From: an uncultured Methanosarcinales archaeon
Lineage (GTDB): Archaea; Nanobdellota; Nanobdellia; Woesearchaeales; GW2011-AR9
DNA: 64,000 nt
Direction of reading: 5' to 3'
NCBI GenBank assembly: GCA_964343575.1
Contig: CAYFJV010000002.1
Coordinates: 69,585-133,584, forward strand
This document shows positions 1 through 64,000 of this stretch, piece after piece. Position numbers and translations under genes: made by a program. The notes beneath the pieces were generated by a model. The model had not been told where the DNA came from and ran no database searches. It saw only the letters and a program-made list of their open reading frames with translations. The number at the start of each line of letters is the position of its first letter. Positions within the stretch are counted from its first letter, which is position 1.

Positions 1-2027
1 TTGAAAAGTGGACAGTCAAGTACTAAAGATTCAAACTCTCCACCTTCTCCTGCAATATTAAAACCATTTTTGTTGTTGATTACTTTGAGCTTTTCTAGAT
101 GTTCTTGCGTGAGCGGAGTGTTGAGCCAAGTTTTATCGATTCCTTCACCTGCAATTGCTGTGAGAATGATAGTGAAGTTGTTGTTGATTACTTCTTGCAT
201 GTGCTGTACTTGCGGCTTATGCCAAAGTGGAGAGAATATTTTGAGTCCTAATTTGTCACAGATCTTTTCGATGCGTTCTCGTTGGTATCGTGAGAAAAGT
301 GCTCCCGAAACAATGCCATCGATCTTATGTTTCTCTTTTGCTCGTTTGATTGCCTTTTCTAGGTCTTTAAGCTCTTCTTCTTTCTCTCCTTGTGTTTCCT
401 GAATGATGATGGGTAATTCCATGGCTTTTGCTTGGAGCTCGACAAGTTCGGTTCCTGCGGATTGAAACATGTAAGAATGTGGGTTTTTGCTTTTGAGGGT
501 GATGAGACAAGAAAGCTCATAATTTTGCCTTTGCATAATCAGTGCTGCGCTGGTGCTATCTTTTCCTGAGCTGAACAATACTCCAAGTTTGAGATTATGT
601 TCGGGATAGAAAGTTCGAAGGTAAGCAGACTTTCCTTTGAACTTGTTTTTCTTTGCAAGCTTGCCAAGAGCACTATCAATTCTACTCCCGTACTGCGCTG
701 CTTTCTTTTTTCGTAAGGAGAACTCTTCTGAGATGCCTTTTTCTAGTGCGATTTCTCTTAAAATGTATTTTCCATAGCCTTCTGCGATCTTGTACTCTTC
801 AGGTATTTTGAGAGCGTAGTTGACTAGATCCTTGTCAAGGAAGGGAAGTCTGAGCTCAATGTTATTATCCATGGTGAGGACATCGTCACGGTAAAGGTCT
901 CGCTCATAGATTTTTCTCAGGCCCGCTAAGCATTCTTCATTGATGTGCTTTGCTTGCTTGTGCCTTTCATAGCCGGCAAAGATCTCTTCTGATCCTAAGC
1001 CAGAGAAGATCACTTTACAGCCATCCTTTTTGGCTGCTGCTGCTGCGAGGTAGAAAGTTAATGCTACTCCAACTTTTATCACATTGGAGTCTTCAATAAG
1101 CGGCACTAAGTGCTTGAGTTTAGCTGGAATTTCTTCTTCTTTGATTTTGATAACTTTATGTTTGAGCTTGAGTTCCTGTGCAACTTTAAGGGCTGCTGTG
1201 AGATCTTGCGGGACAGTTGTTTCTGAGTCCAAAGCTGCCGTGTAACAAGTGAAGTCGACATTTTTTTCCTTAAGGGTCTTTGCAATGAAGGTTGAGTCGA
1301 TCCCTCCTGAAAAAAGGAGTGCCACTTTTTTTTGAGGAAGGCGTTTTTCTATGGCTAAATCTAGAAGGGAGGCTAATTTTTGCTTTATTCCTTCCTTGCT
1401 TTCCTTATGTTCTGGTGTAATTGTGAAGAATTTTCTTTGAATTTGCTTGGTCTTCTTTGTCACAGTATCGTATACTAGTATCTGACGAGGGTTAAGCTCT
1501 TGGATGTCAATGTGGCCTAGTTTCTCGAGAGCTTTTGCTTCGGAAGTGAAGGTGAAGGCATCTGTGTTCCACGTGAAATGAAGGGGTTTCACGCCGAGAA
1601 GATCTCTAGCAATAATGATCTGATTTTTGCTCCAATAAGCAAAAGCGTAAACACCATCAAGTTCGTCTATCTTTTTGAGTTGGAATTTGTCGAGGAAGGC
1701 GTGGAGAAGCTCTGCATCGTTGTTTGCTTCTAGCTGATATTTTTCTTTGAGTTCTTGCCAGTTATAGATTTCACAGTTGGCTGTGAGCATGGTGTTTTCG
1801 TTTGATTTGAGTGGTTGTGGAATGTGGCCTACGATGGCATGCAGGGTGTGTCCAAGGATGGTGTCTCCCTTGATTGGTTTGAGTTCTTTTGCTGTTTTTT
1901 TGAGTTGAGTTGTGGTTTTGTTGGTGATTCCACAACCATCTTTTCCTCTGTTTTGGAGTGTTGTGAGGGCTTGGATAGCTTGCGCTGCTGCATTTTCTTG
2001 TCCACTGATTCCTATGATGCCACACAT
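1..2027 (-). CDS. Partial CDS running off the window start: asparagine-synthetase-like glutamine amidotransferase fused to a C-terminal DUF71/Dph6-type PP-loop ATPase domain
   Basis: Hand translation of the minus strand from the ATG at 2027 is uninterrupted to position 1. The N-terminus reads MCGIIGISGQ...NRGKDGCGI...CEIYNWQEL, a class II Ntn amidotransferase like AsnB. The AsnB synthetase PP-loop (LLFSGGIDSTFIA) and GSEEIFAGYERH...RLPFLDKDLV follow. A second PP-loop domain then reads LGVLFSSGKDSTSAALIM and ends with GEGGEFESLVLDCPLF, the hallmark MJ0570/Dph6 C-terminal motif. The ORF track shows nothing here because the ORF has no stop within the window. Confidence 0.7.
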   Translation of the reverse strand, partial: MCGIIGISGQENAAAQAIQALTTLQNRGKDGCGITNKTTTQLKKTAKELKPIKGDTILGHTLHAIVGHIPQPLKSNENTMLTANCEIYNWQELKEKYQLEANNDAELLHAFLDKFQLKKIDELDGVYAFAYWSKNQIIIARDLLGVKPLHFTWNTDAFTFTSEAKALEKLGHIDIQELNPRQILVYDTVTKKTKQIQRKFFTITPEHKESKEGIKQKLASLLDLAIEKRLPQKKVALLFSGGIDSTFIAKTLKEKNVDFTCYTAALDSETTVPQDLTAALKVAQELKLKHKVIKIKEEEIPAKLKHLVPLIEDSNVIKVGVALTFYLAAAAAKKDGCKVIFSGLGSEEIFAGYERHKQAKHINEECLAGLRKIYERDLYRDDVLTMDNNIELRLPFLDKDLVNYALKIPEEYKIAEGYGKYILREIALEKGISEEFSLRKKKAAQYGSRIDSALGKLAKKNKFKGKSAYLRTFYPEHNLKLGVLFSSGKDSTSAALIMQRQNYELSCLITLKSKNPHSYMFQSAGTELVELQAKAMELPIIIQETQGEKEEELKDLEKAIKRAKEKHKIDGIVSGALFSRYQRERIEKICDKLGLKIFSPLWHKPQVQHMQEVINNNFTIILTAIAGEGIDKTWLNTPLTQEHLEKLKVINNKNGFNIAGEGGEFESLVLDCPLF

Positions 2028-2079
2028 GATATGTGTACTGGAGAAGTGGTTTTATAAGGGTTTTGGGGGAATGTTAATC

Positions 2080-2814
2080 TTAACTAAAGTTTTCATTCAA
2101 TTTAAAAAGAAATAAATGAAAGATGGCATTTACTAAAATGGGATAAGATGCAATTTGTGGTTCAAAGATATTCTTGTAATCTTCATTAGTTAATCTCATT
2201 TCTTTGTAGATCTTTCCTTTATTGAAGATTAACAACTTGATTATCCCTTCATCACTCACGAATTCAAAATTGAAATGGGCTAAGGAATTTCTAATCTTAT
2301 GATCTACAAACTTCAAAATAATTGGATCAGCAACTTGGTTTTTCTTAAAGACTTCCTGGATTAGTACAATTCTTGCTCCATTTGTGTCAAGATGACTTAA
2401 GGTTGAGTCTTGGAGATAAAGTTCCTTGGCCTTCTCCTTATCAAGAAAATAACTTAAAAGATCCAAGATTGATTCAAAGTGAAAAATAGTTGTGGAGATA
2501 TAAGAGTATAGTGCCGAGCTACCATCAAGAAAATAATTCTTCTTTTTCTCTCCAAGATTATCTCTGTGGTACCTTGTTATTTCTGCAACGGATCTTTCTA
2601 ATTTCTGTATGACCCTGGCCCTCTCATTTCTCTCAATTATCTTTGGGTCTTTGGGAGGACATTTTTTTAAAAGTTCATCAATAATTAGCTGGATTTCCTG
2701 GTTTATCTTTTGAACAAACATATCCCCTTGTTCTCCGAGTATGTCTGTTAGGTAAGCAGCAACATCTTCAGAATTTCTTACATTCAAAACCGCCATTTTT
2801 TTGATAAACCTCAA
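2080..2814 (-). CDS. Hypothetical protein, very AT-rich; C-terminal R-x4-H (RNSLAH) motif is reminiscent of HEPN
   Basis: 244-aa ORF with no recognisable family. It contains IRNSLAHFNFEF near the C-terminus. The stop overlaps the start of the downstream DRG GTPase gene. Confidence 0.35.
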   Translation of the reverse strand: MRFIKKMAVLNVRNSEDVAAYLTDILGEQGDMFVQKINQEIQLIIDELLKKCPPKDPKIIERNERARVIQKLERSVAEITRYHRDNLGEKKKNYFLDGSSALYSYISTTIFHFESILDLLSYFLDKEKAKELYLQDSTLSHLDTNGARIVLIQEVFKKNQVADPIILKFVDHKIRNSLAHFNFEFVSDEGIIKLLIFNKGKIYKEMRLTNEDYKNIFEPQIASYPILVNAIFHLFLFKLNENFS

Positions 2815-3908
2815 TCTAAATGAATCTCTAAGATATCTTCATCTGCTAACTTATGATGTAACATCACACGCTGCGCATCAAACTTTGCACTCTTTCCCCA
2901 GACTCTTGCGAATCTGAAACGCTTTGGAAAGTCTCGATGGAGTTTGTTACAAACGTCTCGAATAGTAGCAGGTGATTGAATGATAAGCGGCTCTTTCATA
3001 TCAGCTTCTTTTCTTGGCTCTTTGAGATAGATACGCATGAACTGTAGCTTGTCAAAAATCATATCTTTGAGTTTATTGATATTCTTCCCAGTATGCGCAG
3101 AAAAGGCAATGTCTGCGCCAATTTCCTTTTTTACTTTAGCAAGTTCTTTTCTTCCAACTAAATCTTCTTTGCTTATACTGATGATTGCTGGCAAATATTT
3201 TTTGTGCCCCTCAATACAATCAATAAAATCGTCAATGTCTATTTTGCTTCGAATAAGAATCTCTGCATTATTGATCTTAAATTCTCTGAGGATTCTCTTA
3301 AGAGTTTCATCGGGCACATCAAGTTTGACCGTCTTTCCGATTTGCAATCCACCTTTAGCAGTCTTTTTGATGTAAACTTCTGGTTTTGTTTTATTGATAC
3401 GAATGCCCGAATCTTTGATCTCTTTGAGCAATGCTTTGTGATGCTTTGGTGTGGTAACATCAACCACCATAAGAACAAGATCTGCATTTCGAATTACTGC
3501 CAGCACTTCTTTTCCTCTTCCTTTCCCACTTGCTGCTCCTTCTACAATACCAGGAACGTCTAGAATTTGAATCTTAGATTGCTTATAGTTCATCATCCCT
3601 GGGACAACACTGAGTGTAGTAAAAGCATAAGCTCCCACTTCTGATTTTGAGCCAGTAAGTTTGTTGAGAAGCGTAGATTTTCCTGCACTTGGAAATCCTA
3701 GTAAGAGAACACTCGCATCCCCAGATTTTCTCACCGAATATCCGTGATCAGATTTTCCGGTTTTTTTAGAAGATCTGCCCGCTTCTTTTTCTTTAAGAAT
3801 GGCAATTTTAGCTTTAACAAGACCAATATGGTGCTGAGTTGCCTTATTGTATTTAGTCTTCTTAATTTCGTCCTCGAGTTCTTTGATCTTCTCTCGATAG
3901 CTGGCCAT
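2811..3908 (-). CDS. DRG/Obg-family GTP-binding protein with C-terminal TGS domain
   Basis: G1 P-loop GFPSAGKSTLLNKLTG, G3 DVPGIVEGA and G4-like motifs are present. An N-terminal coiled-coil region and a C-terminal TGS-like region (KEPLIIQSPATIRDVCNKLH) match the archaeal DRG architecture. Confidence 0.8.
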   Translation of the reverse strand: MASYREKIKELEDEIKKTKYNKATQHHIGLVKAKIAILKEKEAGRSSKKTGKSDHGYSVRKSGDASVLLLGFPSAGKSTLLNKLTGSKSEVGAYAFTTLSVVPGMMNYKQSKIQILDVPGIVEGAASGKGRGKEVLAVIRNADLVLMVVDVTTPKHHKALLKEIKDSGIRINKTKPEVYIKKTAKGGLQIGKTVKLDVPDETLKRILREFKINNAEILIRSKIDIDDFIDCIEGHKKYLPAIISISKEDLVGRKELAKVKKEIGADIAFSAHTGKNINKLKDMIFDKLQFMRIYLKEPRKEADMKEPLIIQSPATIRDVCNKLHRDFPKRFRFARVWGKSAKFDAQRVMLHHKLADEDILEIHLD

Positions 3909-3928
3909 GGGTACTTGAAGAAGGCCCT

Positions 3929-3946
3929 ACTCTTAAAAAGCTTTAG
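3929..3946 (-). promoter_or_regulatory. BRE/TATA-like motif (AAAGCTTTTTAAGA on the minus strand) about 27 nt upstream of the DRG GTPase start
   Basis: Matches the recurrent AAAGCTTT + A/T-rich motif seen upstream of many genes in this window. The spacing fits an archaeal leaderless promoter. Confidence 0.45.
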
Positions 3947-4314
3947 TTGGGGAAGGTTTGGAAAGAAAGATCTTTATGTGAAGCACCGTAACCAACCAAG
4001 ATTATATAGGCTTCATAAAGGGCAGGCTCTGCAGGCCCAAGGCAATTTGCAATCCCAACTTTTAATTTTCGAGCTTTAAAACCTTCATATTGAGCTTTTG
4101 CTCTGGCAACTTCTCCTCTTACTCTTGCAACAAGAGCAGGGTGCTCTCGATAAAGTCTTGCTCTATGGGGGTCGTCTGCGCAGACATCATCCCACTTTTC
4201 ATCAAAACGAGTCCAAAAGTTATTGTACCTTGGAACTCCGTTATGGTGTGGATTTCCTTTTGCATCCAACCTTTGTTTAAATTTTTCATACTCTAAGATG
4301 GTATCAAGTGTCAT
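3943..4314 (-). CDS. Hypothetical protein
   Basis: 123-aa ORF with a BRE/TATA-like motif about 25 nt upstream on the minus strand. No family recognised. Confidence 0.35.
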   Translation of the reverse strand: MTLDTILEYEKFKQRLDAKGNPHHNGVPRYNNFWTRFDEKWDDVCADDPHRARLYREHPALVARVRGEVARAKAQYEGFKARKLKVGIANCLGPAEPALYEAYIILVGYGASHKDLSFQTFPN

Positions 4315-4332
4315 CGAGAGCCCGGCTTCAGC

Positions 4333-4352
4333 CTTTTTTATAAAGCTTTAGC
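4333..4352 (-). promoter_or_regulatory. BRE/TATA-like motif (AAAGCTTTATAAAAAA on the minus strand) about 25 nt upstream of the ORF starting at 4314
   Basis: Same recurrent motif; spacing fits a leaderless transcript. Confidence 0.45.
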
Positions 4353-4552
4353 TATTATTTAGCTGCATACTTCTTAACGACTTAGCAGAAAAAGTCTTTT
4401 CCCCTGGCCGAGTCTAGAGCAAAAGGCTCTTTTCACGCTTTCGTTTTTCTGTGTAAAACAGAAAAACCGTTCAAAGAGAACTGCTTCCCTAGCATCGCTT
4501 GCCGACAAGAGGCAGGCGGGGTGACTTTTTCTACAGAGCTCTTCTTAACAGA

Positions 4553-4573
4553 AACTATTTAAAGCTAAAAATT
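4553..4573 (+). promoter_or_regulatory. BRE/TATA-like motif (TATTTAAAGCTAAAAATT) 15-30 nt upstream of the antiporter ATG at 4586
   Basis: Shares the AAAGCT core with an adjacent A/T-rich box. Confidence 0.4.
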
Positions 4574-4585
4574 GTTCTTTAGGGT

Positions 4586-5926
4586 ATGGATTTTGTAACT
4601 CTGGCACTCTTGTCCATTAGTTTTATCCTATTCTTTGGCTTTTTCTCAGAATTTATTTTCCGAAGATTCAACATTCCAGATGTTCTGTTCTTGATCATTT
4701 TAGGTTTTATTTTGGGACCACATGTCTTAGGTTACTTAGATCCAAGCTTCTTTGTTGATATCGCTCCAATATTCACGACCTTCGCCTTGCTCTTTTTGCT
4801 TTTTGATGGTGCCTTCAACATTAATCTCTCTTCGTTGATACGAGAGTTCTCACAAAGTTTTGTGCTTACCACCTACAACTTTTTCATCTCCTCTGCGGTG
4901 ATAACTGGAGTACTTTTCTTGTTCAAGTTTGATATCACCACCTCCTTATTAGTTGGTTTTGCTCTTGGTGGCGTTTCTTCAGCCTTTGTTATCCCTGTTT
5001 TGCAAGAAATGAAAGTTGGACAGAAAGTTTATTCTTTACTTGCTTTAGAATCTGCTCTTACGGATGTGTTTTGTATCGTTTTCTCCTTGACTGTTTTAGA
5101 AGTCATGAGCTTGGGAGGATTTGGTGTCCAAAAGATTTTGACGCAGCTCAGTTCTCTTTTTGCGGTTGCTGCAATGGTTGGGATCATTGGGGGGATTGTT
5201 TGGATTTTTTTAGTTCTGAAATTCTTTAGAGAACACAATTATATGATGGCTATTGCTTATCTTATCTTCATTTATGTTGCTGCTGATTTCTTGAATGGGA
5301 ATGGTGCAATTGCAACTTTGTTCTTTGGTCTTGTTTTGAATAACTCAAAGCAATTGTCCTCTATCATTAAAGGAATCACTACCAAAAATACTTCTCTCAA
5401 GAAAAGAAAGGATATTATCGCAGGAGATCTTGGTGTTTCTATCACTACGCCTTCCGAAGAATATTTTTATCACCAAATTTCCTTCTTTTTGAAAACCTTC
5501 TTTTTTGTGTACATTGGTATTCTTATTGATTTGAGTGATTGGAAAGCGCTTCTTATTGGGATTATTTTATCATTTCTACTTTGGGCTGCTCGTTGCGCAT
5601 CATCGCTGCTTACCAAACGTTATAGTAGTTGGGATAGAAAATTGATTAATGTCATTTTTGCCCGGGGTCTTGCTGCAGCAGCAATCGCACAAATTGCAAT
5701 CTCCCAAGGAGTTATGCATGCAGAGTTTTTGGCTAAGGTGATCTATGTGGTTATCACTGGAACCATTTTACTCAGCTCTTTGAGTGTCTTTGTCTTTCGT
5801 ATACAAAAGAAAAGGCAAGATGCTGTTTTGGAGACAACTAAAGCTGTTAAAAAGACAAAAAGAAGTAGCCAGAAGAAAGCAGCAGGCAAGACACAGAAAG
5901 CAAGGAGAAAAAAGAAGCGTTCTTAG
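4586..5926 (+). CDS. Na+/H+ (cation:proton) antiporter, CPA1/NhaP family, with a Lys-rich C-terminal tail
   Basis: About 11 predicted TM helices. The N-terminus FSEFIFRRFNIPDVLFLIILGFILGP is typical of NhaP. The C-terminal tail is KKTKRSSQKKAAGKTQKARRKKKRS. Confidence 0.75.
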   Translation: MDFVTLALLSISFILFFGFFSEFIFRRFNIPDVLFLIILGFILGPHVLGYLDPSFFVDIAPIFTTFALLFLLFDGAFNINLSSLIREFSQSFVLTTYNFFISSAVITGVLFLFKFDITTSLLVGFALGGVSSAFVIPVLQEMKVGQKVYSLLALESALTDVFCIVFSLTVLEVMSLGGFGVQKILTQLSSLFAVAAMVGIIGGIVWIFLVLKFFREHNYMMAIAYLIFIYVAADFLNGNGAIATLFFGLVLNNSKQLSSIIKGITTKNTSLKKRKDIIAGDLGVSITTPSEEYFYHQISFFLKTFFFVYIGILIDLSDWKALLIGIILSFLLWAARCASSLLTKRYSSWDRKLINVIFARGLAAAAIAQIAISQGVMHAEFLAKVIYVVITGTILLSSLSVFVFRIQKKRQDAVLETTKAVKKTKRSSQKKAAGKTQKARRKKKRS

Positions 5927-5964
5927 AGGAAATATTTAAAAGTTGGAAGAAAGAATCAATCCTT

Positions 5965-6507
5965 ATGTTTGAAAATCTTTGGCAGGGCCTTGCTGATTAC
6001 TTCTACCAGATCATTGCTGGCTTTATTATGCTCTTGGTTGGTTTCGGTTTGGGTGTGCTTGCAAAGCGCTTTAGCAGAAAGGGGCTCCAAGAAATTGGTT
6101 TTAACCGCATTTTGCGCATCATTAATGTTCCTTACAATGGAGAAGAGATTGTAAGTTCACTTCTTTCTTACATTATTTACTTAGTAACTATCATCTTTTT
6201 TTTACAGCAATTGGGAATAACAAGTATTGTACTGTATTTATTGCTTGGAGCAGTGCTTATGATCATTATTCTTAGCTTCGTAGTTGGTCTTAAAGATGTG
6301 ATTCCTAATTTTATTGCAGGTCTTTTCTTGCGAGGGAAAAACTCTTTGCATGTTGGTATGCGAGTGCAAGTAAAAGAAATTAGCGGGAAAATTGATAAAA
6401 TTGGACACCTTGAAACAGAAATTGAAACGGAGCAAGGAGATATCCTTTACGTGCCAAACAATTTGTTCTTGCGCTCTAAAGTGCTTGTTAAGAAGAAGAG
6501 AAAGTAG
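5965..6507 (+). CDS. Small MscS-like mechanosensitive channel protein
   Basis: Three N-terminal TM helices are followed by an MscS beta-domain-like region (MRVQVKEISGKIDKIGHLETEIETEQGDILYVPNNLFL). Confidence 0.55.
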   Translation: MFENLWQGLADYFYQIIAGFIMLLVGFGLGVLAKRFSRKGLQEIGFNRILRIINVPYNGEEIVSSLLSYIIYLVTIIFFLQQLGITSIVLYLLLGAVLMIIILSFVVGLKDVIPNFIAGLFLRGKNSLHVGMRVQVKEISGKIDKIGHLETEIETEQGDILYVPNNLFLRSKVLVKKKRK

Positions 6508-6540
6508 GTTAGTCCTTTGTATAAGATGCAAAGGGGTTTT

Positions 6541-6798
6541 TTAAGAAGAAGCATTTATACTTTCTAACTTAGAAATAAGGTCCCAAAGTTGTGTTCTGAT
6601 ATAAGAAGAAACTCCTTGTGAATTGATCTCTTCAAGCTCAAGCACAGCTTTTTCTACCTTTAAGGAATCGTCTGCTTTGAGAAGGCTAGCAATTCGATCA
6701 AGACTTTCTTTGAGTTTTTTACTCGCATCTTGGTCCTCTTTAATCATTTCAATTGCTTCTAAAATTTCTTCTTGATCCTCAGGTATCATTGTCATCAC
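6541..6798 (-). CDS. Small all-helical acidic protein (UPF0147-like)
   Basis: 85-aa helical, acidic protein encoded just downstream of prefoldin beta. The family assignment is from memory only. Confidence 0.35.
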   Translation of the reverse strand: MMTMIPEDQEEILEAIEMIKEDQDASKKLKESLDRIASLLKADDSLKVEKAVLELEEINSQGVSSYIRTQLWDLISKLESINASS

Positions 6799-6823
6799 CG
6801 TTTTTATCTCTGTTTTTTCGATC

Positions 6824-7144
6824 CTAACTTTTCATCTCTTCAATAAGTTTCTCTTGAGCTTGCTTAATGGACTCTTTAATCTTTTCTTCTTGTTCTTCTA
6901 CCGTTTTCAAACGAAGTTGCATGAGCTTTTTCTTCTCTTCAAGCTCAGAGAGAAGTTCTTCTTTTTTCTTGGCAAGCATAAGTTTTCCCACTATTTTGTA
7001 GACTTGCTCGCTGGAAGGAAGTTCTTTGAGTGCAGATTCAAATTCAAGAAGTTGTTGCTGGATCTGTCCTTTCTGCAAAAGATGTTGCTGTAAGTTTTGT
7101 TGTAACAATTGCAACTGCATTGCATGTGTTGAACTCATTTTCAT
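6824..7144 (-). CDS. pfdB: Prefoldin beta subunit
   Basis: Q/L-rich coiled coil, beta-hairpin segment (SEQVYKIVGKLMLA), then a second coiled coil, at the typical length. Confidence 0.75.
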   Translation of the reverse strand: MKMSSTHAMQLQLLQQNLQQHLLQKGQIQQQLLEFESALKELPSSEQVYKIVGKLMLAKKKEELLSELEEKKKLMQLRLKTVEEQEEKIKESIKQAQEKLIEEMKS

Positions 7145-7174
7145 GCCTCTTTGGCAGTGGGCTTTTAGGAAGAA

Positions 7175-7309
7175 TTATCTTGCTTTCACAGTAGTTGTAA
7201 CACTTCTTCCCTTAACTACTGCACGATATCCGCAATAAGGGCAACGAACCCTTGCTGCAGTGTACTCATCAGCAACTTCTTTCCCACATTCACCACAAGT
7301 ATATTCCAT
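7175..7309 (-). CDS. rpoP: DNA-directed RNA polymerase subunit P (Rpo12/RpoP), 44 aa; absent from the ORF track because it is under 60 aa
   Basis: Hand translation gives MEYTCGECGKEVADEYTAARVRCPYCGYRAVVKGRSVTTTVKAR, the zinc ribbon C-x2-C...C-x2-C characteristic of RpoP. It sits immediately downstream of the L37ae gene, the conserved archaeal gene pair. Confidence 0.7.
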   Translation of the reverse strand: MEYTCGECGKEVADEYTAARVRCPYCGYRAVVKGRSVTTTVKAR

Positions 7310-7310
7310 T

Positions 7311-7517
7311 TTAATGTGTTGTATACGCTTTTCCAGCGAATTTTGAGCCGCAGCTCGGTTTTGTACATTGCCAGATTCCTACTGCTTGACGCTTCACAGA
7401 AGTTGCGTTACAGTAAGGACATTTGTGTTTCTTTCTTTGGTTAGCTTCAATGCGCGCGAAGACTTTTTTTGTTCTTCTCCCGTAACGAGCTCCAAATCTT
7501 TTTGTTGATAATGACAT
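7311..7517 (-). CDS. rpl37ae: Ribosomal protein L37ae (eL43)
   Basis: C4 zinc ribbon CPYCNATSVKRQAVGIWQCTKPSCGSKFAGKAYTT. Confidence 0.85.
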   Translation of the reverse strand: MSLSTKRFGARYGRRTKKVFARIEANQRKKHKCPYCNATSVKRQAVGIWQCTKPSCGSKFAGKAYTTH

Positions 7518-7548
7518 TTCTTTTACCTACTCTCTTGAACGTAAAAAG

Positions 7549-7623
7549 TGGGGCTGCCCGGATTTGAACCGGGGTTCAGCGGTCCCAAACCGCTAGTGAT
7601 AGACCAAGCTACACTACAGCTCC
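7549..7623 (-). tRNA. tRNA-Pro (anticodon UGG)
   Basis: The minus-strand sequence GGAGCTGTAGTGTAGCTTGGTCTATCACTAGCGGTTTGGGACCGCTGAACCCCGGTTCAAATCCGGGCAGCCCCA folds as a cloverleaf. The anticodon stem AGCGG/CCGCT closes the loop TTTGGGA (anticodon TGG, G37). The T-arm is CCCGG-TTCAAAT-CCGGG. The acceptor stem GGAGCTG/CAGCCCC has one A3:C70 mismatch. No CCA is encoded; the gene is followed by a T-run. Confidence 0.65.
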
Positions 7624-7722
7624 ATCCCCTGTGGCTCTTTATAAAGGTTTTGTAGTGTTTGGCTGAAAGGAAGGGGGTTTAAAAGGTTTATGGTCCGAGG
7701 AGAATGGCCAATCCTAGCCTGT

Positions 7723-8769
7723 TTAGGAGAGAAAAAGAAGCTCTCGAGGAAACTTAGTGATTTCCCTTGCTTTTTTGTTTTTGAAAAGTAAGGTGTCTTC
7801 AAGTCTAAGGCCGAACTTGTTTTTGTAGTAGAGTCCAGGCTCTATGGTAAAAAGTTGATTCTCTTTGACTGTTTGCTGGGGATCTGCTTTTATGGAAACT
7901 CTTGGATTTTCATGGACTTCAATTCCTATCCCGTGGCCAAGCGAGTGGGTGAAGAATTTTTTGTCTTTTTTGAGAATGGATCTACAATGCTTCGCGATCT
8001 CTTTGAATGATCTGTTTGTTGTTGCTTGTTGTTTTGCTTCATATTGTGCCTCTTGAAGAAGTAAGAATTTTTCTTTTTCTTCTTTTGTTGGTCTGCCGAG
8101 ATAGAACATGCGCGTCATATCTGAATTGTAAAGGGTGTACCTTGCTCCCATATCTATGAGTAGAAATCCTTTTTTGAGTTTAGTTTTACTGGTGATGTGA
8201 TGTGGCACTGTTGCGTTTGCTTGATTGGCAACAATTGTTGGGAAAGCAACTTGCGCCCCTTGTTTTCTCATGTGGTTTTCAAGGAAAAGGGCGATGGAAA
8301 GCTCTGTTGGAAAACGCTTTCTTGTAAAGTTCTCTGTGAGTTCTTGAAGCGCCTTATCGGCGATACTTGCTGCTTTCTTGAGCTTGGAGATCTCTGTCTC
8401 TGTCTTTGTTTCTCTTAAATCGCTAAGTTCTTTTGAAAAGTCAATTATTTTTGCTTTGGGGTAGATCTTTTTGAGCGTCTCTTGGAAGGAAACAGTGAGT
8501 TTGCTTTTATTGACTGCAAGACGCTTGATTTTAGTTGACGTGAAGGCCTTTTGCCATTCTTTTTTTAGCTGCCTAATTTCTAGGCCCTTCTTTCTGGGAA
8601 CATGGTCTAATTTGGTGATGTGTAGTGTTGCTTTATTTGGGGTTATTTGTAGCAAGGCATAACTGAGGTCTTCTTGCGCTAAATAAGTAATGTTTGGATC
8701 CGGGAGGGTGAGAAAGAGAAGATCAATCTTTTTGTCTTTGAGTTGCTTTTGGAGAAGTTTGAGTTTCAT
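7723..8769 (-). CDS. M24 family peptidase (Xaa-Pro aminopeptidase-like)
   Basis: Pita-bread fold motifs are present (DMGARYTLYNSDMTRMF, HSLGHGIGIEVHE, and E...E ligands in the C-terminal part). Confidence 0.8.
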   Translation of the reverse strand: MKLKLLQKQLKDKKIDLLFLTLPDPNITYLAQEDLSYALLQITPNKATLHITKLDHVPRKKGLEIRQLKKEWQKAFTSTKIKRLAVNKSKLTVSFQETLKKIYPKAKIIDFSKELSDLRETKTETEISKLKKAASIADKALQELTENFTRKRFPTELSIALFLENHMRKQGAQVAFPTIVANQANATVPHHITSKTKLKKGFLLIDMGARYTLYNSDMTRMFYLGRPTKEEKEKFLLLQEAQYEAKQQATTNRSFKEIAKHCRSILKKDKKFFTHSLGHGIGIEVHENPRVSIKADPQQTVKENQLFTIEPGLYYKNKFGLRLEDTLLFKNKKAREITKFPRELLFLS

Positions 8770-8920
8770 AATGTTGGAAAGAAGGGGGCTTTGCGTATTT
8801 AAAGGTAGCTTTGTGGGGGGGCCCTAAGTAGATTAAGAGATTTGAAGTTTTATTTTTGGCTTTTGTAGACGATCAGAAAGGATTATAAAGCCAAAAATAA
8901 TGGTTTTCCTTGAGGGATTG

Positions 8921-10147
8921 ATGAAAAAACTAGTTCTTCCAAACGGCTTAACAGTACTTTATCAAAAAAAGAAAAGCAAGACCGTTGTAGTGCAAGCGCT
9001 TGTTAAGGCAGGAAGCAATCATGAGCCCGAAGGGGAGCGTGGTGTTGCGCACATGATGGAGCATTTGCTTTTTGAGGGGACTTTCAAGAGGCCAAGCGGA
9101 AAGTTGATTGCAAATGAAATTGAGAAGCTTGGTGGAGATTTTAACGCTTATACGAGCTTTAATCGAACAAGCTATTATATCAAGGTTTTGAACAAACATT
9201 TTTCTATTGCTATGGATGTACTTGGAGATGTTTTACAAAATCCCTTATTCCAGAAAAAAGATTTTGAACGCGAACGAGGGGTTGTGCTAAAAGAGATCAA
9301 CATGATCTACGATGATCCCCGTTCTTATCAGTGGGTATTAATGCAAGGAAAGTTGTATCGTGAACATCCTGCTAGGTTTCCGAGTTACGGTAGCGTTGCG
9401 GATTTAAAGGAGATGAAAGTGCGCACCGTTCGCTCTTTTTTTGAGAAACAGTACGTGGCGAACAACATGATCCTTTGTATCGTCGGGAACGTACGTGATT
9501 GGAAAAAAGTGGTCAAACGTGAGTTTGGCATGATGCGTTCTGGTCCTGTGAAAGCTTTGCGCTATAAGAAGGAGAAACCTTTGCGTAAGAAGCAAAGCGT
9601 TGTTGAGATTCGTAAAACCTTCAATAGCCATTTAGCGATGGGTTTTCGCACAGTTACTCGTGAGCATAAGGATAGTTATGTGCTTGATGTGATTCAAGGG
9701 ATTTTAGGTCGTGGACAAAGTGGAAGGGTGTTTGCTGAGCTTCGTGGGAAGCACGGGCTTGCTTATGATGTGGGAACCGAACACATTGCAGAAGAAGATC
9801 ACGGCTATTTTGCGCTTTATGCAAGTTTTAGTAAGGAGAATAAAGCTAAGGCTGAACGCTTAATGCGCGGCGAGATTAAGAAGTTGCTTTCGGTAACTGA
9901 AGATGATATTAAAGAGGCTAAAACCTACCTCGAGGGAGAATATTATTTAGGTTTAGAAGAGCCGCAGCAGCTTGCAGACACCATGTTATTCTGGGAGCAG
10001 GTAGGCAATGCACACTGGCTTGAGAAATATTTGAAAGAGATTGAAAAAGTGACTGTTGCTGATGTTCGTCGTGTGGTTCGTAAGTATTTGCAGTATCCTA
10101 CTGTTGCTTTTATTACCGGGAATGGTTCTGGGAGGAAGAAGAAGTGA
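8921..10147 (+). CDS. M16 (pitrilysin/insulinase) family zinc peptidase
   Basis: Inverted zinc motif HMMEHLLFEG. The track ORF starts at 8900, but a TATA box at 8881-8890 favours the ATG at 8921 (MKKLVLPNGL). Confidence 0.75.
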   Translation: MKKLVLPNGLTVLYQKKKSKTVVVQALVKAGSNHEPEGERGVAHMMEHLLFEGTFKRPSGKLIANEIEKLGGDFNAYTSFNRTSYYIKVLNKHFSIAMDVLGDVLQNPLFQKKDFERERGVVLKEINMIYDDPRSYQWVLMQGKLYREHPARFPSYGSVADLKEMKVRTVRSFFEKQYVANNMILCIVGNVRDWKKVVKREFGMMRSGPVKALRYKKEKPLRKKQSVVEIRKTFNSHLAMGFRTVTREHKDSYVLDVIQGILGRGQSGRVFAELRGKHGLAYDVGTEHIAEEDHGYFALYASFSKENKAKAERLMRGEIKKLLSVTEDDIKEAKTYLEGEYYLGLEEPQQLADTMLFWEQVGNAHWLEKYLKEIEKVTVADVRRVVRKYLQYPTVAFITGNGSGRKKK

Positions 10148-10638
10148 AGGAAAAACAAGTTTTAATTCTCATTCGTGGCCCAGCAGGAGTTGGGAAAAGT
10201 ACTATCTCTAAAGCATTGAAAAGAAAAAAGGAAGGGTTAGTACATCTTGATGTGGATAGTTTTAAACACCTTATCTCTAAAGAGTCAAGTAAGACCCGTA
10301 CAGAGATTGCGCATGAGGTAGGAAGTCTCTTCCTGCAAAAATTGTTGGAAAAAGGATATAGTGTTGTTATCGAAGAACTTTTTAGAGAAAAGGAATACAA
10401 AGAGATCTTGAAAAAAGTCAAGAAATTTAAAATTCTGGTTTTGAAAGTTTTTCTTAAGGCTCCGAAAAAAGTGTTGTATCTTAGAGATGCAAATCGTGGA
10501 AAAAATAAAGGAAAGGCAGTTATTTCTAAATTACATGGAATTGTTAAAGAAAGTGGTGAAGACATTGTAATTGATACTAGCAAAGTTTCTGTTGCTGAAG
10601 CCGTAAAAAAAATTCTTTTGGAAATAGAAAAAAAATAA
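10144..10638 (+). CDS. P-loop nucleotide/nucleoside kinase-like ATPase
   Basis: Walker A motif GPAGVGKST at the N-terminus. The 164-aa size and layout resemble AAA_33/adenylate-kinase-like proteins. Confidence 0.5.
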   Translation: MKEKQVLILIRGPAGVGKSTISKALKRKKEGLVHLDVDSFKHLISKESSKTRTEIAHEVGSLFLQKLLEKGYSVVIEELFREKEYKEILKKVKKFKILVLKVFLKAPKKVLYLRDANRGKNKGKAVISKLHGIVKESGEDIVIDTSKVSVAEAVKKILLEIEKK

Positions 10639-11721
10639 TTATCTTGTCACTTGAAAGGCCTGCACTTTTTCCAAAAGTTCTTTTGCCTTTTTATCTTCTT
10701 TAAAGTGTTTTCTTGTCGGCTCTAAAAGAAAGTTGATTGCAGCAGCGACCCCGGTTTTGAGATCAATGGATTTGAGCTCTCCTTTCTTGAAAGCAGCTTC
10801 AAGTTCTTGATAGCTTGAGAAGGAAAGGTTGCCCCCATACTTTTCTGGTCTTTCGATGTCTAACTTATCCATAAGCTGGAAAACTATGTACTTTGCATAC
10901 TCTAATACTGGATTGTCTTCCACTTCTCCATCAACACAGTGCGCTTTTTTGAACTTTCTTTGCACATCTTCTTTGGAGTCAGTCATAAAAATAGCAGTAT
11001 CGGGCTTTGACTTAGACATTTTCATTGCAATCTTCCTATCGATTCCTGTTGCGTCAGATTGTTTAAACTGTAAGCCTAAAAGCATATGGTGATGTAATGC
11101 CACTGGTTTCTGTAAACCAATTTTAGGGAAGACGTCACGAGCGAGCATATTTACTTTTCTTTGATCTAGGCCTAATTGCGCGATGTCTGCATTAAGGTGA
11201 TGAATGTCTGCTGCTTGCATCAGAGGATAAAGCACTTGCGCTGCAGGGTTAGAAGTTGATTCTTCTCTTCCCATAATTTGTCCGCACTTTAAGACTCTTG
11301 ATACAGTTGCGTTCATTGCAAGTTTCATTACTGTTTCCCAATACTCGGGATGTTCTTCATAGAATTTTGAAGTCCAAACAAACTCAACGTTTTTAAGATC
11401 CATGCCGCAAGATTTCCACACTTCGATTGCATACTCTCCGACAGTTTGAATCTTTTCTAAGTCTCCTCCATACTTATTATTAAGCATGCCAAAGTAATCA
11501 GCAACCCAGAACTTGAATTTTATCCCAAGTGAAGTTAACTTGTTGACAGTGATAGCTCGAAGGAGGCCTTGCGCAATGTGAATTTGCCCGGAAGGTTCGA
11601 AACCATCATAGGCGATTGGGTGCTCTTTTTCTTGGAAAAGTTTGAGTAAGTCTTCTTTGGTGATCAATTCTTCAAAAAGAGGATCATTTTCAATTGTTGC
11701 TACTTTTTGCTCTGGATTCAT
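10639..11721 (-). CDS. tyrS: Class I aminoacyl-tRNA synthetase, most likely tyrosyl-tRNA synthetase
   Basis: FEPSGQIHIAQG is a HIGH-motif variant, and the KMSKS motif is present. The roughly 360-aa length fits archaeal TyrRS; TrpRS is not fully excluded. Confidence 0.6.
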   Translation of the reverse strand: MNPEQKVATIENDPLFEELITKEDLLKLFQEKEHPIAYDGFEPSGQIHIAQGLLRAITVNKLTSLGIKFKFWVADYFGMLNNKYGGDLEKIQTVGEYAIEVWKSCGMDLKNVEFVWTSKFYEEHPEYWETVMKLAMNATVSRVLKCGQIMGREESTSNPAAQVLYPLMQAADIHHLNADIAQLGLDQRKVNMLARDVFPKIGLQKPVALHHHMLLGLQFKQSDATGIDRKIAMKMSKSKPDTAIFMTDSKEDVQRKFKKAHCVDGEVEDNPVLEYAKYIVFQLMDKLDIERPEKYGGNLSFSSYQELEAAFKKGELKSIDLKTGVAAAINFLLEPTRKHFKEDKKAKELLEKVQAFQVTR

Positions 11722-11743
11722 AGTTTGTTTTAAGGGCCTTAAC

Positions 11744-11761
11744 AGTTATTTAAAGCTTTTT
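11744..11761 (-). promoter_or_regulatory. BRE/TATA-like motif (AAAGCTTTAAATAA on the minus strand) about 25-30 nt upstream of the tyrS ATG
   Basis: Recurrent AAAGCTTT + A/T-rich motif. Confidence 0.45.
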
Positions 11762-11869
11762 GGAATGAACCATAATAGTTTGGGAAAAGGGATGCTTGTG
11801 CTGTGGTGTGGAAAAGTATAAATAGCAAGATAGGAGGTGTCCTGATTGGGTGTTGGGGGGATTAGACTA

Positions 11870-12514
11870 ATGAAAAAAATACTCTTGTTTGATTTCTGGG
11901 GAACGCTCGCTGAAAACGGAGTTTGGAGCCCAACAAAACAAATTCGAAACATTCTTGGTATCCGTTTGCCTTTCTCTGAGTACGTTAACCGTATGCAAGG
12001 AGCCATGATGACAAAAAAGCATGAAGATTTAGAAGCTGCTTTTCGTTCGGTGTGTTCAGAATTTGCCCTTGATTGTGATGATGCTAAAATTGAAGAACTG
12101 ATTGGCATGTGGAACAAAAATTGGATGCTTGCAAAACCTTACGAGGAGGTTGCTGATGAATTGGCCAAACTTAAAGAGAAAGGGTTTACTTTAGTGCTTG
12201 TTGCTAACACAGATCAATTTTCTATTCAAAATGTTTTAGAAAAGTTTTCTTTAACTGGTCTGTTTGATAAGTTGTACTTTAGTTGCGATGTTGGGCTTAT
12301 CAAAAATGATGAAGCTTTCTTTCCTGGACTTTGTTCTGAGCTTGGAGTGGGGGTTGGAGATTGTGTCATGATAGGCGATAGCATTCAAAGTGATGTGATT
12401 GCAGCAAAGGCTGTTGGGCTTTCTGCTGTGCTTGTTGATCGTAAGAATACTCGAGATTATCATCCTAAGATTCAGTCACTTAAGGAGTTAGAAGCAGTGC
12501 TTGAGAGTTTGTAA
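11870..12514 (+). CDS. HAD-superfamily hydrolase
   Basis: Motif I FDFWGTL (DxD variant), motif II and motif IV (GDSIQSDV) are present. The start is reassigned to MKKILLFDF at 11870. Confidence 0.7.
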   Translation: MKKILLFDFWGTLAENGVWSPTKQIRNILGIRLPFSEYVNRMQGAMMTKKHEDLEAAFRSVCSEFALDCDDAKIEELIGMWNKNWMLAKPYEEVADELAKLKEKGFTLVLVANTDQFSIQNVLEKFSLTGLFDKLYFSCDVGLIKNDEAFFPGLCSELGVGVGDCVMIGDSIQSDVIAAKAVGLSAVLVDRKNTRDYHPKIQSLKELEAVLESL

Positions 12515-12555
12515 TTTGGGGAATATTTAAGTAAGCATTTTGTTTTTATTGCCTT

Positions 12556-13455
12556 ATGGTCAAAGTAGTCTTTCTCGGCACCACATGTATGCAGCCTACC
12601 AAGGATCGTAACCATAGTGGTATCTATCTCAAATTTAAAGAGCAAGAAATTCTTTTTGACTGTGGTGAGGGGATTCAGCGGCAGATGCGCATTGCGGGAT
12701 TAAAGCCAACAAAGCTAAAGCATATTTGTATCTCTCATTGGCACGGTGATCACGTGCTTGGTTTGCCTGGGCTTTTGAGTACCATGGCAGCAAATCAATA
12801 TTCTGGGACTTTGCATATTTATGGTCCTAAGGGTTCTCGGAAAAGGTTCTTGGCTATGCAAAAAGCCTTCTCTTGTGGTCTTGATCAATTGGATGTGCAG
12901 TTGCATGAGTTAGGATCTTCGGGGCTTGTCTTTGAAGGAAAGGATTTTGAGTTGCATGCGCAGTCGCTCGAGCATTGCATGCCTTGTTTTGGCTATTCTT
13001 TTGTTGAAAAAGATCGCAGGCGTATCAAAGTTGCTCTTGCTAAAAAGTTGGGGCTGGCTGGTCCGGTTTTAGGTAAGTTGCAGCAAGGAAAGAATGTTGT
13101 GCATAAAGGTAAGAAGGTTAAGTGCGATGATGTAACGACCGTTGTTAAAGGTAAAAAAATTGCTTACGTTGCTGATACCAAGATGTGTCAAAGCGCCGTT
13201 GTACTTGCAATGGATGCCGATTTGTTAATTTCAGAGAGTACCTTTCATAGTGAAGATGCAAAGAAGGCTTTGGAGTTTCATCATATGACTTCGGCTGATG
13301 CTGGAAAATTGGCTGTTCAGGCAGGAGTTGGAAAGTTGGTATTAACTCATCCAAGTTTACGCTATAAGACGACAAGCGCACTGGTTCGTGAAGCAAAGAA
13401 GTACTTTAAGGGGTCCGTGAGCTTTGCTAAGGACTTTATGGAGATTAAGGTTTGA
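12556..13455 (+). CDS. rnz: Ribonuclease Z (tRNA 3' endonuclease), metallo-beta-lactamase fold
   Basis: The HxHxDH motif reads ISHWHGDHVLGLPGLL, with a short-form RNase Z N-terminus. Confidence 0.8.
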   Translation: MVKVVFLGTTCMQPTKDRNHSGIYLKFKEQEILFDCGEGIQRQMRIAGLKPTKLKHICISHWHGDHVLGLPGLLSTMAANQYSGTLHIYGPKGSRKRFLAMQKAFSCGLDQLDVQLHELGSSGLVFEGKDFELHAQSLEHCMPCFGYSFVEKDRRRIKVALAKKLGLAGPVLGKLQQGKNVVHKGKKVKCDDVTTVVKGKKIAYVADTKMCQSAVVLAMDADLLISESTFHSEDAKKALEFHHMTSADAGKLAVQAGVGKLVLTHPSLRYKTTSALVREAKKYFKGSVSFAKDFMEIKV

Positions 13456-13547
13456 GTTCTTGGAGTTTGGTTTGTTCTCTTTTTATTGCACTGGTCAAGT
13501 GCGGTGAGTGTATATAAAGCATTATTGCATTCTTGCTTTTGATATCT

Positions 13548-13937
13548 ATGAACCGCAAAGCTAAGGGGACAAACGCTGAACGTCAGCTAGTGCATGCAAT
13601 CCATTCTTTTGGTTGGTCTTGTTTGCGGGCAGCCGGGAGCGGGTCTTCACGTTATCCTTGCCCAGATATTTTGGCAGGTAATGGAAGCAGACGTCTTGCT
13701 ATCGAGTGTAAAGTTACGAAGGAGAAACGTAAATACTTTAGCGCTGAAGATGTGCAGCAGTTGCGTATTTTTGCTCGCAACTTTGGAGCTGAGTCTTGGC
13801 TGGGGGTGAAGTTTGGCTCTGAGGATTGGTATTTCGTGATGCTTGAAGATCTTATCGAGACCAAAAGTGCTTTTGTCATTTCTTTAGATGTTGCTGAACG
13901 TCGTGGCTTGAGGTTGAAAGAGTTGTTGGAGAGTTAG
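13548..13937 (+). CDS. hjc: Holliday junction resolvase Hjc
   Basis: KGTNAERQLV...GSGSS...PDILA...IECKV matches the Hjc catalytic core (E, D, E-x-K). Start reassigned to MNRKAKG. Confidence 0.75.
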   Translation: MNRKAKGTNAERQLVHAIHSFGWSCLRAAGSGSSRYPCPDILAGNGSRRLAIECKVTKEKRKYFSAEDVQQLRIFARNFGAESWLGVKFGSEDWYFVMLEDLIETKSAFVISLDVAERRGLRLKELLES

Positions 13938-14003
13938 TTTTTTTCTTTTTTAGGTGTTGATTGGCAGCTGCTTGTGAGGTTGGAAAAGTTGTCTTCTTTG
14001 ACG

Positions 14004-14017
14004 AAAGCTTTATAAGT
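14004..14017 (+). promoter_or_regulatory. BRE/TATA-like motif AAAGCTTTATAAG upstream of the TFE gene
   Basis: Recurrent motif about 52 nt upstream of the ATG at 14068, implying a short 5' UTR. Confidence 0.35.
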
Positions 14018-14067
14018 GTCGTCCTTTGTCGTAGAGGACAAGATAGTGGGGTCTGTCCAGTTCTAAG

Positions 14068-15108
14068 ATGCGTCTAACCAAACAAAAAATTGATGGAGTC
14101 ATCATAAAAATCCTTGGAGAACAAGGTTTATCCCTGGTGGAACTTCTTCAGGGGCAAGAAAACGTTTCTGAGTTTGATATTGCAAAAAAGCTCAAGAAAG
14201 ATATCAAAGTTGTTCGTAAGATGCTCTATTTGCTTTACAATCACAATTTAGTTTCTTTCACACGAAAAAAAGACAAGCAAAAAGGATGGTATATTTACTA
14301 TTGGACCCTTATGCTCGAATCTTTACGCTTTCAATACCTTAAACAGAAAAAGGAGACTCTTGCTCGGCTTGAAAAGATGCTTGAGCGAGAGAGAAAAGAG
14401 ATTTTCTTTGTCTCTCCAGATGGAAGCACTCGTTTAAGTTTTGATGAAGCAATGGAGTTTGACTTTCACTGCCCTGAGACGGGAGCGCTTCTTGAGCAAG
14501 AAGATAATGCTGAGCGTATAACTTTGCTTGAAAAGCGAATCACCGAACTTCGCAAAGAGATTGAAGCTGAACAAAAGTTCCGTGATGCTCAACGCAAGAA
14601 GAGAAGAGAAGAAGCGAAGAAAAAAGCAGCAAAAGAAAAAGCTCGAGAAGAGCGCCGACTTGCAAAAGAGAAGGCTGACAAGGAAAAAGCAAAAGAGGCT
14701 AAACGAAAAGCTAAGGAGCTTGAGAAGAAGAGGGCTGCTCGTGAGCGAGCAAAGGTTCGTGAGGCTAAGAGAAAGGCAAAAGAAGCTGCGAAAAAGAAAG
14801 CAGCAAAAGAAAAAGCTTTGAAGAAAAAGGAAGCTGAGCGTAAGAAAAAAGAGGCTGCAAAGAAGAAGAAGCAAAAGGCAGCAAAAAGAAAAGCAAGCAA
14901 ACGCAAGGTTGCTCGTAAAAAAGCGAGTAAAGCAAAAAAAGCAGTTAAGAAGAAAGTTGCTAAAAAGAAAAAAGTGGTGAAAAAGAAAGCCACAAAGAAG
15001 AAAGCTGCTAGAACAAAATCAAAAGCTTCTAAGAAAAAAACAGTTAAGAGAGTGAAGGTTCCTGCTAAAAAGAAAACTGTAAAAAGAAAGAGCGGGAGAA
15101 AAAAATAA
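14068..15108 (+). CDS. tfe: Transcription factor E alpha (TFIIE-alpha homolog) with an unusual ~190-aa Lys/Ala/Glu-rich C-terminal extension
   Basis: N-terminal winged helix with the GWYIYYWTL motif. The zinc-ribbon region is degenerate (a single Cys, FHCPETG). It is followed by a histone H1-like low-complexity tail (AKKKAAKEKAREE...KKKVAKKKKVVKKKATKKK). Confidence 0.7.
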   Translation: MRLTKQKIDGVIIKILGEQGLSLVELLQGQENVSEFDIAKKLKKDIKVVRKMLYLLYNHNLVSFTRKKDKQKGWYIYYWTLMLESLRFQYLKQKKETLARLEKMLERERKEIFFVSPDGSTRLSFDEAMEFDFHCPETGALLEQEDNAERITLLEKRITELRKEIEAEQKFRDAQRKKRREEAKKKAAKEKAREERRLAKEKADKEKAKEAKRKAKELEKKRAARERAKVREAKRKAKEAAKKKAAKEKALKKKEAERKKKEAAKKKKQKAAKRKASKRKVARKKASKAKKAVKKKVAKKKKVVKKKATKKKAARTKSKASKKKTVKRVKVPAKKKTVKRKSGRKK

Positions 15109-15152
15109 ACTGTTTTATCTTCTAAAATTAAAATTTAAGAAAAAAAGAAGAT

Positions 15153-15422
15153 TTATCTTCGTCTTCTAGTTGTTCTTCGAGAAGTTGTTTTCTTACGAGC
15201 AGGACTTTTTTTCTTCTTTGCTGGAGACTTCTTCTTGATACCAAGAGCTCTCTCAATTACTGCTTCCTCTCGCAAAACTCGCATGGTCATTCTTTGAATG
15301 TTGGACTCCATTCCTGCAACACGTCGCTCAAGCATGATAAGCACACGCAAACTGTAAACAATTGCAGCTAAGGTTCCAATGATGGTTGCGAGAATAACTT
15401 GTAGTAAGGATAATTCTGCCAT
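15153..15422 (-). CDS. Small membrane protein with a basic C-terminal tail
   Basis: One N-terminal TM helix, then a K/R-rich tail. Confidence 0.35.
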   Translation of the reverse strand: MAELSLLQVILATIIGTLAAIVYSLRVLIMLERRVAGMESNIQRMTMRVLREEAVIERALGIKKKSPAKKKKSPARKKTTSRRTTRRRR

Positions 15423-15543
15423 TTGTGCACCTCTTTTGATTGCTAAATTGCTTTGGAAAAAGTGTTTTGAGCTATATAAATGTTTGCTTAGCTAGTTTCA
15501 AGAAGAGGAAAGGTTAACAAAAAGAAAATTTCTGTGTGCGTGC

Positions 15544-15771
15544 ATGAGAAAAACGTATCGTGGAAGTGAAGCACCTGGTTTTCCAATGCTCACTTATGGG
15601 CTAGTTTTTGGAACTGTTTTATTGGCCTCTTTAGGAAGTTATGGCATATTCTCTTTGTCCGATGCTGCCAATGCCTCTCCAGAAATTGGTGGAATGGAAA
15701 GAATACTTGGGTCTGATCCTCTTTATGAAGATACTGCTGGGAGGTACTTTTCTTTAGAGAGAGAACCCTAA
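15544..15771 (+). CDS. Hypothetical small membrane protein
   Basis: 75-aa ORF with one hydrophobic segment; weak support. Confidence 0.25.
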   Translation: MRKTYRGSEAPGFPMLTYGLVFGTVLLASLGSYGIFSLSDAANASPEIGGMERILGSDPLYEDTAGRYFSLEREP

Positions 15772-15775
15772 GCCA

Positions 15776-15790
15776 AAGCTTTATAAAAAT
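15776..15790 (+). promoter_or_regulatory. BRE/TATA motif AAAGCTTTATAAAAA, 20-30 nt upstream of the aIF2-beta ATG (leaderless)
   Basis: Best example of the recurrent motif. Confidence 0.5.
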
Positions 15791-15809
15791 GACCTAGCTT
15801 TGCCTCTTT

Positions 15810-16220
15810 ATGGATGATTATGAAGCTTTACTCAAAAAGGCTCTTGAAGAACTGCCAGAACACTCGGTTGCAGCAGAGCGTTTTACTATTGAGAAAGTGA
15901 AAGGCCACATTGAAGGAAGTAAGACTATTATTTCTAACCTTAAACAGATTGCTAAAGACCTTGGTCGAGATGCTGATCATCTTTTGAAATATCTTCTTCG
16001 TGAGACTGCAACTGCAGGAAAGTTTTCTAGAGGGCGCGTTATCTTCGCATCCAAGATTTCGGCGAAACGTTTGAATGATAAAATTCGAAAGTACGCTAGT
16101 GAGTTTGTTTTTTGTAGCGAGTGTGGTAAGCCTGAAACTCAACTTATCGAAGAAAAGGGGATTGCTTATTTGCGTTGTCAAGCTTGCGGTGCAAAAAAGC
16201 CGGTAAAAACAATCAAATAA
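15810..16220 (+). CDS. eif2b: Translation initiation factor 2 beta subunit (aIF2-beta)
   Basis: C-terminal C4 zinc ribbon CSECGKPET...CQACGAKK with a conserved N-terminal helix. Confidence 0.85.
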   Translation: MDDYEALLKKALEELPEHSVAAERFTIEKVKGHIEGSKTIISNLKQIAKDLGRDADHLLKYLLRETATAGKFSRGRVIFASKISAKRLNDKIRKYASEFVFCSECGKPETQLIEEKGIAYLRCQACGAKKPVKTIK

Positions 16221-16238
16221 TTTTGTGGGTTTCGTGCG

Positions 16239-16544
16239 ATGGGATCAGATGTCTTTATTCTTGCCGAACATAATTCTCCAGAAGGTATTGTTATGGTACT
16301 CACTGATGCAGAGATCATTGGTCAAAAGTTTGAAACGGAGAAACTGCAACTTGATTTGTCCGGAAAGTTTTATGCTGGGGAAGAGAAGAGTCGTGAAGAA
16401 GTTTTGAAACGTTTGCAGAAGGCCTACATTGTGAACTTTACTGGAGAGCGAAGCGTTGCTCTTGGTCTAGAGTTAGGTATTCTTGATTCAGAGCGTGTGC
16501 TTGTGATTGGCGGCGTTGAGCATGCACAAGCTTGGCTTGGGTAA
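16239..16544 (+). CDS. Hypothetical conserved small protein
   Basis: 101-aa ORF directly downstream of aIF2-beta. Confidence 0.35.
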   Translation: MGSDVFILAEHNSPEGIVMVLTDAEIIGQKFETEKLQLDLSGKFYAGEEKSREEVLKRLQKAYIVNFTGERSVALGLELGILDSERVLVIGGVEHAQAWLG

Positions 16545-16549
16545 AAAGA

Positions 16550-17527
16550 CTACCAAACTGCAAGAGTCCTTGAAGATCTTCTTGGTTGAGCCCTTGGCAT
16601 CTCTGAGAGTGGGATGTGATGTTGAGAGTATAGAGTTTTCAAATCATGTGGATCTTCGTATTGCCCCACCCCTTCTAAATTATAATTGCTACAACCAGTT
16701 TTTACTTGGTCAGCACTAAGTCCTAATTGTCCCGTTAACTCTCTTGTTGCTCTGTCAACTGAAAAAGCAAGAGTTTCTCCTCGAATGTATGTTATCCTGG
16801 TCCCAACTCCCGGAGGACAGATACTGCTTGTATGCGCTCCTTCAACTCTAAGCTCCAAATTTGGAGCACCGGGCCCATCATGTACCAGAAGAATTCTGTT
16901 ATCTCCTGCAAAGAGATATTTTACTCTAGACCCATCTAGTTGGATTGGTCTGCTTGGTGTGGCCATAGAGGATCTTGATCTCCCTCTCCTATACTCAAAG
17001 GGTAGGCCTGCAGATTCATATAGCTCTGCAAGAGAACTAAGATCTCCACTTCTCGTAACTCTTTGCATCTTAGGTCCCTTCCCATAAAGGTTTGCTTGGT
17101 GGGAAGGATTCAAGACATCCAGTACCTGATAGCCCTCAAGCCCCCTTGGGAGAACAACAGTCGTGATTCTTCTACCACGAAGAGTATGTTCTCCTCCAAG
17201 GGTTCTAGCTCTTCTTCCTGTGGCCTTAGACAGGCCCGGAGTTCTAGGATAATGAACGAGAAGAAGTGTTCTTGAACAGTCATCATAAAGAGCAGTTTCA
17301 ACTTCTACCCCTGCAAGCATATCAATAAAAGACCTTTCTGGTTCTGGTGCTCTCACTCCTTCAGCTTGCGTAGAGCCCTGAGATTCTTCTCTTGCGTGTT
17401 GAAAGTTTGGGTTTTTAGGCTTTGGGCCCTTATTTGCTTTCCCTCCCCGACTAGGGTGGTGCGCATTTTTAGCAGCTATTCTTGCTCTTGTCTTTTCTCT
17501 TGCTCTTAATCTTGATTTCCTTGACAT
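16550..17527 (-). CDS. Arg/Gly/Pro-rich ORFan with a highly basic N-terminal arm; compositionally atypical (about 48% GC)
   Basis: 325 codons with no stop. The first 45 aa are R/K-rich (MSRKSRLRAREKTRARIAAKNAHHPSRGGKANKGPKPKNPNF) and the rest looks globular. GC is clearly higher than in flanking genes. A TATA-like box lies 30-40 nt upstream. Confidence 0.45.
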   Translation of the reverse strand: MSRKSRLRAREKTRARIAAKNAHHPSRGGKANKGPKPKNPNFQHAREESQGSTQAEGVRAPEPERSFIDMLAGVEVETALYDDCSRTLLLVHYPRTPGLSKATGRRARTLGGEHTLRGRRITTVVLPRGLEGYQVLDVLNPSHQANLYGKGPKMQRVTRSGDLSSLAELYESAGLPFEYRRGRSRSSMATPSRPIQLDGSRVKYLFAGDNRILLVHDGPGAPNLELRVEGAHTSSICPPGVGTRITYIRGETLAFSVDRATRELTGQLGLSADQVKTGCSNYNLEGVGQYEDPHDLKTLYSQHHIPLSEMPRAQPRRSSRTLAVW

Positions 17528-17645
17528 TTATTTCTTCACTTTTTCTTGGAAATCTAAATTTTATATAAAATCTTAGATATTAAAAAAGAATATTCTCTTG
17601 TTTTGTGTTTTTTTAGGGCTGTTTTTTGGTTTTTTGTGAAAAAAG

Positions 17646-20600
17646 TTACTTCCCCATAAACGCGCCCAGACCCACTTGCTTATCTTTGGCTTTACCAAAG
17701 ACGGTGTCAATGTTATGTTTAAGCAGATTAATGGTTTGCTTCAAGTAGGGAGAAAAATCGTATTTCTGCGCAAGCTCAAGGCTTGGTTCAAGATACTTCA
17801 CTACCGATCCTTCAGAGATGGTAAAAATTATCTTTCCTGTTTTACAAGTATGGCACTTATTGCTTATCGGTGGGCGACGATATTTCGTGTTACATTTCCC
17901 GCAACGAAAGCCTTGCATAGAAAACTTTCTAAAATTCCCTTTGATATCCGCTAAAAAGTGTCGCTGGATTACCATTCGAGCAACATCATCCATATCAACT
18001 GCGCGCACTTTTCTTGCGATTTCCATTTGACCGAATAATTTTTCTTTCATACTCGGCAAAATTTTGTAGGCTGAGCAGTTTACTCCTTTGTTAAAGTTGT
18101 CAACATGGTGTGTAAAACCAAAACCTTCATACTGTTCTGGAGTATCAAGCTTGTGATCAAGCTGTACGATTTTCTTTTTTTCTTTACCATAACGCACTTC
18201 CCAAGGAGCTTTCATTTCCAACGCTGCTTCATAAAGTTCTAAAGGATAACGCCATTCCATATCAACTCCTAAGACTTGGTCGTCAACCTCACTTGGAGAA
18301 AGTACTGGGGTGAGTACCAGCGCAGCATCCATGGTTGATCCCCTACTACTTGGAAGATATCTCTTGGAGAAATTAAGTAAACCATCAAGAAGGAGCATTA
18401 CTGCTGCTTCGTCACCATCGCAGTCCCTTCGCAGTCCCGCATGGTACATTGGGTGCGTAATAAGCCCTTGCGTGTGTGCAAAACCAATAATTCTCCCCAC
18501 CGTTCCTGCAGAAATGTGCGGAGCTAAACCAATTACTAAATGACCCACAAGATCTTTTTCATTTTTTACTTTATAGAAGGGTTTGAGACCATAGTGGTTG
18601 ACCAGCATATCATCAATAAACTGCGCTACCCTTGTGAGCACTTGCGCAGCTGATTCTTCAAGCACATCAACGGCAGGCAAGATGACATCTTGTGGCCTCA
18701 TTTCCAAAATTTGGTCGTCATTTTCAAGGTATTTTCCATGAATGTCTCTTTCATAACCAAGTTCTTTGAGTCTTTCAATACTTGTTCCAATCTCTTTTGG
18801 CTTGAAATGGGTAAGAGGTAGTTCAGTACAATCGTAGCGCGTGGTGCCATCTTTATTTACGGCAACGTTGTGTTTTGCTCGCAAGATGCCTTTCATTAAG
18901 TGTTCAGCAATTTTTTCTCTGTTGCTTGTCCCACGGACCCCTTTGATAAGATCGGGAATGATTTTGGTATTGAGTTTCTTTTTGAGAGCATCTACAATTT
19001 CGATAATCTCAATCTTTTGTAAGAGTTTTTCTTGCTCAAACTCTTCTGTTGGTTCTCCTGTTTGATGGCAACAACGAAAAGGACTAAGCTTACCTTCTTT
19101 GGTCTTGAACATTTTAATGGGAGCGTTAATCTCTCCCTCTTCAAGAGCTGCTTGAATGCTTCGCATTCTTCCTCCTTCTTCTCCAACTGGAAAAAGTACG
19201 TGAGGAGAGCCCGTCATTTTGCGCATCTTGGCTTTTTCTGGTCTTCCCATTCGCGCGCCGATAAAAGTTCCTGCCTTATCACGCTGTTTTATGGGCGCGT
19301 GCTGATTAAGGTATCTAAGAGGATTTTTGTAGCTTCCTTCTTTGAGAGTTTTGAGAGAGAGAGAAAGATTTTTGATCTCTTCTAGCGTTGAAAAATTGAG
19401 TAAGAAAGAGAGTACTTGACTCTCTGTTTTCTCAAGTACAATATTTTCTTTATTGATTAATTGATGAGGGATCCCTAGCAATTCGAGTGCTTGCTTTGCT
19501 TCTTGGCAAGCTTGCTCTTTTTTGTCAAAAGGAATGATGATTTTTTTGATCTCTTCGCTCTTTTCTTCCTTCTTTAGTTTTGAAGAGGAGAGAATAGATA
19601 TAAGAGTTTGAAATTGTCGCATAGCCAGTAGTTTCCAAAAGTAAGTAAAGTCAGAGTGTAATGGTACTTGAAGCTGCTTGCTAATCGTCTTTGCTTCTTG
19701 AAATGTTGGTGAGAAGAAAAGTGGCTTTTGGATGTATTTGAGAAAATTTTCTGTATCTATTTTGAAATCACTTGCAGCCTTGCTTAAATGCTCTTTAGTT
19801 GGAATCTCTACTTCGATTGCATATTTTTCTCTTATTGTTTTTTCTACTTCTTGCGCCCACCATTCTGGACAATACCCCGCGGGGACCAGTTTGTGTCCAT
19901 TCTCAGAAAAATCTCCATAATTAAACAAGATATCTCCAAGGTAAAGTACTTCCTCAACCTCGTTAGCATGTTGTTTTGCTAGCTCTTGGGTAGGAAGTTG
20001 TAACACATTTCCATTATTGAGCCGTACAATCGGTCCTTCAAGCGTGTCGCAAACAGTTACCGTCGCTGCTTTTCCGGGTCGCTCTACTTTCATTTGCGTT
20101 CCGATGGCAATGAACTTGTCAAGCACCACAAGCGTCGCTGGGTGTAAAGCTGCTGCAGAAAACCCAGAGGTTCTTCCTCTTCCGTAACGAAGACGAAATC
20201 CTCCCTCTCTTACTGGATGTGTAAGTACGGGTCTTCCTGCAACCATATCTGAAATAAAGGTATTGTTTGCCTTTACCTTTACTTCTTCCTCTTTTCCCTT
20301 TGCATTTTTGTCTTTTGGTCCTGCTTTTTTTTCCTTCTTCTGACCGTGCTGCGCATGAATCTTATCTTTAAGATCAATAAATTCTTTGATGAACTCCCAC
20401 TCTAAATCAAAATCCTTTCCCCACTTGCTTAGTCGTTTCCATAGTTTTGGTGCCTTTTGACAAAGTCCTTCTGCTACTACCAAACACATTCCTCCACGAA
20501 TGAGGTTTGTAGCAATTCTTGGAAGGTCTTTATAATTAGAAACCTCAATTTTTTCAGTTGGATCCCCGTCAACTTCAACAGGCAAATGAGAGAGCATAAA

Positions 20601-21251
20601 GTTTAACTCTTCATCACTTGGATGGTATTGGAGGTTGGTTACCCGATCATGATAATCATGCACTTCTGCAGTGTAACGTTTTACTTCGGTTTCATTCGGA
20701 TCGTAAGGAGCATAACCCATCTTTACTCGAACATAATCAGCAAGAATAACACTTGTGGAGGAAGCGGTACCCCCTGCTCCTCGAATTGGTCCAGCGTATC
20801 TTAGCGCAAGGTATTCTTTTCCATCCTTTCTTTTCTTTACTTCAATACCGATGAAGCCCTCCAAAGGTGCTGCCACAATCCCAAGTGTGAGGTAGGCAAA
20901 GCCTGTTCTGATTCCCACTTCAATTGCTTCTTTTTTGTTTTTGAATTTACAAAATTTTTCTTTGGCAACTTCTTCGGCGATTTTGAAACCGACGCGCCAA
21001 TCAAGCGTTCCGTATTCTTTTTCTAACTCTTGAACACGCTCAGGAATATTTGTTTCTAGAATTTGGGGGGCCACAATGCTCACAAGTCCAAGCACCCGAT
21101 CTGCCATGGTGTTTGCCAAGATGATTTCTGGTTTGTCTTCGGGATCGAGTTGTTTTGCTCTTGCTTGGTTAGCGATGGTGTAGCAGATGTCGACATCCTT
21201 TCGTAAATTTTCGAAGTATTTACTAATGGTTGGGGAAGCGACTATTGCCAT
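17646..21251 (-). CDS. polC: DNA polymerase D large subunit (DP2)
   Basis: 1201 aa with conserved DP2 segments throughout, including the catalytic region (GDEAAVMLLLD) and C-terminal Zn fingers (CGKCNTKYRRPPISNKCHTCK). Length is typical; no intein is apparent. Confidence 0.95.
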   Translation of the reverse strand: MAIVASPTISKYFENLRKDVDICYTIANQARAKQLDPEDKPEIILANTMADRVLGLVSIVAPQILETNIPERVQELEKEYGTLDWRVGFKIAEEVAKEKFCKFKNKKEAIEVGIRTGFAYLTLGIVAAPLEGFIGIEVKKRKDGKEYLALRYAGPIRGAGGTASSTSVILADYVRVKMGYAPYDPNETEVKRYTAEVHDYHDRVTNLQYHPSDEELNFMLSHLPVEVDGDPTEKIEVSNYKDLPRIATNLIRGGMCLVVAEGLCQKAPKLWKRLSKWGKDFDLEWEFIKEFIDLKDKIHAQHGQKKEKKAGPKDKNAKGKEEEVKVKANNTFISDMVAGRPVLTHPVREGGFRLRYGRGRTSGFSAAALHPATLVVLDKFIAIGTQMKVERPGKAATVTVCDTLEGPIVRLNNGNVLQLPTQELAKQHANEVEEVLYLGDILFNYGDFSENGHKLVPAGYCPEWWAQEVEKTIREKYAIEVEIPTKEHLSKAASDFKIDTENFLKYIQKPLFFSPTFQEAKTISKQLQVPLHSDFTYFWKLLAMRQFQTLISILSSSKLKKEEKSEEIKKIIIPFDKKEQACQEAKQALELLGIPHQLINKENIVLEKTESQVLSFLLNFSTLEEIKNLSLSLKTLKEGSYKNPLRYLNQHAPIKQRDKAGTFIGARMGRPEKAKMRKMTGSPHVLFPVGEEGGRMRSIQAALEEGEINAPIKMFKTKEGKLSPFRCCHQTGEPTEEFEQEKLLQKIEIIEIVDALKKKLNTKIIPDLIKGVRGTSNREKIAEHLMKGILRAKHNVAVNKDGTTRYDCTELPLTHFKPKEIGTSIERLKELGYERDIHGKYLENDDQILEMRPQDVILPAVDVLEESAAQVLTRVAQFIDDMLVNHYGLKPFYKVKNEKDLVGHLVIGLAPHISAGTVGRIIGFAHTQGLITHPMYHAGLRRDCDGDEAAVMLLLDGLLNFSKRYLPSSRGSTMDAALVLTPVLSPSEVDDQVLGVDMEWRYPLELYEAALEMKAPWEVRYGKEKKKIVQLDHKLDTPEQYEGFGFTHHVDNFNKGVNCSAYKILPSMKEKLFGQMEIARKVRAVDMDDVARMVIQRHFLADIKGNFRKFSMQGFRCGKCNTKYRRPPISNKCHTCKTGKIIFTISEGSVVKYLEPSLELAQKYDFSPYLKQTINLLKHNIDTVFGKAKDKQVGLGAFMGK

Positions 21252-21425
21252 AACAATTTTTAGGGATTTTCTGCTTTATATTTCTTGTTCTTGTCCAATG
21301 GTCCAGTGCAGATAGTGAGGATGGAATATAGTCTTGCCTGGTCTTACTATTGTTCTTTCTAGGCTAAAGGAGATGAGGAGAGAATGCGAGAAGGGAAAAA
21401 GAAAATGAAAAAAAAGGATATGAAA

Positions 21426-21833
21426 CTATACCCAAGATACTAAAATTGCTGCAGCAACTAAAACAGTTACTAACCAATACGCTCCATTAAGGAAAAAGAG
21501 CTTAACATCTTTTCTCTCCCAAAGCACAGGGCCCAAAGCAAGCGGCATCATAAACCCTAACCAAAGCCAAAAACCAAGCATGAGCCCTTGTGGAACTGTT
21601 GCTGCTCCTGTAAGATTTACAAAACGGTCAAGCACATAGACCATAACTAAGGTTGCTAGAAAGCCAATGAACATGTGCCCAGCCATACCTTCTTTTTGCG
21701 CCTTTTGCATATCTTTTTTCTTGAGGCCGGTTAGTTTCATCCACATTGATCCAAAGACTTTTGGGTGATACCAGACCATTCCAAGTACCATTGCAGCAAG
21801 CGCTGCTACTAAAACAGAGACATAGTTTACCAT
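21426..21833 (-). CDS. Hypothetical integral membrane protein (4 TM)
   Basis: Hydrophobic 135-aa core from MVNYVSVLVAALAAMVLG. The upstream Lys/Asn-rich extension in the track ORF is probably not translated. Confidence 0.45.
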   Translation of the reverse strand: MVNYVSVLVAALAAMVLGMVWYHPKVFGSMWMKLTGLKKKDMQKAQKEGMAGHMFIGFLATLVMVYVLDRFVNLTGAATVPQGLMLGFWLWLGFMMPLALGPVLWERKDVKLFFLNGAYWLVTVLVAAAILVSWV

Positions 21834-21925
21834 TGTATTTACCTCTTTTTGTTTATTCTTTTGTTTGTTTTTTAGATTTGTTTTGCTACTTATCTTATTG
21901 AGATAGTTAGAAGAAAGAATTTGCA

Positions 21926-23716
21926 CTATATAAATTTCATTACTTTTACTTCTCTCGTCTTTAAGTTAATTACTGGTACCCTCCCTGGCTGCGGATCATG
22001 GCCTAACTTTTCTTGAAACTTTGTTCTTGCTTGCCAACAACTGCCACTCATCATGGTAATTCCCTTATAATTTGCAATGGCAGAATAATGGATGTGGCCA
22101 GTAATCATAATATCTGGAACTTTTTTGATAAGGAGCGGATCTTCGTTGTGAGAAGGTAAGTAAGGAGTTGATTTGAATGCAGGTGCGAGATGTCTTCGCT
22201 TGAGTAAGTATTTCATAATGAGGTCTGCTCGATGATAGCCACCGTTGTTTCGAATGCTATCAACATTTGCTACATAAAAATCAAAACTATAACCATGGTA
22301 CATGAGCACATTAATGCCAGGGAAATCCTCGGTTTTAGCAATGTTAATCATAGAAGGGTTGCTGACAAGCTCAACGTTTTCCATCTCGTGAAGATCTTCG
22401 GTGTATTCTTTATAGAAAACTGGCTGGGGTTCTGCTAAGTGCACAACGTCGTGGTTTCCTGGACAAATAAAGATCTTTTTATCTTTAGGAATCTCTTTGA
22501 TGAGGTCAGCAAAAGCCTTGTACTGTCCTTCAATGGTTTGAATAGTAAGCTCATCTGGTTGTTTGGGATAGATTCCTACACCATCAACCACATCTCCAGC
22601 AATGAAGATGTACTTTACTTTTCTAGCAATATTTTTTTGATCTTCTGATCCGACTTCTGCTCTTGCCCAAGAGATGAACTTTTTGAAGGCATCTTCCATG
22701 AAATAGCTCGATCCCACATGGATGTCTGAGAGAAAAATCGCATATTCTTCTTTAGGCGCCTTTCGCATTTCTTTGGTGCTTGGTACATCTGGCCAAACTA
22801 TTTGATCAGCAAAAATAATATCTCCGCCACTCACTCCCGTTATCCCAATTACTTCATCAAAAGTAAGTTCTTTTCCTTGTTCTAAAAGATCGGGCTTGTT
22901 CTTACTGATGAGAATTTTGATATCTCCTGTAATATCTTCAACGGTGAGCAAAAGATTTCCATTTTTAGTTTCAGCAATTTCGCTTACAAGGCCAATGACA
23001 GCAATGGTTTCTCTCTCTCTTTTCTGCCTTACTCTACTAATGCTGGTGACATTTTTCATTTCTGGGTGTTGGCGAATTACTTTCTCTAGGAAGTAATAAC
23101 GGGTTTTGAAAATGTTGGCAAAATCTTTTACAGCGTATTTCTTAGAAATGGTTTCAAAAGAATAGACGACCTCATATTGGTACTCTTGCTGAATTTTTTC
23201 AAGAACTGCAAGGTCCTCTTGGGCATCAATAGTAGTTACTGTTTCTTTGAGTTGAATGCTCTGGCCATCAAGAGCTTTTTCTAAGCTGCTCTTTTCTACT
23301 TCTGTTTCAAGACTAGAAAACACTTCTTCATGACTGCTCGCTGCACTGCTTGCAAGGTTAGAGCCTTGGGAGCTTGCTGCTGCTTGTGGAACTTGAAGAG
23401 AAGAAGAGCGTAAATCTTGAAGTTGCGCCTCGTAACGGTCAAAATCTCCTTGACGCTCAAAATCAACTCGATATTTATCTGCTTCATACCAATCAACAAA
23501 GCTTTCCTCTTTTCCCACAATGTCAGCATAATCTGGAGTGAGCACCAACATGTCTTGCTCTGCTTCTAACTTAGCAATAAGCTCAGCTTCAATCCCTTGC
23601 TCAAGCTGTTCTTTGCTTAAAAGTACACCCTTTTCGAAGAGTTTTTTGATTAAATCTTCTTTGCTTTGCGTCATTTTATTTGATTCTGCAGTTGCAGAGA
23701 TGTGGGAATCTCCCAC
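21926..23716 (-). CDS. polB: DNA polymerase D small subunit (DP1), 3'-5' exonuclease of the calcineurin/Mre11 phosphoesterase type
   Basis: Metallophosphatase motifs (GDVVDG, ICPGNHD, GHIH) sit in the C-terminal half; the N-terminal OB-like region is typical of DP1. Confidence 0.9.
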   Translation of the reverse strand: MGDSHISATAESNKMTQSKEDLIKKLFEKGVLLSKEQLEQGIEAELIAKLEAEQDMLVLTPDYADIVGKEESFVDWYEADKYRVDFERQGDFDRYEAQLQDLRSSSLQVPQAAASSQGSNLASSAASSHEEVFSSLETEVEKSSLEKALDGQSIQLKETVTTIDAQEDLAVLEKIQQEYQYEVVYSFETISKKYAVKDFANIFKTRYYFLEKVIRQHPEMKNVTSISRVRQKRERETIAVIGLVSEIAETKNGNLLLTVEDITGDIKILISKNKPDLLEQGKELTFDEVIGITGVSGGDIIFADQIVWPDVPSTKEMRKAPKEEYAIFLSDIHVGSSYFMEDAFKKFISWARAEVGSEDQKNIARKVKYIFIAGDVVDGVGIYPKQPDELTIQTIEGQYKAFADLIKEIPKDKKIFICPGNHDVVHLAEPQPVFYKEYTEDLHEMENVELVSNPSMINIAKTEDFPGINVLMYHGYSFDFYVANVDSIRNNGGYHRADLIMKYLLKRRHLAPAFKSTPYLPSHNEDPLLIKKVPDIMITGHIHYSAIANYKGITMMSGSCWQARTKFQEKLGHDPQPGRVPVINLKTREVKVMKFI

Positions 23717-23788
23717 AAGAACATCTAAGACTTTCTCACTCTTTTTAGTAAGCTACACCACCCCTAGCGCAACCCTTGAGCTAATGTT

Positions 23789-24991
23789 TTAATCCTTTAA
23801 TTGAATGGAACGTTCAATAAGTTCTTTAAGTTTTGCTTTAATACCTTCTTCTAAGGACATAGAGATCTCTCTTGTTCGCCCATACCTTCCTTTGGAAACG
23901 ATTTTTGCATTGATGATCCCCAGCATATCAAACTCGGCTAGAATATCAGAGACTCTTCTTTGGGTAAGCACATTGAAACGTACTTTCTTACAAAGTGTTT
24001 GATACACATCATAAATCTCTCCAGTGTAGATGGTCTTTTTCTTTGGTGCAAGTAGGAGGATTGCGTAGAGGACGGCTTGAAATTGCTTTGGTTGGCTTAC
24101 TACGGCATTAATGATCTTATCTGATTCAATTTTTTTCTCTGCTTCATCAAGGTGCTCTATCTCAATTGTTTTAGAAGTGCTTCTCTCTGCTAATTCTCCT
24201 GCAACTCTGAGAAGATCAATTGCTCTTCTTGCATCGCCATGTTCTCTAGCGGCGTAGGCAGCACATTTTTCGATAACTCCGGGTTTGACAACCTCTGGTC
24301 GAAAAGCACTTTGCGCCCTTTTTCTTAAGATGTCCTGGATCTGTAAGGCATTATAAGGAGGAAAGATAAGTTCTTCTTCGCTCAGAGAAGATTTTACTCT
24401 GGGATCTAAGTTCTCTGCAAAAATAAGATTGTTAGAGATTCCAATAAGACAAATTTGTGCATTTTTGAGCTCTGAATTAATCCTTGTAAGATTATAGAGA
24501 ATCTCATCTCCTATTTTTTTAGTAAGCTGATCTATTTCATCAAGGACAAGCAAAATAAGCTTCTTTTCTTTGTCAACAAGAGAATAGAATATATTGTAGA
24601 CTTCATCTGTTGGAAGACCGGTGGCAGGAACTTCTTTACCAAACTCCTTAATGAGCTGGGCTATGAGCCGATACTCAGTATCTGCTATCCTTTTTAATTT
24701 ACAATTTACATAGATGCTTTGCAAAGGAACTTCGTTTTTCTTTGCAATCTCTTCCATTGACTGTAAGATGTATTTTATAGAGAGTGTTTTCCCGGTTCCT
24801 GTTTTTCCATAAATAAGAAGGCTAGAGGGTTTTTCTAAACGCAGAGCGGGAGCTAAGATGTTTGCAACCTCTTGAATAAGTTCCTCACGAAATAAGACTT
24901 CTGATGGAACATAGGCAGAGAGAAGATACTCTTTACTTAAAAAGATTGAATCTTTCTTAAGAAAGTTTTCGAAAAAATCTGTAATCCCCAT
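23789..24991 (-). CDS. cdc6: Orc1/Cdc6 replication initiator (AAA+ ATPase with C-terminal winged helix)
   Basis: Walker A motif GKTGTGKT, Walker B motif LVLDEID, sensor motifs and a C-terminal wH domain. Confidence 0.95.
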   Translation of the reverse strand: MGITDFFENFLKKDSIFLSKEYLLSAYVPSEVLFREELIQEVANILAPALRLEKPSSLLIYGKTGTGKTLSIKYILQSMEEIAKKNEVPLQSIYVNCKLKRIADTEYRLIAQLIKEFGKEVPATGLPTDEVYNIFYSLVDKEKKLILLVLDEIDQLTKKIGDEILYNLTRINSELKNAQICLIGISNNLIFAENLDPRVKSSLSEEELIFPPYNALQIQDILRKRAQSAFRPEVVKPGVIEKCAAYAAREHGDARRAIDLLRVAGELAERSTSKTIEIEHLDEAEKKIESDKIINAVVSQPKQFQAVLYAILLLAPKKKTIYTGEIYDVYQTLCKKVRFNVLTQRRVSDILAEFDMLGIINAKIVSKGRYGRTREISMSLEEGIKAKLKELIERSIQLKD

Positions 24992-25790
24992 TGGAAATGC
25001 CCCACCCCTTAGTTTCTTCTGGAAAGCCTTTTTTGAGAAAATATTCTCTTTGGCTTGAATTGTTGAAGTGGTTTGTTTCCTTTAAATCTTTTTTGTTCAT
25101 TGAAGAATGAAGTAGAAAAGAAGTATATTCTGTTCTCTTTACTTGAATGGTTGTTTCGTAGTTGTTTTATCATTGTTCTTTTGCGTTGGGAGGAGAGATG
25201 AACTACACGAGTTAAATGCACTCTTTTTCTTTTCCTTTTTCTTCTCATTTTTTCTTTTATTTGTTTCTCTCTTGTTTGTTTTCTATTTATATTATTTATT
25301 TCAATATTGTAAATAATAATAATAATAATAAGCTTAGCTAAAAAAGAAGATTTAGAAAAAGCATTTGCGATTTGAGAACTGCGCTTAACTTTTCAGAGAG
25401 CAGTGTTTCTTTTTTTAGGTTTTTTTCTTTTTTCTTCTAACTCTAAAAATTTCTTTTTCTTTTCTAAACAAAGAGAAGATTTCTTTTCCTTTCTTACTTT
25501 TCTTTGTTTTCCTTTTTTTTTTGGTTTTTTGAAAAAGAGTTTTCCATGAGAAGAGAGGGGGATGGTGCGTTTGTGCTTGTTAGTGTTTGGAGAAAAGAAT
25601 ATTGGTTTCTTAGTTTTCTTCTTTTTGTGTTGTTTTTGACTATTCTTTGAAAGAATTTGAATGAATTGTATCGAAGGCGAGCCAAGTTTTTAACAAGTTT
25701 TTCTCTTCTTTTTTCTTTTTCTGACAATTTTTCCTCTTTTCCGGAAACATTTAAATAATAGTTTTGGCTGTTTTTTGCTAATGGTTCTTG
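24992..25790. other. Candidate chromosomal replication origin (oriC)
   Basis: An ~800-bp non-coding region lies immediately upstream of orc1/cdc6 and just beyond the orc1-DP1-DP2 gene array, the conserved Pyrococcus-type arrangement. It is extremely A/T-rich with long T/A tracts and an (AAT)6 microsatellite. It also contains GGAAA-type elements (CTTCTGGAAAG at about 25016 and the palindrome TTTCCGGAAAC at about 25738) reminiscent of mini-ORB cores. Confidence 0.45.
25312..25331. repeat. (AAT)6 microsatellite inside the putative origin region
   Basis: Directly visible as aataataataataataat. Confidence 0.9.
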
Positions 25791-26626
25791 AGGCATTGCT
25801 GAATCCATTTTCTGTTAAGAAAAAACCCTGGGAAATGTTTTTTGCGGGAATGCTCTATGCCATTGTGGGAATGCTTCTTTCTTACTTTGTCTTTCGACAG
25901 CTTTCTGGCTTTCTCATGGTCTTTCTTATATCAATAGCAGCTATGCCTTTGGTCTATAATGCTATTAAGAGAGAAGAAGAGATTGATGTTCAAGTTAAAG
26001 GAGAGTGGCGTATTCTCAAAGAGCACAGTAGAGTTATCTTTTTTCTCCTCTACTTTTTCTTAGGAATAGTTATTAGTTTAACCATTGCTTACGTTGTTTT
26101 ACCTTCGGCGATGGTGAGTGAAATCTTTTACATTCAAGCAAATGCGATTCAAGATGTTAATAACAGTGTTTCAGGAAATCTGGCTTTGTTTGGTTTGTTT
26201 AAGGCAATCTTTTTGAATAACCTCAAGGTACTTTTCTTTTGCCTTGTCTTTTCTTTCCTTTATGGGATGGGAGCTATCTTTATTCTTACTTGGAATGCTT
26301 CAGTTGTAGCGGCAGCAATTGGTAATTTGATAAAGACAAGCCTTGCAGATGCTGGTGCGAATTTAGGTATGCAAAATATTGCTTTATACTTTAATGTAGG
26401 AGCGTTTAGCTTTATGAGGTACATGACCCACGGTCTTCTGGAGATTACTGCCTATTTTGTTGCTGGTTTGGCAGGAAGTATCATTTCTATTGCCGTAATT
26501 CGGCATAATCTTGAGAATGAAGCAGTACTTTATGATGCGCTTGATTTAATCTTCATTAGTTTAGGTATTTTGCTTATTGCTGCAATTGTAGAAGTCTATG
26601 TAACACCACAGTTCTTCCACGCTTGA
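25775..26626 (+). CDS. Polytopic membrane protein, DUF95/SpoIIM-like
   Basis: 283 aa with about 6 TM helices and no soluble domains. The family assignment is from memory. Confidence 0.4.
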   Translation: MLMVLEALLNPFSVKKKPWEMFFAGMLYAIVGMLLSYFVFRQLSGFLMVFLISIAAMPLVYNAIKREEEIDVQVKGEWRILKEHSRVIFFLLYFFLGIVISLTIAYVVLPSAMVSEIFYIQANAIQDVNNSVSGNLALFGLFKAIFLNNLKVLFFCLVFSFLYGMGAIFILTWNASVVAAAIGNLIKTSLADAGANLGMQNIALYFNVGAFSFMRYMTHGLLEITAYFVAGLAGSIISIAVIRHNLENEAVLYDALDLIFISLGILLIAAIVEVYVTPQFFHA

Positions 26627-26654
26627 AGTTTAGTTTATAGCTTGTTTGTTTTTT

Positions 26655-27440
26655 CTAAAGAATTTTTACTTTCCCTGGAAGATTTTGAAAGATTTCTCCC
26701 ATCTCAAGCATACGCTCAATTGCTTTTTCTGTTTCAGAATTGTTAAGGAGATCAATAAGCTCCTCAATAGCAACACCATTTCCTTGATCTAATTCTTTTA
26801 TTTTCTCTCTAATGAGCTCATTGAGTTGTACTTTTTGCCCTAAGTTTTCAAGGCTTTGATTGATTTCTTCTTTGACTTCACTTATTTCGTCCTTATTTTC
26901 TATCTCAATGGTTTCTACTGTAATCTTTTCATCCTCTTTTTTCGCTTCTTGTTCTGTATGCAATTGCTCTGAGTGTAAAGCTGGCTCTTGAACTGCTGCT
27001 TGGTGTTTTTCTTTATCTACTTGGATCTCTTCTTCTTTTTGTTCTTCCTTATCCTGTTTAAGTTCAAGGGCCCTTAGCTCAAGCCACTCTTTTTCAACTA
27101 CTTTTAGAATTTCAGGTGCTAAATATTTTTCCTGGTTAAAGACCCGCACTCTTGCGATGCAAAGGGCAATGTCACCAACGTTGAGCTCTTCAAGACGTTT
27201 GTGCTCTTCAAAAACTCGAGCTAGAATTTGGCCTGAACCATCGTCGAGAAGCACAGAAGTAGTTGAACCATTTTTGGCAATAGAAAGAATAATGGCAATA
27301 ATGTTTACTCGGTAGAGTTTTTCTTGCTTTGTTGTGAGCAAAAAGTTGGCTTGTCCTTCCTCTTCTGTAATATATTCTCCAGAAATGATAGCCCCAATGG
27401 TGGTCTTTCTTGCTGTGTGTCTGGTGTAAGAGGCTTGCAT
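26655..27440 (-). CDS. OB-fold plus C-terminal winged-helix protein (RPA32/Stn1-like architecture), acidic linker
   Basis: The N-terminal ~110 aa have a beta-rich OB-like pattern (LYRVNIIAIILS...VLLDDGSGQILARVFEE...VGDIALCIARVRVF). A Glu/Lys-rich linker follows. The C-terminal ~50 aa are wH-like (VAIEELIDLLNNSETEKAIERMLEMGEIFQ). The gene is adjacent to MCM. Confidence 0.35.
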   Translation of the reverse strand: MQASYTRHTARKTTIGAIISGEYITEEEGQANFLLTTKQEKLYRVNIIAIILSIAKNGSTTSVLLDDGSGQILARVFEEHKRLEELNVGDIALCIARVRVFNQEKYLAPEILKVVEKEWLELRALELKQDKEEQKEEEIQVDKEKHQAAVQEPALHSEQLHTEQEAKKEDEKITVETIEIENKDEISEVKEEINQSLENLGQKVQLNELIREKIKELDQGNGVAIEELIDLLNNSETEKAIERMLEMGEIFQNLPGKVKIL

Positions 27441-27479
27441 AATCCTTTGGAACTTTTTGTGGTTTTAATCTTTGTTTTT

Positions 27480-27625
27480 GTAGAGAATATAGGTTCTTTT
27501 TAGGTGGCACTTGCCAAGCGGGGCCGGAAAGACCCTTGTCCGCCTGGTGCTTTTTCTTTCCTGGAAAAAGGGCTCCCAAGGAATTCGCTTCTTTATTCTG
27601 ATTTTCCCAGCAACCAGGCAAGTGC
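27480..27625. ncRNA. Candidate structured small RNA (class unknown) in a GC-rich island between MCM and the OB/wH gene
   Basis: GC is about 60% in an otherwise AT-rich intergenic region. The 5' segment GGTGGCACTTGCC (about 27508) is complementary to GGCAAGTGCGCC (about 27608), forming a long terminal helix. Internal hairpins include GGGCC-GGAAA-GACCC and AGGCGG...CCGCTT. The two overlapping minus-strand ORFs in the track are low-complexity and are rejected as coding. Confidence 0.35.
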
Positions 27626-27636
27626 GCCGCCTTTGC

Positions 27637-29670
27637 CTATAATCTTTGCACAAAGCCCTTTTTTGGCTCAAAGATGTCTCCTGACCTTCTTAATTTGGTA
27701 AGTACCTCATCAACATCATCTTCAGAAATATTCTTCTCTTTAGCCGCTTGCATAATCATTTCAATTGGAATGATTTTTTCTCCAACTTCTTTCTCTACTT
27801 TGCTAACTAGATCTTTAATAATGCTGATTTTGCTTCGTTGTGTTGCCGTAATCTTACTGCTAATACGGTCAATGTCAATCTTTCCAGTCTCACTGTCTTT
27901 TGCAATTTGGTTAAGGCTATAATCAAGTAGCTCAATTGCTTTTTGCGCGTCTTTTTTGGTAACTTTTTTTGCCAGGCGCAACTTTGCTGAACCTTCAGCT
28001 AAACGCACCAGAGCTTCAAGCTGCCGAGCCGAAATGGGGATGGAGCGAACTCCTCCTTCTTCAACATTGCCAAAGTTTCTCATATTTACATAATATTCTT
28101 GAATCTCTTGAATTGCGGCGTCTGTAAGTTCTGGGTTTGCAGTATTTCTCACATACATGAAATATTTTTTTAAGACGTCAGTTGGAATATCTGATTTTGC
28201 TCTTTCCGGATTTTGATGAAGTTTAAGGATAAAGGAAGCCATGATTTTGTCTTTCTCTTTGCTTGGTAAATCCTTTACTGGAAAAATAAGATCAAATCTG
28301 TTGATGAGTGCCGGTGGGAGGTTGATTTGATTTGCTATTAAGTCGTAGGGATCGAATCTTCCAAACTTTGGGTTTGCTGCTGCCAGAAGAGTGGTTTCAC
28401 AGCGGAGTGTTGCTTGAATGTTTGCTTTACTCACACTTACTGTTTGCTGTTCCATCGCCTCGTGCAAGGCAGATCTATCTTCCTTGGTCATCTTATCCAT
28501 CTCATCAATAATTGCAAAACCACGGTTAGCAAGGACTAATGTTCCTGCTTCTAAGCTCCATCCGCCAAGAAATTCATCCTTAACAACACTTGCCGTAAGA
28601 CCTGCCGCGCTTGCCCCTTTACCGCTAGTAAAACGAGATTTTGGTGCAACCTTGGTTATCCTCTTAAGCAGCTGAGATTTTCCTGCTCCGGGATCTCCTA
28701 TTAAGAGCATGTGCATATCTCCTCTTGTTTTTACACCATCAGGTCTTGCTTTTTTACAACCGCCAGCGAGTTGAAGCACAAGCGCTTCTTTGATTTTATC
28801 ATGCCCATAAATGGATGGGGCGATATTTTCGGAAAGATAACCATGTACTTGAGGATGTTTAGCAATATCTTTTATCTGTTCAAGTTCGTCTTCAGTAATT
28901 TTCATCTCGGAAGGATCATTTTCCATCGGTTCAATGAAGTTCGCTTCTAAGATAAGATCATATTTAGTTGACTTTCCTCCGCTTCGTAAGGTGATTGGTA
29001 CTTCGCTTACCCAACCGTAGAGCTTTACGCGCGCCCCTGGGCTGCTTTTTCTCTCTGGGATGGGACTCACCAAGTCTCCTTTAAGAAAAACGTTCATACG
29101 CTTTGGTTGCGCGCCGTCAAGATCATCTGGTGATTCTTCAAGTACCAATGCTTGTCCATCGATGAGCTCTTTGCTCATCTCTTTGAATTTTCCCTTTCTT
29201 CCGCAAGAGCATCTGCTTGGCTCTTTGAATTTTTGATCAAGCTGCAGTACCTTGAGAATGTTCCCGCAAGATGGGCATTCAAAAGTTGCACGTGCTACAT
29301 GGGGACGCACATCACTTTTTTGTCTAACAATTCCATCACACCATAGAAATTTTCCAAGGTGTTTGCTTCGAATTTCACTTACTCTCACTTTAAGAGATTC
29401 AGGAAAGTTTTTGAGACGTACATTGAACTTGTCTAATTTTTTGGGAAGATCAAACTCTTTGATAGCTAACTCTGCAGCTTTGAGAAGGTTCTCTGGGTCT
29501 TCAATAATTTCTTCAGTAAGCTCGGTGTTAAATTTTAGGAGAGCAGAAAAGTCGAGCACCATAGAATTTTGTCCTTTTCGCACTGCTTCAAGAAGTTGCG
29601 CGTGATAGTGCTGTTCAATAAACTCTCTAAAAAGAGTAATTTGTTTGTCTACTTCCAATGTCCACCCCAA
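27637..29670 (-). CDS. mcm: MCM replicative helicase
   Basis: N-terminal Zn finger (CPSCGN...CSCG), Walker A GDPGAGKSQLL, Walker B IDEMDKM, arginine finger and C-terminal wH domain. 677 aa with no intein. Confidence 0.95.
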   Translation of the reverse strand: MGWTLEVDKQITLFREFIEQHYHAQLLEAVRKGQNSMVLDFSALLKFNTELTEEIIEDPENLLKAAELAIKEFDLPKKLDKFNVRLKNFPESLKVRVSEIRSKHLGKFLWCDGIVRQKSDVRPHVARATFECPSCGNILKVLQLDQKFKEPSRCSCGRKGKFKEMSKELIDGQALVLEESPDDLDGAQPKRMNVFLKGDLVSPIPERKSSPGARVKLYGWVSEVPITLRSGGKSTKYDLILEANFIEPMENDPSEMKITEDELEQIKDIAKHPQVHGYLSENIAPSIYGHDKIKEALVLQLAGGCKKARPDGVKTRGDMHMLLIGDPGAGKSQLLKRITKVAPKSRFTSGKGASAAGLTASVVKDEFLGGWSLEAGTLVLANRGFAIIDEMDKMTKEDRSALHEAMEQQTVSVSKANIQATLRCETTLLAAANPKFGRFDPYDLIANQINLPPALINRFDLIFPVKDLPSKEKDKIMASFILKLHQNPERAKSDIPTDVLKKYFMYVRNTANPELTDAAIQEIQEYYVNMRNFGNVEEGGVRSIPISARQLEALVRLAEGSAKLRLAKKVTKKDAQKAIELLDYSLNQIAKDSETGKIDIDRISSKITATQRSKISIIKDLVSKVEKEVGEKIIPIEMIMQAAKEKNISEDDVDEVLTKLRRSGDIFEPKKGFVQRL

Positions 29671-29820
29671 GTAAGCTTCCTTTTGTTGTTTAGCTCAAGT
29701 AATCTTAGCAGCCTTGCTCATTAAAAAGCTTTGCTCCATACCAAATATGTCTTTTTGAAAATGTGTTTTAGAATGTCAAGAAGAGAATAAGACAGAAATA
29801 AAGGGAGAAAAATAAGAAAA

Positions 29821-30384
29821 TTAAGCGTTAAGTAACTTTTCTAAGTTTTGGATTAACTTATCTGTTGCTTCATGCACTTCTTCTTCGGTTCGACAACCAG
29901 TACACACAATTTTCCCGTTACTGAAAAGCAAGAAGGTTGCTCGTGTTCCTTTTAGTTTGTGTACAAGACCTGGAAACTGCTCAGGCTCGTATTCTGTGTT
30001 AGGCAATTTAAGTCCTAAGAAGTTCAAATTAAGTGCCATACCAATGGATCCAGCAGCTACAATGTTCTGCACATTGATCTCAGGTTTAATGGTAACGTGA
30101 ATGTCAAGCTTTTTAAGGCTCTTAATAATGCTTTGAATACTCTTTTCTACTTCACCAAGATTTTTTGCTCCAGTACATACAATTTTTCCACTAGAGAAGA
30201 TAAGTGCTGAAGTCTTTGGATTTTTGATTCGAAGAACAAGTCCAGGAAATTGCTCTGGATTGTATTCAGTGTTTGGCAGAGTTGCTGCCATTTTCTCTAA
30301 AGGAATATCTTTTTCTAAGGAGCTGGACACAACAATGTTTACGATAGTGATTTCTTTTTTTCCTGTTTTTTTCTTTGTTGCCAT
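29821..30384 (-). CDS. tbp: TATA-box binding protein (TBP)
   Basis: Two direct TBP repeats: NIVVSSSL...GKIVCTGAKN and NIVAAGSI...GKIVCTGCRT. Confidence 0.9.
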   Translation of the reverse strand: MATKKKTGKKEITIVNIVVSSSLEKDIPLEKMAATLPNTEYNPEQFPGLVLRIKNPKTSALIFSSGKIVCTGAKNLGEVEKSIQSIIKSLKKLDIHVTIKPEINVQNIVAAGSIGMALNLNFLGLKLPNTEYEPEQFPGLVHKLKGTRATFLLFSNGKIVCTGCRTEEEVHEATDKLIQNLEKLLNA

Positions 30385-30691
30385 GAATTAACGCCTCCGG
30401 AAGTGATTTGAGTGTTTTATTCTCTTCTTTCTCGGACTTTTAAGGAATTCTTTACAGACTATTTAAATATTCCCTTTATAAATGGTTTCTTTACCTTTTT
30501 AAAGGAGAAGGAGAGTCTTCCCTTCTCAGTAAAAAAGACCCCCTCATTTCCGATGGAAAGAGCCTAAAAACAAGTAATTTTTGTATTTTGGCTGTTTTAT
30601 TTTAGGCAGCTTTGCTTTTTTTGGCCTTTGTTTGAGATTGAAGCCTTTCTTCGAGAAAGTATTTTAAAATGGACATTTTCTTTGTTTCTCT

Positions 30692-31579
30692 ATGGTTAGT
30701 GCTACTTTTACTCATATTCTTCTCTCTTATGGGGAGATTTTTTTGAAAGGAAAAAATAAGGGTAGTTTTGAGCAGAAGTTGCTTTCTAATATTCGAAAAC
30801 AGTGCGGTTTTGGACAAGGTAGGTTGGACTTTGAGCGAGCGGGAAGCCGTTTTCTTTTACCTTATTTCGAAGAGCATGAAAAGCTGCAAAGAGTATTTGG
30901 TTTGAGTAATTATGCTCTAGCAGTTCGAGTTGAGAAAGAAATTGAGCAAATTAAACAAGTTGCTCTTAAGTTTATGTCTGAAAAGAAAGGAACTTATCGC
31001 GTGATGGCTAAGCGAGCCGATAAACGTTTTGCTTTGACTTCTCCAGAGATTAATGTTGCGGTAGGTAGTTTTTTGGGAGAGCAGTTGGGGGAATTAGAAT
31101 TTTCTTTGAAGGGTGCAGAACATGTTTTGCATGTTGAAATTAATGAAAAGGGAGCTTTTGTGTTTTTAGAAGTTGTTTCTTGCTTTGGTGGTCTTCCAGT
31201 TGGCACCGGAGGTAAAGTTGGTGCTTTACTTGATGGGAGCGAGCAGAGTTTGCTTGCTTGTTTGCTTATGATGAAACGAGGCGTGGTTCCTATACTCTTT
31301 TCTTCTGGTCTTGTTGCTGATAAGGATTTGAAGTTGCTTCGTAGCTATTCTCCAAAGAATTTGTCGGTAGTGCAGTTTGCCGATGAAAAAGAGTTGATTG
31401 CTAAGATGTCTGCGAAGAGACTTTCTGTTTTGGTTGTTGGGCAGCAGTTTTCCACTTTTGAAGAGTTTTCTTTTGAGAAGAGAGGGGACTTGCTTGTCTT
31501 TCGTCCTTTGATTGCTTTTAGTTCTGCAGAAGTTGAGGGGAAGTTTTGTAACTTTTCTCAAGCAATTGGAAAGGAATAA
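30692..31579 (+). CDS. ThiI-like THUMP-domain protein with a degenerate PP-loop (possible pseudo-enzyme or tRNA-binding partner)
   Basis: The N-terminus (ILLSYGEIFLKGKNKGSFEQKL) matches the ThiI ferredoxin-like and THUMP domains. Where ThiI has LLSGGIDS, this protein has LLDGSEQS. At 295 aa it is about 100 aa shorter than ThiI. Confidence 0.6.
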   Translation: MVSATFTHILLSYGEIFLKGKNKGSFEQKLLSNIRKQCGFGQGRLDFERAGSRFLLPYFEEHEKLQRVFGLSNYALAVRVEKEIEQIKQVALKFMSEKKGTYRVMAKRADKRFALTSPEINVAVGSFLGEQLGELEFSLKGAEHVLHVEINEKGAFVFLEVVSCFGGLPVGTGGKVGALLDGSEQSLLACLLMMKRGVVPILFSSGLVADKDLKLLRSYSPKNLSVVQFADEKELIAKMSAKRLSVLVVGQQFSTFEEFSFEKRGDLLVFRPLIAFSSAEVEGKFCNFSQAIGKE

Positions 31580-31596
31580 AAGGAATAAGCTTTTTC

Positions 31597-31797
31597 TTGT
31601 CTCTTATGGGGATTTGGGATGGGTTTTCTAGAAGTGCTGCTGTTGCAGAAGTGGAAGAGGAGCTTACCGAGGAAGAGTTTCTTGCCTTTTCTGATTCTAT
31701 CCGTAACACTGTAACTAGTTTGCGTGGTTCTTTGCACAATTATACTAAGATTTTTAGAGAGTTTGCAGTTGAGTTGGAAGCGGCTGCGCAGAATTAA
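31597..31797 (+). CDS. Hypothetical small acidic protein
   Basis: 66-aa ORF; weak support. Confidence 0.25.
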   Translation: MSLMGIWDGFSRSAAVAEVEEELTEEEFLAFSDSIRNTVTSLRGSLHNYTKIFREFAVELEAAAQN

Positions 31798-31847
31798 TTC
31801 TTGTTCTTTTTGGAAAAATATAAGAGGAAAGATCTTTCTCTTCTTGT

Positions 31848-32397
31848 TATGGTTATTAAGTTTCTGCTTGGTTTGATCCCTTTTATTAGAAGAGAAGCTG
31901 AAGAGGAAAAAATTGCTGGTCATATTGAAAATCATGCCGAGGAGTCTGATGCTTTGGCTCGTCTTCTCATGAAACGCTTACGAGAGGTTTTCGTTGCTAA
32001 TGACTCTTTTTTCCCAAATGGTGTTCAATATGAACTTGTTACCGTAAATGGGACTGCCCCTGTGGGTAAAGTTCTTCATAGGAAGAAGAGAACCTACTTT
32101 GCAAACTTGGCGCTTGCCGAGAGAATTGTGGAAGAACTGTTTAGAAGAAATCTTATCCCGGCAGAAGACCAAGATTACTTCAAAAAATATAAGAAAGACC
32201 TTCTTGACCTTCTTGCACTTAAAGACCAAGTTGACTTTTATCGGCGTGAAGTGTTTCACAGAGCCTTGGGTCGCAAAATTTCTCTTTATATTTTTGTCTT
32301 TTACAGCCAAGGGGCTATTTCCATCTATCAAGACAAAATTTTTGCTGTCAAAGAACCTTTTGGCTTACTTGGTGGTGAAGATGATGAAGAAACTTAG
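31848..32397 (+). CDS. Hypothetical protein
   Basis: The track ORF starts at a TTG at 31801; the first ATG (MVIKFLLG) is at 31848. No family recognised. Confidence 0.35.
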
Positions 32398-32420
32398 TTC
32401 TCTTTGTTTGTTATTGTTAA

Positions 32421-34754
32421 TTACATAACTCCTTTATTGAAGTTACCAATGGTGGTTCCTTTCTTGAGCAGAGAGATGTCTCCTGGATCTTCTCCATCGA
32501 GGATTTTTTTGTAGGCTTGCACTTCTTCTTTTGCTTTTTCTAGAAGCTTGTTGCTGCAATAATCTTCTCTGAGAAATTCAAGGTAGAAATGTTTGATGCC
32601 TTGTTCTTTGAATACTTTTATTTTGTCAAGAAGAGCAACCTTTCTTGAGTAACGCATTTCTGTGTTTTGATTTGGTGTGATTAAGAGCGGGAAAGTAATT
32701 TTCTTCTCATCAGTGAGCTTCTTTTCTTCTCTTGCTCCTTTGAAATTCATTACCACTGGGCGCCCATGAGCAAAAACCATGAAGTCTTTATCTTTGAATT
32801 GAGCTAGTTCTTTGGCGTTAAGTTCGATTGAGACGATAGGGCTTGCGTTTTCTTTTTTGACTTCTTGTAGATCAATATCATTGAAGACGTTCATGGTATA
32901 GAAAAGGTGTTTTTTGAGCTTTGGAAGCCCTTTTGTGCCTTCTGAGCGTTTTAGCTCCTTGTCCACTCTGTAGAGCCCGTGGTTTGCAATCATAATTCCA
33001 CCTGGCTTTTCCTTTTCTAGAAGAATGAGTATCTTTTTGATATCTGCATCACTCAGTGTTAAGTGAGTAAAAGCAAAGAACTCTGCTTTAGGATTAAGTT
33101 TTTTGGTAAGTTGTTTTGCCTTTGCAAACCCAGGAGAGAAGATATCATAGTAGATGGTGTTTGCCTTCTTTGCAACTATTTTGAGCAGCTCTAGGGAATT
33201 CACCCTAATGTTAAGGCTTTCCTGTGTCTTTTTTTCTCCTTTGTTTTTTGTTTTGCTCCCTTTTTCTAAAATTTCTTCTGCCCTGAGCATTCCAGGAGAA
33301 GTTCTCGCTACTTTTGGTAGGAAAACTGAGTTTAGTTCCTCTTTGATTTGAGTTATGCTTGAGGAAGGTAGGAAAAGATTCTTTGGAAGTTTTCCTTCTA
33401 GCGTGATTGTAAAGAAGTTGTTTTTGTTTAGTTTCTCTTCAATAGTTTCTTTGTTAAGTGCGCTTGTCTTTGCCTGTTGTAAAAGATCTTTGCTGGCGAA
33501 AATATGTTCTTTTCCTTTCCAGTTTGTGTTGAGCTCTAGGGCTTTTCCAATCTCCGCTTGGCTAATGCTGAGGGCGAGCGGATATCTTTTATTCTTCCCA
33601 GCCAGGGGTTTTCCTTTGCTTTGTGAAGTAAGATAAACTCTTGCCCCTTCTCTGAATGAAGGGTTTGGAATTTGTACCTCTTGGCCTTTTATAGCATGTT
33701 TGATTATTTTTCCATTCTTGTCCAAGAGTTTTTGTACAAACTCTCCTTTCATTTCTCCTTTTCTTTTATCCCAAAAACCAATGCCATCATGGATATAAAG
33801 CTCGTGAAGCAACTTTATCTTTTTGTTATGCACTTCTCCTAAGAAAATTCCCCTATGGGTGGGGAGTGTTGTGCTGAGTACTTCTTTATACTCATTTTTG
33901 AGGAAGAAGCCAGTAGTAAAGTCTCGATTGAAACTCATTCTGATGCGATCAAAATCTTCTTGGGTAAATTTTTTCCAGTTTCCAGAGTAGTACCTATCAA
34001 TTGCTTCTCGATAACATTTGGTGACTACCCCAACATACTCTGGAGATTTCATTCTCCCTTCAATCTTGATGGTGTGAACCCCACTTTCGATAATTTTTGG
34101 AATTTGATTGAGCAGCGCAAGATCTTTTGGACTGAGTAAGAAGCCTTCTTTGTTGTACTCTTTACGACAACTAGAAGCGCAAAGTCCTCGATTCCCTGAA
34201 CGTTTTCCGATGAGAGATGAGATGAGGCATTGTCCTGAATAAGAAATGCAAAGATGTCCATGACAGAAAATTTCTATAGGAAATTGTGATCGCTCTGAGA
34301 TGTATCTTAGCTCGTTAAAGTCAAGTTCTCTAGCAACTACTGCCAAGTCTGCGTATTGTTGCCAATTTTTGAGGCCCGCGTAGTTCATAATGCTTGCCTG
34401 CGTTGAGATGTGTACTTTGAGATCCGGATAGCGTTCTTTAATGAATGGAAGAAGATAGATGTCTTGTACAATTACTGCATCAACACCAGCTTCGTAGGCT
34501 TTGTCAAGCGCTTTGAACCATAGATTTAATTCATTGTTTTTTATGAGCGTGTTTAATGTGAGGTTAATCTCTACTCCATGAAAGTGGGCAAGCTGTATTG
34601 CAGCTGGGAGCGTTTCAAAAGTTAAATTTCCTTTGTTTTTTCTTCTGGCGTTGAAGTTCTTCACCCCAAGATAAACTACATCAGCACCATTATTGATAGC
34701 TGCTTGCAGAGCTTCTAGTGAACCTGCCGGAGAGAGGAGTTTGAGTTTTTTCAT
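32421..34754 (-). CDS. Peptidase U32 family protein (RlhA/TrhP-type; possible RNA 5-hydroxylation factor) with a long C-terminal extension
   Basis: N-terminal U32 TIM-barrel core with the signature EIFCHGHLCISYSGQC...GNRGLCASSCR. At 777 aa it is roughly twice the length of the minimal U32. Confidence 0.8.
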   Translation of the reverse strand: MKKLKLLSPAGSLEALQAAINNGADVVYLGVKNFNARRKNKGNLTFETLPAAIQLAHFHGVEINLTLNTLIKNNELNLWFKALDKAYEAGVDAVIVQDIYLLPFIKERYPDLKVHISTQASIMNYAGLKNWQQYADLAVVARELDFNELRYISERSQFPIEIFCHGHLCISYSGQCLISSLIGKRSGNRGLCASSCRKEYNKEGFLLSPKDLALLNQIPKIIESGVHTIKIEGRMKSPEYVGVVTKCYREAIDRYYSGNWKKFTQEDFDRIRMSFNRDFTTGFFLKNEYKEVLSTTLPTHRGIFLGEVHNKKIKLLHELYIHDGIGFWDKRKGEMKGEFVQKLLDKNGKIIKHAIKGQEVQIPNPSFREGARVYLTSQSKGKPLAGKNKRYPLALSISQAEIGKALELNTNWKGKEHIFASKDLLQQAKTSALNKETIEEKLNKNNFFTITLEGKLPKNLFLPSSSITQIKEELNSVFLPKVARTSPGMLRAEEILEKGSKTKNKGEKKTQESLNIRVNSLELLKIVAKKANTIYYDIFSPGFAKAKQLTKKLNPKAEFFAFTHLTLSDADIKKILILLEKEKPGGIMIANHGLYRVDKELKRSEGTKGLPKLKKHLFYTMNVFNDIDLQEVKKENASPIVSIELNAKELAQFKDKDFMVFAHGRPVVMNFKGAREEKKLTDEKKITFPLLITPNQNTEMRYSRKVALLDKIKVFKEQGIKHFYLEFLREDYCSNKLLEKAKEEVQAYKKILDGEDPGDISLLKKGTTIGNFNKGVM

Positions 34755-34788
34755 TTTGTTTTATTTTTCTGTTTCTTGTTTATTCCAG

Positions 34789-35823
34789 TTAATTACCCAC
34801 ATATTTTGAATAAAGGGCTTGCGCTTCTTTTTCTTTCTTTGCTTTTATGAGTGCTCTTCCATCTTTGAAGATGAGAAGGTTGAAGGAGTTGTCTTTTGCT
34901 TTTATGGCGAGTGCAGTGTTGTCATAGATAGTTGTGATGTTTTCTTCTTTGTTTAGTTTTTCTTCTAGCTCTTTGAGATCGATAGCTTTATTTCCTAGGA
35001 TTTGGAAGTTTCCAGAGGAACAGAAGCGTTTAGTCCTTTCCTCCTCTCTTTCTGGGTTGAGGTGGGTGAAGTTTCCCTGACAAGTAGGACAGTTTTCTCT
35101 TCTTTTTGCTTTGAGTTTTCTCAGATCATTGTTCCAGATGTTGAAAGTGATAAGTTCTCCTTGATCTACTGTTTTGCCTAGAATTATTTTGAGGGCCAGA
35201 GTTACTTGCATGCTTGCTATGATATGTGTTGTGCTGTTCAAAACTCCAGCAGAAGCGCAGGTCTCCCCTCGCGCATTGTTTGGCAGTGCGCAGTTAAGGC
35301 AAGAGATGTTCTCTTTACCTTCTTCTTGGGTTATTGCCATAAGCATACCCTCTTTTTGGATAGCTCCAGCATAGATCCAAGGAATCTTTTCTTTTGCACA
35401 AAAGTCGTTGATGAGCAGTTTTGTTTGAAAGTTGTCTGTGCAGTCGAGTAGAAGAGAATACTCTTTTAGTTTGAGAGAAAGGATGTTTTTTGCATTAAGA
35501 TGCATGTTTTCAGTTTCTATCTTTACTTGAGAGTTAATCTGTAACAATTTTTCCTTGCAGACTTCTGCTTTGTTCTTTCCAATGTCTTTTTCTGTAAAAA
35601 GCGCTTGTCTTTGTAGATTAGAAAGCTCGATTGTGTCTCGATCAATAAGCAAGAGTTCTTGCACACCTGCTCGAACTAGAAGTTCTGCTGCCACAGTTCC
35701 AAGGGCTCCGCAGCCAATTATTGCTATTCTTGCAGCACAGATTTTTTCTTGCCCTTCTTCTTGGATGTCTGGGATGAGCATTTGTCTTGAGTACAGCTCC
35801 TTTTGTTTGTTTGTGAGTTTCAT
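34789..35823 (-). CDS. E1-like MoeB/ThiF/UbaA adenylyltransferase for ubiquitin-like sulfur carriers, with a ~90-aa C-terminal extension
   Basis: Rossmann motif IIGCGALGTVAAELLVRAGV and two CxxC pairs (CLNC...CPTC). An uncharacterised C-terminal domain follows. Confidence 0.85.
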   Translation of the reverse strand: MKLTNKQKELYSRQMLIPDIQEEGQEKICAARIAIIGCGALGTVAAELLVRAGVQELLLIDRDTIELSNLQRQALFTEKDIGKNKAEVCKEKLLQINSQVKIETENMHLNAKNILSLKLKEYSLLLDCTDNFQTKLLINDFCAKEKIPWIYAGAIQKEGMLMAITQEEGKENISCLNCALPNNARGETCASAGVLNSTTHIIASMQVTLALKIILGKTVDQGELITFNIWNNDLRKLKAKRRENCPTCQGNFTHLNPEREEERTKRFCSSGNFQILGNKAIDLKELEEKLNKEENITTIYDNTALAIKAKDNSFNLLIFKDGRALIKAKKEKEAQALYSKYVGN

Positions 35824-35826
35824 CTT

Positions 35827-36816
35827 TTATTGCGTTTCTTCTGCTTTTTGTAGCACTGCTTTGAGCTTACAAGCATTACAAACTTTTCCGTTACTTGGCT
35901 CGCCGCAGCTTTGGCAGGATTGGATGCCTTTTTTTGAACTTGTGTTTCTTGCACTGGCCATTTCTCTTTCTTTGAGTAAAGGGAGCATGTCTAGGAAAGA
36001 ATTAATGATCCCTGTTTTGGTCCCAGGGAATTTTTCTTCAAAAGTATTGAGCAAATCACGTACTTCTGCGCGGTAGCTTTGGGTTACATTTGGACACTCA
36101 GTGTATTCTACTTTGAATCCTTTGAGAAAAGTGTAGAGCCTGGTTTCTTTCTCTGAGCAAAAATAAAGTGGCTTTACTCTACGAACAAAGTCTTGGTGCG
36201 CCTCAACCCCACTTATAGGGCCGAGTTTTGCTGCAAGCTTGGTATTTGCCTTGAACAGGTTCATAAGCACAGCTTGGGACTCATCATCAAGGTTGTGTCC
36301 AGTTACTAGTTTTGTTGCCTTTAGTTCCTTTGCATATTTGTTGAGAAGGTACCTTCGCCACACACCACAGATGTTACAGGGCTTTTTTTTTGTCTCTTTG
36401 TTGATGATAGGGAATGCTTGGTCAAGTGTTTTCCCAAAGTCTTCTTCAAAAGAAGCAATTTTGAGTGGGACATCATGTTGTTTACAGAAAGTTTTGAGAT
36501 CGTCAAGTGTTTTTTCTCTGTAGTCTGCAATCCCTTCATTGATAATGAGCGCATGCAAATTGTCTCTTGGAAAGTTGTTTTTTTCCATGTACTTTTTGAC
36601 TAGATAGAGAACGGTTAGAGAATCTTTCCCTCCAGAAGCTGCAACACAAACCTTATCGTTTCTCCCGATAAGCTGAAAGCGATTAATTGTTTTGATAACC
36701 TTCTCTTCAAAATAAGAAATGAAATGTTTTTTACAAAGTTTCCCGTGCTGTAATTCGATTACTGCCTTTTCCTCGCATTTGATGCAAGAGTTTGTTTTGT
36801 TTCTTGTTTCTTGCAT
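35827..36816 (-). CDS. ncsA: tRNA 2-thiouridine synthetase, NcsA/TtuA/Ncs6 family (PP-loop ATPase with Zn fingers)
   Basis: N-terminal CxxC...C zinc finger, PP-loop AASGGKDS, central CNICG and C-terminal CQSCG...CNAC motifs. Confidence 0.85.
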   Translation of the reverse strand: MQETRNKTNSCIKCEEKAVIELQHGKLCKKHFISYFEEKVIKTINRFQLIGRNDKVCVAASGGKDSLTVLYLVKKYMEKNNFPRDNLHALIINEGIADYREKTLDDLKTFCKQHDVPLKIASFEEDFGKTLDQAFPIINKETKKKPCNICGVWRRYLLNKYAKELKATKLVTGHNLDDESQAVLMNLFKANTKLAAKLGPISGVEAHQDFVRRVKPLYFCSEKETRLYTFLKGFKVEYTECPNVTQSYRAEVRDLLNTFEEKFPGTKTGIINSFLDMLPLLKEREMASARNTSSKKGIQSCQSCGEPSNGKVCNACKLKAVLQKAEETQ

Positions 36817-36818
36817 TG

Positions 36819-37046
36819 CTAGCCCCCAGAGATGACGCTCAGGAGCAAAATGTTATCATTGTCTTGGAGAAGATCGTCAGTAGTAAGCACTTCATTGCCT
36901 CTAGTGACAAGAACGGTTTGCGCATTGACTTGAATCTCTTGAAGAAGTTCTTTGACAGTGCTGCCTTCAAAGCCTTCTAGCTTGAATGTTTGGCCCGTCT
37001 TTTCATTATGTACTTCAATGCTTTTACTTGTGCTGTTTGTGTTCAT
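36819..37046 (-). CDS. SAMP/TtuB/Urm1-type ubiquitin-like small sulfur carrier protein ending in Gly-Gly
   Basis: 75 aa with a beta-grasp-like pattern and the C-terminus ...LLSVISGG followed by the stop. It lies 3 nt upstream of ncsA in the same orientation. Confidence 0.7.
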   Translation of the reverse strand: MNTNSTSKSIEVHNEKTGQTFKLEGFEGSTVKELLQEIQVNAQTVLVTRGNEVLTTDDLLQDNDNILLLSVISGG

Positions 37047-37149
37047 TTTCCCTCCTAGACTGCTTCTAATAAGCAGAATGCTTAGGCGTTTTTTTCAGTA
37101 TTCCTTTTTCCTGAGTCCTTTTATAAGTTTTACCTGCTTATTTGCGGGC

Positions 37150-37161
37150 AAAGCTTTATAA
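37150..37161 (+). promoter_or_regulatory. BRE/TATA motif AAAGCTTTATAA about 25 nt upstream of the lipoprotein ATG at 37185
   Basis: The TATA box overlaps the ATG at 37161 used by the track ORF, which argues that the real start is the downstream ATG. Confidence 0.5.
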
Positions 37162-37184
37162 TGGCCCCCCAAACTTGGAAAAGC

Positions 37185-37772
37185 ATGAAAACTTACACAC
37201 TACCTCTTGCTTTTCTGCTTGCCTGTTCAACAGGGGAAAAAGCAGAAGAACCTGACGCAGATTCATTAGGAGAAGCAGTTTATACTGCGGATTCTGGTCA
37301 AGTGGATAGCAAAGGAGCAGACTCGGGTGTTGTGGATGAGGAGGTTGAGCCACTTTTACCAGACTTAGTTATTTTAGGTTATACTGTCGATGATACCCAA
37401 CTTACTTCTGGTAGTGTGGGCTATTCTCTTGAAATAGTAAACCAAGGAGAAGGTCAAGCGCCAAACTCAGTAATTTATACAAGTGTTAGACTTGTTAGCT
37501 CAAACGTTTGTAACGGTTCTGGTTCTGGGGGGGCTGGCCCAGCAGTTGAGGAATATACTCCAATAGAGGCATTGGCTTCTGGAGCAAGTGATACTCTTGA
37601 AGGAAGTAGAAGCTTTGGTCCAAGTGGAGAGGGTTGTCAAAAGCGAATAACTTTGGAAGTTTTGGCAACAGCAGACTGTCCAGAAGATGGTTGTCTTGGA
37701 GCAATTGTTGAGTTTGATGAGACAAACAACTCTCTTGAGTTTGTTTACGAATCTGGTCTTTTTGATTATTAA
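37185..37772 (+). CDS. Predicted lipobox-containing secreted protein with a CARDB-like domain
   Basis: Signal peptide MKTYTLPLAFLLAC|S with the lipobox LLAC. The C-terminal part is Ig-like and ends with the E-x-x-E-T-N-N motif (IVEFDETNNSLEF) typical of CARDB domains. Confidence 0.55.
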   Translation: MKTYTLPLAFLLACSTGEKAEEPDADSLGEAVYTADSGQVDSKGADSGVVDEEVEPLLPDLVILGYTVDDTQLTSGSVGYSLEIVNQGEGQAPNSVIYTSVRLVSSNVCNGSGSGGAGPAVEEYTPIEALASGASDTLEGSRSFGPSGEGCQKRITLEVLATADCPEDGCLGAIVEFDETNNSLEFVYESGLFDY

Positions 37773-37789
37773 TTCTGCTTTTTCTCTTT

Positions 37790-38539
37790 TTATTTATTCT
37801 TCTTTTTAAGCTGCCAAAGTTGCCACCCCGAAATTAAAGCAAAGACAAGGCACAAATATTGCCCCATAGTAAGCCCTTGGCTAAGAATGAGGTATTCTTT
37901 GAAGAATTCTAAAAAGAAACGAATAGTAGAGAAAAGAAAGATGAAGAGCCAAAAGATGAAGCTTTCTGGAAGTTTGTTTTCCTTTTTTTGATGAAGTGTA
38001 ATGAGGGCAATAAAGATGAAGGTGTTTTGCAGCGCTTCGTAGAGCTGCACGGGGTGGCGTTTACCTTCGTATCCTTCAAAGAGAACTCCAAAAGAAGAGT
38101 TTGTTGCTCTTCCTACAATTTCTTGGTTGAGGAAATTACCGAATCTCACAAAAATAGCCCCAAGGGCTACTACAATCATACTTAAATCGGCTAGCTTCCA
38201 AAAGTTAAGTTGCTTTTTCTTCGCGTAAAGGTAGGCTCCAAGACTTCCTCCAACAATTGCTCCATGGGATGAGAGACCTCCTTCCCAGAAGAAAAGAATT
38301 TGTATGGGGTTGTAAAGAAAATGTGTTGGACTGTAGAAAATTGCGTGAAAGATTCTTGCTCCGATGAAAAGACTGATAACTGTTACAAGATAGTACTCCA
38401 TAGCAATCTCTTCTTTGATGCCTTCTTGTTTTGCTAGATATTTGAACAGGAAAAAAGAGCAGAGTAGAGCTAGCATAATCATAACGCCGTACCAGCGAAT
38501 GCTTAGAGTTCCGATTTGAAGCGCGATAGGATCTATCAT
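37790..38539 (-). CDS. lgt: Prolipoprotein diacylglyceryl transferase (Lgt) homolog, a bacterial-type lipoprotein biogenesis enzyme
   Basis: Starting from MIDPIALQIGTLSIRWYGVMIMLALLCSFF, the protein follows the Lgt N-terminal consensus (IDPVAFxIGPLxIHWYG) with about 7 TM helices. It carries the Lgt signature region GGLSSHGAIVGGSLGAY and a C-terminal basic stretch. The track ORF extends 38 codons upstream into a GC-rich intergenic region and is trimmed here. Confidence 0.6.
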   Translation of the reverse strand: MIDPIALQIGTLSIRWYGVMIMLALLCSFFLFKYLAKQEGIKEEIAMEYYLVTVISLFIGARIFHAIFYSPTHFLYNPIQILFFWEGGLSSHGAIVGGSLGAYLYAKKKQLNFWKLADLSMIVVALGAIFVRFGNFLNQEIVGRATNSSFGVLFEGYEGKRHPVQLYEALQNTFIFIALITLHQKKENKLPESFIFWLFIFLFSTIRFFLEFFKEYLILSQGLTMGQYLCLVFALISGWQLWQLKKKNK

Positions 38540-38758
38540 TTTTTGTTTTAGCTTTGGAGAAAATCTCGCTACGCTCGTGTTGGGCCGGGCAAAACATCTG
38601 CTTCTTTTTTTGATTGTGCTACGTCCCCGGATGGGGCCACCCCCGTAACGCACTCGCTTGTTTCTTCTATGATGTTTTGCGAATTGACCCCAACAACATT
38701 TCCTCCAAATCCAGTAGTTAAGCTAAGTATTTTAAAGTTGCTCGGCTTTCTCTTCTTT

Positions 38759-39334
38759 ATGCCTAGACAGAAGAAATTGAGAGCAGGTTTTGAAGGAGTA
38801 TTTCTTCGTTTTACTCCATCGGAAGCAGAGCTCTCCTTGGTAAAAGAACTTGGTTTTTCTAGCTCTAGCGTTCTTGTTGCGGGCAAAGATTTTGTGTTTT
38901 TAGAAGAGAAACAGAAGAAAAAAGTTTTGAGTGAAGCCCGAAAGGCAAAGAAAAAAGGAAAATTTCTTGTTGCTCGAGTTTTTGATGAAGATCATTTGCG
39001 TTTTGTGGTAGAGCATAGCCCAGTTGATATGGTTTTAGGAATGGAAAAGATCAACCCCAAAGATAGCATGCATTATCCAAGATCAGGAGTTGATCAAGTG
39101 ATCGCAAAGATTGCTGCTAAGAAAGGAAAAACTCTTGCTTTTTCTTTTCAAGACATTTTGGCTGCTAGGCCAGGAAAGGAGCGAGCGCAGCTTTTACATC
39201 GTATGCGTTTTACTTTGAAGTTTTGTAAGAAGTATGGCGTTAAAGTTTTCTTTGGAAATTTTGCGCTTAGGAGAATGGAACTTCGAGCCCAAAAAGATCT
39301 TATGGCTTTTTTTAGATTGTTGCAGAAGAAATAG
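38759..39334 (+). CDS. rnp3: RNase P protein subunit Rpp30 (Rnp3)
   Basis: GVDQVIAKIAAKKGKTLAFSFQDIL...RAQLLHRMRFTLKFCKKYGVKVFFGNFA matches the Rpp30 TIM-barrel C-terminal half. A TATA-like TTTTAAAG lies at 38731-38738. Start assigned to MPRQKK. Confidence 0.55.
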   Translation: MPRQKKLRAGFEGVFLRFTPSEAELSLVKELGFSSSSVLVAGKDFVFLEEKQKKKVLSEARKAKKKGKFLVARVFDEDHLRFVVEHSPVDMVLGMEKINPKDSMHYPRSGVDQVIAKIAAKKGKTLAFSFQDILAARPGKERAQLLHRMRFTLKFCKKYGVKVFFGNFALRRMELRAQKDLMAFFRLLQKK

Positions 39335-39350
39335 TAACAATAAGGTGAAG

Positions 39351-39359
39351 ATTTATAAG
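39351..39359 (+). promoter_or_regulatory. TATA-like box ATTTATAAG 21-29 nt upstream of the first gene of the pilin-like cluster
   Basis: Position and A/T composition are typical of an archaeal TATA box. Confidence 0.4.
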
Positions 39360-39379
39360 GAAAAATTTCTTGTTTTCTT

Positions 39380-41809
39380 GTGATGTTAGCGTCAGCTCAA
39401 AAAAGAGGACATTGTAGGGATAGCAAGCGTGGGCAAGTTACCCTGTTCATAATTCTAGGAATGGTTATTCTTATCTCCGTTGGTTTCATGCTAGCGCTTA
39501 CTGCCATGATTCAGAAAGGACAATTGCAAGTTGCTGAAGAAGATGTAGTTTCCAATTTATTTCAAACCGAGAGTTTGCGTTTGTTTATAGATGATTGTTT
39601 GTATGATGCCCTTGAGGAGGGTTTAGTTCAAATTGGAGAGCAAGGGCGTTTGTGGAAAGAGCAGGATGGTGGCACTGTTCCTTTTGTTGCAGGAGAGACC
39701 GGAACCTTTCATTTTGGAAAACAGGTTTATTATGCAATCAGTTATGATAACAACAGTAATCATAGCGAGGCTTACCCTTGTTCCAATTCCACAGATCTTT
39801 CTCCTGATTATTGTCGCTACAGTTTTCCTGAGGAAGGAAAATTTGGTGAGAAGGAGCATTTGAGTGCAAGTGCAATTGAAGGAGATTTGCTCCGATACAT
39901 TACTCAGGAAGCAGCTCTTTGTATGGAAGAAGTGCTTCAAAGTAATTATTCTTTGTTCGTCCCGGTTGTTGCTGAAGAAATTGATCTTTCTTTAGATATT
40001 GCTACAAATGGCATTGCTGTAGAAGCAAGCTATCCTTTACATCTTGAGCAAGGGGGAGAAGAATACACCCAACTTACCGAGTTTGATTTTTTTTACTCTA
40101 GCTCTTTGAGCTCTTTTTTACTTCAAGCAGTAACACGCCCTATTAATGAAGAGCAAAGTGATCCAACTTATCTTTTTTCAGAAGCTGATTTGCAAAGTTC
40201 GGAGCCCTATCAACTTTTAGATCCCACTTTTACAAAAACAGAGGCGAGCAGTGGGGATACTATCATTCAATATAACTTGAACCCGGGAGTGATTCTTGAG
40301 AACCAAGATTATTTCTTTCAATTTGCTTTAGAAAATCGCCCTCCTGCACTTGACTACATTGAGCGTAATGCTTGTTTAAGTTATGATTATTTGGTTTTAG
40401 AGGGAGAGCAAGGAGATATGGGAAAATTACTTTTAGATGCATCAGCTAGTGACCCTGAGGAGGATAGCGTTACTTTTTCTTTGCTTGACGATCATTTGCC
40501 AGTGCCACTTAGTTCGGTAGATTCTGATTCTTGGAGTGCAGACTTACAAGGTGCGGCTCCAGGTTATTATAACTTCACTCTTTTAGCGGCAGATGAACAT
40601 GGTAGGACTGATTTGCAAAATGTTCGCGTCCTTCTTGATCGAGAAATCACCGCTGAATTTTCGGTCGCTTCCCCTTATTGTACTTTTGCAGGAGACCATA
40701 GTTGTTTACTCTCTACCGAAGATCCTTTTTTTGTAACACTTACTAACCCAGGAGAATCGTTAGCAGCAGACGTTGATGAAGTGCTTGAGCTTAGTTACGA
40801 TGGTTTTAATGGAGAGAGCTTTGTTTCAGGAGCTTTGTATCCTTCCTTACTTGGTGCAGAGAGTTGTATTGGTCTTCCAATGGAAACTGAGACTAGCCCA
40901 GCATCTTGTAACATTAGTGCTTACGACCCATTCATTGAAAGTTGGAAAGATTCTTTGTTGGGCCCGAGCAGTACGCACCCCTACTTAAGCCAAACGACGC
41001 CAGATGGCGAACTTAGTGTGGCCTTTTTTACAGGTTATTGCGGCGCCTGGGAGTATGAAAATAAGGAGTTCTTACATTTTGAAGTTGCAGAGTGTATCCC
41101 TCATGAAAATCTTGAGAATCCCTTCGCTTACCCTTACCACCACCAAACTTTTGATCCGATCAGCGGAGAATATCTTGGTCTTGATGAGGAAATTAGTCCT
41201 TTCTTGGCGGCCCACAGTTGTTGTAATATGAATGGAACTTACAAGGCAGCAGGCTCAAGTTGTTATGAAAGTGCTCCTGGTTGTTATGGAGGTATTGTTG
41301 GTTGGACTTCTAGCGCTCCCGGTCTTGTCTTGGAGCAGGAAAGCGATACTTGTAGTGGGCTTCGTGGGAATGTTTGTGGGACTGGAAGTTCTAAAATAAG
41401 CGAATTGTATCAAGGAAACCTTGTTTGTGGAAGCAGTTTTGATGTTTCTTGCTCTTTAGATCAAATCCCAGATGTCTGTGAAGGAAGAGATGCTTGGGGT
41501 TATGTTGATGAGAACTTTGATGGTATTAACGATGCTTGGTGTCACGGGCAAATGGGTTGTAGTGCTCTTTGCTCACTCGGCGATGGCGGGTCAGTAGTTT
41601 ATTCAGGAGGAGGAGTTGCTCCAAGTGGGCCAGAGGGCATTAACCAACAGGCAGTTTTGGGACAGGCAAGTGATGATGCTTTTGCGCCTTTCGATCCTTT
41701 TTTCTCTTTTAGTTGTGGATGTAGTTCTGCTACAGAAGGAAGTGTTTGTGATGCTAACTTTGATGGAGAATTCTTAGGGCAGTGTGTTTCTAGTGTTTGT
41801 GTTGAGTAG
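39380..41809 (+). CDS. Large (809 aa) acidic, Cys-rich extracellular protein with a class III (prepilin-like) signal peptide
   Basis: The N-terminus is ...SKRG|QVTLFIILGMVILISVGFMLALTAM, a basic tract then G|Q then a 22-aa hydrophobic stretch. The mature part is D/E-rich with many paired Cys residues. Confidence 0.6.
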   Translation: MMLASAQKRGHCRDSKRGQVTLFIILGMVILISVGFMLALTAMIQKGQLQVAEEDVVSNLFQTESLRLFIDDCLYDALEEGLVQIGEQGRLWKEQDGGTVPFVAGETGTFHFGKQVYYAISYDNNSNHSEAYPCSNSTDLSPDYCRYSFPEEGKFGEKEHLSASAIEGDLLRYITQEAALCMEEVLQSNYSLFVPVVAEEIDLSLDIATNGIAVEASYPLHLEQGGEEYTQLTEFDFFYSSSLSSFLLQAVTRPINEEQSDPTYLFSEADLQSSEPYQLLDPTFTKTEASSGDTIIQYNLNPGVILENQDYFFQFALENRPPALDYIERNACLSYDYLVLEGEQGDMGKLLLDASASDPEEDSVTFSLLDDHLPVPLSSVDSDSWSADLQGAAPGYYNFTLLAADEHGRTDLQNVRVLLDREITAEFSVASPYCTFAGDHSCLLSTEDPFFVTLTNPGESLAADVDEVLELSYDGFNGESFVSGALYPSLLGAESCIGLPMETETSPASCNISAYDPFIESWKDSLLGPSSTHPYLSQTTPDGELSVAFFTGYCGAWEYENKEFLHFEVAECIPHENLENPFAYPYHHQTFDPISGEYLGLDEEISPFLAAHSCCNMNGTYKAAGSSCYESAPGCYGGIVGWTSSAPGLVLEQESDTCSGLRGNVCGTGSSKISELYQGNLVCGSSFDVSCSLDQIPDVCEGRDAWGYVDENFDGINDAWCHGQMGCSALCSLGDGGSVVYSGGGVAPSGPEGINQQAVLGQASDDAFAPFDPFFSFSCGCSSATEGSVCDANFDGEFLGQCVSSVCVE

Positions 41810-42034
41810 GTTTGGGTTTTGTTTTAGAGATGGTAGAAAAAGTCTTACCTTCTGCCGAAGCTTATTCCTGAAGGACTCTTGTCCGCCTTTGGATTTTCTC
41901 CTTTTGGTAGAAAATGGCTACCAAGAGCATCGCTCATTGGAAGTTTCTTGCCAGCAAAGGGGCAGAGAAGGAGACTTTTTCTACATCTTTTTTGGAGTAG
42001 AAAGTTTTAAGTTTTCTTAGGATTTGTTCTTCTT

Positions 42035-42604
42035 ATGGACCCGGTAAGTTTTTTGCTTCTTCTCGTAGTTCTTTTAGGAGTATTCTTTACTCTTCTCTAT
42101 CTTCTTTTTAAGCAGAAGGAAGAACACTTTGAGTATAGTTTGCCTTTGGAAGATGGGGAAGACGATGAGAAAAAAAGATCTTTTTTTGATCCTTCATTTT
42201 TTGCTAGAATTCAAGAACACCTCTTTTTTTTGCGTAAGAAGCACAAGAGAAAAGTGAGCTCTTACAAGCGTCATGAAGAGTTTGCAACCTTCCCTGAAAC
42301 TAAGGCTGCTTTTGTTGCTGGAAAAGACACTTCACAAAAGACAGGGAAAGGGATTGGAAAGGGTAGACACATGCACCGTCTTGGTAAGCTAGTTGATAAA
42401 CATCAACGAAAAAAAGTAAAAGCGTCTGCAGGAGGTAAGAAGAAGGAAAAAAAGTTTTTTCTGAACAGAGTTTTGGCTAAACGTATTGATTTTTGGAAAG
42501 AGAATACTCCTTTGCATTCTATCGAACGCATTGATGCTCTTGAAAGAGTTCGTTCTGTAGCAAAAGGTGCTGTGAAAAAGAAAGAAATTAAGAAAAAGAA
42601 GTAA
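42035..42604 (+). CDS. Membrane protein with an N-terminal TM helix and a long basic cytoplasmic region
   Basis: MDPVSFLLLLVVLLGVFFTLLYLLF followed by a K/R-rich region. Confidence 0.4.
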   Translation: MDPVSFLLLLVVLLGVFFTLLYLLFKQKEEHFEYSLPLEDGEDDEKKRSFFDPSFFARIQEHLFFLRKKHKRKVSSYKRHEEFATFPETKAAFVAGKDTSQKTGKGIGKGRHMHRLGKLVDKHQRKKVKASAGGKKKEKKFFLNRVLAKRIDFWKENTPLHSIERIDALERVRSVAKGAVKKKEIKKKK

Positions 42605-42714
42605 GGGTGTGTTTCTCTTCTCATTCTTTTCATTCTATTTTTTAAAGGTCTTCGTCGGTTCCTTTAAAACGAAGGTTTATAAAGCAAAATGCTTTCTTCC
42701 CTGAGGTATTTTCC

Positions 42715-45700
42715 ATGGTGGAAACGAGTAAAAAGAGGACCCTTGTAGATGTAATTCTAGCTCGAGCTTTTTTCTTTGGCCTTCTGTTTATTCTTACTGT
42801 GATTTCGCTTAACGGCGCCTTTGCTGTTGGCTTAGAAGGGTGTTACACTTATGCGGGAGGAAGCCCAGACCTTTTTTGTCAAGATGATGTCTTAGAAGAA
42901 GATGCTTTGGCTGACTATGAGCTCTTAGTTGGAGACGGGCTTTTTGATGATTATTTTTTCCCTGGGCAGAGTTGTGATGTTTTTCCTGACCTTTGTGAAG
43001 AAGTGACTTGCTCTTTGGATTGTAGCACGCAGGCGATTGGTTCTTGTGAATTTGAAGGAGGACAAGCAGTTCCAGATGATGAATATGATTTGTGGTGTAG
43101 TTGGGGTTGTTGTCAAATCCCTTCAGGTTATTGTGGTCAAGTAGATCTGCGCTCTGTTTGTGTGGAAGAAGCTTCTTACCAAGGATATTCTATCGATGAA
43201 GTAACTTACATCAGTTCAGCTTACAGTCCGATCACCACAGATGAATGTGTAGATCTTTGTGTTGCAGGATTGGAGGATGCGAGCTTAAGTGGTTACATCT
43301 TTGATGCAGCGGACGGAGTAACTCCAATTGAAGGAGCAACAGTTGAACTTCGATCGGGAGTTACAGCTCAAAGTGATGTGGCAGGATTTTATCAATTTCA
43401 AACAGTGAGCCCTGGAACTTATGTGGTAAGTGTTAGTGCAACTGGCTATTCTGGAGCTTCGCAGACAATAACTTTGGAATCTGGGGAAGTTGAAGAACTT
43501 GATTTCACTTTGAGCGTTGCAGACCAAGTAGCAAGTCTTTCTGGAACTGTGGTGGATGAGTTTGGTGTTGCAGTAGCTGACGTTTCTTTATGTTGGACTG
43601 GCCCAGGGGTTGGTTGTACTACTTCTGCAGTAGATGGTTCTTATTTGGTTAGCGAAATCTTACTTGGAGATTATACTTTTACTCTGAGTAAGTTTGGTTA
43701 TGAGACAAGTAGCGATAGTCTAAGCATTCAATCAGACCTGGTCTATGATTTTGTTCTCTTCTCTCAACCGTTCCAAGGTATTAGTGGAAGCACCTGGATT
43801 GATCCAGAAGGAGATGGTTTGCTTCTTGGCGGAACAGATTACTTGCAGTATGGGGTAAGTATCTTCGTAGATGGGATCTATCGGGGAAGTTCACAATACC
43901 CTGATGGAGATTTTAATATTTATCTTGATGAAGGAGATTATACCATAACAGCGAGCTACCTTGATTTTGTCTCTCCTGAGTACAGTGTTACTGTTCTTGC
44001 TGGACAGTCAAGTTCTGTTGATCCTGTGTTAACACAGTACATTGGAGAGTGTAGTTATGGTCAACCGGACGAGTCAAAACCAGTTGCAGAATTACATGCG
44101 GTCGCGGTTGCTGGTTCTCTTGCTGTAGATTTGAGTTGGGATAAACCTTGTGCTGAGGTGAGTGGTTATAATCTTTATCGTGACGGTGAGCTACACATGC
44201 AACTTTCACCTTTCGCTTTAAGTTTTACCGATTCAATTGATTTGGAATGGGGAATGGGTTATATCTATGGAATCCAAGCGATTTATACTGATGGTCCGAT
44301 GATTGATGACCAACCTCAAACTCGCTTTTCAGAGATTACTGAGACAAGCATCACTCTTGGAAATGCCGCTTGTGAAGGAAAAGAACCCGGAGATCTTTTT
44401 TGTCTGGCTGACGATCTAAAGTCAACTTACACTTGCGATATTTTCAACACTCTTTTGATCAGTACAAGTTGTGCTGCTTTAGATACAAGTACGAGCGATT
44501 ATTATTGTGTAGAATCAAGCCCAGGATTTGCAACCTGTAAAGACGCAGGTATGTGTAACGCCTTTACTCTTGGCGCCGATCCTTTTGGTTTGTACCACAG
44601 CGAAGAAGTTTGTTATGGCCCTTACCTTGGCGCAGAGAGCGGTTATGAGAATTATTGTTACTATGATTACACTTCTGGAGTTGTTGATCAGTGTACGAGT
44701 TGCGTGGAGGTAGAAAGTTGTTTTGATTATGTTAGTGAGGGGGCTTGTGGTATCAACAACTGTTTGGGAGTTGGTTGTCAATGGATCAACGGAAGTTCTT
44801 CTTCTGGAGAAGGAGATATTAGTGCTTATGAAGAAGAGAGCGAACCTTTCTTAGATTATGGTTACCTTTTCCCTGTGAGCGAGGAGACGGGCCATGGTTA
44901 TTGCGCCCCGCTTGAGTATGAAGAGGATGATAATTGCGCCCTTTGTTCTCCTGGAAGCAGTCTTTTTGAAAACAACTTGTGTACTCCTGAAGTTTGTACT
45001 GAATTGGGCGCTTGTTACTCTGATAAGGATTTGCCTTTGAGTACTTGCCATTCCTGTGGCGAAGAAAGTAGTCCCGAGGTGAACTGTTACAGTTATGCTT
45101 CAGAGCTGGAATGTACTGCAGGAAGCCCAACTGTGAACGATAATGGACAAATTTTGCGTTCAGCAGATAGCTGTACTTGGGGTGCTTGCGCTTGGATTGC
45201 CGATGACTTTGATCCTGCCGGTGGTTATTGTATCAAAGATGGGGATGCCAACCGTATTGATGATTGTTCTGAGTTTGTCTCAGGAGATTATTCTTCTTGT
45301 ATTGCAGATACTGCTCCGCCAGTGACTTCTTTGCAAGCAGAGGGCTTTGCAATTGTATCTGAGACATTTTCACAATTAGAATTTGTTGCTGTTGATAACG
45401 AGAGGATGGGGAGTCTGTGGTTCTGTTTGGAAAGCGCTGATGCAAGTGATTGTACTGATTTTGAAGCCGCAGATTATCCTTTCACCTTGCAGGGAGAAGA
45501 AGCTCTTTTGGAACTTAACATGAGTGAGTCAAGTTTTTTACAGTCAGAATTGGTTGATGGCGAGACTTACAAACTTCGCTTCTACTCCGTTGATGAGTTC
45601 TATAACCAAGAATCTGTACAAGAAGCTTTTGTTTTCGTTGATAACAAACTTCCCGATTTTACTGTTGTAACTGAGCCAAGCATAGATGGAGATGTTGTAG

Positions 45701-48700
45701 ATCTCTTAGTCTATCTTACTGATTTGAGCGAGCCAGTGAGTTGTAGTTTTACATTGGAAGAAATTTTGCCTCCTGCTGCAGAGCAAGTTATTGGGTTTGA
45801 ACGTGACGAGGACAAAGAATACACTTTTGTAGGCCTTGGGGCTACTCTTGCCGAGTTGAGTGTTTCTTGTACTGATGATCATGGAAACTCTTTTGTGCAT
45901 GAAGAGACCCTTAGTTTTGATCTAGAACAAGATATTAGTATTGTTTATCCTCCTTTGGGTGGCTCTGTTTCTGAGACCACAATTATTTTTGAGATTGAGA
46001 CCGCAGTGTCTGCAAGTTGTGACTTGTATTACGATAATGATGGCGACCTTATCTTTGATTATCTAAGTAACTTTAACAGTATCGATATTGATAATAAGGT
46101 TCACGAAACTAACCCGATTCCTGGCTTCTTCGAAGGAGAATATGTTGGTAACTTACAGGTGATTTGTCGAGAATCTTTGGATCAGAGCCAAGTGTTAGAA
46201 GATTATTTTGATTTTGTCGTAGATTTTACCGGGCCAGAGACACAGATTATTTTGACTGAAGGGACCAGAGAAGAAACCCCAATTGCTTATGGTTGGGAAG
46301 AATACTTTATCTCTGAAGTGCAGGTGGACTTTAGTTGTGAGGCAGATGGATTTGATTGTGACCAAAGTTTTTATTGTCTTGGAGAAGGTTGTGAATTTGC
46401 AAGTGCCCCGGGTTATGTAGAGTACACTGGAAGCGGCAGTTTGTTTGTAAATGAAACAACAGAAATTTGTTATTACTCTACAGATCTTGGCGGTTCTACT
46501 GTTTATCCTACTTGTGGAACCATCATCGTAGAGGGCTTTGGCATCAATTTAGTTCAACCGGACCCTTATTTCTATCAAGGAGAAGTTTATGGAGTAAGTG
46601 CAGCCGATAGCTTTGATTGGGAAGTTATGAGCAAGATTGATACTCAAGGCTGCGTTTTTGATTTCACTTCAGAATTTGATTATCATGGGGTCCCTCTAAT
46701 CCGAACTTTCTCGGAAAGTCTTAGTGGAGAAAATTACTACCTTTATTCTCCTTTCCCTGGAGATGGGGCGAGCGCTTACGACGCAATTGGCGGGCTTAAA
46801 GTCCTTTATGTGAAATGTGAAGATTACCAAGGAGAGATTGGTCCTGCACAGAAAATGAACCTTGAGTTCGATCCTTCTGCTCCAAGTATTAGTGATGCTT
46901 ACGCTGAGCCAGATTTTATCACCGAAGGAGTTGTTACTCATCTTTATGTGACCACCGATGATCCTACGCTTTGTAGGTACAGTGATAACTCAGATGGGGA
47001 CGGAAGTACTGAATTTGCAACTATGCCATTCAGTTTCCCTGGTTACGATGAAGGAGAATTGCATCTTGCTCATCAAGACGATTTTATTTTCAGTTTTGTT
47101 GGTGCAACAAGAGATTACAGCTTAAATGTACAATGTATGAACGGGGCAGGAGACCTTTCTGAAGTTGAAACCATTGATTTTAGTGTAGATTATACTGTTG
47201 CAGGAAACATTATGAGTGTTGCTCCGAGTGGTTTTATCTCTGGAGAAAACGTTACTTTACTTGTTGAGACTAACAAAAACGGCGTTTGTTCTTACGAAGA
47301 AAATGGCAGTTCAGTTGATTTTGAAGTAACTGGTGGCACAAGTCACAGCCATTTGATTGGGTCTCTTGAAGAAGGAGATTATCAATACCTTGTCACTTGC
47401 CATATCGCAGAAAATGTACGCACTGCCGAGATTATCTTTACTGTAGATCAAACTGCGCCAACTGTGACCATGGTAGAGGATGGTTCTTACTCTTGTAGTT
47501 TGGAGCAAGTGAGCATTTATGTTTACACAGACGAAGAAAACATTAGCACTTATTACTATCAACTCTATCAAGGAGAATCAGATCTTGGAGAATCTTCTTT
47601 GAGTACTTACTTTACTACTACTAATGATACAGCCCCAGATGATGAAGAAGCAGTGCTTATTGGAGAAGGAACCTTGTTAGGGGACAATGGTACTGTGATT
47701 ACTGGACTTAGTTTAGAAGAAAATGAGAGTTACTTTGTGAAGGTTGCAGCAAGCGATGTTGCTGGAAACACTGGCGGATACACTTCAAGTGATGGTTTTA
47801 TTGCAAGTGGTTCTGACCTTACTGTTTGTGCTGCTGATGGTGATGCGCCAAACGTTCGCGTACAAACCAACAGTAGTAGTTGTACTGAAGTCACCGCCGA
47901 AATTATTTGTGAGGATGAACTTGCTTGTAGTAGCATTAGTTATGGACAGAGCACAAGTTCCGAGACCTGCTCTGCCGATTCAAGTTATTATGGACAAAAA
48001 CTTTCCTTCTCAAGCTCTGGGTGGGTTTGTTACTCTGCAAGCGATCCAAGCGATAACCAAGAGAATGGGAGTGCTCAAATAACCTTTAGTGATAATGATG
48101 GAGATGGCATCTCTGATAGTTGTGATCTTTGTAGTGGTACTCTGTCTGGACAAGATGTTGATGCAGAAGGTTGTGGTCTAGGGCAGGTTCCAGATGATGA
48201 GCGAACAAATGATGAAGATAACGATGGTTTGCCAGATCATTGGGAAAGAGTCTATCACAGAGAAGGTGTTTGTCCTTTGTTTGCCGAAGCAATAGACTCG
48301 GACAGTAATGGTATTACTGATACTGATGAAGATTATGATGGGGACGGTTACACTAACTATGAAGAGTACATTGCTGGTTTAGACCCTTGTGTTGCTGATG
48401 CTCCGAGCACCTTTATTGATGACAATGATCTTGACAGCGAACTTCTGGGCCTTCCTGGAAGTGGAGAAGGAAAGGAAGGGGCCGATGTTGTAGCTATTAT
48501 CTTCTTTGTCATTGGCGCACTGTTCATGCTTGGTGGTGCGGGTTATCTTTATTATTATTATAATTACACTCCAGAAGGGAAGGTTCTTTTGAAGCAAGGG
48601 GGGAAAGGGAGTCTGAGAGGAGTCGGTTCTGGCGGCGCTCTTGGAAGTAGCGTTGGTGGCGGCCTATATCGTCAAGGAATTGGTTCTCGATCAGCAGGTG

Positions 48701-49140
48701 CAGGTCTTGGGGGTTCCGGGGCTAGGGCTGGGTTCGGGGCCACGGGAGTTGCAGGCGGAGGACTTTTAGATAGTATGAGACGGAGAGTTTCCTCTCGTAA
48801 GCGATCCCGAGAACGAAAGTTACGATCTTTGCAAAGGCAGAACGTCTTTGGAAGTTTTAGTAAAGAGAGTGGAGAATTCCCCCACTTTAAGGATATTTTG
48901 AGCTCTCGAAAGAGTCATCATGCAAAGGTAGGAGATCTTGTTGAGCGTTACAACGATCACCATGATGTTGTACAACAAGGTTTGAAGAAAGAAGAAAAGG
49001 CTCTTTTTAGGCGCTTAGATAAAATCTCTAGTGAAGCAGAGAAAAAGAAGCAAAGTGTTCGAGCAACAGTTGGTAAAGATGAAGCTAAAGATATTTTTGA
49101 AAAGTTGAAGAAATTGAGCGAGAAGCGTAAGTCAAGCTGA
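42715..49140 (+). CDS. Giant (2141 aa) surface adhesin-like protein: Sec signal peptide, CarboxypepD_reg-like domains, Cys-rich modules, TSP3-type Ca-binding repeats, C-terminal TM anchor and Gly-rich basic tail
   Basis: The signal peptide carries an AFA|VG signal-peptidase site. Two CarboxypepD_reg-like beta-sandwich repeats are present (SGYIFDAADGVTPIEGATVELRSG...GFYQF...PGTYVVSVSATGY, and a second copy). Near the C-terminus are D-x-D-x-D-G motifs (DEDNDGLPDHWE, DTDEDYDGDGYTNYEEYIAGLDPC) typical of thrombospondin type 3-like calcium-binding repeats. The protein ends with a TM helix (VVAIIFFVIGALFMLGGAGYLYYYY) and a Gly/Arg-rich tail. Confidence 0.7.
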   Translation: MVETSKKRTLVDVILARAFFFGLLFILTVISLNGAFAVGLEGCYTYAGGSPDLFCQDDVLEEDALADYELLVGDGLFDDYFFPGQSCDVFPDLCEEVTCSLDCSTQAIGSCEFEGGQAVPDDEYDLWCSWGCCQIPSGYCGQVDLRSVCVEEASYQGYSIDEVTYISSAYSPITTDECVDLCVAGLEDASLSGYIFDAADGVTPIEGATVELRSGVTAQSDVAGFYQFQTVSPGTYVVSVSATGYSGASQTITLESGEVEELDFTLSVADQVASLSGTVVDEFGVAVADVSLCWTGPGVGCTTSAVDGSYLVSEILLGDYTFTLSKFGYETSSDSLSIQSDLVYDFVLFSQPFQGISGSTWIDPEGDGLLLGGTDYLQYGVSIFVDGIYRGSSQYPDGDFNIYLDEGDYTITASYLDFVSPEYSVTVLAGQSSSVDPVLTQYIGECSYGQPDESKPVAELHAVAVAGSLAVDLSWDKPCAEVSGYNLYRDGELHMQLSPFALSFTDSIDLEWGMGYIYGIQAIYTDGPMIDDQPQTRFSEITETSITLGNAACEGKEPGDLFCLADDLKSTYTCDIFNTLLISTSCAALDTSTSDYYCVESSPGFATCKDAGMCNAFTLGADPFGLYHSEEVCYGPYLGAESGYENYCYYDYTSGVVDQCTSCVEVESCFDYVSEGACGINNCLGVGCQWINGSSSSGEGDISAYEEESEPFLDYGYLFPVSEETGHGYCAPLEYEEDDNCALCSPGSSLFENNLCTPEVCTELGACYSDKDLPLSTCHSCGEESSPEVNCYSYASELECTAGSPTVNDNGQILRSADSCTWGACAWIADDFDPAGGYCIKDGDANRIDDCSEFVSGDYSSCIADTAPPVTSLQAEGFAIVSETFSQLEFVAVDNERMGSLWFCLESADASDCTDFEAADYPFTLQGEEALLELNMSESSFLQSELVDGETYKLRFYSVDEFYNQESVQEAFVFVDNKLPDFTVVTEPSIDGDVVDLLVYLTDLSEPVSCSFTLEEILPPAAEQVIGFERDEDKEYTFVGLGATLAELSVSCTDDHGNSFVHEETLSFDLEQDISIVYPPLGGSVSETTIIFEIETAVSASCDLYYDNDGDLIFDYLSNFNSIDIDNKVHETNPIPGFFEGEYVGNLQVICRESLDQSQVLEDYFDFVVDFTGPETQIILTEGTREETPIAYGWEEYFISEVQVDFSCEADGFDCDQSFYCLGEGCEFASAPGYVEYTGSGSLFVNETTEICYYSTDLGGSTVYPTCGTIIVEGFGINLVQPDPYFYQGEVYGVSAADSFDWEVMSKIDTQGCVFDFTSEFDYHGVPLIRTFSESLSGENYYLYSPFPGDGASAYDAIGGLKVLYVKCEDYQGEIGPAQKMNLEFDPSAPSISDAYAEPDFITEGVVTHLYVTTDDPTLCRYSDNSDGDGSTEFATMPFSFPGYDEGELHLAHQDDFIFSFVGATRDYSLNVQCMNGAGDLSEVETIDFSVDYTVAGNIMSVAPSGFISGENVTLLVETNKNGVCSYEENGSSVDFEVTGGTSHSHLIGSLEEGDYQYLVTCHIAENVRTAEIIFTVDQTAPTVTMVEDGSYSCSLEQVSIYVYTDEENISTYYYQLYQGESDLGESSLSTYFTTTNDTAPDDEEAVLIGEGTLLGDNGTVITGLSLEENESYFVKVAASDVAGNTGGYTSSDGFIASGSDLTVCAADGDAPNVRVQTNSSSCTEVTAEIICEDELACSSISYGQSTSSETCSADSSYYGQKLSFSSSGWVCYSASDPSDNQENGSAQITFSDNDGDGISDSCDLCSGTLSGQDVDAEGCGLGQVPDDERTNDEDNDGLPDHWERVYHREGVCPLFAEAIDSDSNGITDTDEDYDGDGYTNYEEYIAGLDPCVADAPSTFIDDNDLDSELLGLPGSGEGKEGADVVAIIFFVIGALFMLGGAGYLYYYYNYTPEGKVLLKQGGKGSLRGVGSGGALGSSVGGGLYRQGIGSRSAGAGLGGSGARAGFGATGVAGGGLLDSMRRRVSSRKRSRERKLRSLQRQNVFGSFSKESGEFPHFKDILSSRKSHHAKVGDLVERYNDHHDVVQQGLKKEEKALFRRLDKISSEAEKKKQSVRATVGKDEAKDIFEKLKKLSEKRKSS

Positions 49141-49183
49141 TCTATAGCTTTGTGGCTCAGATGGGAAGTTGGTTGATAGGAAG

Positions 49184-49717
49184 ATGTTTTGGAACAAAAA
49201 AGGGATGGGCATTCAGCAAGTTTTTGTCTTTATTGTAGCGGCAATAGTTTTTGCTATCATTACTATTTTTGGTTACAGTGCTATTACTGATTTTATTGAT
49301 AAGGGAGAGCAGGTTGAGTTTTATCAGTTTAAGACAGAGATCGAATCAAGTATCAAGAAGATTTATCCTGAGTTTGGAGCAGTGCGCCAAGAAGAATATC
49401 GAGTACCAGTAGAGTATGAACAGATTTGTTTTGTTGATTTGGACGCTCCTTTTGATCCGAGCTCTGAACTTTGCGAGAAAGACCCCATTGCTTGTGATGT
49501 TTGGGAAACTGCGCAAGACCCTTTAGCAGAAATTACTGGTTATGCTGCTGCTGACGAGAATGTGTTTTTGAAACCTCCTGCGCCAATTGCCTTAAAGGTG
49601 TTCACTTTAGATATTGATGGTGGATTCCTTTGTGAAGATATTAATGGGGGGCGCTTCTCACTTCGTTTGGAAGGAAGGGGCTCTTCTGTTGAACTGAGTT
49701 CGGTTGTGTATCAGTAG
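49184..49717 (+). CDS. Type IV pilin-like protein (class III signal peptide)
   Basis: MFWNKKG|MGIQQVFVFIVAAIVFAIITIFGY. An SD-like TAGGAAG precedes the ATG at 49184; the track start is 49169. Confidence 0.5.
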   Translation: MFWNKKGMGIQQVFVFIVAAIVFAIITIFGYSAITDFIDKGEQVEFYQFKTEIESSIKKIYPEFGAVRQEEYRVPVEYEQICFVDLDAPFDPSSELCEKDPIACDVWETAQDPLAEITGYAAADENVFLKPPAPIALKVFTLDIDGGFLCEDINGGRFSLRLEGRGSSVELSSVVYQ

Positions 49718-49782
49718 GGCATGGTTTGGTGAAGGGGTGTGAGCGAGTTTTTTGGTAGCTAAGATACTTGGAATATTGGAAA

Positions 49783-50934
49783 ATGAAATTTTTTGAGAGT
49801 GGCGGAATTTTTGGAAAGAAAGGGCAGTTTACACTTACTTTCAATTGGATTTACGTGCTCATAGTTGGAGCAGTTATCTTGCTTTTTTTTGTTGGTTTGG
49901 CAGTAAAGCAAACTGAAGTTTCTGAGCAACAACTTACTTTTGATGTAACCCAAATTTTAGATTCTATTTTTACGGGAGCCACAGTTTCTGAGAAGACGAA
50001 GAATTTTATAGATACTTCGGCGCTGCTTGATTTTAGTTTGACTTTTGAGTGTGAGTTAGATGCTGGTGGAGGTTTTCGTGATATTTTCTCTGGCTACGGT
50101 TTGGAGGGAACAAGCTCTAGCATCGAAACTCCCATAGAAGCAATTTTTGCTCCAGAAGAGATTCAGTCTAATGAAGTTATTACTTGGAGTTTACCTTATT
50201 ATTTGCCTTTCAAAGTAATGGATGTACTTTTGCTCAGCTCTCGTAACATTCAGTATTATGTGCTTGGTGGAGAAGGAACAGACTTTCGTATTGAGATGGA
50301 GAACATAACTGAAGGCTTTAACATAGCTTTTATCGATTCGCTCGATGAAGTTGAATCTGGAGATAATTTTCATGTGCGTGTAGTTGAATTTTCTTCTGGC
50401 GGAGTTGGTGATTCTCTTGTTTCGGGAGGAGCAGTGCCTGGAAGTTTGCTGATGCTTGCAGATAGTCAAGTCTCTGGTGTTTCTTTAACTCCTTCAAATG
50501 GGGCCTTTTATTTTTCTAAACAAGGTGGCGTATGGCAGAAAGATCATATTGAAGAAGTAGCAATTGTTTCTTTAGATGGTGAGCGTGATGCAGCAAAATA
50601 TGCTGCTTTGTTCTCTGGGTCTGCTGAAACTTACCAATGTAACATGATGAAGGTTTTCAAGCGTTTGGAAATCGTAAGCCAAGTCTATTTGAGCAAGTAT
50701 GAAGAATTGCTTGAGTATTATGATGTTACGGGAACAAGTTTGGTTGATCCTTCTTTGAAATCTTTGTGTTCAAACATCTTGGATGGAGATATTTCTTTAC
50801 AACAACTTTCTTCGGCAGCGACTGTGTGTACAATAAGTGGGTACACAGAATGTGTTGAATTAGAAAACTTTGCTTTTGATTTGGCTGCAATTAACGAGCG
50901 TTTGGACGAACGCGGTTGTGTTACTTTGTATTAG
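49783..50934 (+). CDS. Type IV pilin-like protein (class III signal peptide), 384 aa
   Basis: MKFFESGGIFGKKG|QFTLTFNWIYVLIVGAVILLFFVGLAV. Confidence 0.55.
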   Translation: MKFFESGGIFGKKGQFTLTFNWIYVLIVGAVILLFFVGLAVKQTEVSEQQLTFDVTQILDSIFTGATVSEKTKNFIDTSALLDFSLTFECELDAGGGFRDIFSGYGLEGTSSSIETPIEAIFAPEEIQSNEVITWSLPYYLPFKVMDVLLLSSRNIQYYVLGGEGTDFRIEMENITEGFNIAFIDSLDEVESGDNFHVRVVEFSSGGVGDSLVSGGAVPGSLLMLADSQVSGVSLTPSNGAFYFSKQGGVWQKDHIEEVAIVSLDGERDAAKYAALFSGSAETYQCNMMKVFKRLEIVSQVYLSKYEELLEYYDVTGTSLVDPSLKSLCSNILDGDISLQQLSSAATVCTISGYTECVELENFAFDLAAINERLDERGCVTLY

Positions 50935-50943
50935 CTTTGGTTG

Positions 50944-52539
50944 TTAATCCAATCTGTCAAGACGAACGTACTCTAGTTCCCCGCTGCCTGTGACTTCTAG
51001 GCTTGCTTGCAAGTTTTCGCTTGCTCCTGCAGGAATGCAAGCGCCATCCTCTCCTTGCACACTTACTGCATGACTTCCATTCATGTAAAGAGAAGCCGTA
51101 CCATCTGGAGAGATGCGAATCTCCCCATTAGCAAAAGAATCTTGTGATGCCGTCCCACTATAGCTTTCAGTATCTGGGTAGGAACCGTCAGGGTTTAAAC
51201 AAAGCAATGCAAACCTTCCTCCTTGTCTGTGGACGAAGGCAACTCCTGTCTTTCTCCCGAGCCAGTCCAAATCAGTAAAATCTCTCCCATAAACCCTCAC
51301 TGCAAAGTCTTCTGGATCAGAACTTTCTCTTTTCCATCTGAACTTTACTGAATAATCACTCTGAGGATCATAGGGTAATTCATTAGTTGTGAGACACTCG
51401 TCTCCTTCCAGTGTTGTTTCTAGTGTTTCGCTTGCAGGGTGGACTTGGTAGTTTCCTCCTGCGTGGCTATCGTCCCACTGGTCTACCGCAGTTCCAACAT
51501 CCAAACGGGGCTCAACAAAGCCGTCGCAGAAGACATTTGCATAGCTGTCTTCTTCGCATTCTGGATCAGCTGAATGTGTTGTGTAGTCGGTATCCCAAAG
51601 ACCTGTGTCCTGTTCAGTGAGAGAAAGATCTGTGTCTTGTGTGATTGGGTCGCTAACTATTGTCACGACTGTGCTCACTCCTGTTCCGCCACAAGAAATT
51701 TCATCCCCATCTATAATATCATTACAGTTGTTATCTAAACCATCATGACAAAGTTTTCCTGTTTCTTCTTCAAGACCTTCGAGTCCAGTTGCAAGATACA
51801 AACTTGCAGTTGCAGGGTGGCTGCTTCCATCAACCAAAGCATGATAGTTAAAATGTGTTACTTTGTCCTCGTCTGCCCGAAGACCAACCCCTTTTCTACT
51901 AGCTATCTCAAACAAACTATCTACTGTTTGATCAATCCCTGAGACGACCCCAATGATTGGAAACTTCTTAGTCATGAAAGTGTAAATTGTACTGGATAAG
52001 CCAGGTATTGCTTCATCTTTTTCTTTACAACCAAGATACCCGCTTCCTCCAACACCTTGTGTGGCATCCATTCTTAGGCTATCTGTGGTTCTTCTTGCCT
52101 CCCAGTAGGGATCTTGACCCACTTTGCCCATTCCTTCTTGATAAACAGTAACCCTCAAATCTTCAGTAATTGGGTCAAGCGTTGCGGTGTAAGGACTGAA
52201 ATGCTCGACAAACACTGCATCAGGTAGATAACCGCTTTCCGGCCCAGGGTCAATGAATAGTAATTCTGCTTTATCTCCTTTGGTGTCATGAAAACCTACA
52301 AGAGCATTTGCCATTGGCTCTCTGGTATCTTGAGCAAGAACAGTGATATCTGCTGGATCTCTTGGCTCGCCCGACTTTTTGGTGCCCTTCTCATATTGGG
52401 CCATGCTCACAAAACCATTGTCATTGGTGTGAGCAAACTTAAACATGGGCTTTGCTCCAGGTTGACATGCCCCGGCTAACGCTACTATTGGAAGAATTCT
52501 TGTTACATTTCTTACGATGGTCTCTAAGCCGCCCAACAT
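50944..52539 (-). CDS. Secreted protein, convergent with the cluster; contains a Cys/Asp-rich metal-binding-like motif and a possible C-terminal LamG/concanavalin-like domain
   Basis: The Sec-type signal peptide RILPIVALAGAC has a lipobox-like ending. The motif CHDGLDNNCNDIIDGDE resembles the Cu/Ca-binding C-x-D-G-x-D-N-D-C repeats. The C-terminal ~200 aa are beta-rich. Confidence 0.45.
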   Translation of the reverse strand: MLGGLETIVRNVTRILPIVALAGACQPGAKPMFKFAHTNDNGFVSMAQYEKGTKKSGEPRDPADITVLAQDTREPMANALVGFHDTKGDKAELLFIDPGPESGYLPDAVFVEHFSPYTATLDPITEDLRVTVYQEGMGKVGQDPYWEARRTTDSLRMDATQGVGGSGYLGCKEKDEAIPGLSSTIYTFMTKKFPIIGVVSGIDQTVDSLFEIASRKGVGLRADEDKVTHFNYHALVDGSSHPATASLYLATGLEGLEEETGKLCHDGLDNNCNDIIDGDEISCGGTGVSTVVTIVSDPITQDTDLSLTEQDTGLWDTDYTTHSADPECEEDSYANVFCDGFVEPRLDVGTAVDQWDDSHAGGNYQVHPASETLETTLEGDECLTTNELPYDPQSDYSVKFRWKRESSDPEDFAVRVYGRDFTDLDWLGRKTGVAFVHRQGGRFALLCLNPDGSYPDTESYSGTASQDSFANGEIRISPDGTASLYMNGSHAVSVQGEDGACIPAGASENLQASLEVTGSGELEYVRLDRLD

Positions 52540-52749
52540 TTTGGTTTCACCTTAGTTATACACCCACAAGGACCACTTTTTCTTAACTTATTACTGCAAA
52601 GTGACGGAATTATATAAGAATTTCGTTATATTTTTCGAAAAAACAACAAATTGCTATGCTTTTTTCTCTTGTCTAAGAGGTCTTTTCTGGCAGTTTTTGA
52701 CGGGTTTTGGCCGGAATTTGTTTGAGAAAAGTTTAAGTGGGCTAAAAAA

Positions 52750-53313
52750 ATGATTCTTTTTATGTTTGCTTTCTTTGCTGGTAGAAAAAGAGGACAAATT
52801 CAGATGATGGAAACTATTGCAGTGCTTTTCATCTTCTTTATTTTGCTTGTTTTTGGCCTTCTTTTCTATTTTAAGTTTCAAGATCTTGGCTTTGAACAAC
52901 GCCAAGAAGAAGTGCTTGGTGCGCGAGCAATGGATAGCACTTTGCAAGTGCTCTTTTTACCTGAATTGCAATGTAGTAGGGGTGATGCTGAAGCAGAAGA
53001 TAATTGTATTGATCTTGCGAAGCTACGAGCGCTTGAAGAGATTGTGCCAACATACCTTAATGACTATTATTTCAACCTTTTTTCTTTTGCAACAGTTACT
53101 GTTCAAGAGACCTACCCTGGGGATGAGACTTGGGTAATTTACGATCGACCAAAAGTAATTGATGATGGTCAAGGGGGAGAGATTGCTAACTGGCAGAGAA
53201 AGGAGCCGAGTTATTTTGTGGTTGCTTTGAAAGACGAGTTGGCTGAAGAATATGGTGCGATTGGAAAAGATAAGTACAGTTATGGGTATTTGGTAGTTGA
53301 GGTGTACTCATGA
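52750..53313 (+). CDS. Type IV pilin-like protein (class III signal peptide)
   Basis: ...GRKRG|QIQMMETIAVLFIFFILLVFGLLFYF. The stop overlaps the next gene's ATG (ATGA). Confidence 0.5.
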   Translation: MILFMFAFFAGRKRGQIQMMETIAVLFIFFILLVFGLLFYFKFQDLGFEQRQEEVLGARAMDSTLQVLFLPELQCSRGDAEAEDNCIDLAKLRALEEIVPTYLNDYYFNLFSFATVTVQETYPGDETWVIYDRPKVIDDGQGGEIANWQRKEPSYFVVALKDELAEEYGAIGKDKYSYGYLVVEVYS

Positions 53314-53858
53314 AGCTTTGGAAGAAAATATCTCGTAAAGGTCAAGCAGAAATCATTGGTTTGGTAATTATAGTTATTATGCTTAGTTTGGGTTTTTTGT
53401 TTTTAGCGCAGTTTGCTGTGCAAGAACAACCTGAAAAAACAGTATTTACTCGAAAAGGTTTAGCTTACAGTAGTATGAGCGCAGTACTTAAGACAACTTT
53501 AGAATGTGATATGACAAGTCGTGTTGAATACTTAAGTGTTGGTGACGATCTGTTTGAAGATTGTGCTAAAAACCGTTGCGTTCCAGGACTTCCTTGCGGC
53601 GCATCAAATTTTATGTGTTCAGACATGCACAGTTGCGAGTATTTAGAGCAAGAAGTTGGTCTAATGCTTGATGAATCTCTTGGACTTTGGAATAAAGAGT
53701 ATGAATTTCGCTCAACTCTTGTCTCTGGAACTGATGAGTATGAATTGTTTTTGATTCAAGAAGGCGACTGTGGCGGCGAGCGCGACAGTTCGGGATTGTT
53801 CCCCACTTACATTACTGGTTTGGGTTTAGTGCAGAACACTTTGTATCTTTGTAATTGA
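53310..53858 (+). CDS. Type IV pilin-like protein (class III signal peptide), Cys-rich
   Basis: MKLWKKISRKG|QAEIIGLVIIVIMLSLGFLFLAQF, matching the archaeal KGQAAIE-type prepilin N-terminus. An SD-like GAGGTG sits 7 nt upstream. Confidence 0.6.
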   Translation: MKLWKKISRKGQAEIIGLVIIVIMLSLGFLFLAQFAVQEQPEKTVFTRKGLAYSSMSAVLKTTLECDMTSRVEYLSVGDDLFEDCAKNRCVPGLPCGASNFMCSDMHSCEYLEQEVGLMLDESLGLWNKEYEFRSTLVSGTDEYELFLIQEGDCGGERDSSGLFPTYITGLGLVQNTLYLCN

Positions 53859-54075
53859 TTTTTTTGTTTCTTGTTTTATTTTTCTGTTTCATTGTGCTTG
53901 GCTTCGTTTAGTTTATTTTGTTCTTTTCTTGTTCATTTAGTTCTCTGTTAACGCAATCTTTATATATGCAAAATGGTTTTTGCTTTATTAATTTACAGTC
54001 GTAAAAACTCATTACAACTTGCTTGTAGCAATCTAGTTGCTTGCAAATGTTGTTGTGGGATCACAAAGAGGTGTA

Positions 54076-54458
54076 TGATGATGAACTTGTTTGCAAACAA
54101 AAAAGGACAAGGACTTTCTTTAACTGTTATAATTGTTGCAGCGCTTGCTTTGATTGTTTTAGTTGTTTTAGTTGCTATCTTTTTAGGAAGGATTGGTACT
54201 TTCGGAGAGGGAGTGAGTAAAGCGGGACAAGCAGATTTGTTGGAACTTAAGGTAAGTTATGGAACTTGTCATCCTGCAAAAGCGCAGGAAACAGTGTTTT
54301 TGAATGCTTATGCTGCTGCTGAAGGACTTGATGATTTAACAGCTCAGCAAGAAGAAAAAGATGCAGCCTATCAAGATCTAAGTAGTGAGATTAGCAGATG
54401 TAAGTCTGCTGCTAGTGATGAAGCAAATTGCCTATCCTTTGGCTGTGCTTGGGGATAA
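54076..54458 (+). CDS. Type IV pilin-like protein (class III signal peptide)
   Basis: MMMNLFANKKG|QGLSLTVIIVAALALIVLVVLVAIF. The track ORF begins at 53973 with an unlikely Cys-rich leader. Confidence 0.55.
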
Positions 54459-54470
54459 GAGGTTAGATAG

Positions 54471-54740
54471 ATGAGTGCCAGAAAGGGACAAGCGAACACC
54501 TTTTGGATTATCATTGGAGCAGTTATTGCTTTGGTGGTGATGGTTGTTTTGCTCTTGATGTTTACCACAAAGGGGAACATTTTAGAACAAGGGGTGAGCA
54601 GCTGCGAAGGTAAGGCCGGGAAATGTGAACTTGGTACGACTTGTCCCACTGGCACGCTGAAATCTCCTTTTGAGTGCGGCAGCCCCGATGAAGTTTGTTG
54701 TATCGGCGATATTGGCGGCGACGACGATGACGAAAGCTAA
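54471..54740 (+). CDS. Small type IV pilin-like protein (89 aa)
   Basis: MSARKG|QANTFWIIIGAVIALVVMVVLLLMF followed by a Cys-containing C-terminal knob. SD GAGGT lies 8 nt upstream. Confidence 0.55.
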   Translation: MSARKGQANTFWIIIGAVIALVVMVVLLLMFTTKGNILEQGVSSCEGKAGKCELGTTCPTGTLKSPFECGSPDEVCCIGDIGGDDDDES

Positions 54741-54855
54741 ACTAGTTGGTCGTCGTGGACAAGCCATGCCCTCGGTTGTTGTCATTGTTTTGGCAATCGT
54801 CTTTTTTGTGGTTGCCTTGCTTATTGTTGCTAAGATCCTCGGGTATTTAGAATAG
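54727..54855 (+). CDS. Mini-pilin (42 aa): class III signal peptide plus hydrophobic helix only; absent from the ORF track
   Basis: MTKAKLVGRRG|QAMPSVVVIVLAIVFFVVALLIVAKILGYLE. The start overlaps the stop of the preceding gene. Confidence 0.45.
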   Translation: MTKAKLVGRRGQAMPSVVVIVLAIVFFVVALLIVAKILGYLE

Positions 54856-54891
54856 AGCCGGCTTTGGTTTGTTAGTTGAGGTGTTGCCAAG

Positions 54892-55026
54892 ATGTGGAAC
54901 AAGAAAGGGATGGAATTTTGGCAATTGGTGTTGATTGTTCTTGCAGTGCTTATCATGCTTTTCTTTATTGTCTTTTACAACCAATTAGGAGATAAGTTGC
55001 GTGAAATTATAGGGGGCTTTTTTTAG
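54892..55026 (+). CDS. Mini-pilin (44 aa), not in the ORF track
   Basis: MWNKKG|MEFWQLVLIVLAVLIMLFFIVFYNQLGDKLREIIGGFF. SD-like GAGGTG lies 9 nt upstream. The stop is 1 nt before the next ATG. Confidence 0.45.
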   Translation: MWNKKGMEFWQLVLIVLAVLIMLFFIVFYNQLGDKLREIIGGFF

Positions 55027-55027
55027 G

Positions 55028-55813
55028 ATGGAGTTTACTTTTGCTAAACTTGGCTCTGGTATTTTGGCGGTGATTGCTCTTTTTTTTCTAGCAGCTTGGT
55101 TCTGGAGTAGTTCTGCTGAGGCAAAGGAATCAGTTTTTGAAGGGATTGATAACACACTCCCAGATATTGGTGCTGCCGAAGTTGATGGCGTTGATAAGAT
55201 TGTTCTGAGTGAAGAGCATCAAGCAGCAGTTGATGAACTTGTCTTTATGATGGAATTTATGGCGGTCAGCGAAGAGGCTTGTTTTTCTCAGTATAATGGC
55301 CTGGCAAGTTATGGAGAGAATGGTTTTCCTGCCCTTGGAACTGCAACGGGCGGAACTGCTTTGAGTTTTGTTTACAGTGCTGAGAAAGAGGAGACCGCAA
55401 TTACCATCTCTGGAGGTGCCCAAAGTCAGCTTATTCAGAGAATAGAAATTCCAGAAGTACGCCCTTGTATTATCGCAGGTAGTGAGGAAGTTTCTGGACT
55501 TTTACTTGCGCTTTGGCATAACATTGATGAAAAAAGAATCAGTGATGACCACCACATTCCTGTTGAGTCTCTTATTATCTCGGATGATGGGGGGGAGAAT
55601 ACAATAAATTATGGTTTTGGCCCCCAAGAATTTTTGGACTCTGGCTATCTTTATACCCCTGGGAATGGAAATGTTTGTTTCTTCCCAACAGTAGAAGATG
55701 AGGGAGATGTTTGTACTGCTACAAGAGAAGGGCTGGAAGAAAGTTGTTTTGATGAAGGCATGGAGAATGGTATCCCAGCATTGCTTGATGAAGGTTATTT
55801 GTTAGAATGCTAG
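55028..55813 (+). CDS. Secreted acidic Cys-containing protein (Sec-type signal, AEA|KE site)
   Basis: MEFTFAKLGSGILAVIALFFLAAWFWSSSAEA|KE. The post-signal AEAKE motif is shared with the next gene, which suggests paralogs. Confidence 0.5.
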   Translation: MEFTFAKLGSGILAVIALFFLAAWFWSSSAEAKESVFEGIDNTLPDIGAAEVDGVDKIVLSEEHQAAVDELVFMMEFMAVSEEACFSQYNGLASYGENGFPALGTATGGTALSFVYSAEKEETAITISGGAQSQLIQRIEIPEVRPCIIAGSEEVSGLLLALWHNIDEKRISDDHHIPVESLIISDDGGENTINYGFGPQEFLDSGYLYTPGNGNVCFFPTVEDEGDVCTATREGLEESCFDEGMENGIPALLDEGYLLEC

Positions 55814-55838
55814 TATTTTTTGAGTAGAGAAAAGGAAA

Positions 55839-56828
55839 ATGGTGAGAATGGAAAAAAAAGGCCAAATGCAGTTTGATCTGACCAGAATGATTGTTGTCGT
55901 CGTTGGTTTTCTTGTGATTGTTGGCCTTATCTTTTTTACAACTAGTAATGCTGAAGCAAAAGAGCCAGAACTTATCTGTGAAGAAAGTGTTGCCTTTCGT
56001 GCAGCGAGCGCCGTAGAATTTGCTGGGCAAGACATTAAGTACGCGCCAATTCTTTGTAAAACTGAGGATGAAGTTGTTTCTGGAAGTCAAGAAGAAGTCT
56101 TGGAAGAGTTTGCAGATTCCATGGCGAGTTGTTGGCAGATGTTCGGTGAAGGAAGATACAAAAATGATGTCTTTAGTAGCATGAGCATCTTCCAGCAAAA
56201 TAGTTGTTTTGTTTGTAATACTCTTTTAATTGAAGATATTAAGGCAGATGATGGTGATGAGCCTCTTGCTGGGGCTGCGTTTAGTTTTCCATTTGGGGTT
56301 GAAGAAGAAGGTGGTTCAATCTCTACGGACGAATTCCTTGAGTATATCATTGAAGAAGAACACCCTAAATTAGATGAAGTTAGCTATTTAGATTATTTTC
56401 AGAGTTATGCTGGAGATGGGAGGATTGTTCCTATCTTTAGTGGAGAAGAGGTTGACGGGGCTGTTGAAGTAGTTGGTATTGAAGAAGACCGAGCTTATGC
56501 TATTGCATTTGGTTCGCGAACAAGTTCTTGTGATTTTTGTGATACGCTCTTTGGTGGTGGAGTTGCCACCACTGCCTTAGGAGTTGCAGCTTTTGCTTAC
56601 TTGCCAGTTGGAGGAACACTTGCTTTGTACACTATTGGTGCAGGGGGGGTTGCTACTGTGGTTGGTGGAACCGGTGTGTTTAGTGATGTTTTTGGTGATG
56701 TTTTGTACGCTGATGATTTTGTTGAAAGTAGAGATGTAAGTACTGTTTATGTGGTTGATATTACCAACAGTGCTGCGCTGGAAGATTTTGGAAATAGTTG
56801 CGCCATTGTGCCGGAGTATATAAGATGA
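55839..56828 (+). CDS. Type IV pilin-like protein (class III signal peptide)
   Basis: MVRMEKKG|QMQFDLTRMIVVVVGFLVIVGLIFF, followed by TTSNAEAKEP. The mature part is acidic and Cys-rich. Confidence 0.55.
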   Translation: MVRMEKKGQMQFDLTRMIVVVVGFLVIVGLIFFTTSNAEAKEPELICEESVAFRAASAVEFAGQDIKYAPILCKTEDEVVSGSQEEVLEEFADSMASCWQMFGEGRYKNDVFSSMSIFQQNSCFVCNTLLIEDIKADDGDEPLAGAAFSFPFGVEEEGGSISTDEFLEYIIEEEHPKLDEVSYLDYFQSYAGDGRIVPIFSGEEVDGAVEVVGIEEDRAYAIAFGSRTSSCDFCDTLFGGGVATTALGVAAFAYLPVGGTLALYTIGAGGVATVVGGTGVFSDVFGDVLYADDFVESRDVSTVYVVDITNSAALEDFGNSCAIVPEYIR

Positions 56829-57223
56829 TTAATTTGGGTACTAGTGGGACTCTCTTTGGAAAGAAGGGACAAGGTTCACGAACCATTGTGGTCCTTATTG
56901 CTGCAGTATTGGTACTTGTTGTTGTTATTCTTCTTATTGCCATGTTCTCTCGAGGGGGAAGTACCGCTTTTGGAGGTATTAGTGATACCATTAGCTCTCT
57001 TGGTGATTGTGATGAAGATCTTGTTGCTAATTTGCAAGATAAATGTCCTTGTCTTGCTGGAGATCCTGCCAGTGAATTTGCAGGTTGTCCCTCCTCAGTT
57101 CGAGAAGAAGCAGATCTAGAAAATTATCAATGTAGTGAAGAAGAGCTTGCTGCTTGCGCTGCTGAAGAAGAAGAAGAGGATCCAAGAGGAGGAGATGGAG
57201 AAGAAGCGGGTGATGAAGTATGA
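56825..57223 (+). CDS. Type IV pilin-like protein (class III signal peptide)
   Basis: MINLGTSGTLFGKKG|QGSRTIVVLIAAVLVLVVVILLIAMF. The ATGA overlaps the upstream gene. The acidic C-terminus has Cys pairs. Confidence 0.5.
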   Translation: MINLGTSGTLFGKKGQGSRTIVVLIAAVLVLVVVILLIAMFSRGGSTAFGGISDTISSLGDCDEDLVANLQDKCPCLAGDPASEFAGCPSSVREEADLENYQCSEEELAACAAEEEEEDPRGGDGEEAGDEV

Positions 57224-58002
57224 GCTCTGTTTTTAGAAGTAGAAAGGGGTCTACGGTGATGCTTCCTTTTGTAGTTTCTATTCTTATTGGATTATTGTTA
57301 GTTGGATCCATTACTGGGATTGGCTATCGGCTTTTTGCAGAGAACGATCAAGCAGAAGAGAGTTTCGTAGAGTTTGCTGAGAAAATTAATGAAGCATCTC
57401 TCGCTGGCGAGGGAACTTCAAGCATTGTTCATTTAGATAGAGATAGTTTCATTATTGCTTACAATGCAGGCAAAGATACTTCTATCTGTACGGGGGGAGT
57501 AGATGGCTCGGTTTATGCTTGTGGGCCAAGTAATTATCCTTCTTCTGATGAAAATTGTGCGGGGGACGCTTGTATCTGTCTTTGTAGTGATTATTATACT
57601 CGCTCGGTGGTGGAAGGAGATAGTGATGATGAAGTGCTTGTTTGTGAGCAGCGTCAGTGTCTTGGAACTCCAGGTGTTATCTATACTGATAATTTGGCGC
57701 TTGAAAACTTTTATCTTGATGAAAGCGTTGTGGTTCCCAATATTGCTACTGGTCATTTCGATCAAGGATTTATTATTACTCGAGATGTTTTGAATCCAAG
57801 TTTTTTTGCATTTCCTTTCATGGATTTTGGCAGACAATTTTTTACTATTACTTACGTAGAGGGGGTTGAAGGCGGAGCAGAAATTGCTGTGTGTAGAAAC
57901 GATCCTTGTGTCATTTTTGGAGAAGAAACAGTTTTTGAAGAGGAGCAAGAGGAAAGAATTTTGGAGGGGGAGCAGGAGGAAGAAGCTGCACTGCTTTCTT
58001 AG
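57220..58002 (+). CDS. Type IV pilin-like protein (class III signal peptide), Cys-rich
   Basis: MSSVFRSRKG|STVMLPFVVSILIGLLLVGSITGIGY. The ATGA overlaps the upstream gene. Confidence 0.55.
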   Translation: MSSVFRSRKGSTVMLPFVVSILIGLLLVGSITGIGYRLFAENDQAEESFVEFAEKINEASLAGEGTSSIVHLDRDSFIIAYNAGKDTSICTGGVDGSVYACGPSNYPSSDENCAGDACICLCSDYYTRSVVEGDSDDEVLVCEQRQCLGTPGVIYTDNLALENFYLDESVVVPNIATGHFDQGFIITRDVLNPSFFAFPFMDFGRQFFTITYVEGVEGGAEIAVCRNDPCVIFGEETVFEEEQEERILEGEQEEEAALLS

Positions 58003-58005
58003 AAC

Positions 58006-58485
58006 ATGTATTCGCTTTTCTCCAACAAAAAAGCAAGCACTATTATGATTTTTATCATTCAGCTAGTTTTAGTTGTCTTGATTGTTGGAAGCATTTCTGT
58101 GTATATGAAAGATTCCGCTACTGGTGAGCGCGTGAATAAAATTTTACTTGCTGATGAGCTTGCAGGAGCAGTGCAGTTGTTGGTTGCGCAGCCAGGAGAT
58201 GCTGTGTTAGAATTCCCTTTGCAAGAAGGCCAAGACCTTTCTTTGTATGTGATTACTTTGTCTGGAGGAGAGGTATCTGTCTTTTTGGAAGATGAAGGTT
58301 CTTTGACTGCAATTACTCGTGATCTTTTATTGCCAAAAGAGTATGATGCTGTTGGTGCATCTAACCAGTTAGCATATTTTTGTTTGAGGAAAGAGGGAAG
58401 GAGTGTTTTCTTAGAGTCTTGTGTTTCTGAGGAAGTCCTTGAAGAAGAAAGTGAGATGGAAGAAGAGGTCTTTGCAAATGTTTAG
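58006..58485 (+). CDS. Type IV pilin-like protein (class III-like signal, Ala at position -1)
   Basis: MYSLFSNKKA|STIMIFIIQLVLVVLIVGSISVYM. Confidence 0.45.
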   Translation: MYSLFSNKKASTIMIFIIQLVLVVLIVGSISVYMKDSATGERVNKILLADELAGAVQLLVAQPGDAVLEFPLQEGQDLSLYVITLSGGEVSVFLEDEGSLTAITRDLLLPKEYDAVGASNQLAYFCLRKEGRSVFLESCVSEEVLEEESEMEEEVFANV

Positions 58486-59008
58486 CATTATGTTTAGAGG
58501 CATGCTTGAGAATAGAAAAGGAGAGTCTTCTGCTCCCATCGCTTGGACTTTTATCTTTTTTATGGCGCTTATCCCATTAATAATTGTACTTGCTTTTGTT
58601 ACTTTGTTTACTATTGGTACTTTTCAAGGGAATGTTACTGAGCAGCCCCTGGCTTTACAGGCAGATTCTTTGGCAGAACGCTTCTTTTCTAGTTCAGAGT
58701 GTTTTGCTTACGAAGATCCTTTTACTGGGGAGTTTGTAAAAAATAGCATTGATTTGGAAAAGTTTACTGCAGAGCAGTTTGAGCGGTGTTATTTTACAGG
58801 AGAAGGTGGTTTTGAAGATGTTAATTTTGCCATTGTTTTGCCGGCCTATGAGGGTGTTGGTTTAACAAGTGATAATTATTACAATGTTTATGGAACTATT
58901 TTTGAGCAGTTAGTATTGGTGTATGAGGAGAGAGAAGAAGGGCAGGAAGGAGAGAGAAGGAGACCTGTTTTGAGTCAGATTGAAATTCATGTGCAAGGAG
59001 AAGTATGA
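58478..59008 (+). CDS. Type IV pilin-like protein (class III-like signal)
   Basis: MFSIMFRGMLENRKG|ESSAPIAWTFIFFMALIPLIIVLAFVTLF. The start is reassigned from the track's 58421 and overlaps the upstream gene by 8 nt. Confidence 0.45.
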   Translation: MFSIMFRGMLENRKGESSAPIAWTFIFFMALIPLIIVLAFVTLFTIGTFQGNVTEQPLALQADSLAERFFSSSECFAYEDPFTGEFVKNSIDLEKFTAEQFERCYFTGEGGFEDVNFAIVLPAYEGVGLTSDNYYNVYGTIFEQLVLVYEEREEGQEGERRRPVLSQIEIHVQGEV

Positions 59009-59523
59009 TGTTGTTATTAAAAAACAAAAAGGGAGCATTTGCGGGGGCAGCAGACATAATTCTTTTTGCTGGCCTTGTACTTATTTTGCTTGTACTTGTT
59101 GGTATCTTTAACACAGCTGCTGCTGCTGAAAATGTTGGGGCAACAACTTCTGTCTTACAGCTCGATGCCAACGAAGATGTACTTACTTTGCTTCGCAGTA
59201 CAGTGAACTATGATGATCAGGAGATTAGCTTTGGGCACTTGGTGGAGTTGTCTCAAAACCAAGGCCAAGAAGAACTTGAGCGAGGTATTCTGAAGGAGAG
59301 TCATGAGCTTTTAGATCCTGTTGTTGGTGAGAATAATTGGGCAATAAACATTTGTTATGAAGATAAAGGAAGCCATGATAGCAAGTGTTGGTTGTATTTG
59401 AACTCTAATCGTTGGAGTGCTACGGTTAAAGGACCAAAAGGCAATTTAGAAAGTGAAGGAAGTATTACTTTTATTGATCAGAAAAGCGAGCGTGTGACAG
59501 TTACTTTGCGCTTGCTGAAATAG
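59005..59523 (+). CDS. Type IV pilin-like protein (class III signal peptide)
   Basis: MMLLLKNKKG|AFAGAADIILFAGLVLILLVLVGIF. The ATGA overlaps the upstream gene. Confidence 0.55.
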   Translation: MMLLLKNKKGAFAGAADIILFAGLVLILLVLVGIFNTAAAAENVGATTSVLQLDANEDVLTLLRSTVNYDDQEISFGHLVELSQNQGQEELERGILKESHELLDPVVGENNWAINICYEDKGSHDSKCWLYLNSNRWSATVKGPKGNLESEGSITFIDQKSERVTVTLRLLK

Positions 59524-59543
59524 ACGAGAAGTTATTAATTTAG

Positions 59544-60908
59544 GTGTTAAGGATGTTGTTTGAAAACAAGAGAGGAGAAATTATGCATTGGGCAGTCATT
59601 GGTGTGATTTTAGCTCTTGGCATGTTTTTTGTTTATTCTTACGGAACAACCCTTGATTTTGGCGGTAAGGATTTTACTGCTCTTGAGGTTGGTAATGTTT
59701 TTGAGCAAGCAGAGATTGATAAGTATTATCTTGAGAGGAGCATGCAACATTTGGCTTGGGAGACTGTTCTGGATTTAGCTGCGGTTGGTGGTATGCCTGA
59801 TCAATACTGTGGAGAATATTTGGGTTATACTTTGTGGAACAATAAAGTTGAGAGTTGTTATGTAGAAGAGGGAGATGGTTTTGTTGAGTTATTTGCAAGC
59901 AATTTTGCTTTAGAATCTAACTCTTTGTTTTATGAAAATGAAGTGGTACTCGGGGGCGACTATTCTTCAGAAGATGAGCTTGGGGATGTTGTTTTGCGTG
60001 AAGTTGAGACTACTTTTCCCGAGGATTTTGCTTATGAGTTTAGTTATGAAGGAGGGCGTTTTTCTGGAAAAAGTTCTGAAGAAGTGTTTATTAGTGATGA
60101 TCGAGAAAAAATAAGTTACTCTTTTTCACCTTCCTTTAGTGTTGACCTTGGTTACGGTTTAAGCTCTGAGTATGCTGTTTTGAAAGAAGAATCTGCATTG
60201 CTTCTTGCTTCTTGTAGCTCAAGTTTACTCTTGCGTGAATGTTTAGAGAGAGAAATGAAAGATCGTTGGCACTTTATGCACTGTGATTTGCCAGCTTATC
60301 AAGAAGAGCGTCGTCAAGTTGCCTTTTGTGTAGAGAGTCCTGGCGAAGAGAAGGTGTTTAAAGGCGTTAGTGAGTTAGTTCCTGTGCAGTATAAGTTTGC
60401 CTTAGATTTTAGTTCTCCTGGCGCTTTTCCAGTGCAAGATCTTATCGTGGGGTATGATGCAGCTTTTGATCTTTATGAGATTAGCTTTGTTGGCGGGGAT
60501 GTGGGGCTTGCTGCTGATTGGTATCATATTTACCTGACAACTTATGATGATAGTATGTACGTTGGCCCTATTGAAGATTTTTTGGGCTATCAATTTTCAG
60601 GAATTTATTTTGAAGAGTTTGCTTTCTCTTCTGAGGATGTTAGCTTGGAATGTCCTTTGACAAATCCAGTTGCGGTTGCTGGCGGAGCTTTTGCTTGTGG
60701 TGATAGGGTGTATTATTACCTTGCTCCAGAAGATTTGCCGAGTTTGCCTTTATTTGAGGAGTATTTTGTAGGGGTTGGTGCTTGGGAAGGTGGTGAAGAG
60801 TCGGTAGTCAATGGTTTTGTCGCTTTGCCTGAACATCCTCTTAGTTTAGATATTGGCTCGGGTCCTGGTCTAGAAGAATCCTTGGAAGAAGAGATGGCAA
60901 CTATCTAG
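59544..60908 (+). CDS. Type IV pilin-like protein (class III signal peptide), 454 aa, acidic
   Basis: MLRMLFENKRG|EIMHWAVIGVILALGMFFVYSYG. SD-like AGGTG lies upstream. Confidence 0.55.
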   Translation: MLRMLFENKRGEIMHWAVIGVILALGMFFVYSYGTTLDFGGKDFTALEVGNVFEQAEIDKYYLERSMQHLAWETVLDLAAVGGMPDQYCGEYLGYTLWNNKVESCYVEEGDGFVELFASNFALESNSLFYENEVVLGGDYSSEDELGDVVLREVETTFPEDFAYEFSYEGGRFSGKSSEEVFISDDREKISYSFSPSFSVDLGYGLSSEYAVLKEESALLLASCSSSLLLRECLEREMKDRWHFMHCDLPAYQEERRQVAFCVESPGEEKVFKGVSELVPVQYKFALDFSSPGAFPVQDLIVGYDAAFDLYEISFVGGDVGLAADWYHIYLTTYDDSMYVGPIEDFLGYQFSGIYFEEFAFSSEDVSLECPLTNPVAVAGGAFACGDRVYYYLAPEDLPSLPLFEEYFVGVGAWEGGEESVVNGFVALPEHPLSLDIGSGPGLEESLEEEMATI

Positions 60909-60983
60909 ATTGTATGAGCAAAATGCTTATAAAGCATTTTTCTTGTGTTTTCTTCATTATTTTGATCTTTCGGGGTGGTCATT

Positions 60984-62003
60984 ATGTATAAGATTCCTTT
61001 AGCTGAATTAAAAGAAAAAATTGTGGCTTCTGGCAAGCTTGACGCTGCTGGACTTGATGAGCGTATTCGCTCTAAAATAAATGAACTTTCTGGGCTTATT
61101 AGTGAGGAGGGTGCAACACACATCATTGCTAACGAACTTGGTGTTGAAGTTGTTGCTCCAGATAAGGATCGTTTGAAAGTAAAAGAGATCTATGCTGGTA
61201 TGGCAAAGGTGAACACACTTGTTAAAGTAATTCAAAAGTATGAAGTGCGCGAATTTAACAGCAATGGGCGTGCAGGAAAGGTTTGTTCTTTATTCGTAGG
61301 AGATGATACGGGGGTTACTCGCCTTGTTTTTTGGAACGATCAAGTTGATCAGTTAGGAGAAGTTGTTGAAGGAAGCATTTTGCTTGTTAAAGAAGCTTAT
61401 GCTCGTGATAATCGTGGGAGGGTAGAAGTGCACATGGGAAGAAATGGTACTTTTACTCTGAATCCAGAAGGAGAGAGTGTTGAAGTGATCGCCCGTGCTG
61501 CTTCTGGAGATGGTGGTGCTGGTGGCGCAGATTACTCTCGTAAAAGTATTGGTGAACTTGGTGGTGGCGAAGAAGGTGTTGAACTCTTAGGCACCATAGT
61601 ACAAGTTTTTGATCCTCGCTTTTTCTTCTTGTGTCCTGAATGTAACAAACGAGCAAGTGAAGGTGGCGAAGGCGGAGCTTATACTTGCGCTGCTCATGGT
61701 GCAGTTAGTCCTGTCTTGTCTTACGTCCTTAATGCTATCGTTGATGATGGTTCTGGAAACATTCGTGGCGTTTTTTGGAAAAACCAGACAAACAATTTGT
61801 TGAAGATGACTGAAGAAGATTTGAGCTCTTATCGAGATAATCCTGCCTCTTTTGAGGATATAAAGACTGAGCTGCTTGGCGAGCAAGTTTTACTTATGGG
61901 GCGTGTTAAGAAAAATGAGATGTTTAATCGTCTTGAGTTTAGTGTGCAGCGGGTTGCTAAGGCAGATGCTGGAGCTGAGCTTGCCCGTGCTCGTGGAGAA
62001 TAG
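60984..62003 (+). CDS. rpa: Replication protein A (RPA), OB-folds plus zinc ribbon
   Basis: The N-terminus MYKIPLAELKEKI...ISEEGATHIIANELGV is typical of archaeal RPA. The protein contains OB-folds and a C4-type Zn motif (CPECNKR...C..H). Confidence 0.8.
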   Translation: MYKIPLAELKEKIVASGKLDAAGLDERIRSKINELSGLISEEGATHIIANELGVEVVAPDKDRLKVKEIYAGMAKVNTLVKVIQKYEVREFNSNGRAGKVCSLFVGDDTGVTRLVFWNDQVDQLGEVVEGSILLVKEAYARDNRGRVEVHMGRNGTFTLNPEGESVEVIARAASGDGGAGGADYSRKSIGELGGGEEGVELLGTIVQVFDPRFFFLCPECNKRASEGGEGGAYTCAAHGAVSPVLSYVLNAIVDDGSGNIRGVFWKNQTNNLLKMTEEDLSSYRDNPASFEDIKTELLGEQVLLMGRVKKNEMFNRLEFSVQRVAKADAGAELARARGE

Positions 62004-62053
62004 TTATGATAAATAGAATGATTGAAATAACTAGTTTTTTATAGCTTTCTTTT

Positions 62054-62521
62054 TTGTTCTTTTTGATGTTATTTGTTGGGCATGTGTTATTGGGCTTAGT
62101 TGTGTATCTTATCTTTAGTCCTTTTTTCTCTGCAGGTAACGAGCTGATTTTTTTTCTTGTGCTTATGTTGGGCTCTTTGCTCCCAGATATCGATGAAGAA
62201 CACAGCAAAATTAACCAATGGAGTGGTATTGTTGGGAAAGTTGTTGCTAAAATTTTTCCTCACCGTGGCTTTTTGCACTCACTCTTATTTTTTGGAATCC
62301 TTGCAGGGCTTATCTCTTATTTTTGGCAAAGCGCTTATGCGGTTGCTTTGTTGCTTGGTTACCTTGCTCACATTATTGGGGATGGTATTTCTTTGTCTGG
62401 GGTGCGGGTGTTTTTCCCTTTTCGAGTTAAGATTAGGGGGCCTTTGCGAGTTGGAAGTCATGCAGAGATGGCAATAACTCTTCTTTTGTTTATTCTGGTG
62501 CTCAAGCTTCTTTTCTTCTGA
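62054..62521 (+). CDS. Membrane-bound metal-dependent hydrolase (YdjM/DUF457-like)
   Basis: Four TM helices with conserved His/Asp residues (LLPDIDEEHS, HRGFLHS, HIIGD). Confidence 0.5.
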   Translation: MFFLMLFVGHVLLGLVVYLIFSPFFSAGNELIFFLVLMLGSLLPDIDEEHSKINQWSGIVGKVVAKIFPHRGFLHSLLFFGILAGLISYFWQSAYAVALLLGYLAHIIGDGISLSGVRVFFPFRVKIRGPLRVGSHAEMAITLLLFILVLKLLFF

Positions 62522-62560
62522 AGATTTTTTCTAAATTCCTTATTGATAATCATTTTCACC

Positions 62561-62574
62561 AAAGCTTATAAAAG
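62561..62574 (+). promoter_or_regulatory. BRE/TATA motif AAAGCTTATAAAAG about 25-30 nt upstream of the ZIP transporter ATG at 62597
   Basis: The motif lies inside the N-terminal extension of the track ORF (62543), which argues for the downstream start. Confidence 0.5.
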
Positions 62575-62596
62575 GGAGTTTTGTTTTCTTGGAACT

Positions 62597-63364
62597 ATGT
62601 ACGTTGTTTATGCAATTTTGGCATCAGCTTTGGTATCTTTAGTTTCTATTCTGGTTGCCATTCCTTTTCTTTTTAGGAAAGAAATTCCGCAGAAGACGCT
62701 TTTGGTTCTTTTGGCGGTTTCAGTTGGAACCTTGCTCGGAGTTGTATTTTTAGATTTTTTACCTGAAGCTACATCCCATGGTTATACTCTTGGAATGGTT
62801 TTTACACTCTTGTTTGGTTTTTTGTTTATGCTCTTGGTTGAAAAGTTGGTGCATTTTGAGCATGAAGAACACCACTCTAAGCATCAGGGGCACAGGCATG
62901 CTTACGCTTTAGCTCCGGTAAATTTAATTGGAGAAGCAGTGCACAATTTTGTTGACGGCTTAGTTATTGCGGGAAGTTTTGCAGTTGACATTGGTTTAGG
63001 AATAGCGGCTACTGTTTCCATTGCTTTGCATGAGATTCCACAGGAAATTGCGGATTTGGGCGTATTGCTTTATGCTGGGCTTTCTCGTAAGCGGGCATTG
63101 TTGTTTAACTTCATTTCTGCCCTCACTGCAATGTTGGGAACGGTTGTAGGTCTTGTGCTTGTTGGAAAACTCAGCGGTTTTACTACGTTTATCTTACCTT
63201 TTGCTGCCGGAAATTTTTTGTATATCGCGGCTTCTAATTTGACACCCCAACTCCACAAAGAATGTGATTTGAAACAAACTTTCTTACACTTGTTTGCTAT
63301 TTGTGTAGGGGTAGGAATAATTGTTTTGATTGTTCTTTATGGTCCTGGACATGTCCATGGTTAA
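62597..63364 (+). CDS. zupT: ZIP family (ZupT-like) zinc/metal transporter
   Basis: His-rich loop HEHEEHHSKHQGHRH and the conserved TM4/TM5 motifs HNFVDGLVIAG and HEIPQEIADLG. Confidence 0.8.
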   Translation: MYVVYAILASALVSLVSILVAIPFLFRKEIPQKTLLVLLAVSVGTLLGVVFLDFLPEATSHGYTLGMVFTLLFGFLFMLLVEKLVHFEHEEHHSKHQGHRHAYALAPVNLIGEAVHNFVDGLVIAGSFAVDIGLGIAATVSIALHEIPQEIADLGVLLYAGLSRKRALLFNFISALTAMLGTVVGLVLVGKLSGFTTFILPFAAGNFLYIAASNLTPQLHKECDLKQTFLHLFAICVGVGIIVLIVLYGPGHVHG

Positions 63365-63398
63365 TTTGTTAGATGTTTAAATTCGAGGTATTTGAAAA

Positions 63399-63623
63399 AT
63401 GATAAAGAAAAGTTTACTTGTAGTTTTGTTAGTTATTTTGGCTCTTGGCTTGCTTGCTTGCTCTACTGAGCTTGGGCACAGTGATGATGGAGATCATGAC
63501 CACGATGGTGATGGTGTGCAAGATCATGCTGCTGAAGATCATGATGATGATCACGAAGAGGAAGCTCATGAAGATGATGAAGAGCACGATGATGAGCACT
63601 CTGAAGAAGAGGAAGGGGAGTAA
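63399..63623 (+). CDS. His/Asp/Glu-rich putative metal-binding lipobox protein
   Basis: Signal peptide MIKKSLLVVLLVILALGLLAC|S with the lipobox LLAC. The mature 50 aa are almost entirely H/D/E (HSDDGDHDHDGDG...HDDDHEEEAHEDDEEHDDEHSEEEEGE). Confidence 0.55.
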   Translation: MIKKSLLVVLLVILALGLLACSTELGHSDDGDHDHDGDGVQDHAAEDHDDDHEEEAHEDDEEHDDEHSEEEEGE

Positions 63624-63644
63624 AGTTCCCTTCTTGTTTCATCA

Positions 63645-64000
63645 TTAAAATCTTCTTTCTGTTATGGCTCCTTTGATTCTTTGTCCATCATTTAGATAGA
63701 GAGTTAATCTTACATTGCTATAGGGCGTTTCTTCTGCACCAGATTTCGGAGGATTAGCCGGGGTAGAAAGTCCTACTTTCATCAGCACCATTGGATCTGC
63801 ACTTACTCTGTCAGAAAGAATGCCTCCAAGTCTTTTGGTTCTTGTTTCACTTCTCACAAGATTACAATCCGTAACCCTTGCACCACTATGGCCTGCTTCC
63901 TCAAGAAATTTAGGTAGTCCGTACTCTTCAGGATCTGCTGCAGTGTAACGAGAAACTCTTTGATGGTTGGGTGTACTATCTATAGTTCTTCTTGACTCAA
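63645..64000 (-). CDS. Partial CDS (C-terminal end), unknown function; continues beyond the window end
   Basis: The open frame on the minus strand runs to the window edge. No family recognised. Confidence 0.25.
   Translation of the reverse strand, partial: ESRRTIDSTPNHQRVSRYTAADPEEYGLPKFLEEAGHSGARVTDCNLVRSETRTKRLGGILSDRVSADPMVLMKVGLSTPANPPKSGAEETPYSNVRLTLYLNDGQRIKGAITERRF

Follow-up and report, generated by a model that had tools for sequence, protein, structure and literature searches.

A glutaminase, AsnB-like and Dph6 fusion protein in a Woesearchaeota-type DPANN archaeon

The fusion gene and its neighbours

The beginning of the window, by which we mean the whole stretch of 64,000 nucleotides that was analysed, is occupied by an open reading frame on the minus strand (1..2027). 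It starts with an ATG at 2027-2025 and runs without a stop down to base 3, which amounts to 675 codons (residues 1-675 of 706); the 31 final codons lie past window base 1. Both alternative frames across this region are full of stops. The complete protein (P0001) has 706 residues and is 100% identical to the window-encoded part; its gene lies on a second public contig, whose sequence agrees with the window at 100% over 5,008 bases. A preliminary description of the locus had claimed a single uninterrupted frame that continues past the window, and both statements proved correct; the strand had been left unstated. The motifs quoted there (MCGIIG, NCEIYN, FSGGIDS, VLFSSGKDS and GEGGEFESLVLDCPLF) are all present in the translation, and its assignment of three domains agrees with the Pfam and NCBIfam matches. 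The order of the domains is a class II (Ntn) glutaminase, an AsnB-type PP-loop domain and Dph6 (diphthine-ammonia ligase). Only about 5 residues link the AsnB-like half to the Dph6 half, the junction is conserved among relatives, and the whole protein is predicted to fold into one compact body (pLDDT 88, pTM 0.86).

Upstream of the fusion gene and in the same direction lies an ORF of 244 residues with no significant family (2080..2814, minus strand). It is separated from the fusion gene by 52 bases, overlaps the next gene by 4 bases and is probably part of the same transcription unit as the fusion gene. The next gene encodes a DRG-type GTPase (MMR_HSR1 + TGS; 2811..3908, minus strand) and is a conserved neighbour of the fusion gene family. 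No second copy of Dph6 or AsnB was found in the window plus 10 kb, and dph2, dph5 and EF-2 were not found among the larger window ORFs scanned.

Domains of the fused protein

The glutaminase domain comprises residues 1 to about 200 (1428..2027, minus strand), as delineated by Pfam GATase_7 and GATase_6, by alignment to E. coli AsnB (PDB 1ct9) and PurF and by conservation in 120 relatives; in the window part of the fusion, GATase_7 matches residues 71-168 with an E-value of 2.9e-20. The glutamine-site set of AsnB (the nucleophile Cys1, Asn74, Glu76 and Asp98) is present as Cys2 (codon at 2024-2022, minus strand), Asn84, Glu86 and Asp104. Since Cys2 is conserved in 119 of the 120 relatives, with a gap in the remaining one, and neither Asn84-Cys85-Glu86 nor Asp104 varies in any of them, the glutaminase appears to be functional. 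The position of AsnB Arg49 is occupied by Leu62, which is Leu in 120/120 relatives and is directly followed by His63, invariant in 119/120. In the structure of E. coli AsnB, Arg49 binds the alpha-carboxylate of glutamine, and its loss makes glutamine binding by the fusion uncertain. Its counterpart in human ASNS, Arg-48, belongs to the conserved glutamine-site network (PMC6748925).

The middle domain (residues ~210-475; 603..1400, minus strand) had at first been described as an AsnB synthetase domain. Pfam Asn_synthase (E-value 8e-47, residues 218-360 and a second stretch), the fold and the clade motifs do identify it as an AsnB-type PP-loop, that is adenylating, domain, but one of a non-canonical archaeal clade rather than an ordinary synthetase. 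The glutaminase and PP-loop part superposes on 1ct9 with a target-normalised TM-score of 0.79-0.80 (rmsd 2.9 A), and the two-domain fold and the relative position of its halves are those of E. coli AsnB and human ASNS (6gq3). The first PP-loop, S240-G-G-I-D-S245 (1293..1310, minus strand; reverse complement TCAGGAGGGATCGACTCA), is SGG(I/V)DS throughout the relatives (120/120), a single one of which has Leu at the variable position. Besides this SGGxDS loop, the fusion keeps the D..RxD motif of AsnB and its phosphate-binding Lys449, the latter as K441; D377, R380, D381 and K441 are all invariant among the 120 relatives.

The departures from AsnB are equally conserved. In place of the canonical SGEGSDE, alignment to 1ct9 and 6gq3 places the motif S342-G-L-G-S-E-E348 (984..1004, minus strand), which does not vary in any of the 120 relatives. 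Thus, the essential Glu348 of E. coli AsnB corresponds to Leu344 (996-998), Leu in 120/120 relatives. Among the readable motifs of the best 150 representatives this position is never Glu, and across the genome loci of the clade it is Leu, Ile or Met among the matches listed; canonical bacterial AsnB genes in the same genome scan mostly have Glu and in a few cases Asp. The human E364A/Q variants of ASNS, in which Glu-364 is the equivalent of Glu348, are inactive (PMC6748925); these data stand in for Glu348, as a literature search on 'Glu-348' returned no match. The Asp351 position is an invariant Glu347 in the fusion family, a conservative change at a site whose human equivalent, Asp-367, binds the amino group of aspartate. 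The clade also carries the signature RKKxAAQYGS in place of RQKEQFSDGS. Among the curated profiles, the fusion narrowly passes the broader TIGR01536 (asparagine synthase; 282.9 bits, cut-off 267.1) and fails NF006949 (AsnB; 219.7 bits, cut-off 499). The NF006949 match stops at profile position 458 of 554, and nothing in the fusion corresponds to the last ~80 positions of the AsnB profile. Judged by the conservation of its motifs, selection on the AsnB-like module is strong, although the module is non-canonical. It is probably no asparagine synthetase, given that Glu348 and Arg49 are missing and that the final ~80 profile positions find no match.

There are precedents for such a change. Beta-lactam synthetase (1jgt), carbapenam synthetase (1q15), TsnB9 (7ylz) and lasso-peptide cyclases share with the fusion the AsnB fold and altered residues in the synthetase site, which shows that the AsnB scaffold has been reused for other carboxylate-activating reactions. 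However, these enzymes act in secondary metabolism, share only 15-18% identity with the fusion and are not tied to Dph6. An enzyme of the GAT-QueC type was considered and rejected, the QueC match being only 29 bits and limited to the PP-loop.

By curated HMM, signature residues and predicted fold, the C-terminal domain (residues 480-675; 3..590, minus strand; the last 31 residues are outside the window) is an orthodox Dph6 of the DUF71 family. Diphthami_syn_2 (PF01902) matches residues 480-675 with an E-value of 7e-55, and TIGR03679 (Dph6_archaeal; cut-off 197.3) is passed at 232 bits by a query without the last 31 residues. The domain matches the stand-alone archaeal Dph6 proteins PH1257 (PDB 2d13) and PF0828 (PDB 3rjz/3rk0/3rk1) with E-values of 2.4e-51 and 3.4e-49, and its fold agrees with theirs at a target-normalised TM-score of 0.93-0.95 and rmsd of 1.4-1.7 A. 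The PP-loop, the EGGEFE motif and the residues of the proposed EF-2 interface are common to both. The second PP-loop of the fusion, S486-S-G-K-D-S491 (555..572, minus strand), is S(S/G)GKDS in 120/120 relatives; it reads SSGKDS in 84 of the 120, in contrast to the SGGKDS of stand-alone Dph6. PF0828 residues S44, Y45, E78, Y103, Q104, E183, E186 and E188, which are conserved in Dph6 orthologues and lie at the modelled EF-2 interface (PMC3541065), correspond to S518, Y519, E552, Y581, Q582, E661, E664 and E666, all invariant or nearly so in the family. The last three fall into the Dph6 signature E661-G-G-E-F-E-S667 (27..47, minus strand), which is itself invariant in the family. On account of the TIGR03679 score, the signature residues and the PH1257 fold, both a generic C-terminal extension of AsnB and the B12-salvage subfamily of DUF71 were rejected. 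Stand-alone archaeal Dph6 has ~220-230 residues and uses free ammonia, whereas the fusion adds the AsnB-like module at the N terminus; yeast Dph6 is instead extended at the C terminus by two RidA-like domains. As both PP-loops of the fusion are intact, the first site probably performs chemistry of its own.

Relatives and alternative architectures

The preliminary description could not place the three-domain arrangement in any known family, a view that does not hold. Fusions of GAT-II, Asn_synthase and DUF71 in archaea were described in 2012 by de Crecy-Lagard et al. (Biol Direct 7:32, PMC3541065), who named them in Methanohalophilus mahii, Methanosalsum zhilinae and Ca. Nanosalinarum and proposed glutamine as their ammonia source. 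That paper was the sole match of a literature search on Dph6 and glutamine amidotransferases. Its fusions have the same domain order in one polypeptide and the same proposed meaning as the window protein. Since the 2012 table (PMC3541065) lists a single DUF71 gene for each of M. mahii and M. zhilinae, whose genomes are complete, a fused protein can serve as the sole Dph6 of its genome. The same three domains occur in at least 120 clusters (90% identity) from Woesearchaeota and Nanoarchaeota, with 680-746 residues and 59-71% identity; NCBI names such proteins 'diphthine--ammonia ligase'. The architecture is therefore already known and common, and is no discovery in itself. The 2012 paper does not name the Woesearchaeota/Nanoarchaeota-type lineage of the window protein, nor does it report what we describe here, namely the missing Glu348 and Arg49, the fusions without glutaminase and the unfused neighbouring pairs.

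Among the best 150 representatives (50% identity), 53-58 have three domains, 18-23 combine the PP-loop domain with Dph6 and 48-59 combine it with the glutaminase, these counts being samples rather than censuses. By nearest neighbour, the architectures are interleaved. Full-length PP-loop + Dph6 fusions devoid of glutaminase occur in both Woesearchaeota and Methanosarcinales. No separate glutaminase gene was found within 10 kb of three of them (L009, L012 and L022), and one (L022) retains a degenerate remnant of the glutaminase C terminus. In other loci (L137, L148, L141, L120 and L162-L164) the PP-loop domain is encoded by a gene of its own that adjoins dph6. Gene order in L162-L164 matches that of the window (DRG GTPase, MscS-like protein, prefoldin, M24 peptidase and M16 peptidase), and the separate pair occupies the chromosomal position equivalent to that of the fusion gene. 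The stand-alone PP-loop family, with ~295 residues, comprises at least 120 clusters, and the active-site motifs are still conserved both there and in the glutaminase-free fusions. For many of the PP-loop-only genes there is no dph6 within 5-10 kb; nor was dph6 found near canonical (Glu-type) or Gln-type AsnB-like genes among the matches listed. Because glutaminase-free fusions and unfused neighbouring pairs exist, the association with Dph6 is a recurrent one that does not hinge on the glutaminase by itself. We infer from these gene arrangements that Dph6 has its conserved partner in the AsnB-like PP-loop module, and not just in the glutaminase.

The PP-loop-only and glutaminase + PP-loop relatives that were looked up adjoin genes of the translation apparatus and of other information processing. 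The neighbours of the PP-loop module genes include aIF5B, PUA proteins, DRG GTPase, prefoldin, Pcc1, L37ae and eRF1, and no amino-acid-biosynthesis family was matched among the neighbours of these relatives.

Possible roles of the AsnB-like module

Taken as a whole, we consider it roughly a one-in-two chance that the gene is the Dph6 of a Woesearchaeota-type DPANN archaeon, made as one 706-residue chain with an AsnB-like amidotransferase module that partners Dph6. The Dph6 domain would adenylate and then amidate the diphthine carboxylate on elongation factor 2, as stand-alone Dph6 does, and the AsnB-like module would be its dedicated partner and not an asparagine synthetase. In the three-domain form, the glutaminase might produce ammonia from glutamine and pass it on through an AsnB-type tunnel. 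The suggestion in the preliminary description that the glutaminase gives Dph6 a dedicated source of ammonia is thus reasonable and in line with the published hypothesis (PMC3541065), but it is weakened by the glutaminase-free fusions and pairs, in which the partnership would need no glutamine-derived ammonia. Other points that weigh against this explanation are the uncertain glutamine binding after the loss of Arg49, the intact state of both PP-loops, the many PP-loop-only genes with no dph6 within 5-10 kb and the narrow pass of TIGR01536. It is tempting to go further and to see in the Leu-type AsnB-like PP-loop protein generally not an asparagine synthetase but a partner of Dph6 that has so far been overlooked, acting in the synthesis of archaeal diphthamide or in some related modification of the translation apparatus. 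This broader proposal is tentative, and we would put it at somewhat worse than even odds.

The chain might instead be a true bifunctional enzyme, in which the N-terminal 475 residues form a working glutamine-dependent asparagine synthetase and Dph6 either shares its glutaminase or is merely co-translated with it. Such an enzyme was put forward in the 2012 paper (PMC3541065), and Woesearchaeota studies score genes of this kind as asnB and report their expression. The score above the TIGR01536 cut-off, the complete AsnB fold and the conserved PP-loop, D377, R380, D381 and K441 are consistent with it. However, Leu at the Glu348 position in every one of the 120 relatives, read together with the inactive human variants, argues against asparagine synthesis, as do the lost Arg49, the NF006949 score far below its cut-off with the end of the profile unmatched, and neighbours drawn from translation and information processing with no match to amino-acid biosynthesis. 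We therefore regard a working asparagine synthetase as rather unlikely.

Another explanation is that the PP-loop domain catalyses an ATP-dependent amidation or ligation of its own, distinct from that of Dph6, on a component of the translation apparatus (elongation factor 2, another factor or tRNA), with Dph6 linked to it through a common target or complex and the glutaminase an optional accessory. This would fit the persistence of the module after loss of the glutaminase and as a stand-alone family, the active-site motifs conserved in those forms and the translation-related neighbours; an active site without the C-terminal segment of AsnB may also be more open. On the other hand, no candidate second modification is known, diphthine offers a single carboxylate and the present evidence points to no substrate. 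In addition, the neighbourhood is a widely conserved block of archaeal genes, so that position alone says little. A second modification is accordingly unlikely in our estimation.

Finally, an artefact (adjacent genes merged through sequencing or assembly error, a frameshift, a chimera, a chance ORF or a pseudogene) is extremely improbable given the uninterrupted frame with the other frames closed, the identical sequence on another public contig, more than 100 orthologous clusters with the same frame, architecture and invariant catalytic motifs, and the conserved junction at the ~5-residue linker.

The diphthamide of elongation factor 2 is conserved from archaea to eukaryotes, the ammonia source of its last step is unsettled, and archaeal Dph6 awaits experimental confirmation (PMC8305020). 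A natural fusion is the simplest object for testing whether glutamine can feed Dph6. There are also consequences for annotation. In genome-reduced DPANN archaea, asparagine synthase is the name given to the AsnB-like part and to its many stand-alone relatives, which are therefore scored under amino-acid biosynthesis. Since these AsnB-like proteins are without a residue that asparagine synthetase needs, such reconstructions may overstate biosynthetic capacity. If the Leu-type protein is indeed a partner of Dph6, the 'asnB' of DPANN metabolic reconstructions would be misassigned.

The route of ammonia within the fusion had already drawn attention when a reviewer of the 2012 paper (PMC3541065) asked which of the two PP-loops takes the ammonia. 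In AsnB itself the ammonia tunnel terminates in the synthetase site, a point against the proposed delivery of ammonia to Dph6.

The fusion gene and its architecture

The fusion gene lies on the minus strand at window positions 1-2027. From its ATG (2027-2025), directly followed by the Cys2 codon (2024-2022), 675 codons remain open to the left window edge; the remaining two minus-strand frames contain stops throughout. The whole protein (P0001, 706 aa) is 100% identical to the window ORF, with only 31 codons outside the window, and a second public contig, identical to the window over 5,008 bases, encodes it too. An artefact is excluded by the open frame and by this second copy of the sequence. 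Pfam identifies GATase_7/GATase_6 (aa ~53-168), Asn_synthase (aa 218-360 and a second stretch) and Diphthami_syn_2 (aa 480-675, E 7e-55). The NCBIfam models TIGR01536 (asparagine synthase; 282.9 bits, cut-off 267.1) and TIGR03679 (archaeal Dph6; 232 bits, cut-off 197.3) match, whereas NF006949 (AsnB), at 219.7 bits, falls well short of its cut-off of 499. The preliminary description was thus right about a single three-part frame running past the window and, judged by Pfam, NCBIfam and fold, about all three domains; every motif it quoted is present in the translation.

An AlphaFold2 model computed from 66 relatives shows a compact body with high confidence (pLDDT 88.1, pTM 0.86). In a PDB search, residues 1-~475 fit E. 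coli AsnB as a single unit (target-normalised TM 0.79-0.80, rmsd 2.9-3.5 A) and the C-terminal domain fits PF0828 and PH1257 (target-normalised TM 0.93-0.95, rmsd 1.4-1.7 A); no PDB chain spanning all three domains was found. The AsnB-like part ends at YLRTFYP, level with the ends of its stand-alone relatives, and the Dph6 part starts at LKLGVLFSSGKDS, level with the start of stand-alone Dph6. The linker between them comprises about five residues, and the junction is rigid.

The arrangement had initially seemed unplaceable in any known family, a view that does not hold. An AsnB/COG0367 domain N-terminal to DUF71 was described by de Crecy-Lagard et al. in 2012, who recognised GAT-II and an Asn_synthase PP-loop as its two parts, listed Methanohalophilus mahii, Methanosalsum zhilinae and Ca. 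Nanosalinarum as carriers, and suggested that glutamine hydrolysis provides the ammonia (PMC3541065). The fusion is also common in databases. The best 120 protein-database clusters are all three-domain proteins (650-746 aa, 59-71% identity) from Woesearchaeota and Nanoarchaeota, many labelled 'diphthine--ammonia ligase' by NCBI and JGI, and the three domains occur in 53-58 of the best 150 representatives of a library at 50% identity. Carriers in named genomes, among the matches listed, are Nanoarchaeota, Woesearchaeota, Iainarchaeum and Methanospirareceae. In other words, both the architecture and its ammonia-supply reading have been known since 2012, and the window protein is a further example. 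Two three-domain relatives, P0135 (1005 aa) and P0184 (899 aa), carry an extra stretch of 200-350 aa, either at the N-terminus or internally.

Properties of the two modules

By sequence and model, the Dph6 domain is orthodox and bona fide. Its PP-loop, S(S/G)GKDS, is present in 120/120 aligned relatives. Eight PF0828 residues (S44, Y45, E78, Y103, Q104, E183, E186, E188), conserved in Dph6 orthologues and located at the modelled EF-2 interface (PMC3541065), all align with invariant or nearly invariant residues of the fusion family. Since the 2012 table lists one DUF71 gene apiece for the complete M. mahii and M. zhilinae genomes (PMC3541065), the fused protein would be their sole Dph6. For the source organism, no second dph6 was found in the window plus 10 kb.

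The remaining interest lies in the nature of the AsnB-like module. Cys2 is kept across the 120 relatives (one gap in the column), and all 120 share Asn84-Cys85-Glu86 (AsnB Asn74-Gly75-Glu76), Asp104 (Asp98), the first PP-loop SGG(I/V)DS, D377, R380, D381 and K441 (Lys449). However, Leu344 is the unambiguous counterpart of E. coli AsnB Glu348, within SGLGSEE (120/120) instead of canonical SGEGSDE; in human ASNS, substitutions of the equivalent Glu-364 (E364A, E364Q) are inactive (PMC6748925). An invariant Leu62 occupies the position of Arg49, part of the glutamine-site network (PMC6748925), and the final ~80 AsnB profile positions have no counterpart. With these three defining features failing, the module, on sequence grounds, is not a canonical asparagine synthetase. 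Of the synthetase domain originally proposed, the Asn_synthase match and the intact PP-loop stand. Annotations of DPANN genomes routinely call the module asparagine synthase and count it as such, yet it lacks a residue asparagine synthetase requires. With each species represented by a single genome, the matches listed form three tiers: bacterial genes, mostly SGEGADE + RQKEQFSDGS; a broad archaeal group, GQGADELF + KKAxQYGS; and the window protein's own group, SGLGSEE, RDLYRDD and RKKxAAQYGS.

Association of the AsnB-like module with Dph6

Among the best 150 representatives, 18-23 combine the AsnB-like PP-loop with Dph6 without a glutaminase. At least 12 of these fusions are full length, with Met and a short leader ahead of the PP-loop. 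Named examples come from Woesearchaeota (473 aa) and Methanosarcinales (500 aa; Dph6 model, 289 bits), and no glutaminase gene was found within 10 kb of either. When these 150 are compared by the nearest neighbour of their PP-loop domain, the four architectures intermix, and therefore glutaminase and Dph6 have been repeatedly gained or lost. In locus L022, a 630-aa PP-loop + Dph6 protein (9548-11440) retains at its N-terminus only a degenerate remnant of the glutaminase-domain end, apparently an intermediate in the loss of that domain.

PP-loop-only proteins (~295 aa, at least 120 clusters) are abundant in Woesearchaeota. Their genes are divergent from stand-alone dph6, with 30-50 bases between, in loci L137, L148, L163 and L164, and one gene away from it in L141 and L162; in L120, stand-alone dph6 lies 1.5 kb from a glutaminase + PP-loop gene. 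Among loci looked up, no dph6 was found within 5 kb of more distant PP-loop-only genes, or near Gln-type (GQGADELF) or canonical AsnB genes. The AsnB-like module thus tracks Dph6 via fusion, fission and neighbourhood, and this module, not glutaminase alone, is the conserved Dph6 partner. NCBI names the ~295-aa family 'asparagine synthase C-terminal domain-containing protein'. Several members (among P0283, P0286, P0308, P0311, P0373 and P0376) bear the JGI name 'diphthine-ammonia ligase' without PF01902, probably transferred from fusion proteins.

For the fusion, the Dph6 domain, the presence of the nucleophile in the glutaminase and the intact first PP-loop are established. We give a probability of about 0.5 to a reading in which Dph6, amidating diphthine on EF-2, would have the AsnB-like module as a dedicated partner and, in the three-domain form, would receive ammonia from the glutaminase via an AsnB-type tunnel. 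The AsnB tunnel leads to AsnB's own synthetase site, which is the weak point for a feed to the Dph6 site. The dedicated ammonia source envisaged in the preliminary description coincides with the 2012 proposal, but since partnerships without glutaminase exist, ammonia supply cannot fully explain the link. A truly bifunctional enzyme, asparagine synthetase plus Dph6, would accord with the intact first PP-loop but is rather unlikely with Glu348 and Arg49 missing. Which PP-loop takes the ammonia, and what the AsnB-like one does, was asked by the reviewer Aravind (PMC3541065); a search for Dph6 with glutamine amidotransferase found no later literature on the fusion or this question. That the first PP-loop carries out a second, different amidation on the translation apparatus is unlikely.

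Gene neighbourhood and the rest of the window

Next to the fusion gene, the window encodes a DRG GTPase (2811-3908), an MscS-like protein (5965-6507), a prefoldin-like ORF assigned by position only (6824-7144), and M24 (7723-8769) and M16 (8900-10147) peptidases. The same genes surround the dph6/PP-loop-only pair in L162-L164 in the same order (the L162 contig stops short of M16); therefore the pair takes the place of the fusion gene. The DRG-to-M16 block (2811-10147) recurs in related contigs among L162-L169. Distant PP-loop-only genes neighbour aIF5B, PUA proteins, DRG GTPase, prefoldin, Pcc1, L37ae and eRF1.

Between the DRG and fusion genes, a 244-aa ORF (2080-2814, minus) matches no significant family (HEPN sub-threshold, E 9e-4) and is probably co-transcribed with the DRG gene because the two overlap by 4 bases. 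A small CTP_transf_like (RibL/FAD-synthetase-like) gene, 128-140 aa, repeatedly follows or lies close to stand-alone dph6, by Pfam match in the stretches L162 2951-4050, L163 3887-4956 and L164 3883-4949 and by sequence resemblance only in L148 652-1757 and L141 11810-13739; a conserved operon is possible. A DUF371 gene lies within about 300 bases of a PP-loop-only gene in a Woesearchaeota genome (L008, 2317-2715), a Methanosarcinales genome (L013, 10802-11209), a contig labelled Woesearchaeota (L020, 5163-5579) and a metagenome contig (L169, 4346-4723).

The window is ordinary archaeal DNA (G+C 40%) encoding PolD, Cdc6, MCM, TBP, TFE and RPA. PolD DP2 and DP1, Cdc6/Orc1, MCM and TBP cluster at 17646-30384 (minus), and the surroundings of the Cdc6 gene may hold a replication origin. 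Peptidase_U32 (777 aa), ThiF-type E1-like (344 aa) and ATP_bind_3 PP-loop (329 aa) proteins are encoded by a co-directional trio of genes at 32421-36816 (minus) that looks like a tRNA thiolation/modification cluster. ORFs at 39380-41809 and 50944-52539 have no Pfam match. Within 42715-60908 (plus), a 2,141-aa ORF (42715-49140) is followed by small and medium ORFs with hydrophobic-looking N-termini, which could be pilin-like or cell-surface candidates.

Follow-up and report, generated by a model that had tools for sequence, protein, structure and literature searches.

Locus and identity of the TFE-alpha gene

The window, by which we mean the whole 64,000-nt stretch of DNA analysed here, contains a complete gene for TFE-alpha, preceded by a candidate promoter and followed by a convergent gene for a small membrane protein (Table 1). 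As an initiation factor TFE/TFIIE is universal in Archaea and eukaryotes; until now its short basic tail has been mentioned only as an appendage that could not be traced. Woesearchaeota/Nanoarchaeota relatives share the order Hjc, TFE-alpha, small membrane protein, and tblastn finds an orthologue of the membrane protein at 68 of the 80 related loci, nearly always directly downstream of TFE. A Pfam scan assigned this neighbour to no family.

Table 1. Features of the TFE-alpha locus (positions in the window; aa numbering of TFE-alpha)
Feature	Position	Strand	Basis or remark
BRE-like purine-rich CGAAAG	14002-14007	+	5' of the TATA-like element; candidate part of the TFE-alpha promoter
Candidate promoter, TATA-like TTTATAA	14009..14015	+	Read directly from the sequence; ~55 nt 5' of the ATG
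TFE-alpha gene, complete	14068..15108	+	346 codons plus TAA stop; ORF list, Pfam, NCBIfam and PDB matches
Extended winged-helix domain, aa 1-82	14068..14313	+	AF2; alignment to 6kf4_G
Linker helix from winged helix to zinc ribbon, aa 83-110	14314..14397	+	AF2 pLDDT 95-98; matches the Tko fold
Degenerate zinc-ribbon domain, aa 111-147	14398..14508	+	Ligand columns S116, S120, C135, T138
Conserved C-terminal core helix, aa 148-172	14509..14583	+	NCBIfam; PDB alignment; AF2 helix start at 148
Mixed-charge K/E/R/A segment, aa 173-244	14584..14799	+	Composition; charge pairs; AF2 helix
Disordered polycationic tail, aa 245-346	14800..15105	+	Composition; AF2 pLDDT < 50, no secondary structure
Convergent small membrane protein, 89 aa, with N-terminal transmembrane helix and K/R-rich C-terminal tail	15153..15422	-	tblastn

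The first-pass annotation had given the exact limits of the 346-aa ORF and named it TFE-alpha, and the name is borne out by concordant Pfam, NCBIfam, PDB sequence and Foldseek matches. In the Pfam scan, TFIIE_alpha (PF02002) scores 57.2 bits over aa 9-109, well above its cut-off of 22.9 bits (E = 1.7e-15). The only other Pfam match of the whole protein at E <= 0.01 is a sub-threshold one to HVO_A0114. The NCBIfam TFE-alpha models align over nearly their whole length, with PRK06266 covering aa 4-172 (E = 4e-43) and TIGR00373 reaching E = 2e-35. Their scores, 146.7 and 121.6 bits, lie below the curated equivalog cut-offs of 180 and 149.5 respectively, as expected because the sequence is a divergent DPANN one; the homology is nonetheless clear. 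A phmmer search against the PDB returned 6kf4_G (E = 1e-27) and 6pln_A (E = 5e-26). The best Foldseek match of the AF2 model in the PDB is again 6kf4_G, TFE-alpha of Thermococcus kodakarensis (Tko), with a TM score of 0.72 over 162 columns (E = 3e-11), and yeast and human TFIIE-alpha rank next. The ORF is a bona fide, presumably monomeric TFE-alpha of an archaeon that its homologues place with the Woesearchaeota/Nanoarchaeota (DPANN).

A conserved core with a degenerate zinc ribbon

The modelled core, comprising winged helix, linker helix, ribbon and C-terminal helix, has the fold of solved TFE-alpha (AF2 pLDDT 91-98). The winged helix (pLDDT 91-97) is built from helices at residues 5-16, 20-27, 35-42 and 46-58 and strands at 62-68 and 75-81, with the motif GWYIYYWTL at aa 73-81. 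When aligned to 6kf4_G, residues Y54, F64, W74 and Y77 correspond to Y55, F65, W75 and Y78 of the Tko clamp-binding hydrophobic patch, and R50/R66 to the clamp-tip residues R51/R67. Contacts to the stalk are likewise kept, F113/F114/F125/D126/M129/F133 standing for Tko Y114/Y115/F127/D128/M131/F135 (clamp and stalk contact residues of Tko as listed in PMC7704642). Across 60 homologues the clamp patch columns are invariant, as are most of the clamp and stalk contact columns. In solved structures of TFE-alpha the linker helix has the C-terminal helix as its partner; the core ends at aa 172 by the NCBIfam match and at aa 180 by the PDB alignment.

The ribbon had been described in the first-pass annotation as retaining a single Cys, and this is correct. 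The only Cys of the protein is C135, encoded by TGC at 14470-14472, and its two His are H59 and H134. The four zinc-ligand columns, which read C, C, C, C in most of 60 aligned relatives, read S, S, C, T here. The ribbon does not supply four zinc ligands, either as Cys or as a mixture of Cys, His and Asp; in spite of the Cys loss it is modelled at a pLDDT of 97-98. Loss of the ligands is no bar to TFE-alpha identity, because the validated Haloferax TFE-alpha, with S, A, C and T in these columns, binds zinc weakly (PMC5861453). The same Cys-poor pattern, S-P-D-G ... C-P-E/D-T-G, is found in eight Woesearchaeota/Nanoarchaeota homologues. We looked for a Cys-poor clade, and by a crude measure, identity outside the ribbon, the eight are no closer to one another (0.58) than to Cys-rich sequences (0.59), which fits either convergence or an old split. 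The recurrent S-x-C-T ribbon is a second, independent case, beside Haloferax, of a nearly zinc-free TFE-alpha ribbon.

Composition and predicted structure of the C-terminal tail

Past the core the protein continues for ~166-174 aa, and this Lys/Ala-rich extension (aa 173-346 of 346) about doubles its length, as had been proposed. The original estimate of ~190 aa was right about a long tail and too large in its figure, because ~16-24 residues of the conserved C-terminal helix were counted in. The tail contains 73 K (42%), 36 A (21%), 20 R, 17 E and 10 V, for a net charge of +74. Its best 30-aa stretch holds 19 K+R, compared with at most 16 in the 66 other ORFs of the window.

The tail falls into two unlike parts: a mixed-charge segment of ~70 aa, predicted to be helical, comes first, and only the last ~100 aa form a disordered pure polycation. 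The first segment has 36 K+R and 15 D+E (net +21), 17 A, only 3 hydrophobic residues and no Pro or Gly. Opposite charges are paired 18 times at i/i+4 and 21 times at i/i+3; with a net charge of +21, the segment is far from the near charge balance of ER/K-type single-alpha-helix (SAH) domains. AF2 models a single unbroken helix over aa 148-244, with pLDDT > 90 up to ~aa 230, although AF2 confidence may be inflated for low-complexity helices. The segment may act as a single-alpha-helix-like spacer of ~70 residues, which would span ~100 Å if helical. A coiled coil is ruled out here because only 3 of the 72 residues are hydrophobic. The remainder, aa 245-346, is a basic disordered segment placed after the last core helix, as in Thermococcales, and the final 76 aa have 43 K+R, 13 A, 9 V and no acidic residue.

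The tail had also been called histone-H1-like. The likeness in K/A composition stands and homology does not, as the tail (174 residues) has no S/TPKK motif and a single Pro (1%), and no linker-histone globular domain was found in the Pfam scan of the whole protein (E <= 0.01), nor any H1 in the PDB sequence search.

Reading frame, conservation and origin of the tail

Could the extension be an artefact of a frameshift, a low-complexity misassembly or a read-through? Misassembly is possible in low-complexity DNA, and the exact protein is absent from a collection of 15 billion proteins. The reading frame, however, is continuous from the conserved core helix into the tail, so the sequence bears no sign of a frameshift or assembly artefact, and there is no perfect repeat liable to collapse or expand. 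The convergent 3' gene is conserved and lies across a 44-nt spacer, as in relatives. Absence of the tail from close relatives had been named as a sign of an artefact; the reverse is found, with a Lys-rich tail in all 107 close homologues (107 parsed, 55-68% identity, from Woesearchaeota/Nanoarchaeota MAGs), which come from independent assemblies. An artefactual origin is effectively refuted.

In these close homologues the tail has a median length of 51 aa and never exceeds 135 aa. Clustering at 50% identity gave 141 representatives; a tail of at least 25 aa is present in 87 of them and is basic in 74 of these 87, and the longest reaches 245 aa. The tail of the present TFE-alpha (172 aa) therefore exceeds those of all 107 close homologues (<= 135) and not those of more distant representatives (<= 245). 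A helix followed by a polycation recurs in the independent relatives P0012, P0014, P0068, P0072, L002, L012, P0151, P0155 and P0237; total lengths are 309 aa for P0012, 303 aa for P0068, 297 aa for P0072 and 423 aa for the homologue P0187. Judged from these comparisons, the tail is a lineage trait that is unusually long here and not a one-off oddity. Tail-less TFE-alpha (166-170 aa) occurs in ~24 of 80 related species, which makes the tail dispensable for basic TFE function.

One hypothesis is that such tails are largely a neutral by-product: A/G-rich codons for Lys and Ala would multiply, by replication slippage or by a biased expansion, at a tolerant and already basic C-terminus in small-population DPANN archaea, with little specific function beyond that of the ancestral short tail. 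In its favour, tail length is hypervariable among homologues (7 to 245 aa), the tail sequences are unalignable, and many related species lack a tail altogether. The tail DNA also has short imperfect repeats; Tandem Repeats Finder found no long or perfect ones, only 2-3 imperfect copies of 9-24-nt units. Arrays so short rule out a recent tandem-repeat expansion. AT pressure as the source of the tails is ruled out as well, since flanking GC correlates only weakly with tail length across relatives (rho -0.23) and the window has 40% GC. No A-run longer than 7 occurs in the tail DNA, and avoidance of poly(A) gave no signal: AAA makes up 56% of Lys codons in the tail versus 64% in the rest of the window (p = 0.17).

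Basic tails on other proteins bear on the same hypothesis. The first-pass annotation had listed Lys-rich tails on NhaP, on the convergent neighbour and on ORF 42035..42604, and had proposed a genome-wide habit of appending them. The three tails exist and are much shorter than that of TFE-alpha: ~28 basic residues at the C-terminus of NhaP (4586..5926), ~27 in the neighbour and ~19, with a weaker signal, in ORF 42035..42604. The habit is weakly supported. Among the ORFs flanking TFE in 80 related genomes, TFE itself excluded, 2 of 588 have a strong K/R tail (2/398 + 0/190), both being orthologues of the small membrane protein adjoining TFE. The window does have a modest excess of basic C-termini: 3 of its 54 ORFs end in a basic suffix of 12 aa or more, compared with 3 of 521 (Fisher p = 0.013). 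In a laxer suffix test, genomes with long and short TFE tails do not differ significantly (p = 0.28). The tail length of the neighbour, a membrane protein unrelated to TFE, covaries with that of TFE (rho 0.75, n = 46, not phylogeny-corrected), and this covariation and the excess in the window together suggest a lineage-wide driver; a mutational process acting at lineage level would give such covariation too. A lineage-level tendency to basic tails exists to some degree, but the long tail belongs first and foremost to the TFE-alpha family.

Against a neutral origin, composition is held where sequence is not. In relatives the tails keep K+R at ~45-60% and D+E below ~10%, with a distal part almost without acidic residues, over deep divergence. 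Retention by every close homologue, the rarity of strong K/R tails in relatives otherwise (2 of 398 ORFs) and the recurrence of a distinct mixed-charge helical module before the polycation likewise speak against it, as does the failure of AT-richness to explain the tails. Moreover, ~7% of single-base changes in the tail would introduce a stop, yet long open tails last. We consider the neutral hypothesis unlikely, though worth keeping in mind. The tail is conserved as a compositional trait and appears to have been selected for its charge.

A putative DNA tether in the basal transcription machinery

We regard as the best explanation, at a probability of about 55%, that the tail combines a rigid helical spacer with a disordered tether that raises the DNA affinity of a monomeric TFE-alpha. 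As in Thermococcus, the winged helix would dock on the coiled-coil of the RNAP clamp and the ribbon on the stalk, opening the clamp and helping DNA melting. The ribbon, like that of Haloferax short of three of its four Cys ligands, keeps its modelled fold and its stalk-contact residues. The C-terminus would then be the short, disordered, positive tail of Thermococcales TFE-alpha on a much larger scale: a mixed-charge helix of ~70 residues extending the last core helix as a stiff spacer, followed by a disordered polycation of ~100 residues (roughly +55) acting as a sequence-independent nucleic-acid tether. Such a tail could hold TFE-alpha on or near DNA, making electrostatic contacts with promoter-flanking DNA in the pre-initiation and open complexes.

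The putative tethering is plausible in view of related systems. In Streptomyces TopA, lysine repeats stabilise the enzyme-DNA complex (PMC5714199). TFE-beta, in whose wing lysines contact DNA (PMC4495717), is reported absent from DPANN (PMC7289017), and the tail may make up for the lack of this DNA-contacting partner by increasing occupancy and stability. The direction in which the helix would project relative to promoter DNA is taken from the Tko structure as published.

For a disordered polycation, RNA is as good a ligand as DNA, and the tail might instead catch the nascent transcript near the stalk, or connect initiating RNAP with ribosomes or with RNA chaperoning. The ribbon sits on the Rpo4/7 (RpoE) stalk (PMC7704642), which carries an RNA-binding S1 domain (PMC7289017). 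In the solved TFE-alpha, however, the C-terminal helix appears to head from the ribbon back to the winged helix (from PMC7704642), which should bring the tail out close to the clamp and DNA and not near the RNA exit. TFE is also an initiation factor, displaced by Spt4/5 at the start of elongation (PMC3223566). RNA binding as the role of the tail is very doubtful.

A second possibility gives TFE-alpha a nucleoid-associated, linker-histone-like role, in which it binds or compacts DNA or histone-bound DNA genome-wide and couples chromatin to initiation. A winged helix followed by a ~100-aa K/A-rich disordered tail with a net charge of +55 to +75 parallels H1; histone genes are present in Woesearchaeota, and Archaea have no known homologue of H1 (PMC6136690). 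Streptomyces DdbA, in which an H1-like domain is fused to a DksA-like domain that binds RNAP, is a precedent (PMC3643593). The lack of H1 globular homology and of SPKK motifs stands against this role, and tail-less relatives exist. In addition, within the PIC it is the RNAP clamp that takes up the winged helix of TFE-alpha (PMC7704642). We judge such a role improbable. A stronger form, which we offer as a long shot, makes the TFE-alpha of a large DPANN group a functional analogue of linker histones and a chromatin-coupled initiation factor. It would have a rigid helical arm of ~100 Å and a polycationic tail (+55 to +90) that would bind histone-coated or naked DNA genome-wide and bring or keep RNAP there, tail length being tuned in each lineage in step with further basic tails close to DNA, for example the one on the neighbouring membrane protein. 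If true, an H1-like activity would have been found for the first time in Archaea, and within the basal transcription machinery.

Under the tether reading, organisms reportedly without TFE-beta would have in their basal machinery a module, so far unstudied, that tethers DNA electrostatically. The tail is enlarged to 25-245 residues across a DPANN radiation, and the present one (~170 aa, +74, with a predicted helical spacer) is among the longest. Our literature search found no specific description of long TFE tails or of lysine-rich DPANN proteins.

Comparison with known systems

Polycationic, low-complexity and length-variable appendages on proteins acting on DNA or RNAP are found in Streptomyces TopA (PMC5714199) and in DdbA (PMC3643593). 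These are bacterial proteins with unrelated cores and more regular repeats, N-terminal in DdbA, and their appendages have demonstrated functions where that of the TFE-alpha tail is proposed. H1 shares with the present protein a winged helix followed by a ~100-residue disordered K/A-rich tail of very high positive charge, and both tails presumably neutralise DNA phosphate charge without sequence specificity. The H1 tail differs in having ~10% Pro versus 1% here, Val is frequent in the tail of TFE-alpha, and the winged helix here is that of TFIIE-alpha, which binds the RNAP clamp.

Within the family, TFE-alpha of Haloferax volcanii (PMC5861453) likewise keeps only the third Cys, with S, A and T at positions 1, 2 and 4 versus S, S and T here; its ribbon binds zinc weakly via the single Cys and the factor is functional (PMC5861453). 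Its Cys loss is of independent origin, in a different phylum, and unlike the present protein it pairs with TFE-beta and is without a long polycationic tail. The TFE-alpha proteins of Thermococcus kodakarensis and Pyrococcus furiosus (6KF4/6KF9, 6PLN; PMC7704642) belong to the same family and share the domain order and a disordered positive tail. They are monomeric, without TFE-beta, as the present factor presumably is too, and clamp and stalk contacts are largely shared. The differences lie in core identity (~34%), in the zinc ligands (three Cys and one His in Tko versus one Cys left here) and above all in the tail, which is ~16 residues long and untraceable in Tko (PMC7704642) versus ~170 here with an added mixed-charge segment predicted to be a helical spacer. 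The Woesearchaeota/Nanoarchaeota orthologues (55-68% core identity) have K-rich tails, several with the helix-then-polycation layout. The tail is an exaggerated known feature, common in public metagenomes and little described, and not a new kind of system; its natural length variants offer a simple set for testing tail function.

Core domain and zinc ribbon

The ORF at 14068..15108 encodes a TFE-alpha, as the first-pass annotation had read it. The Pfam family TFIIE_alpha matches aa 9-109 at 57.2 bits (cut-off 22.9), NCBIfam TFE-alpha models span aa 4-172 (E = 4e-43 and 2e-35, both under the curated equivalog cut-offs), and the closest solved structures are the TFE-alpha proteins of Thermococcus kodakarensis (Tko; 6kf4_G, aa 11-180, E = 1.5e-27) and Pyrococcus furiosus (Pfu; 6pln_A). 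AlphaFold2, run with a 60-sequence alignment, models the core at pLDDT 91-98, Cys-poor ribbon included, and Foldseek ranks Tko TFE-alpha first (TM 0.72 across 162 columns), with yeast and human TFIIE-alpha next. The clamp-contact patch Tko Y55, F65, W75 and Y78 corresponds to Y54, F64, W74 and Y77 here, and the stalk contacts Y114, Y115, F127, D128, M131 and F135, defined for the ribbon domain in the Tko cryo-EM structure, to F113, F114, F125, D126, M129 and F133 (PMC7704642). Most of these columns are invariant across the 60 sequences, and we predict that the core docks on RNAP in the usual manner.

The zinc ribbon is degenerate and holds one Cys, again as first annotated: aligned with 59 relatives, the ligand columns read S116, S120, C135 and T138, C135 being the sole Cys of the protein. 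A stereotyped Cys-poor ribbon, F-F-[VI]-S-P-D-G-x-x-R ... C-P-[ED]-T-G, occurs in 8/60 aligned relatives; judged on the rest of the sequence, these eight resemble one another no more than they resemble four-Cys relatives. The Cys-poor form either arose more than once or is old. The same single-Cys pattern is found in Haloferax volcanii TFE-alpha, where positions 1, 2 and 4 are S, A and T and the third Cys alone is retained; the factor works, and experiments show residual low-affinity Zn binding via that Cys (PMC5861453).

Anatomy of the C-terminal extension

Beyond the core of aa 1-172, aa 173-346 carry a net charge of +74, with 73 K, 36 A, 20 R, 17 E and 10 V among their residues, and the best 30-aa stretch has 19 K+R, compared with at most 16 in any other ORF of the window. 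The extension is indeed very long, at roughly 170 aa; the initial estimate of about 190 aa was too high because part of the conserved C-terminal helix had been counted in. AlphaFold2 predicts a single unbroken helix over aa 148-244 (pLDDT >90 up to about aa 230) followed by an unstructured segment, aa 245-346 (pLDDT <50). Residues 173-244 are of mixed charge (36 K+R, 15 D+E, 17 A, 3 hydrophobic residues, no Pro or Gly), with numerous opposite-charge pairs at i/i+3 and i/i+4, and resemble a single alpha-helix, though a cation-heavy one. A coiled coil is rejected for this segment, given its three hydrophobic residues. The final 76 residues are pure polycation, with 43 K+R, no acidic residue, and A, V, S and T as spacers. 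This helix-then-polycation layout recurs in related proteins and loci (P0012, P0014, P0068, P0072, L002, L012, L006, L076, P0151, P0155, P0237, P0148, P0144).

Alternative-frame ORFs of 97-146 aa overlie the tail DNA. They are of low complexity, R/K/Q-rich or F/L/S-rich, and mirror the purine-rich Lys/Ala/Glu codons; we take them to be composition artefacts and not genes.

Distribution of the tail among relatives

A core-only search returned 999 proteins, and the best 120 of these (55-68% identity, 181-309 aa) belong to MAGs assigned to Woesearchaeota, Nanoarchaeota or an unclassified 'archaeon'. All 107 parseable proteins among these 120 carry a Lys-rich tail (median 51 aa, maximum 135 aa), and the window tail, at 172 aa, is longer than any of them. 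A frameshift or sequencing artefact, which the first-pass annotation had linked to absence of the tail in close relatives, is rejected on these 107 tails, a reading frame that runs unbroken from the conserved core into the tail, and DNA repeats that are short and imperfect, with A-runs of at most 7. A conserved convergent gene, whose stop lies 44 nt from the end of TFE-alpha, also speaks against an artefact.

Among 80 species-representative genomes, basic tails of 27-134 aa are present in almost every relative whose core identity exceeds about 51%, and about 24 Woesearchaeota at greater distance have a plain TFE-alpha of 166-170 aa without a tail. Tail length correlates with core identity to the window protein (rho 0.51). 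A third set, representatives clustered at 50% identity, gave 842 matches, 141 of them to the complete core; tails of at least 25 aa occur in 87/141 (74 of the 87 basic), of at least 90 aa in 29 and of at least 150 aa in 7, the longest being 245 aa. These three sets of counts show a trait that is widespread and hypervariable in this part of the family and that keeps its composition and not its sequence. The tail is common in DPANN TFE-alpha of public metagenomes, and the window example is close to the upper limit of length without being unique. No paper describing long TFE-alpha tails turned up in the literature searched, and the exact sequences of this TFE-alpha and of the adjacent small membrane protein are absent from the public protein collection.

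Many distant tail-bearing proteins (P0246, P0207, P0216, P0224, P0250, P0163, P0221; L041, L045, L052) end in a short motif of amphipathic type, G-[FIL]-[FL]-x-x-[IL]-x-x-[KR]..., as in GFLSLIKKRVGF, GLLNKIMRRLREL and GFLGLLFAKKKKK, which may form a helix that binds a membrane or a partner. The window protein and its close relatives lack this motif, and their tails end in K/R runs.

Basic tails elsewhere and neighbouring genes

Basic tails had also been proposed as a genome-wide habit, an idea that finds weak support. The TFE flanks of the 80 genomes (about 8 kb per genome) contain 588 non-TFE ORFs of 80 aa or more; a strong K/R tail occurs in 2, each an orthologue of the small membrane protein. 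Basic C-terminal suffix length, a laxer measure, shows no significant difference between genomes whose TFE tail is long and those whose TFE tail is short. The window itself shows a modest excess of basic suffixes of at least 12 aa (3/54 ORFs versus 3/521, p = 0.013), and, within tail-bearing lineages, the basic tail of the small membrane protein (1-25 aa) is longer where the TFE tail is longer (rho 0.75, n = 46, uncorrected for phylogeny). Because of this excess and covariation, a lineage-level tendency toward basic tails, mutational or selective, is conceivable. In length the TFE tail exceeds every other tail seen by an order of magnitude, and it is also present in genomes without other strong K/R tails among the flanking genes (about 8 kb per genome). 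AT pressure is rejected as the cause (rho -0.23; window 40% GC), and the tail's use of Lys codons is not unusual. The Na+/H+ exchanger of the window has a basic C-terminal tail of about 28 aa, ...KKTKRSSQKKAAGKTQKARRKKKRS; this exact protein is present in the public collection.

Hjc resolvase, TFE-alpha and the small membrane protein stand in a conserved order (window 13533-15422 and related loci L001-L080). The small membrane protein has an orthologue in 68/80 loci, almost always convergent and directly downstream of TFE-alpha; Hjc was found in 57/80, directly upstream in most of these, and aIF2-beta and DUF424 follow in 36/80. Between the conserved aIF2-beta/DUF424 pair and the PolD large subunit sits a 325-aa ORF with no tblastn match in any of the 80 loci; it may have been inserted in this lineage or be spurious. 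Further along lies a Lys-poor block (1-6% Lys, versus 7-20% over the first 39 kb) in which GC skew is strongly positive and which includes an 809-aa ORF without a family; the block may be a surface or secreted protein cluster, or a foreign island.

Coordinates of features in the window
Feature	Position	Strand	Description
Na+/H+ exchanger	4586-5926	+	PF00999
TFE-alpha gene	14068..15108	+	ORF list, 346 aa
Alternative-frame ORF	14528-14821	+2 frame	over tail DNA
Alternative-frame ORFs	14434-14874, 14589-14993	-	over tail DNA
Small membrane protein	15153-15422	-	89 aa, N-terminal transmembrane helix, second helix, K/R tail; no Pfam family
325-aa ORF	16550-17527	-	4% Lys; rich in Arg, Pro, Gly; no Pfam family
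PolD large subunit	17646-21251		
Lys-poor block	~39380-60908	+	
2141-aa protein	42715-49140		in Lys-poor block; CarboxypepD_reg and Big_3 domains
Nine further Lys-poor-block ORFs	49169-49714, 49768-50931, 50947-52539, 52750-53310, 53973-54455, 55028-55810, 55839-56825, 57220-57999, 59544-60905		no Pfam match

Possible role of the tail and known systems

The description of the tail as histone-H1-like is apt for composition and architecture, since both proteins join a winged helix to a disordered tail rich in K and A; it does not extend to homology, as the Pfam scan found no linker-histone domain and the tail has 1 Pro in 174 residues and no S/TPKK motif. A review reports no H1 homologue in Archaea and histones encoded by Woesearchaeota (PMC6136690). 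On these grounds a linker-histone-like role is conceivable, at low probability.

The most likely function is that of a spacer plus a tether with putative DNA binding, a proposal drawn from the absence of TFE-beta, the lysine contacts of TFE-beta and helix pairing in solved TFE-alpha. TFE-beta, reported missing from DPANN (PMC7289017), gives lysine-mediated DNA contacts where present (PMC4495717), and in solved TFE-alpha the post-ribbon helix pairs with a linker helix spanning >50 A from ribbon to winged helix (PMC7704642). In the model, the aa 148-172 helix would run back toward the winged helix and clamp tip, about 70 more helical residues would project roughly 100 A beyond it, and the disordered polycation could from there reach promoter-flanking DNA. 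With such a rigid spacer and a sequence-independent electrostatic tether, TFE-alpha would occupy DNA to a greater extent and the closed or open complex would be more stable. The tail variants offer a natural length series for finding the role of the basic tail.

A precedent for the tail is the 16-residue positively charged C-terminal tail of archaeal TFE-alpha, whose density is untraceable (PMC7704642); Tko and Pfu alignments to the window protein both show it, and the window tail is roughly a tenfold enlargement. Bacterial functional analogues of the proposed role are Streptomyces TopA, in which lysine repeats stabilise the complex with DNA (PMC5714199), and DdbA, which combines an H1-like domain with a DksA-like module binding RNAP (PMC3643593).

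Follow-up and report, generated by a model that had tools for sequence, protein, structure and literature searches.

Why does a long reading frame with a strongly basic product stand among replication and translation genes that are otherwise shared, in the same order, by related archaea? This question is raised by an ORF of 325 codons, here called the orphan, in a 64,000-nt stretch of archaeal DNA (the window, which always means the whole stretch that was analysed). The orphan and the genes on its two sides are laid out as follows.

16550-17527, minus strand: orphan coding sequence, ATG to TAG, 325 codons, product of 35.9 kDa with a pI of 10.1.
17393-17527, minus strand: part encoding the basic N-terminal arm (codons 1-45, delimited by charge count), after which a K/P/G-rich linker follows.
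16239-16544, plus strand: DUF424 gene, the convergent flank (Pfam PF04242, E 2e-21), 5 bp from the orphan stop.
17646-21251, minus strand: gene of the PolD large subunit DP2, the upstream flank, with homologs carrying PF03833, PF24844 and PF24846; a 118-nt spacer separates it from the orphan.

A sequence-only reading had placed the ORF between aIF2-beta and the PolD operon. This is right on the PolD side, where DP2 adjoins, and wrong on the other side, where the adjoining gene is DUF424 (16239-16544) rather than aIF2-beta. The same reading saw no mobile-element genes nearby, and the neighbours are indeed syntenic housekeeping genes.

The 325-codon ORF is present exactly at 16550-17527 on the minus strand, as had been reported. 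To judge its length, the 1101-nt slot, i.e. the whole stretch between the genes flanking the orphan, was shuffled 2000 times with dinucleotide content preserved. The longest stop-free run in the shuffles had a mean of 88 codons and a maximum of 256, so that the open frame, being longer than in all shuffles, is not a product of chance. GC content by codon position follows the order GC1 > GC2 >> GC3 in all five segments of the ORF, the first 69 codons included (GC1 0.51-0.61, GC3 0.25-0.37). In a third-order, three-periodic Markov coding model, for which the remaining window genes served as the training set, the annotated frame scored best of six (0.008, compared to -0.22 to -0.56). This score is also the lowest of 47 window genes (mean 0.145 ± 0.063; 2.2 sd below the mean). 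The low absolute value is in keeping with the atypical amino-acid content described below. By length, codon periodicity and best frame, the orphan looks like a genuine protein-coding gene.

Signals that might direct its expression were read from the same stretch.

17562-17569, minus strand: TATA-box-like TTTATATA, read from the sequence, 35-42 nt upstream of the ATG; putative promoter.
17536-17540, minus strand: Shine-Dalgarno-like AGTGA, 9-13 nt upstream of the ATG; putative ribosome-binding signal.
17639-17644, minus strand: T6 run directly after the DP2 stop; putative archaeal terminator between DP2 and the orphan.
16543-16547, minus strand: T5 run about 2-3 nt past the orphan TAG, read from the sequence and lying partly within the DUF424 stop codon.

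The TAA stop of DP2 lies at 17648-17646. Boxes of the TTTATAAA or TTTAAATA type precede many genes of the window, mostly 23-30 nt upstream of the ATG. The promoter motif that recurs, (A)AAGCTTTATAAA or TTTAAATA, has its end some 21-23 nt from the start codon (e.g. 15780-15790, 11745-11755 and 62565-62577). From the spacing of this box, most transcripts of this genome would be leaderless. In the window, operon-internal or leadered genes are preceded by GGTGA or AGGTG, located at -13 to -7 (e.g. those starting at 52539, 59553 and 53310). The orphan fits this leadered pattern, with a predicted leader of about 12 nt. Delimited by the oligo-T run behind DP2 and a second one past its own stop, and preceded by a TATA-like box and a short leader of the Shine-Dalgarno type, the orphan would form its own transcription unit. 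These signals suggest that it is expressed.

The predicted product begins with the arm that had been noted earlier as strongly basic, and the count bears this out: residues 1-45 hold 14 K+R against 1 D/E, giving a net charge of +13 and a pI of 12. When the orphan protein was permuted 5000 times, a net-charge cluster as strong as that of the arm arose 48 times (about 1%). The protein as a whole is hydrophilic (GRAVY -0.70). Single-sequence AlphaFold2 predictions, made with no alignment, reached a mean pLDDT of 33.7 (whole protein) and 31.3 (residues 64-325), and the models are unusable. A helix at residues 3-21 (pLDDT about 75) is the sole confident part; otherwise the low-confidence models (pLDDT 31-34) are mixed alpha/beta and hold no beta-sandwich. 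The lack of a confident fold is expected for a prediction with no alignment, and would likewise be expected for a product that does not fold. By eye, several short hydrophobic stretches resemble beta-strands (TLLLVHY, ITTVVLP, RILLVHD and RITYIRGETLAFSV), and the body includes the tryptic peptide VTRSGDLSSLAELYESAGLPFEYR. An internal duplication, suspected from the two 'LLVH' motifs, was not significant, with 61 of 500 shuffles scoring equally. Taken at face value, the product would be a 36-kDa basic protein in which a disordered K/P/G linker joins an Arg-rich N-terminal helix to a hydrophilic body, the latter probably ordered only in part. Going by charge alone, its most likely activity would be non-specific nucleic-acid binding via the basic arm.

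The properties described so far also bear on the possibility that the ORF is a non-functional passenger, that is, a piece of recently inserted or decaying DNA that is unexpressed or not under selection. Such a passenger might well show the lowest coding score in the window and a composition typical of disordered or unfoldable sequence, as seen in the GRAVY and pLDDT values, and it might be a singleton with no homolog anywhere searched, as the orphan is. On the other hand, a frame of 325 codons, unmatched in any of the 2000 shuffles, is not expected to last unselected, and the codon phase is uniform along the ORF. In addition, the slot is filled to within 5 bp of the neighbouring gene in a compact genome, and plausible expression signals are in place. 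We therefore consider a passenger rather unlikely.

Whether the gene is foreign was assessed from its composition. The sequence-only reading had called it compositionally foreign, at about 48% GC against 36-40% in its neighbours. The elevation is real and the figures are not: the ORF has 45.1% GC (47% in its peak 400-nt window), the neighbouring genes have 39-41% and the window has a mean of 40.05%. Values of 45-46% are also reached by other genes of the window. Split by codon position, the GC content of the orphan is 0.549 (GC1), 0.512 (GC2; z +3.2 versus window genes) and 0.291 (GC3), the last being slightly lower than the mean of the 49 other ORFs (0.333 ± 0.047; z -0.9). The synonymous-codon score is 0.150, compared to 0.133 ± 0.051 for resident genes, and the codon-usage deviation G/n, obtained by a leave-one-out G statistic, is 0.256 and thus in the middle of the range of window genes (0.06-0.51).

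What sets the orphan apart are its amino acids. Arg makes up 11.4% of the protein versus 3.9% in window genes (z +4.0), and the fraction of G+A+R+P is 35% versus 22% (z +4.4), the highest of 50. The ratio R/(R+K) is 0.74 versus 0.37. The earlier description of an Arg/Gly/Pro-rich body is hence accurate. Because the protein is rich in Arg, Gly, Ala and Pro and poor in Lys and Ile, the extra GC falls only on the first two codon positions. AGA and AGG account for 92% of Arg codons in the orphan versus 45% in the window's other genes, and the observed/expected ratio of CpG is 0.30; both values are extreme, at the edge of the range of resident genes but inside it. The anomaly of the orphan is one of amino-acid composition, not of mutational background. 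With GC3, synonymous-codon score and G/n all resident-like, the label 'foreign' does not hold, and the comparison of GC3 and codon usage with the genome, which the same reading had proposed as a check, largely places the orphan with the resident genes.

Some other genes of the window are of note with regard to composition. The ORF at 2080-2796 (minus strand, 238 aa) is another atypical gene: its coding score of 0.009 is about as low as that of the orphan, 10 of its 10 Arg codons are AGA/AGG, its observed/expected CpG ratio is 0.26, and its one Pfam match is a weak HEPN-type hit below the cut-off (E 9e-4). The ORFs at 39383-41809 and 42715-49140 (plus strand, 808 and 2141 aa) combine high GC2 (0.43) with low GC3 (0.30) and may encode giant surface proteins typical of DPANN archaea.

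The history of the locus can be read from related genomes. DP2 homologs place the organism among DPANN archaea labelled Woesearchaeota/Nanoarchaeota. The DP2 proteins of the nearest relatives are 64-68% identical, the closest sampled one 68%. Synteny was drawn from the contigs of the five closest DP2 proteins; a search of genome contigs with DUF424 yielded one distant locus only (L002). The relatives have a conserved block, which runs SpoIIM-Cdc6-DP1-(x)-DP2 on one side of the junction and DUF424-aIF2β-small-TFEα-Hjc-MBL-HAD on the other, and DUF424 orthologs are present in all relatives examined. At the junction of DP2 and DUF424, the relatives show the following.

L003, the nearest relative, 9520-9735: 216 bp, geneless.
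L006, 9604: 1 bp.
L008 and L009 (7652-7694 in L008): 43 bp.
L004 and L005 (9646-10905 in L004): an unrelated 373-aa gene.
L007, 7643-7700: an inversion breakpoint, with the block from HAD to aIF2-beta flipped.

The orphan is missing from this junction in every relative examined and is an extra gene in a block that is otherwise conserved. In the nearest relative, tblastn found orthologs for 13 of the 15 block proteins around the orphan (41-92% identity) and none for the orphan; the second block protein with no counterpart there is the product of a 75-aa ORF at 15544-15771. Since the orphan is absent and its neighbours are syntenic, the data indicate a lineage-specific gain, and the orphan slot shows a presence/absence polymorphism relative to relatives at a conserved locus. 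A search for flanking direct or inverted repeats and target-site duplications at the orphan gave only short repeats at chance level. No tRNA target, integrase or transposase lies near it, the single tRNA of the window being 9 kb away.

Two potential sources at the junction itself were rejected. The orphan is not a relic of the PHP-like gene of L004, to which it has no similarity in any frame (best BLASTP E 0.99); that 373-aa gene itself has only a sub-threshold PHP_C match (E 0.011). Nor could a vestige of the orphan be detected in the 216-bp spacer of L003: local alignments were at the level of chance, being equalled by 54 of 300 and 42 of 300 shuffles. The spacer and the orphan have in common the 10-mer GTGAAGAAAT before an ATG. 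The 373-aa gene resembles the orphan in that it occupies the same slot, is co-directional with DP2 and is missing from the other relatives. However, the two sequences are unrelated, and the 373-aa gene has an ordinary Lys-rich composition. Judged from these arrangements, the junction of DP2 and DUF424 behaves as a small hotspot of insertion and rearrangement across related genomes.

Other parts of the block vary as well. The spacer between DP1 and DP2 holds a DUF1761 gene (135 aa) in the window (21252-21925) and in L003 (5586-5891), an unannotated 313-aa protein in L004 (4939-5880), and a CYTH-NUDIX fusion in L006 (4929-5990); in L007 and L008 it is empty. Many DP2 homologs from related lineages (P0023, P0024, P0028, P0038 and others) are 1370-1725 aa long and contain an intein with LAGLIDADG domains (PF14890, PF14528); the DP2 of the window (1201 aa) has no intein, and the MCM of L003 is intein-bearing. 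The TFE-alpha of the window (14068-15108, plus strand) has a C-terminal extension of about 170 residues, almost all Lys, Ala, Glu and Arg. It is 346 aa long versus 273-297 aa in relatives, and only its first 166 or so residues align to the L003 ortholog. An 89-aa protein (15153-15422, minus strand) with one hydrophobic helix, an KKKSPAKKKKSPARKK...RRRR tail and no Pfam family has a 77-84% identical counterpart at this position in every relative examined, which marks it as a conserved, unannotated DPANN mini-protein. The 75-aa ORF mentioned above (plus strand) lies between this mini-protein and aIF2-beta. It lacks both a Pfam match and a counterpart in any of the relatives, and may be either spurious or a second orphan. 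At some distance from the block, 53973-55026 (plus strand) is a run of tandem small ORFs (161, 89, 61 and 44 aa), each with a hydrophobic N-terminal helix. Those of 161, 89 and 44 aa start with a short basic stretch (...KKGQG/LSL..., ...RKGQAN/TFW... and ...NKKGME/FWQ...), and their N-termini resemble class III (type IV pilin-like) signal peptides. An antisense 124-aa ORF within this run (54582-54956, GC3 0.50) looks spurious.

With the junction and the composition taken together, a recent transfer of a compositionally foreign gene from a GC-richer donor can be weighed. It would account for the absence of the orphan from relatives and for its position as the amino-acid outlier of the window, as given by its G+A+R+P fraction, GC2 and R/(R+K) ratio. 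Its GC3 is, however, below the host mean and its synonymous codons are host-like, which implies that any transfer was not recent. Furthermore, no donor homolog was found in the databases and there are no integration signatures. A recent transfer is thus unlikely.

To find relatives of the orphan protein, several collections were searched. A k-mer-seeded HMMER search of 5.8 billion protein clusters had no match besides the orphan itself, and an exhaustive HMMER scan of 1.84 billion representatives also returned the orphan only, so its earlier designation as an ORFan stands. No family was matched in Pfam at E <= 1 or in NCBIfam at E <= 10. At lenient thresholds, PHROGs, PADLOC and PDB sequences gave no match. 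No homolog was found in IMG/VR viral and JGI metagenome contigs, nor by tblastn against INPHARED phages and PLSDB plasmids; the viral contigs with homologs that the sequence-only reading had suggested looking for are absent from IMG/VR and INPHARED. LAGLIDADG, GIY-YIG and HNH motifs and defence-system profiles were sought in the orphan and not found (Pfam, PADLOC). A homing endonuclease or defence gene lodged between conserved genes was accordingly rejected for want of a Pfam or PADLOC match. A ribosomal or housekeeping nucleic-acid-binding protein was rejected as well: no cellular profile matched in Pfam or NCBIfam at the thresholds given, and no homology to a ribosomal, RNA-processing or other housekeeping protein, which the sequence-only reading had named as evidence that would speak against its own view, was detected. 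Comparison of the orphan with the rest of the window in any frame, as a check for duplication, gave noise only. The only other record of the orphan is a 1551-bp ENA contig, which is 100% identical. This contig was assembled separately and covers the end of DP2, the whole ORF, DUF424 and the end of aIF2-beta.

These searches bear directly on the proposal that the orphan came from a small virus with an ssDNA or ssRNA genome, as a domesticated or integrated jelly-roll capsid-like protein whose arm bound that genome. The jelly-roll capsids of circoviruses/CRESS viruses, nodaviruses and tombusviruses have basic N-terminal arms. The orphan is like such capsids in that some 45 N-terminal residues, rich in Arg and Lys, stand ahead of a larger body; the net charge of +13, the beta-strand-like hydrophobic stretches and the lineage-specific insertion would all suit this origin. 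In contrast to jelly-roll capsids, the orphan lacks any sequence or profile similarity (no match in PHROGs, viral contigs, phages, PDB or viral proteins, the 1.84 billion representatives included). Viral genes such as Rep, RdRp or an integrase are missing from its surroundings, and there are no flanking repeats. Its silent sites, including GC3, are native, and the low-confidence models are mixed alpha/beta instead of a confident beta-sandwich. Sequence, linkage and composition thus offer no positive evidence for a viral capsid, and we regard this origin as very improbable.

A structured non-coding RNA, or a true gene on the other strand or in another frame that leaves the ORF incidental, would fit the mildly raised GC content, an RNA folding z-score of -2.5 to -3.3 and an antisense ORF of 133 aa at 16686-17087. 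However, Rfam gave no match, whether at gathering thresholds or with E <= 10, and the strong three-base periodicity of GC rules out a non-coding RNA. Seven control coding segments gave folding z-scores of -0.1 to -3.45 (two of them at -2.9 and -3.45), and the values of the orphan region fall inside this range. Neither the antisense nor the alternative-frame ORFs match Pfam, and their coding scores are clearly negative; the 133-aa ORF has wobble positions in common with the orphan. This explanation is scarcely tenable and largely refuted already. An assembly chimera that joins foreign DNA to an archaeal contig, as a unique gene of odd amino-acid composition might suggest, is of negligible probability, because the separate 1551-bp metagenome contig (L001) matches across the locus and spans both junctions at 100% identity; in addition, GC3 is native and the junctions are gene-tight.

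With moderate confidence, we therefore take the orphan to be a genuine, taxonomically restricted gene, gained in this lineage and encoding a basic, partly disordered protein. It would have been gained in this DPANN lineage at the convergent 3'-3' junction at which the gene of the PolD large subunit meets the DUF424 and aIF2-beta genes. The host-like silent sites would reflect either long residence or a gene that was native from the start. A gene of 325 codons, compared to spacers of 1-216 bp in relatives, makes de novo birth uncomfortable. It seems likelier that the gene was acquired from an unsampled source and that its silent sites equilibrated later than that it was born at the site.

Hypothetical proteins are known to make up a large share of DPANN proteomes (PMC8204110). 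The orphan is like other taxonomically restricted orphan genes of DPANN archaea in having no homolog, in its syntenic absence from relatives and in belonging to a small, reduced genome. Compared to typical DPANN orphans, its 325 aa are long and its Arg-richness is extreme for an AT-rich genome; furthermore, unlike DPANN orphans in variable regions, it lies inside a core block of replication and translation genes. Most likely, it is an ordinary orphan gene of a kind that is common in DPANN genomes. That it holds a functional novelty, such as a new fold, a capsid- or chromatin-like nucleic-acid-binding protein from an unsampled DPANN virus or plasmid, or a lineage-specific accessory factor of the adjacent PolD module, appears quite improbable. 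An accessory factor would have been recruited at a junction that repeatedly accepts genes, as seen from the 373-aa gene of the other lineage.

The orphan adds one more gene of its kind to a phylum that is noted for its hypothetical proteins; no expectation is overturned. It also serves as a worked example that GC content driven by amino acids, at GC1 and GC2, must not be taken to imply a foreign origin where GC3 is native. For this lineage, the locus provides a clean, datable gene gain within an otherwise rigid block of replication and translation genes. If expression together with nucleic-acid binding or a capsid fold were shown, the orphan would be a lead on the poorly known mobile elements of DPANN archaea.
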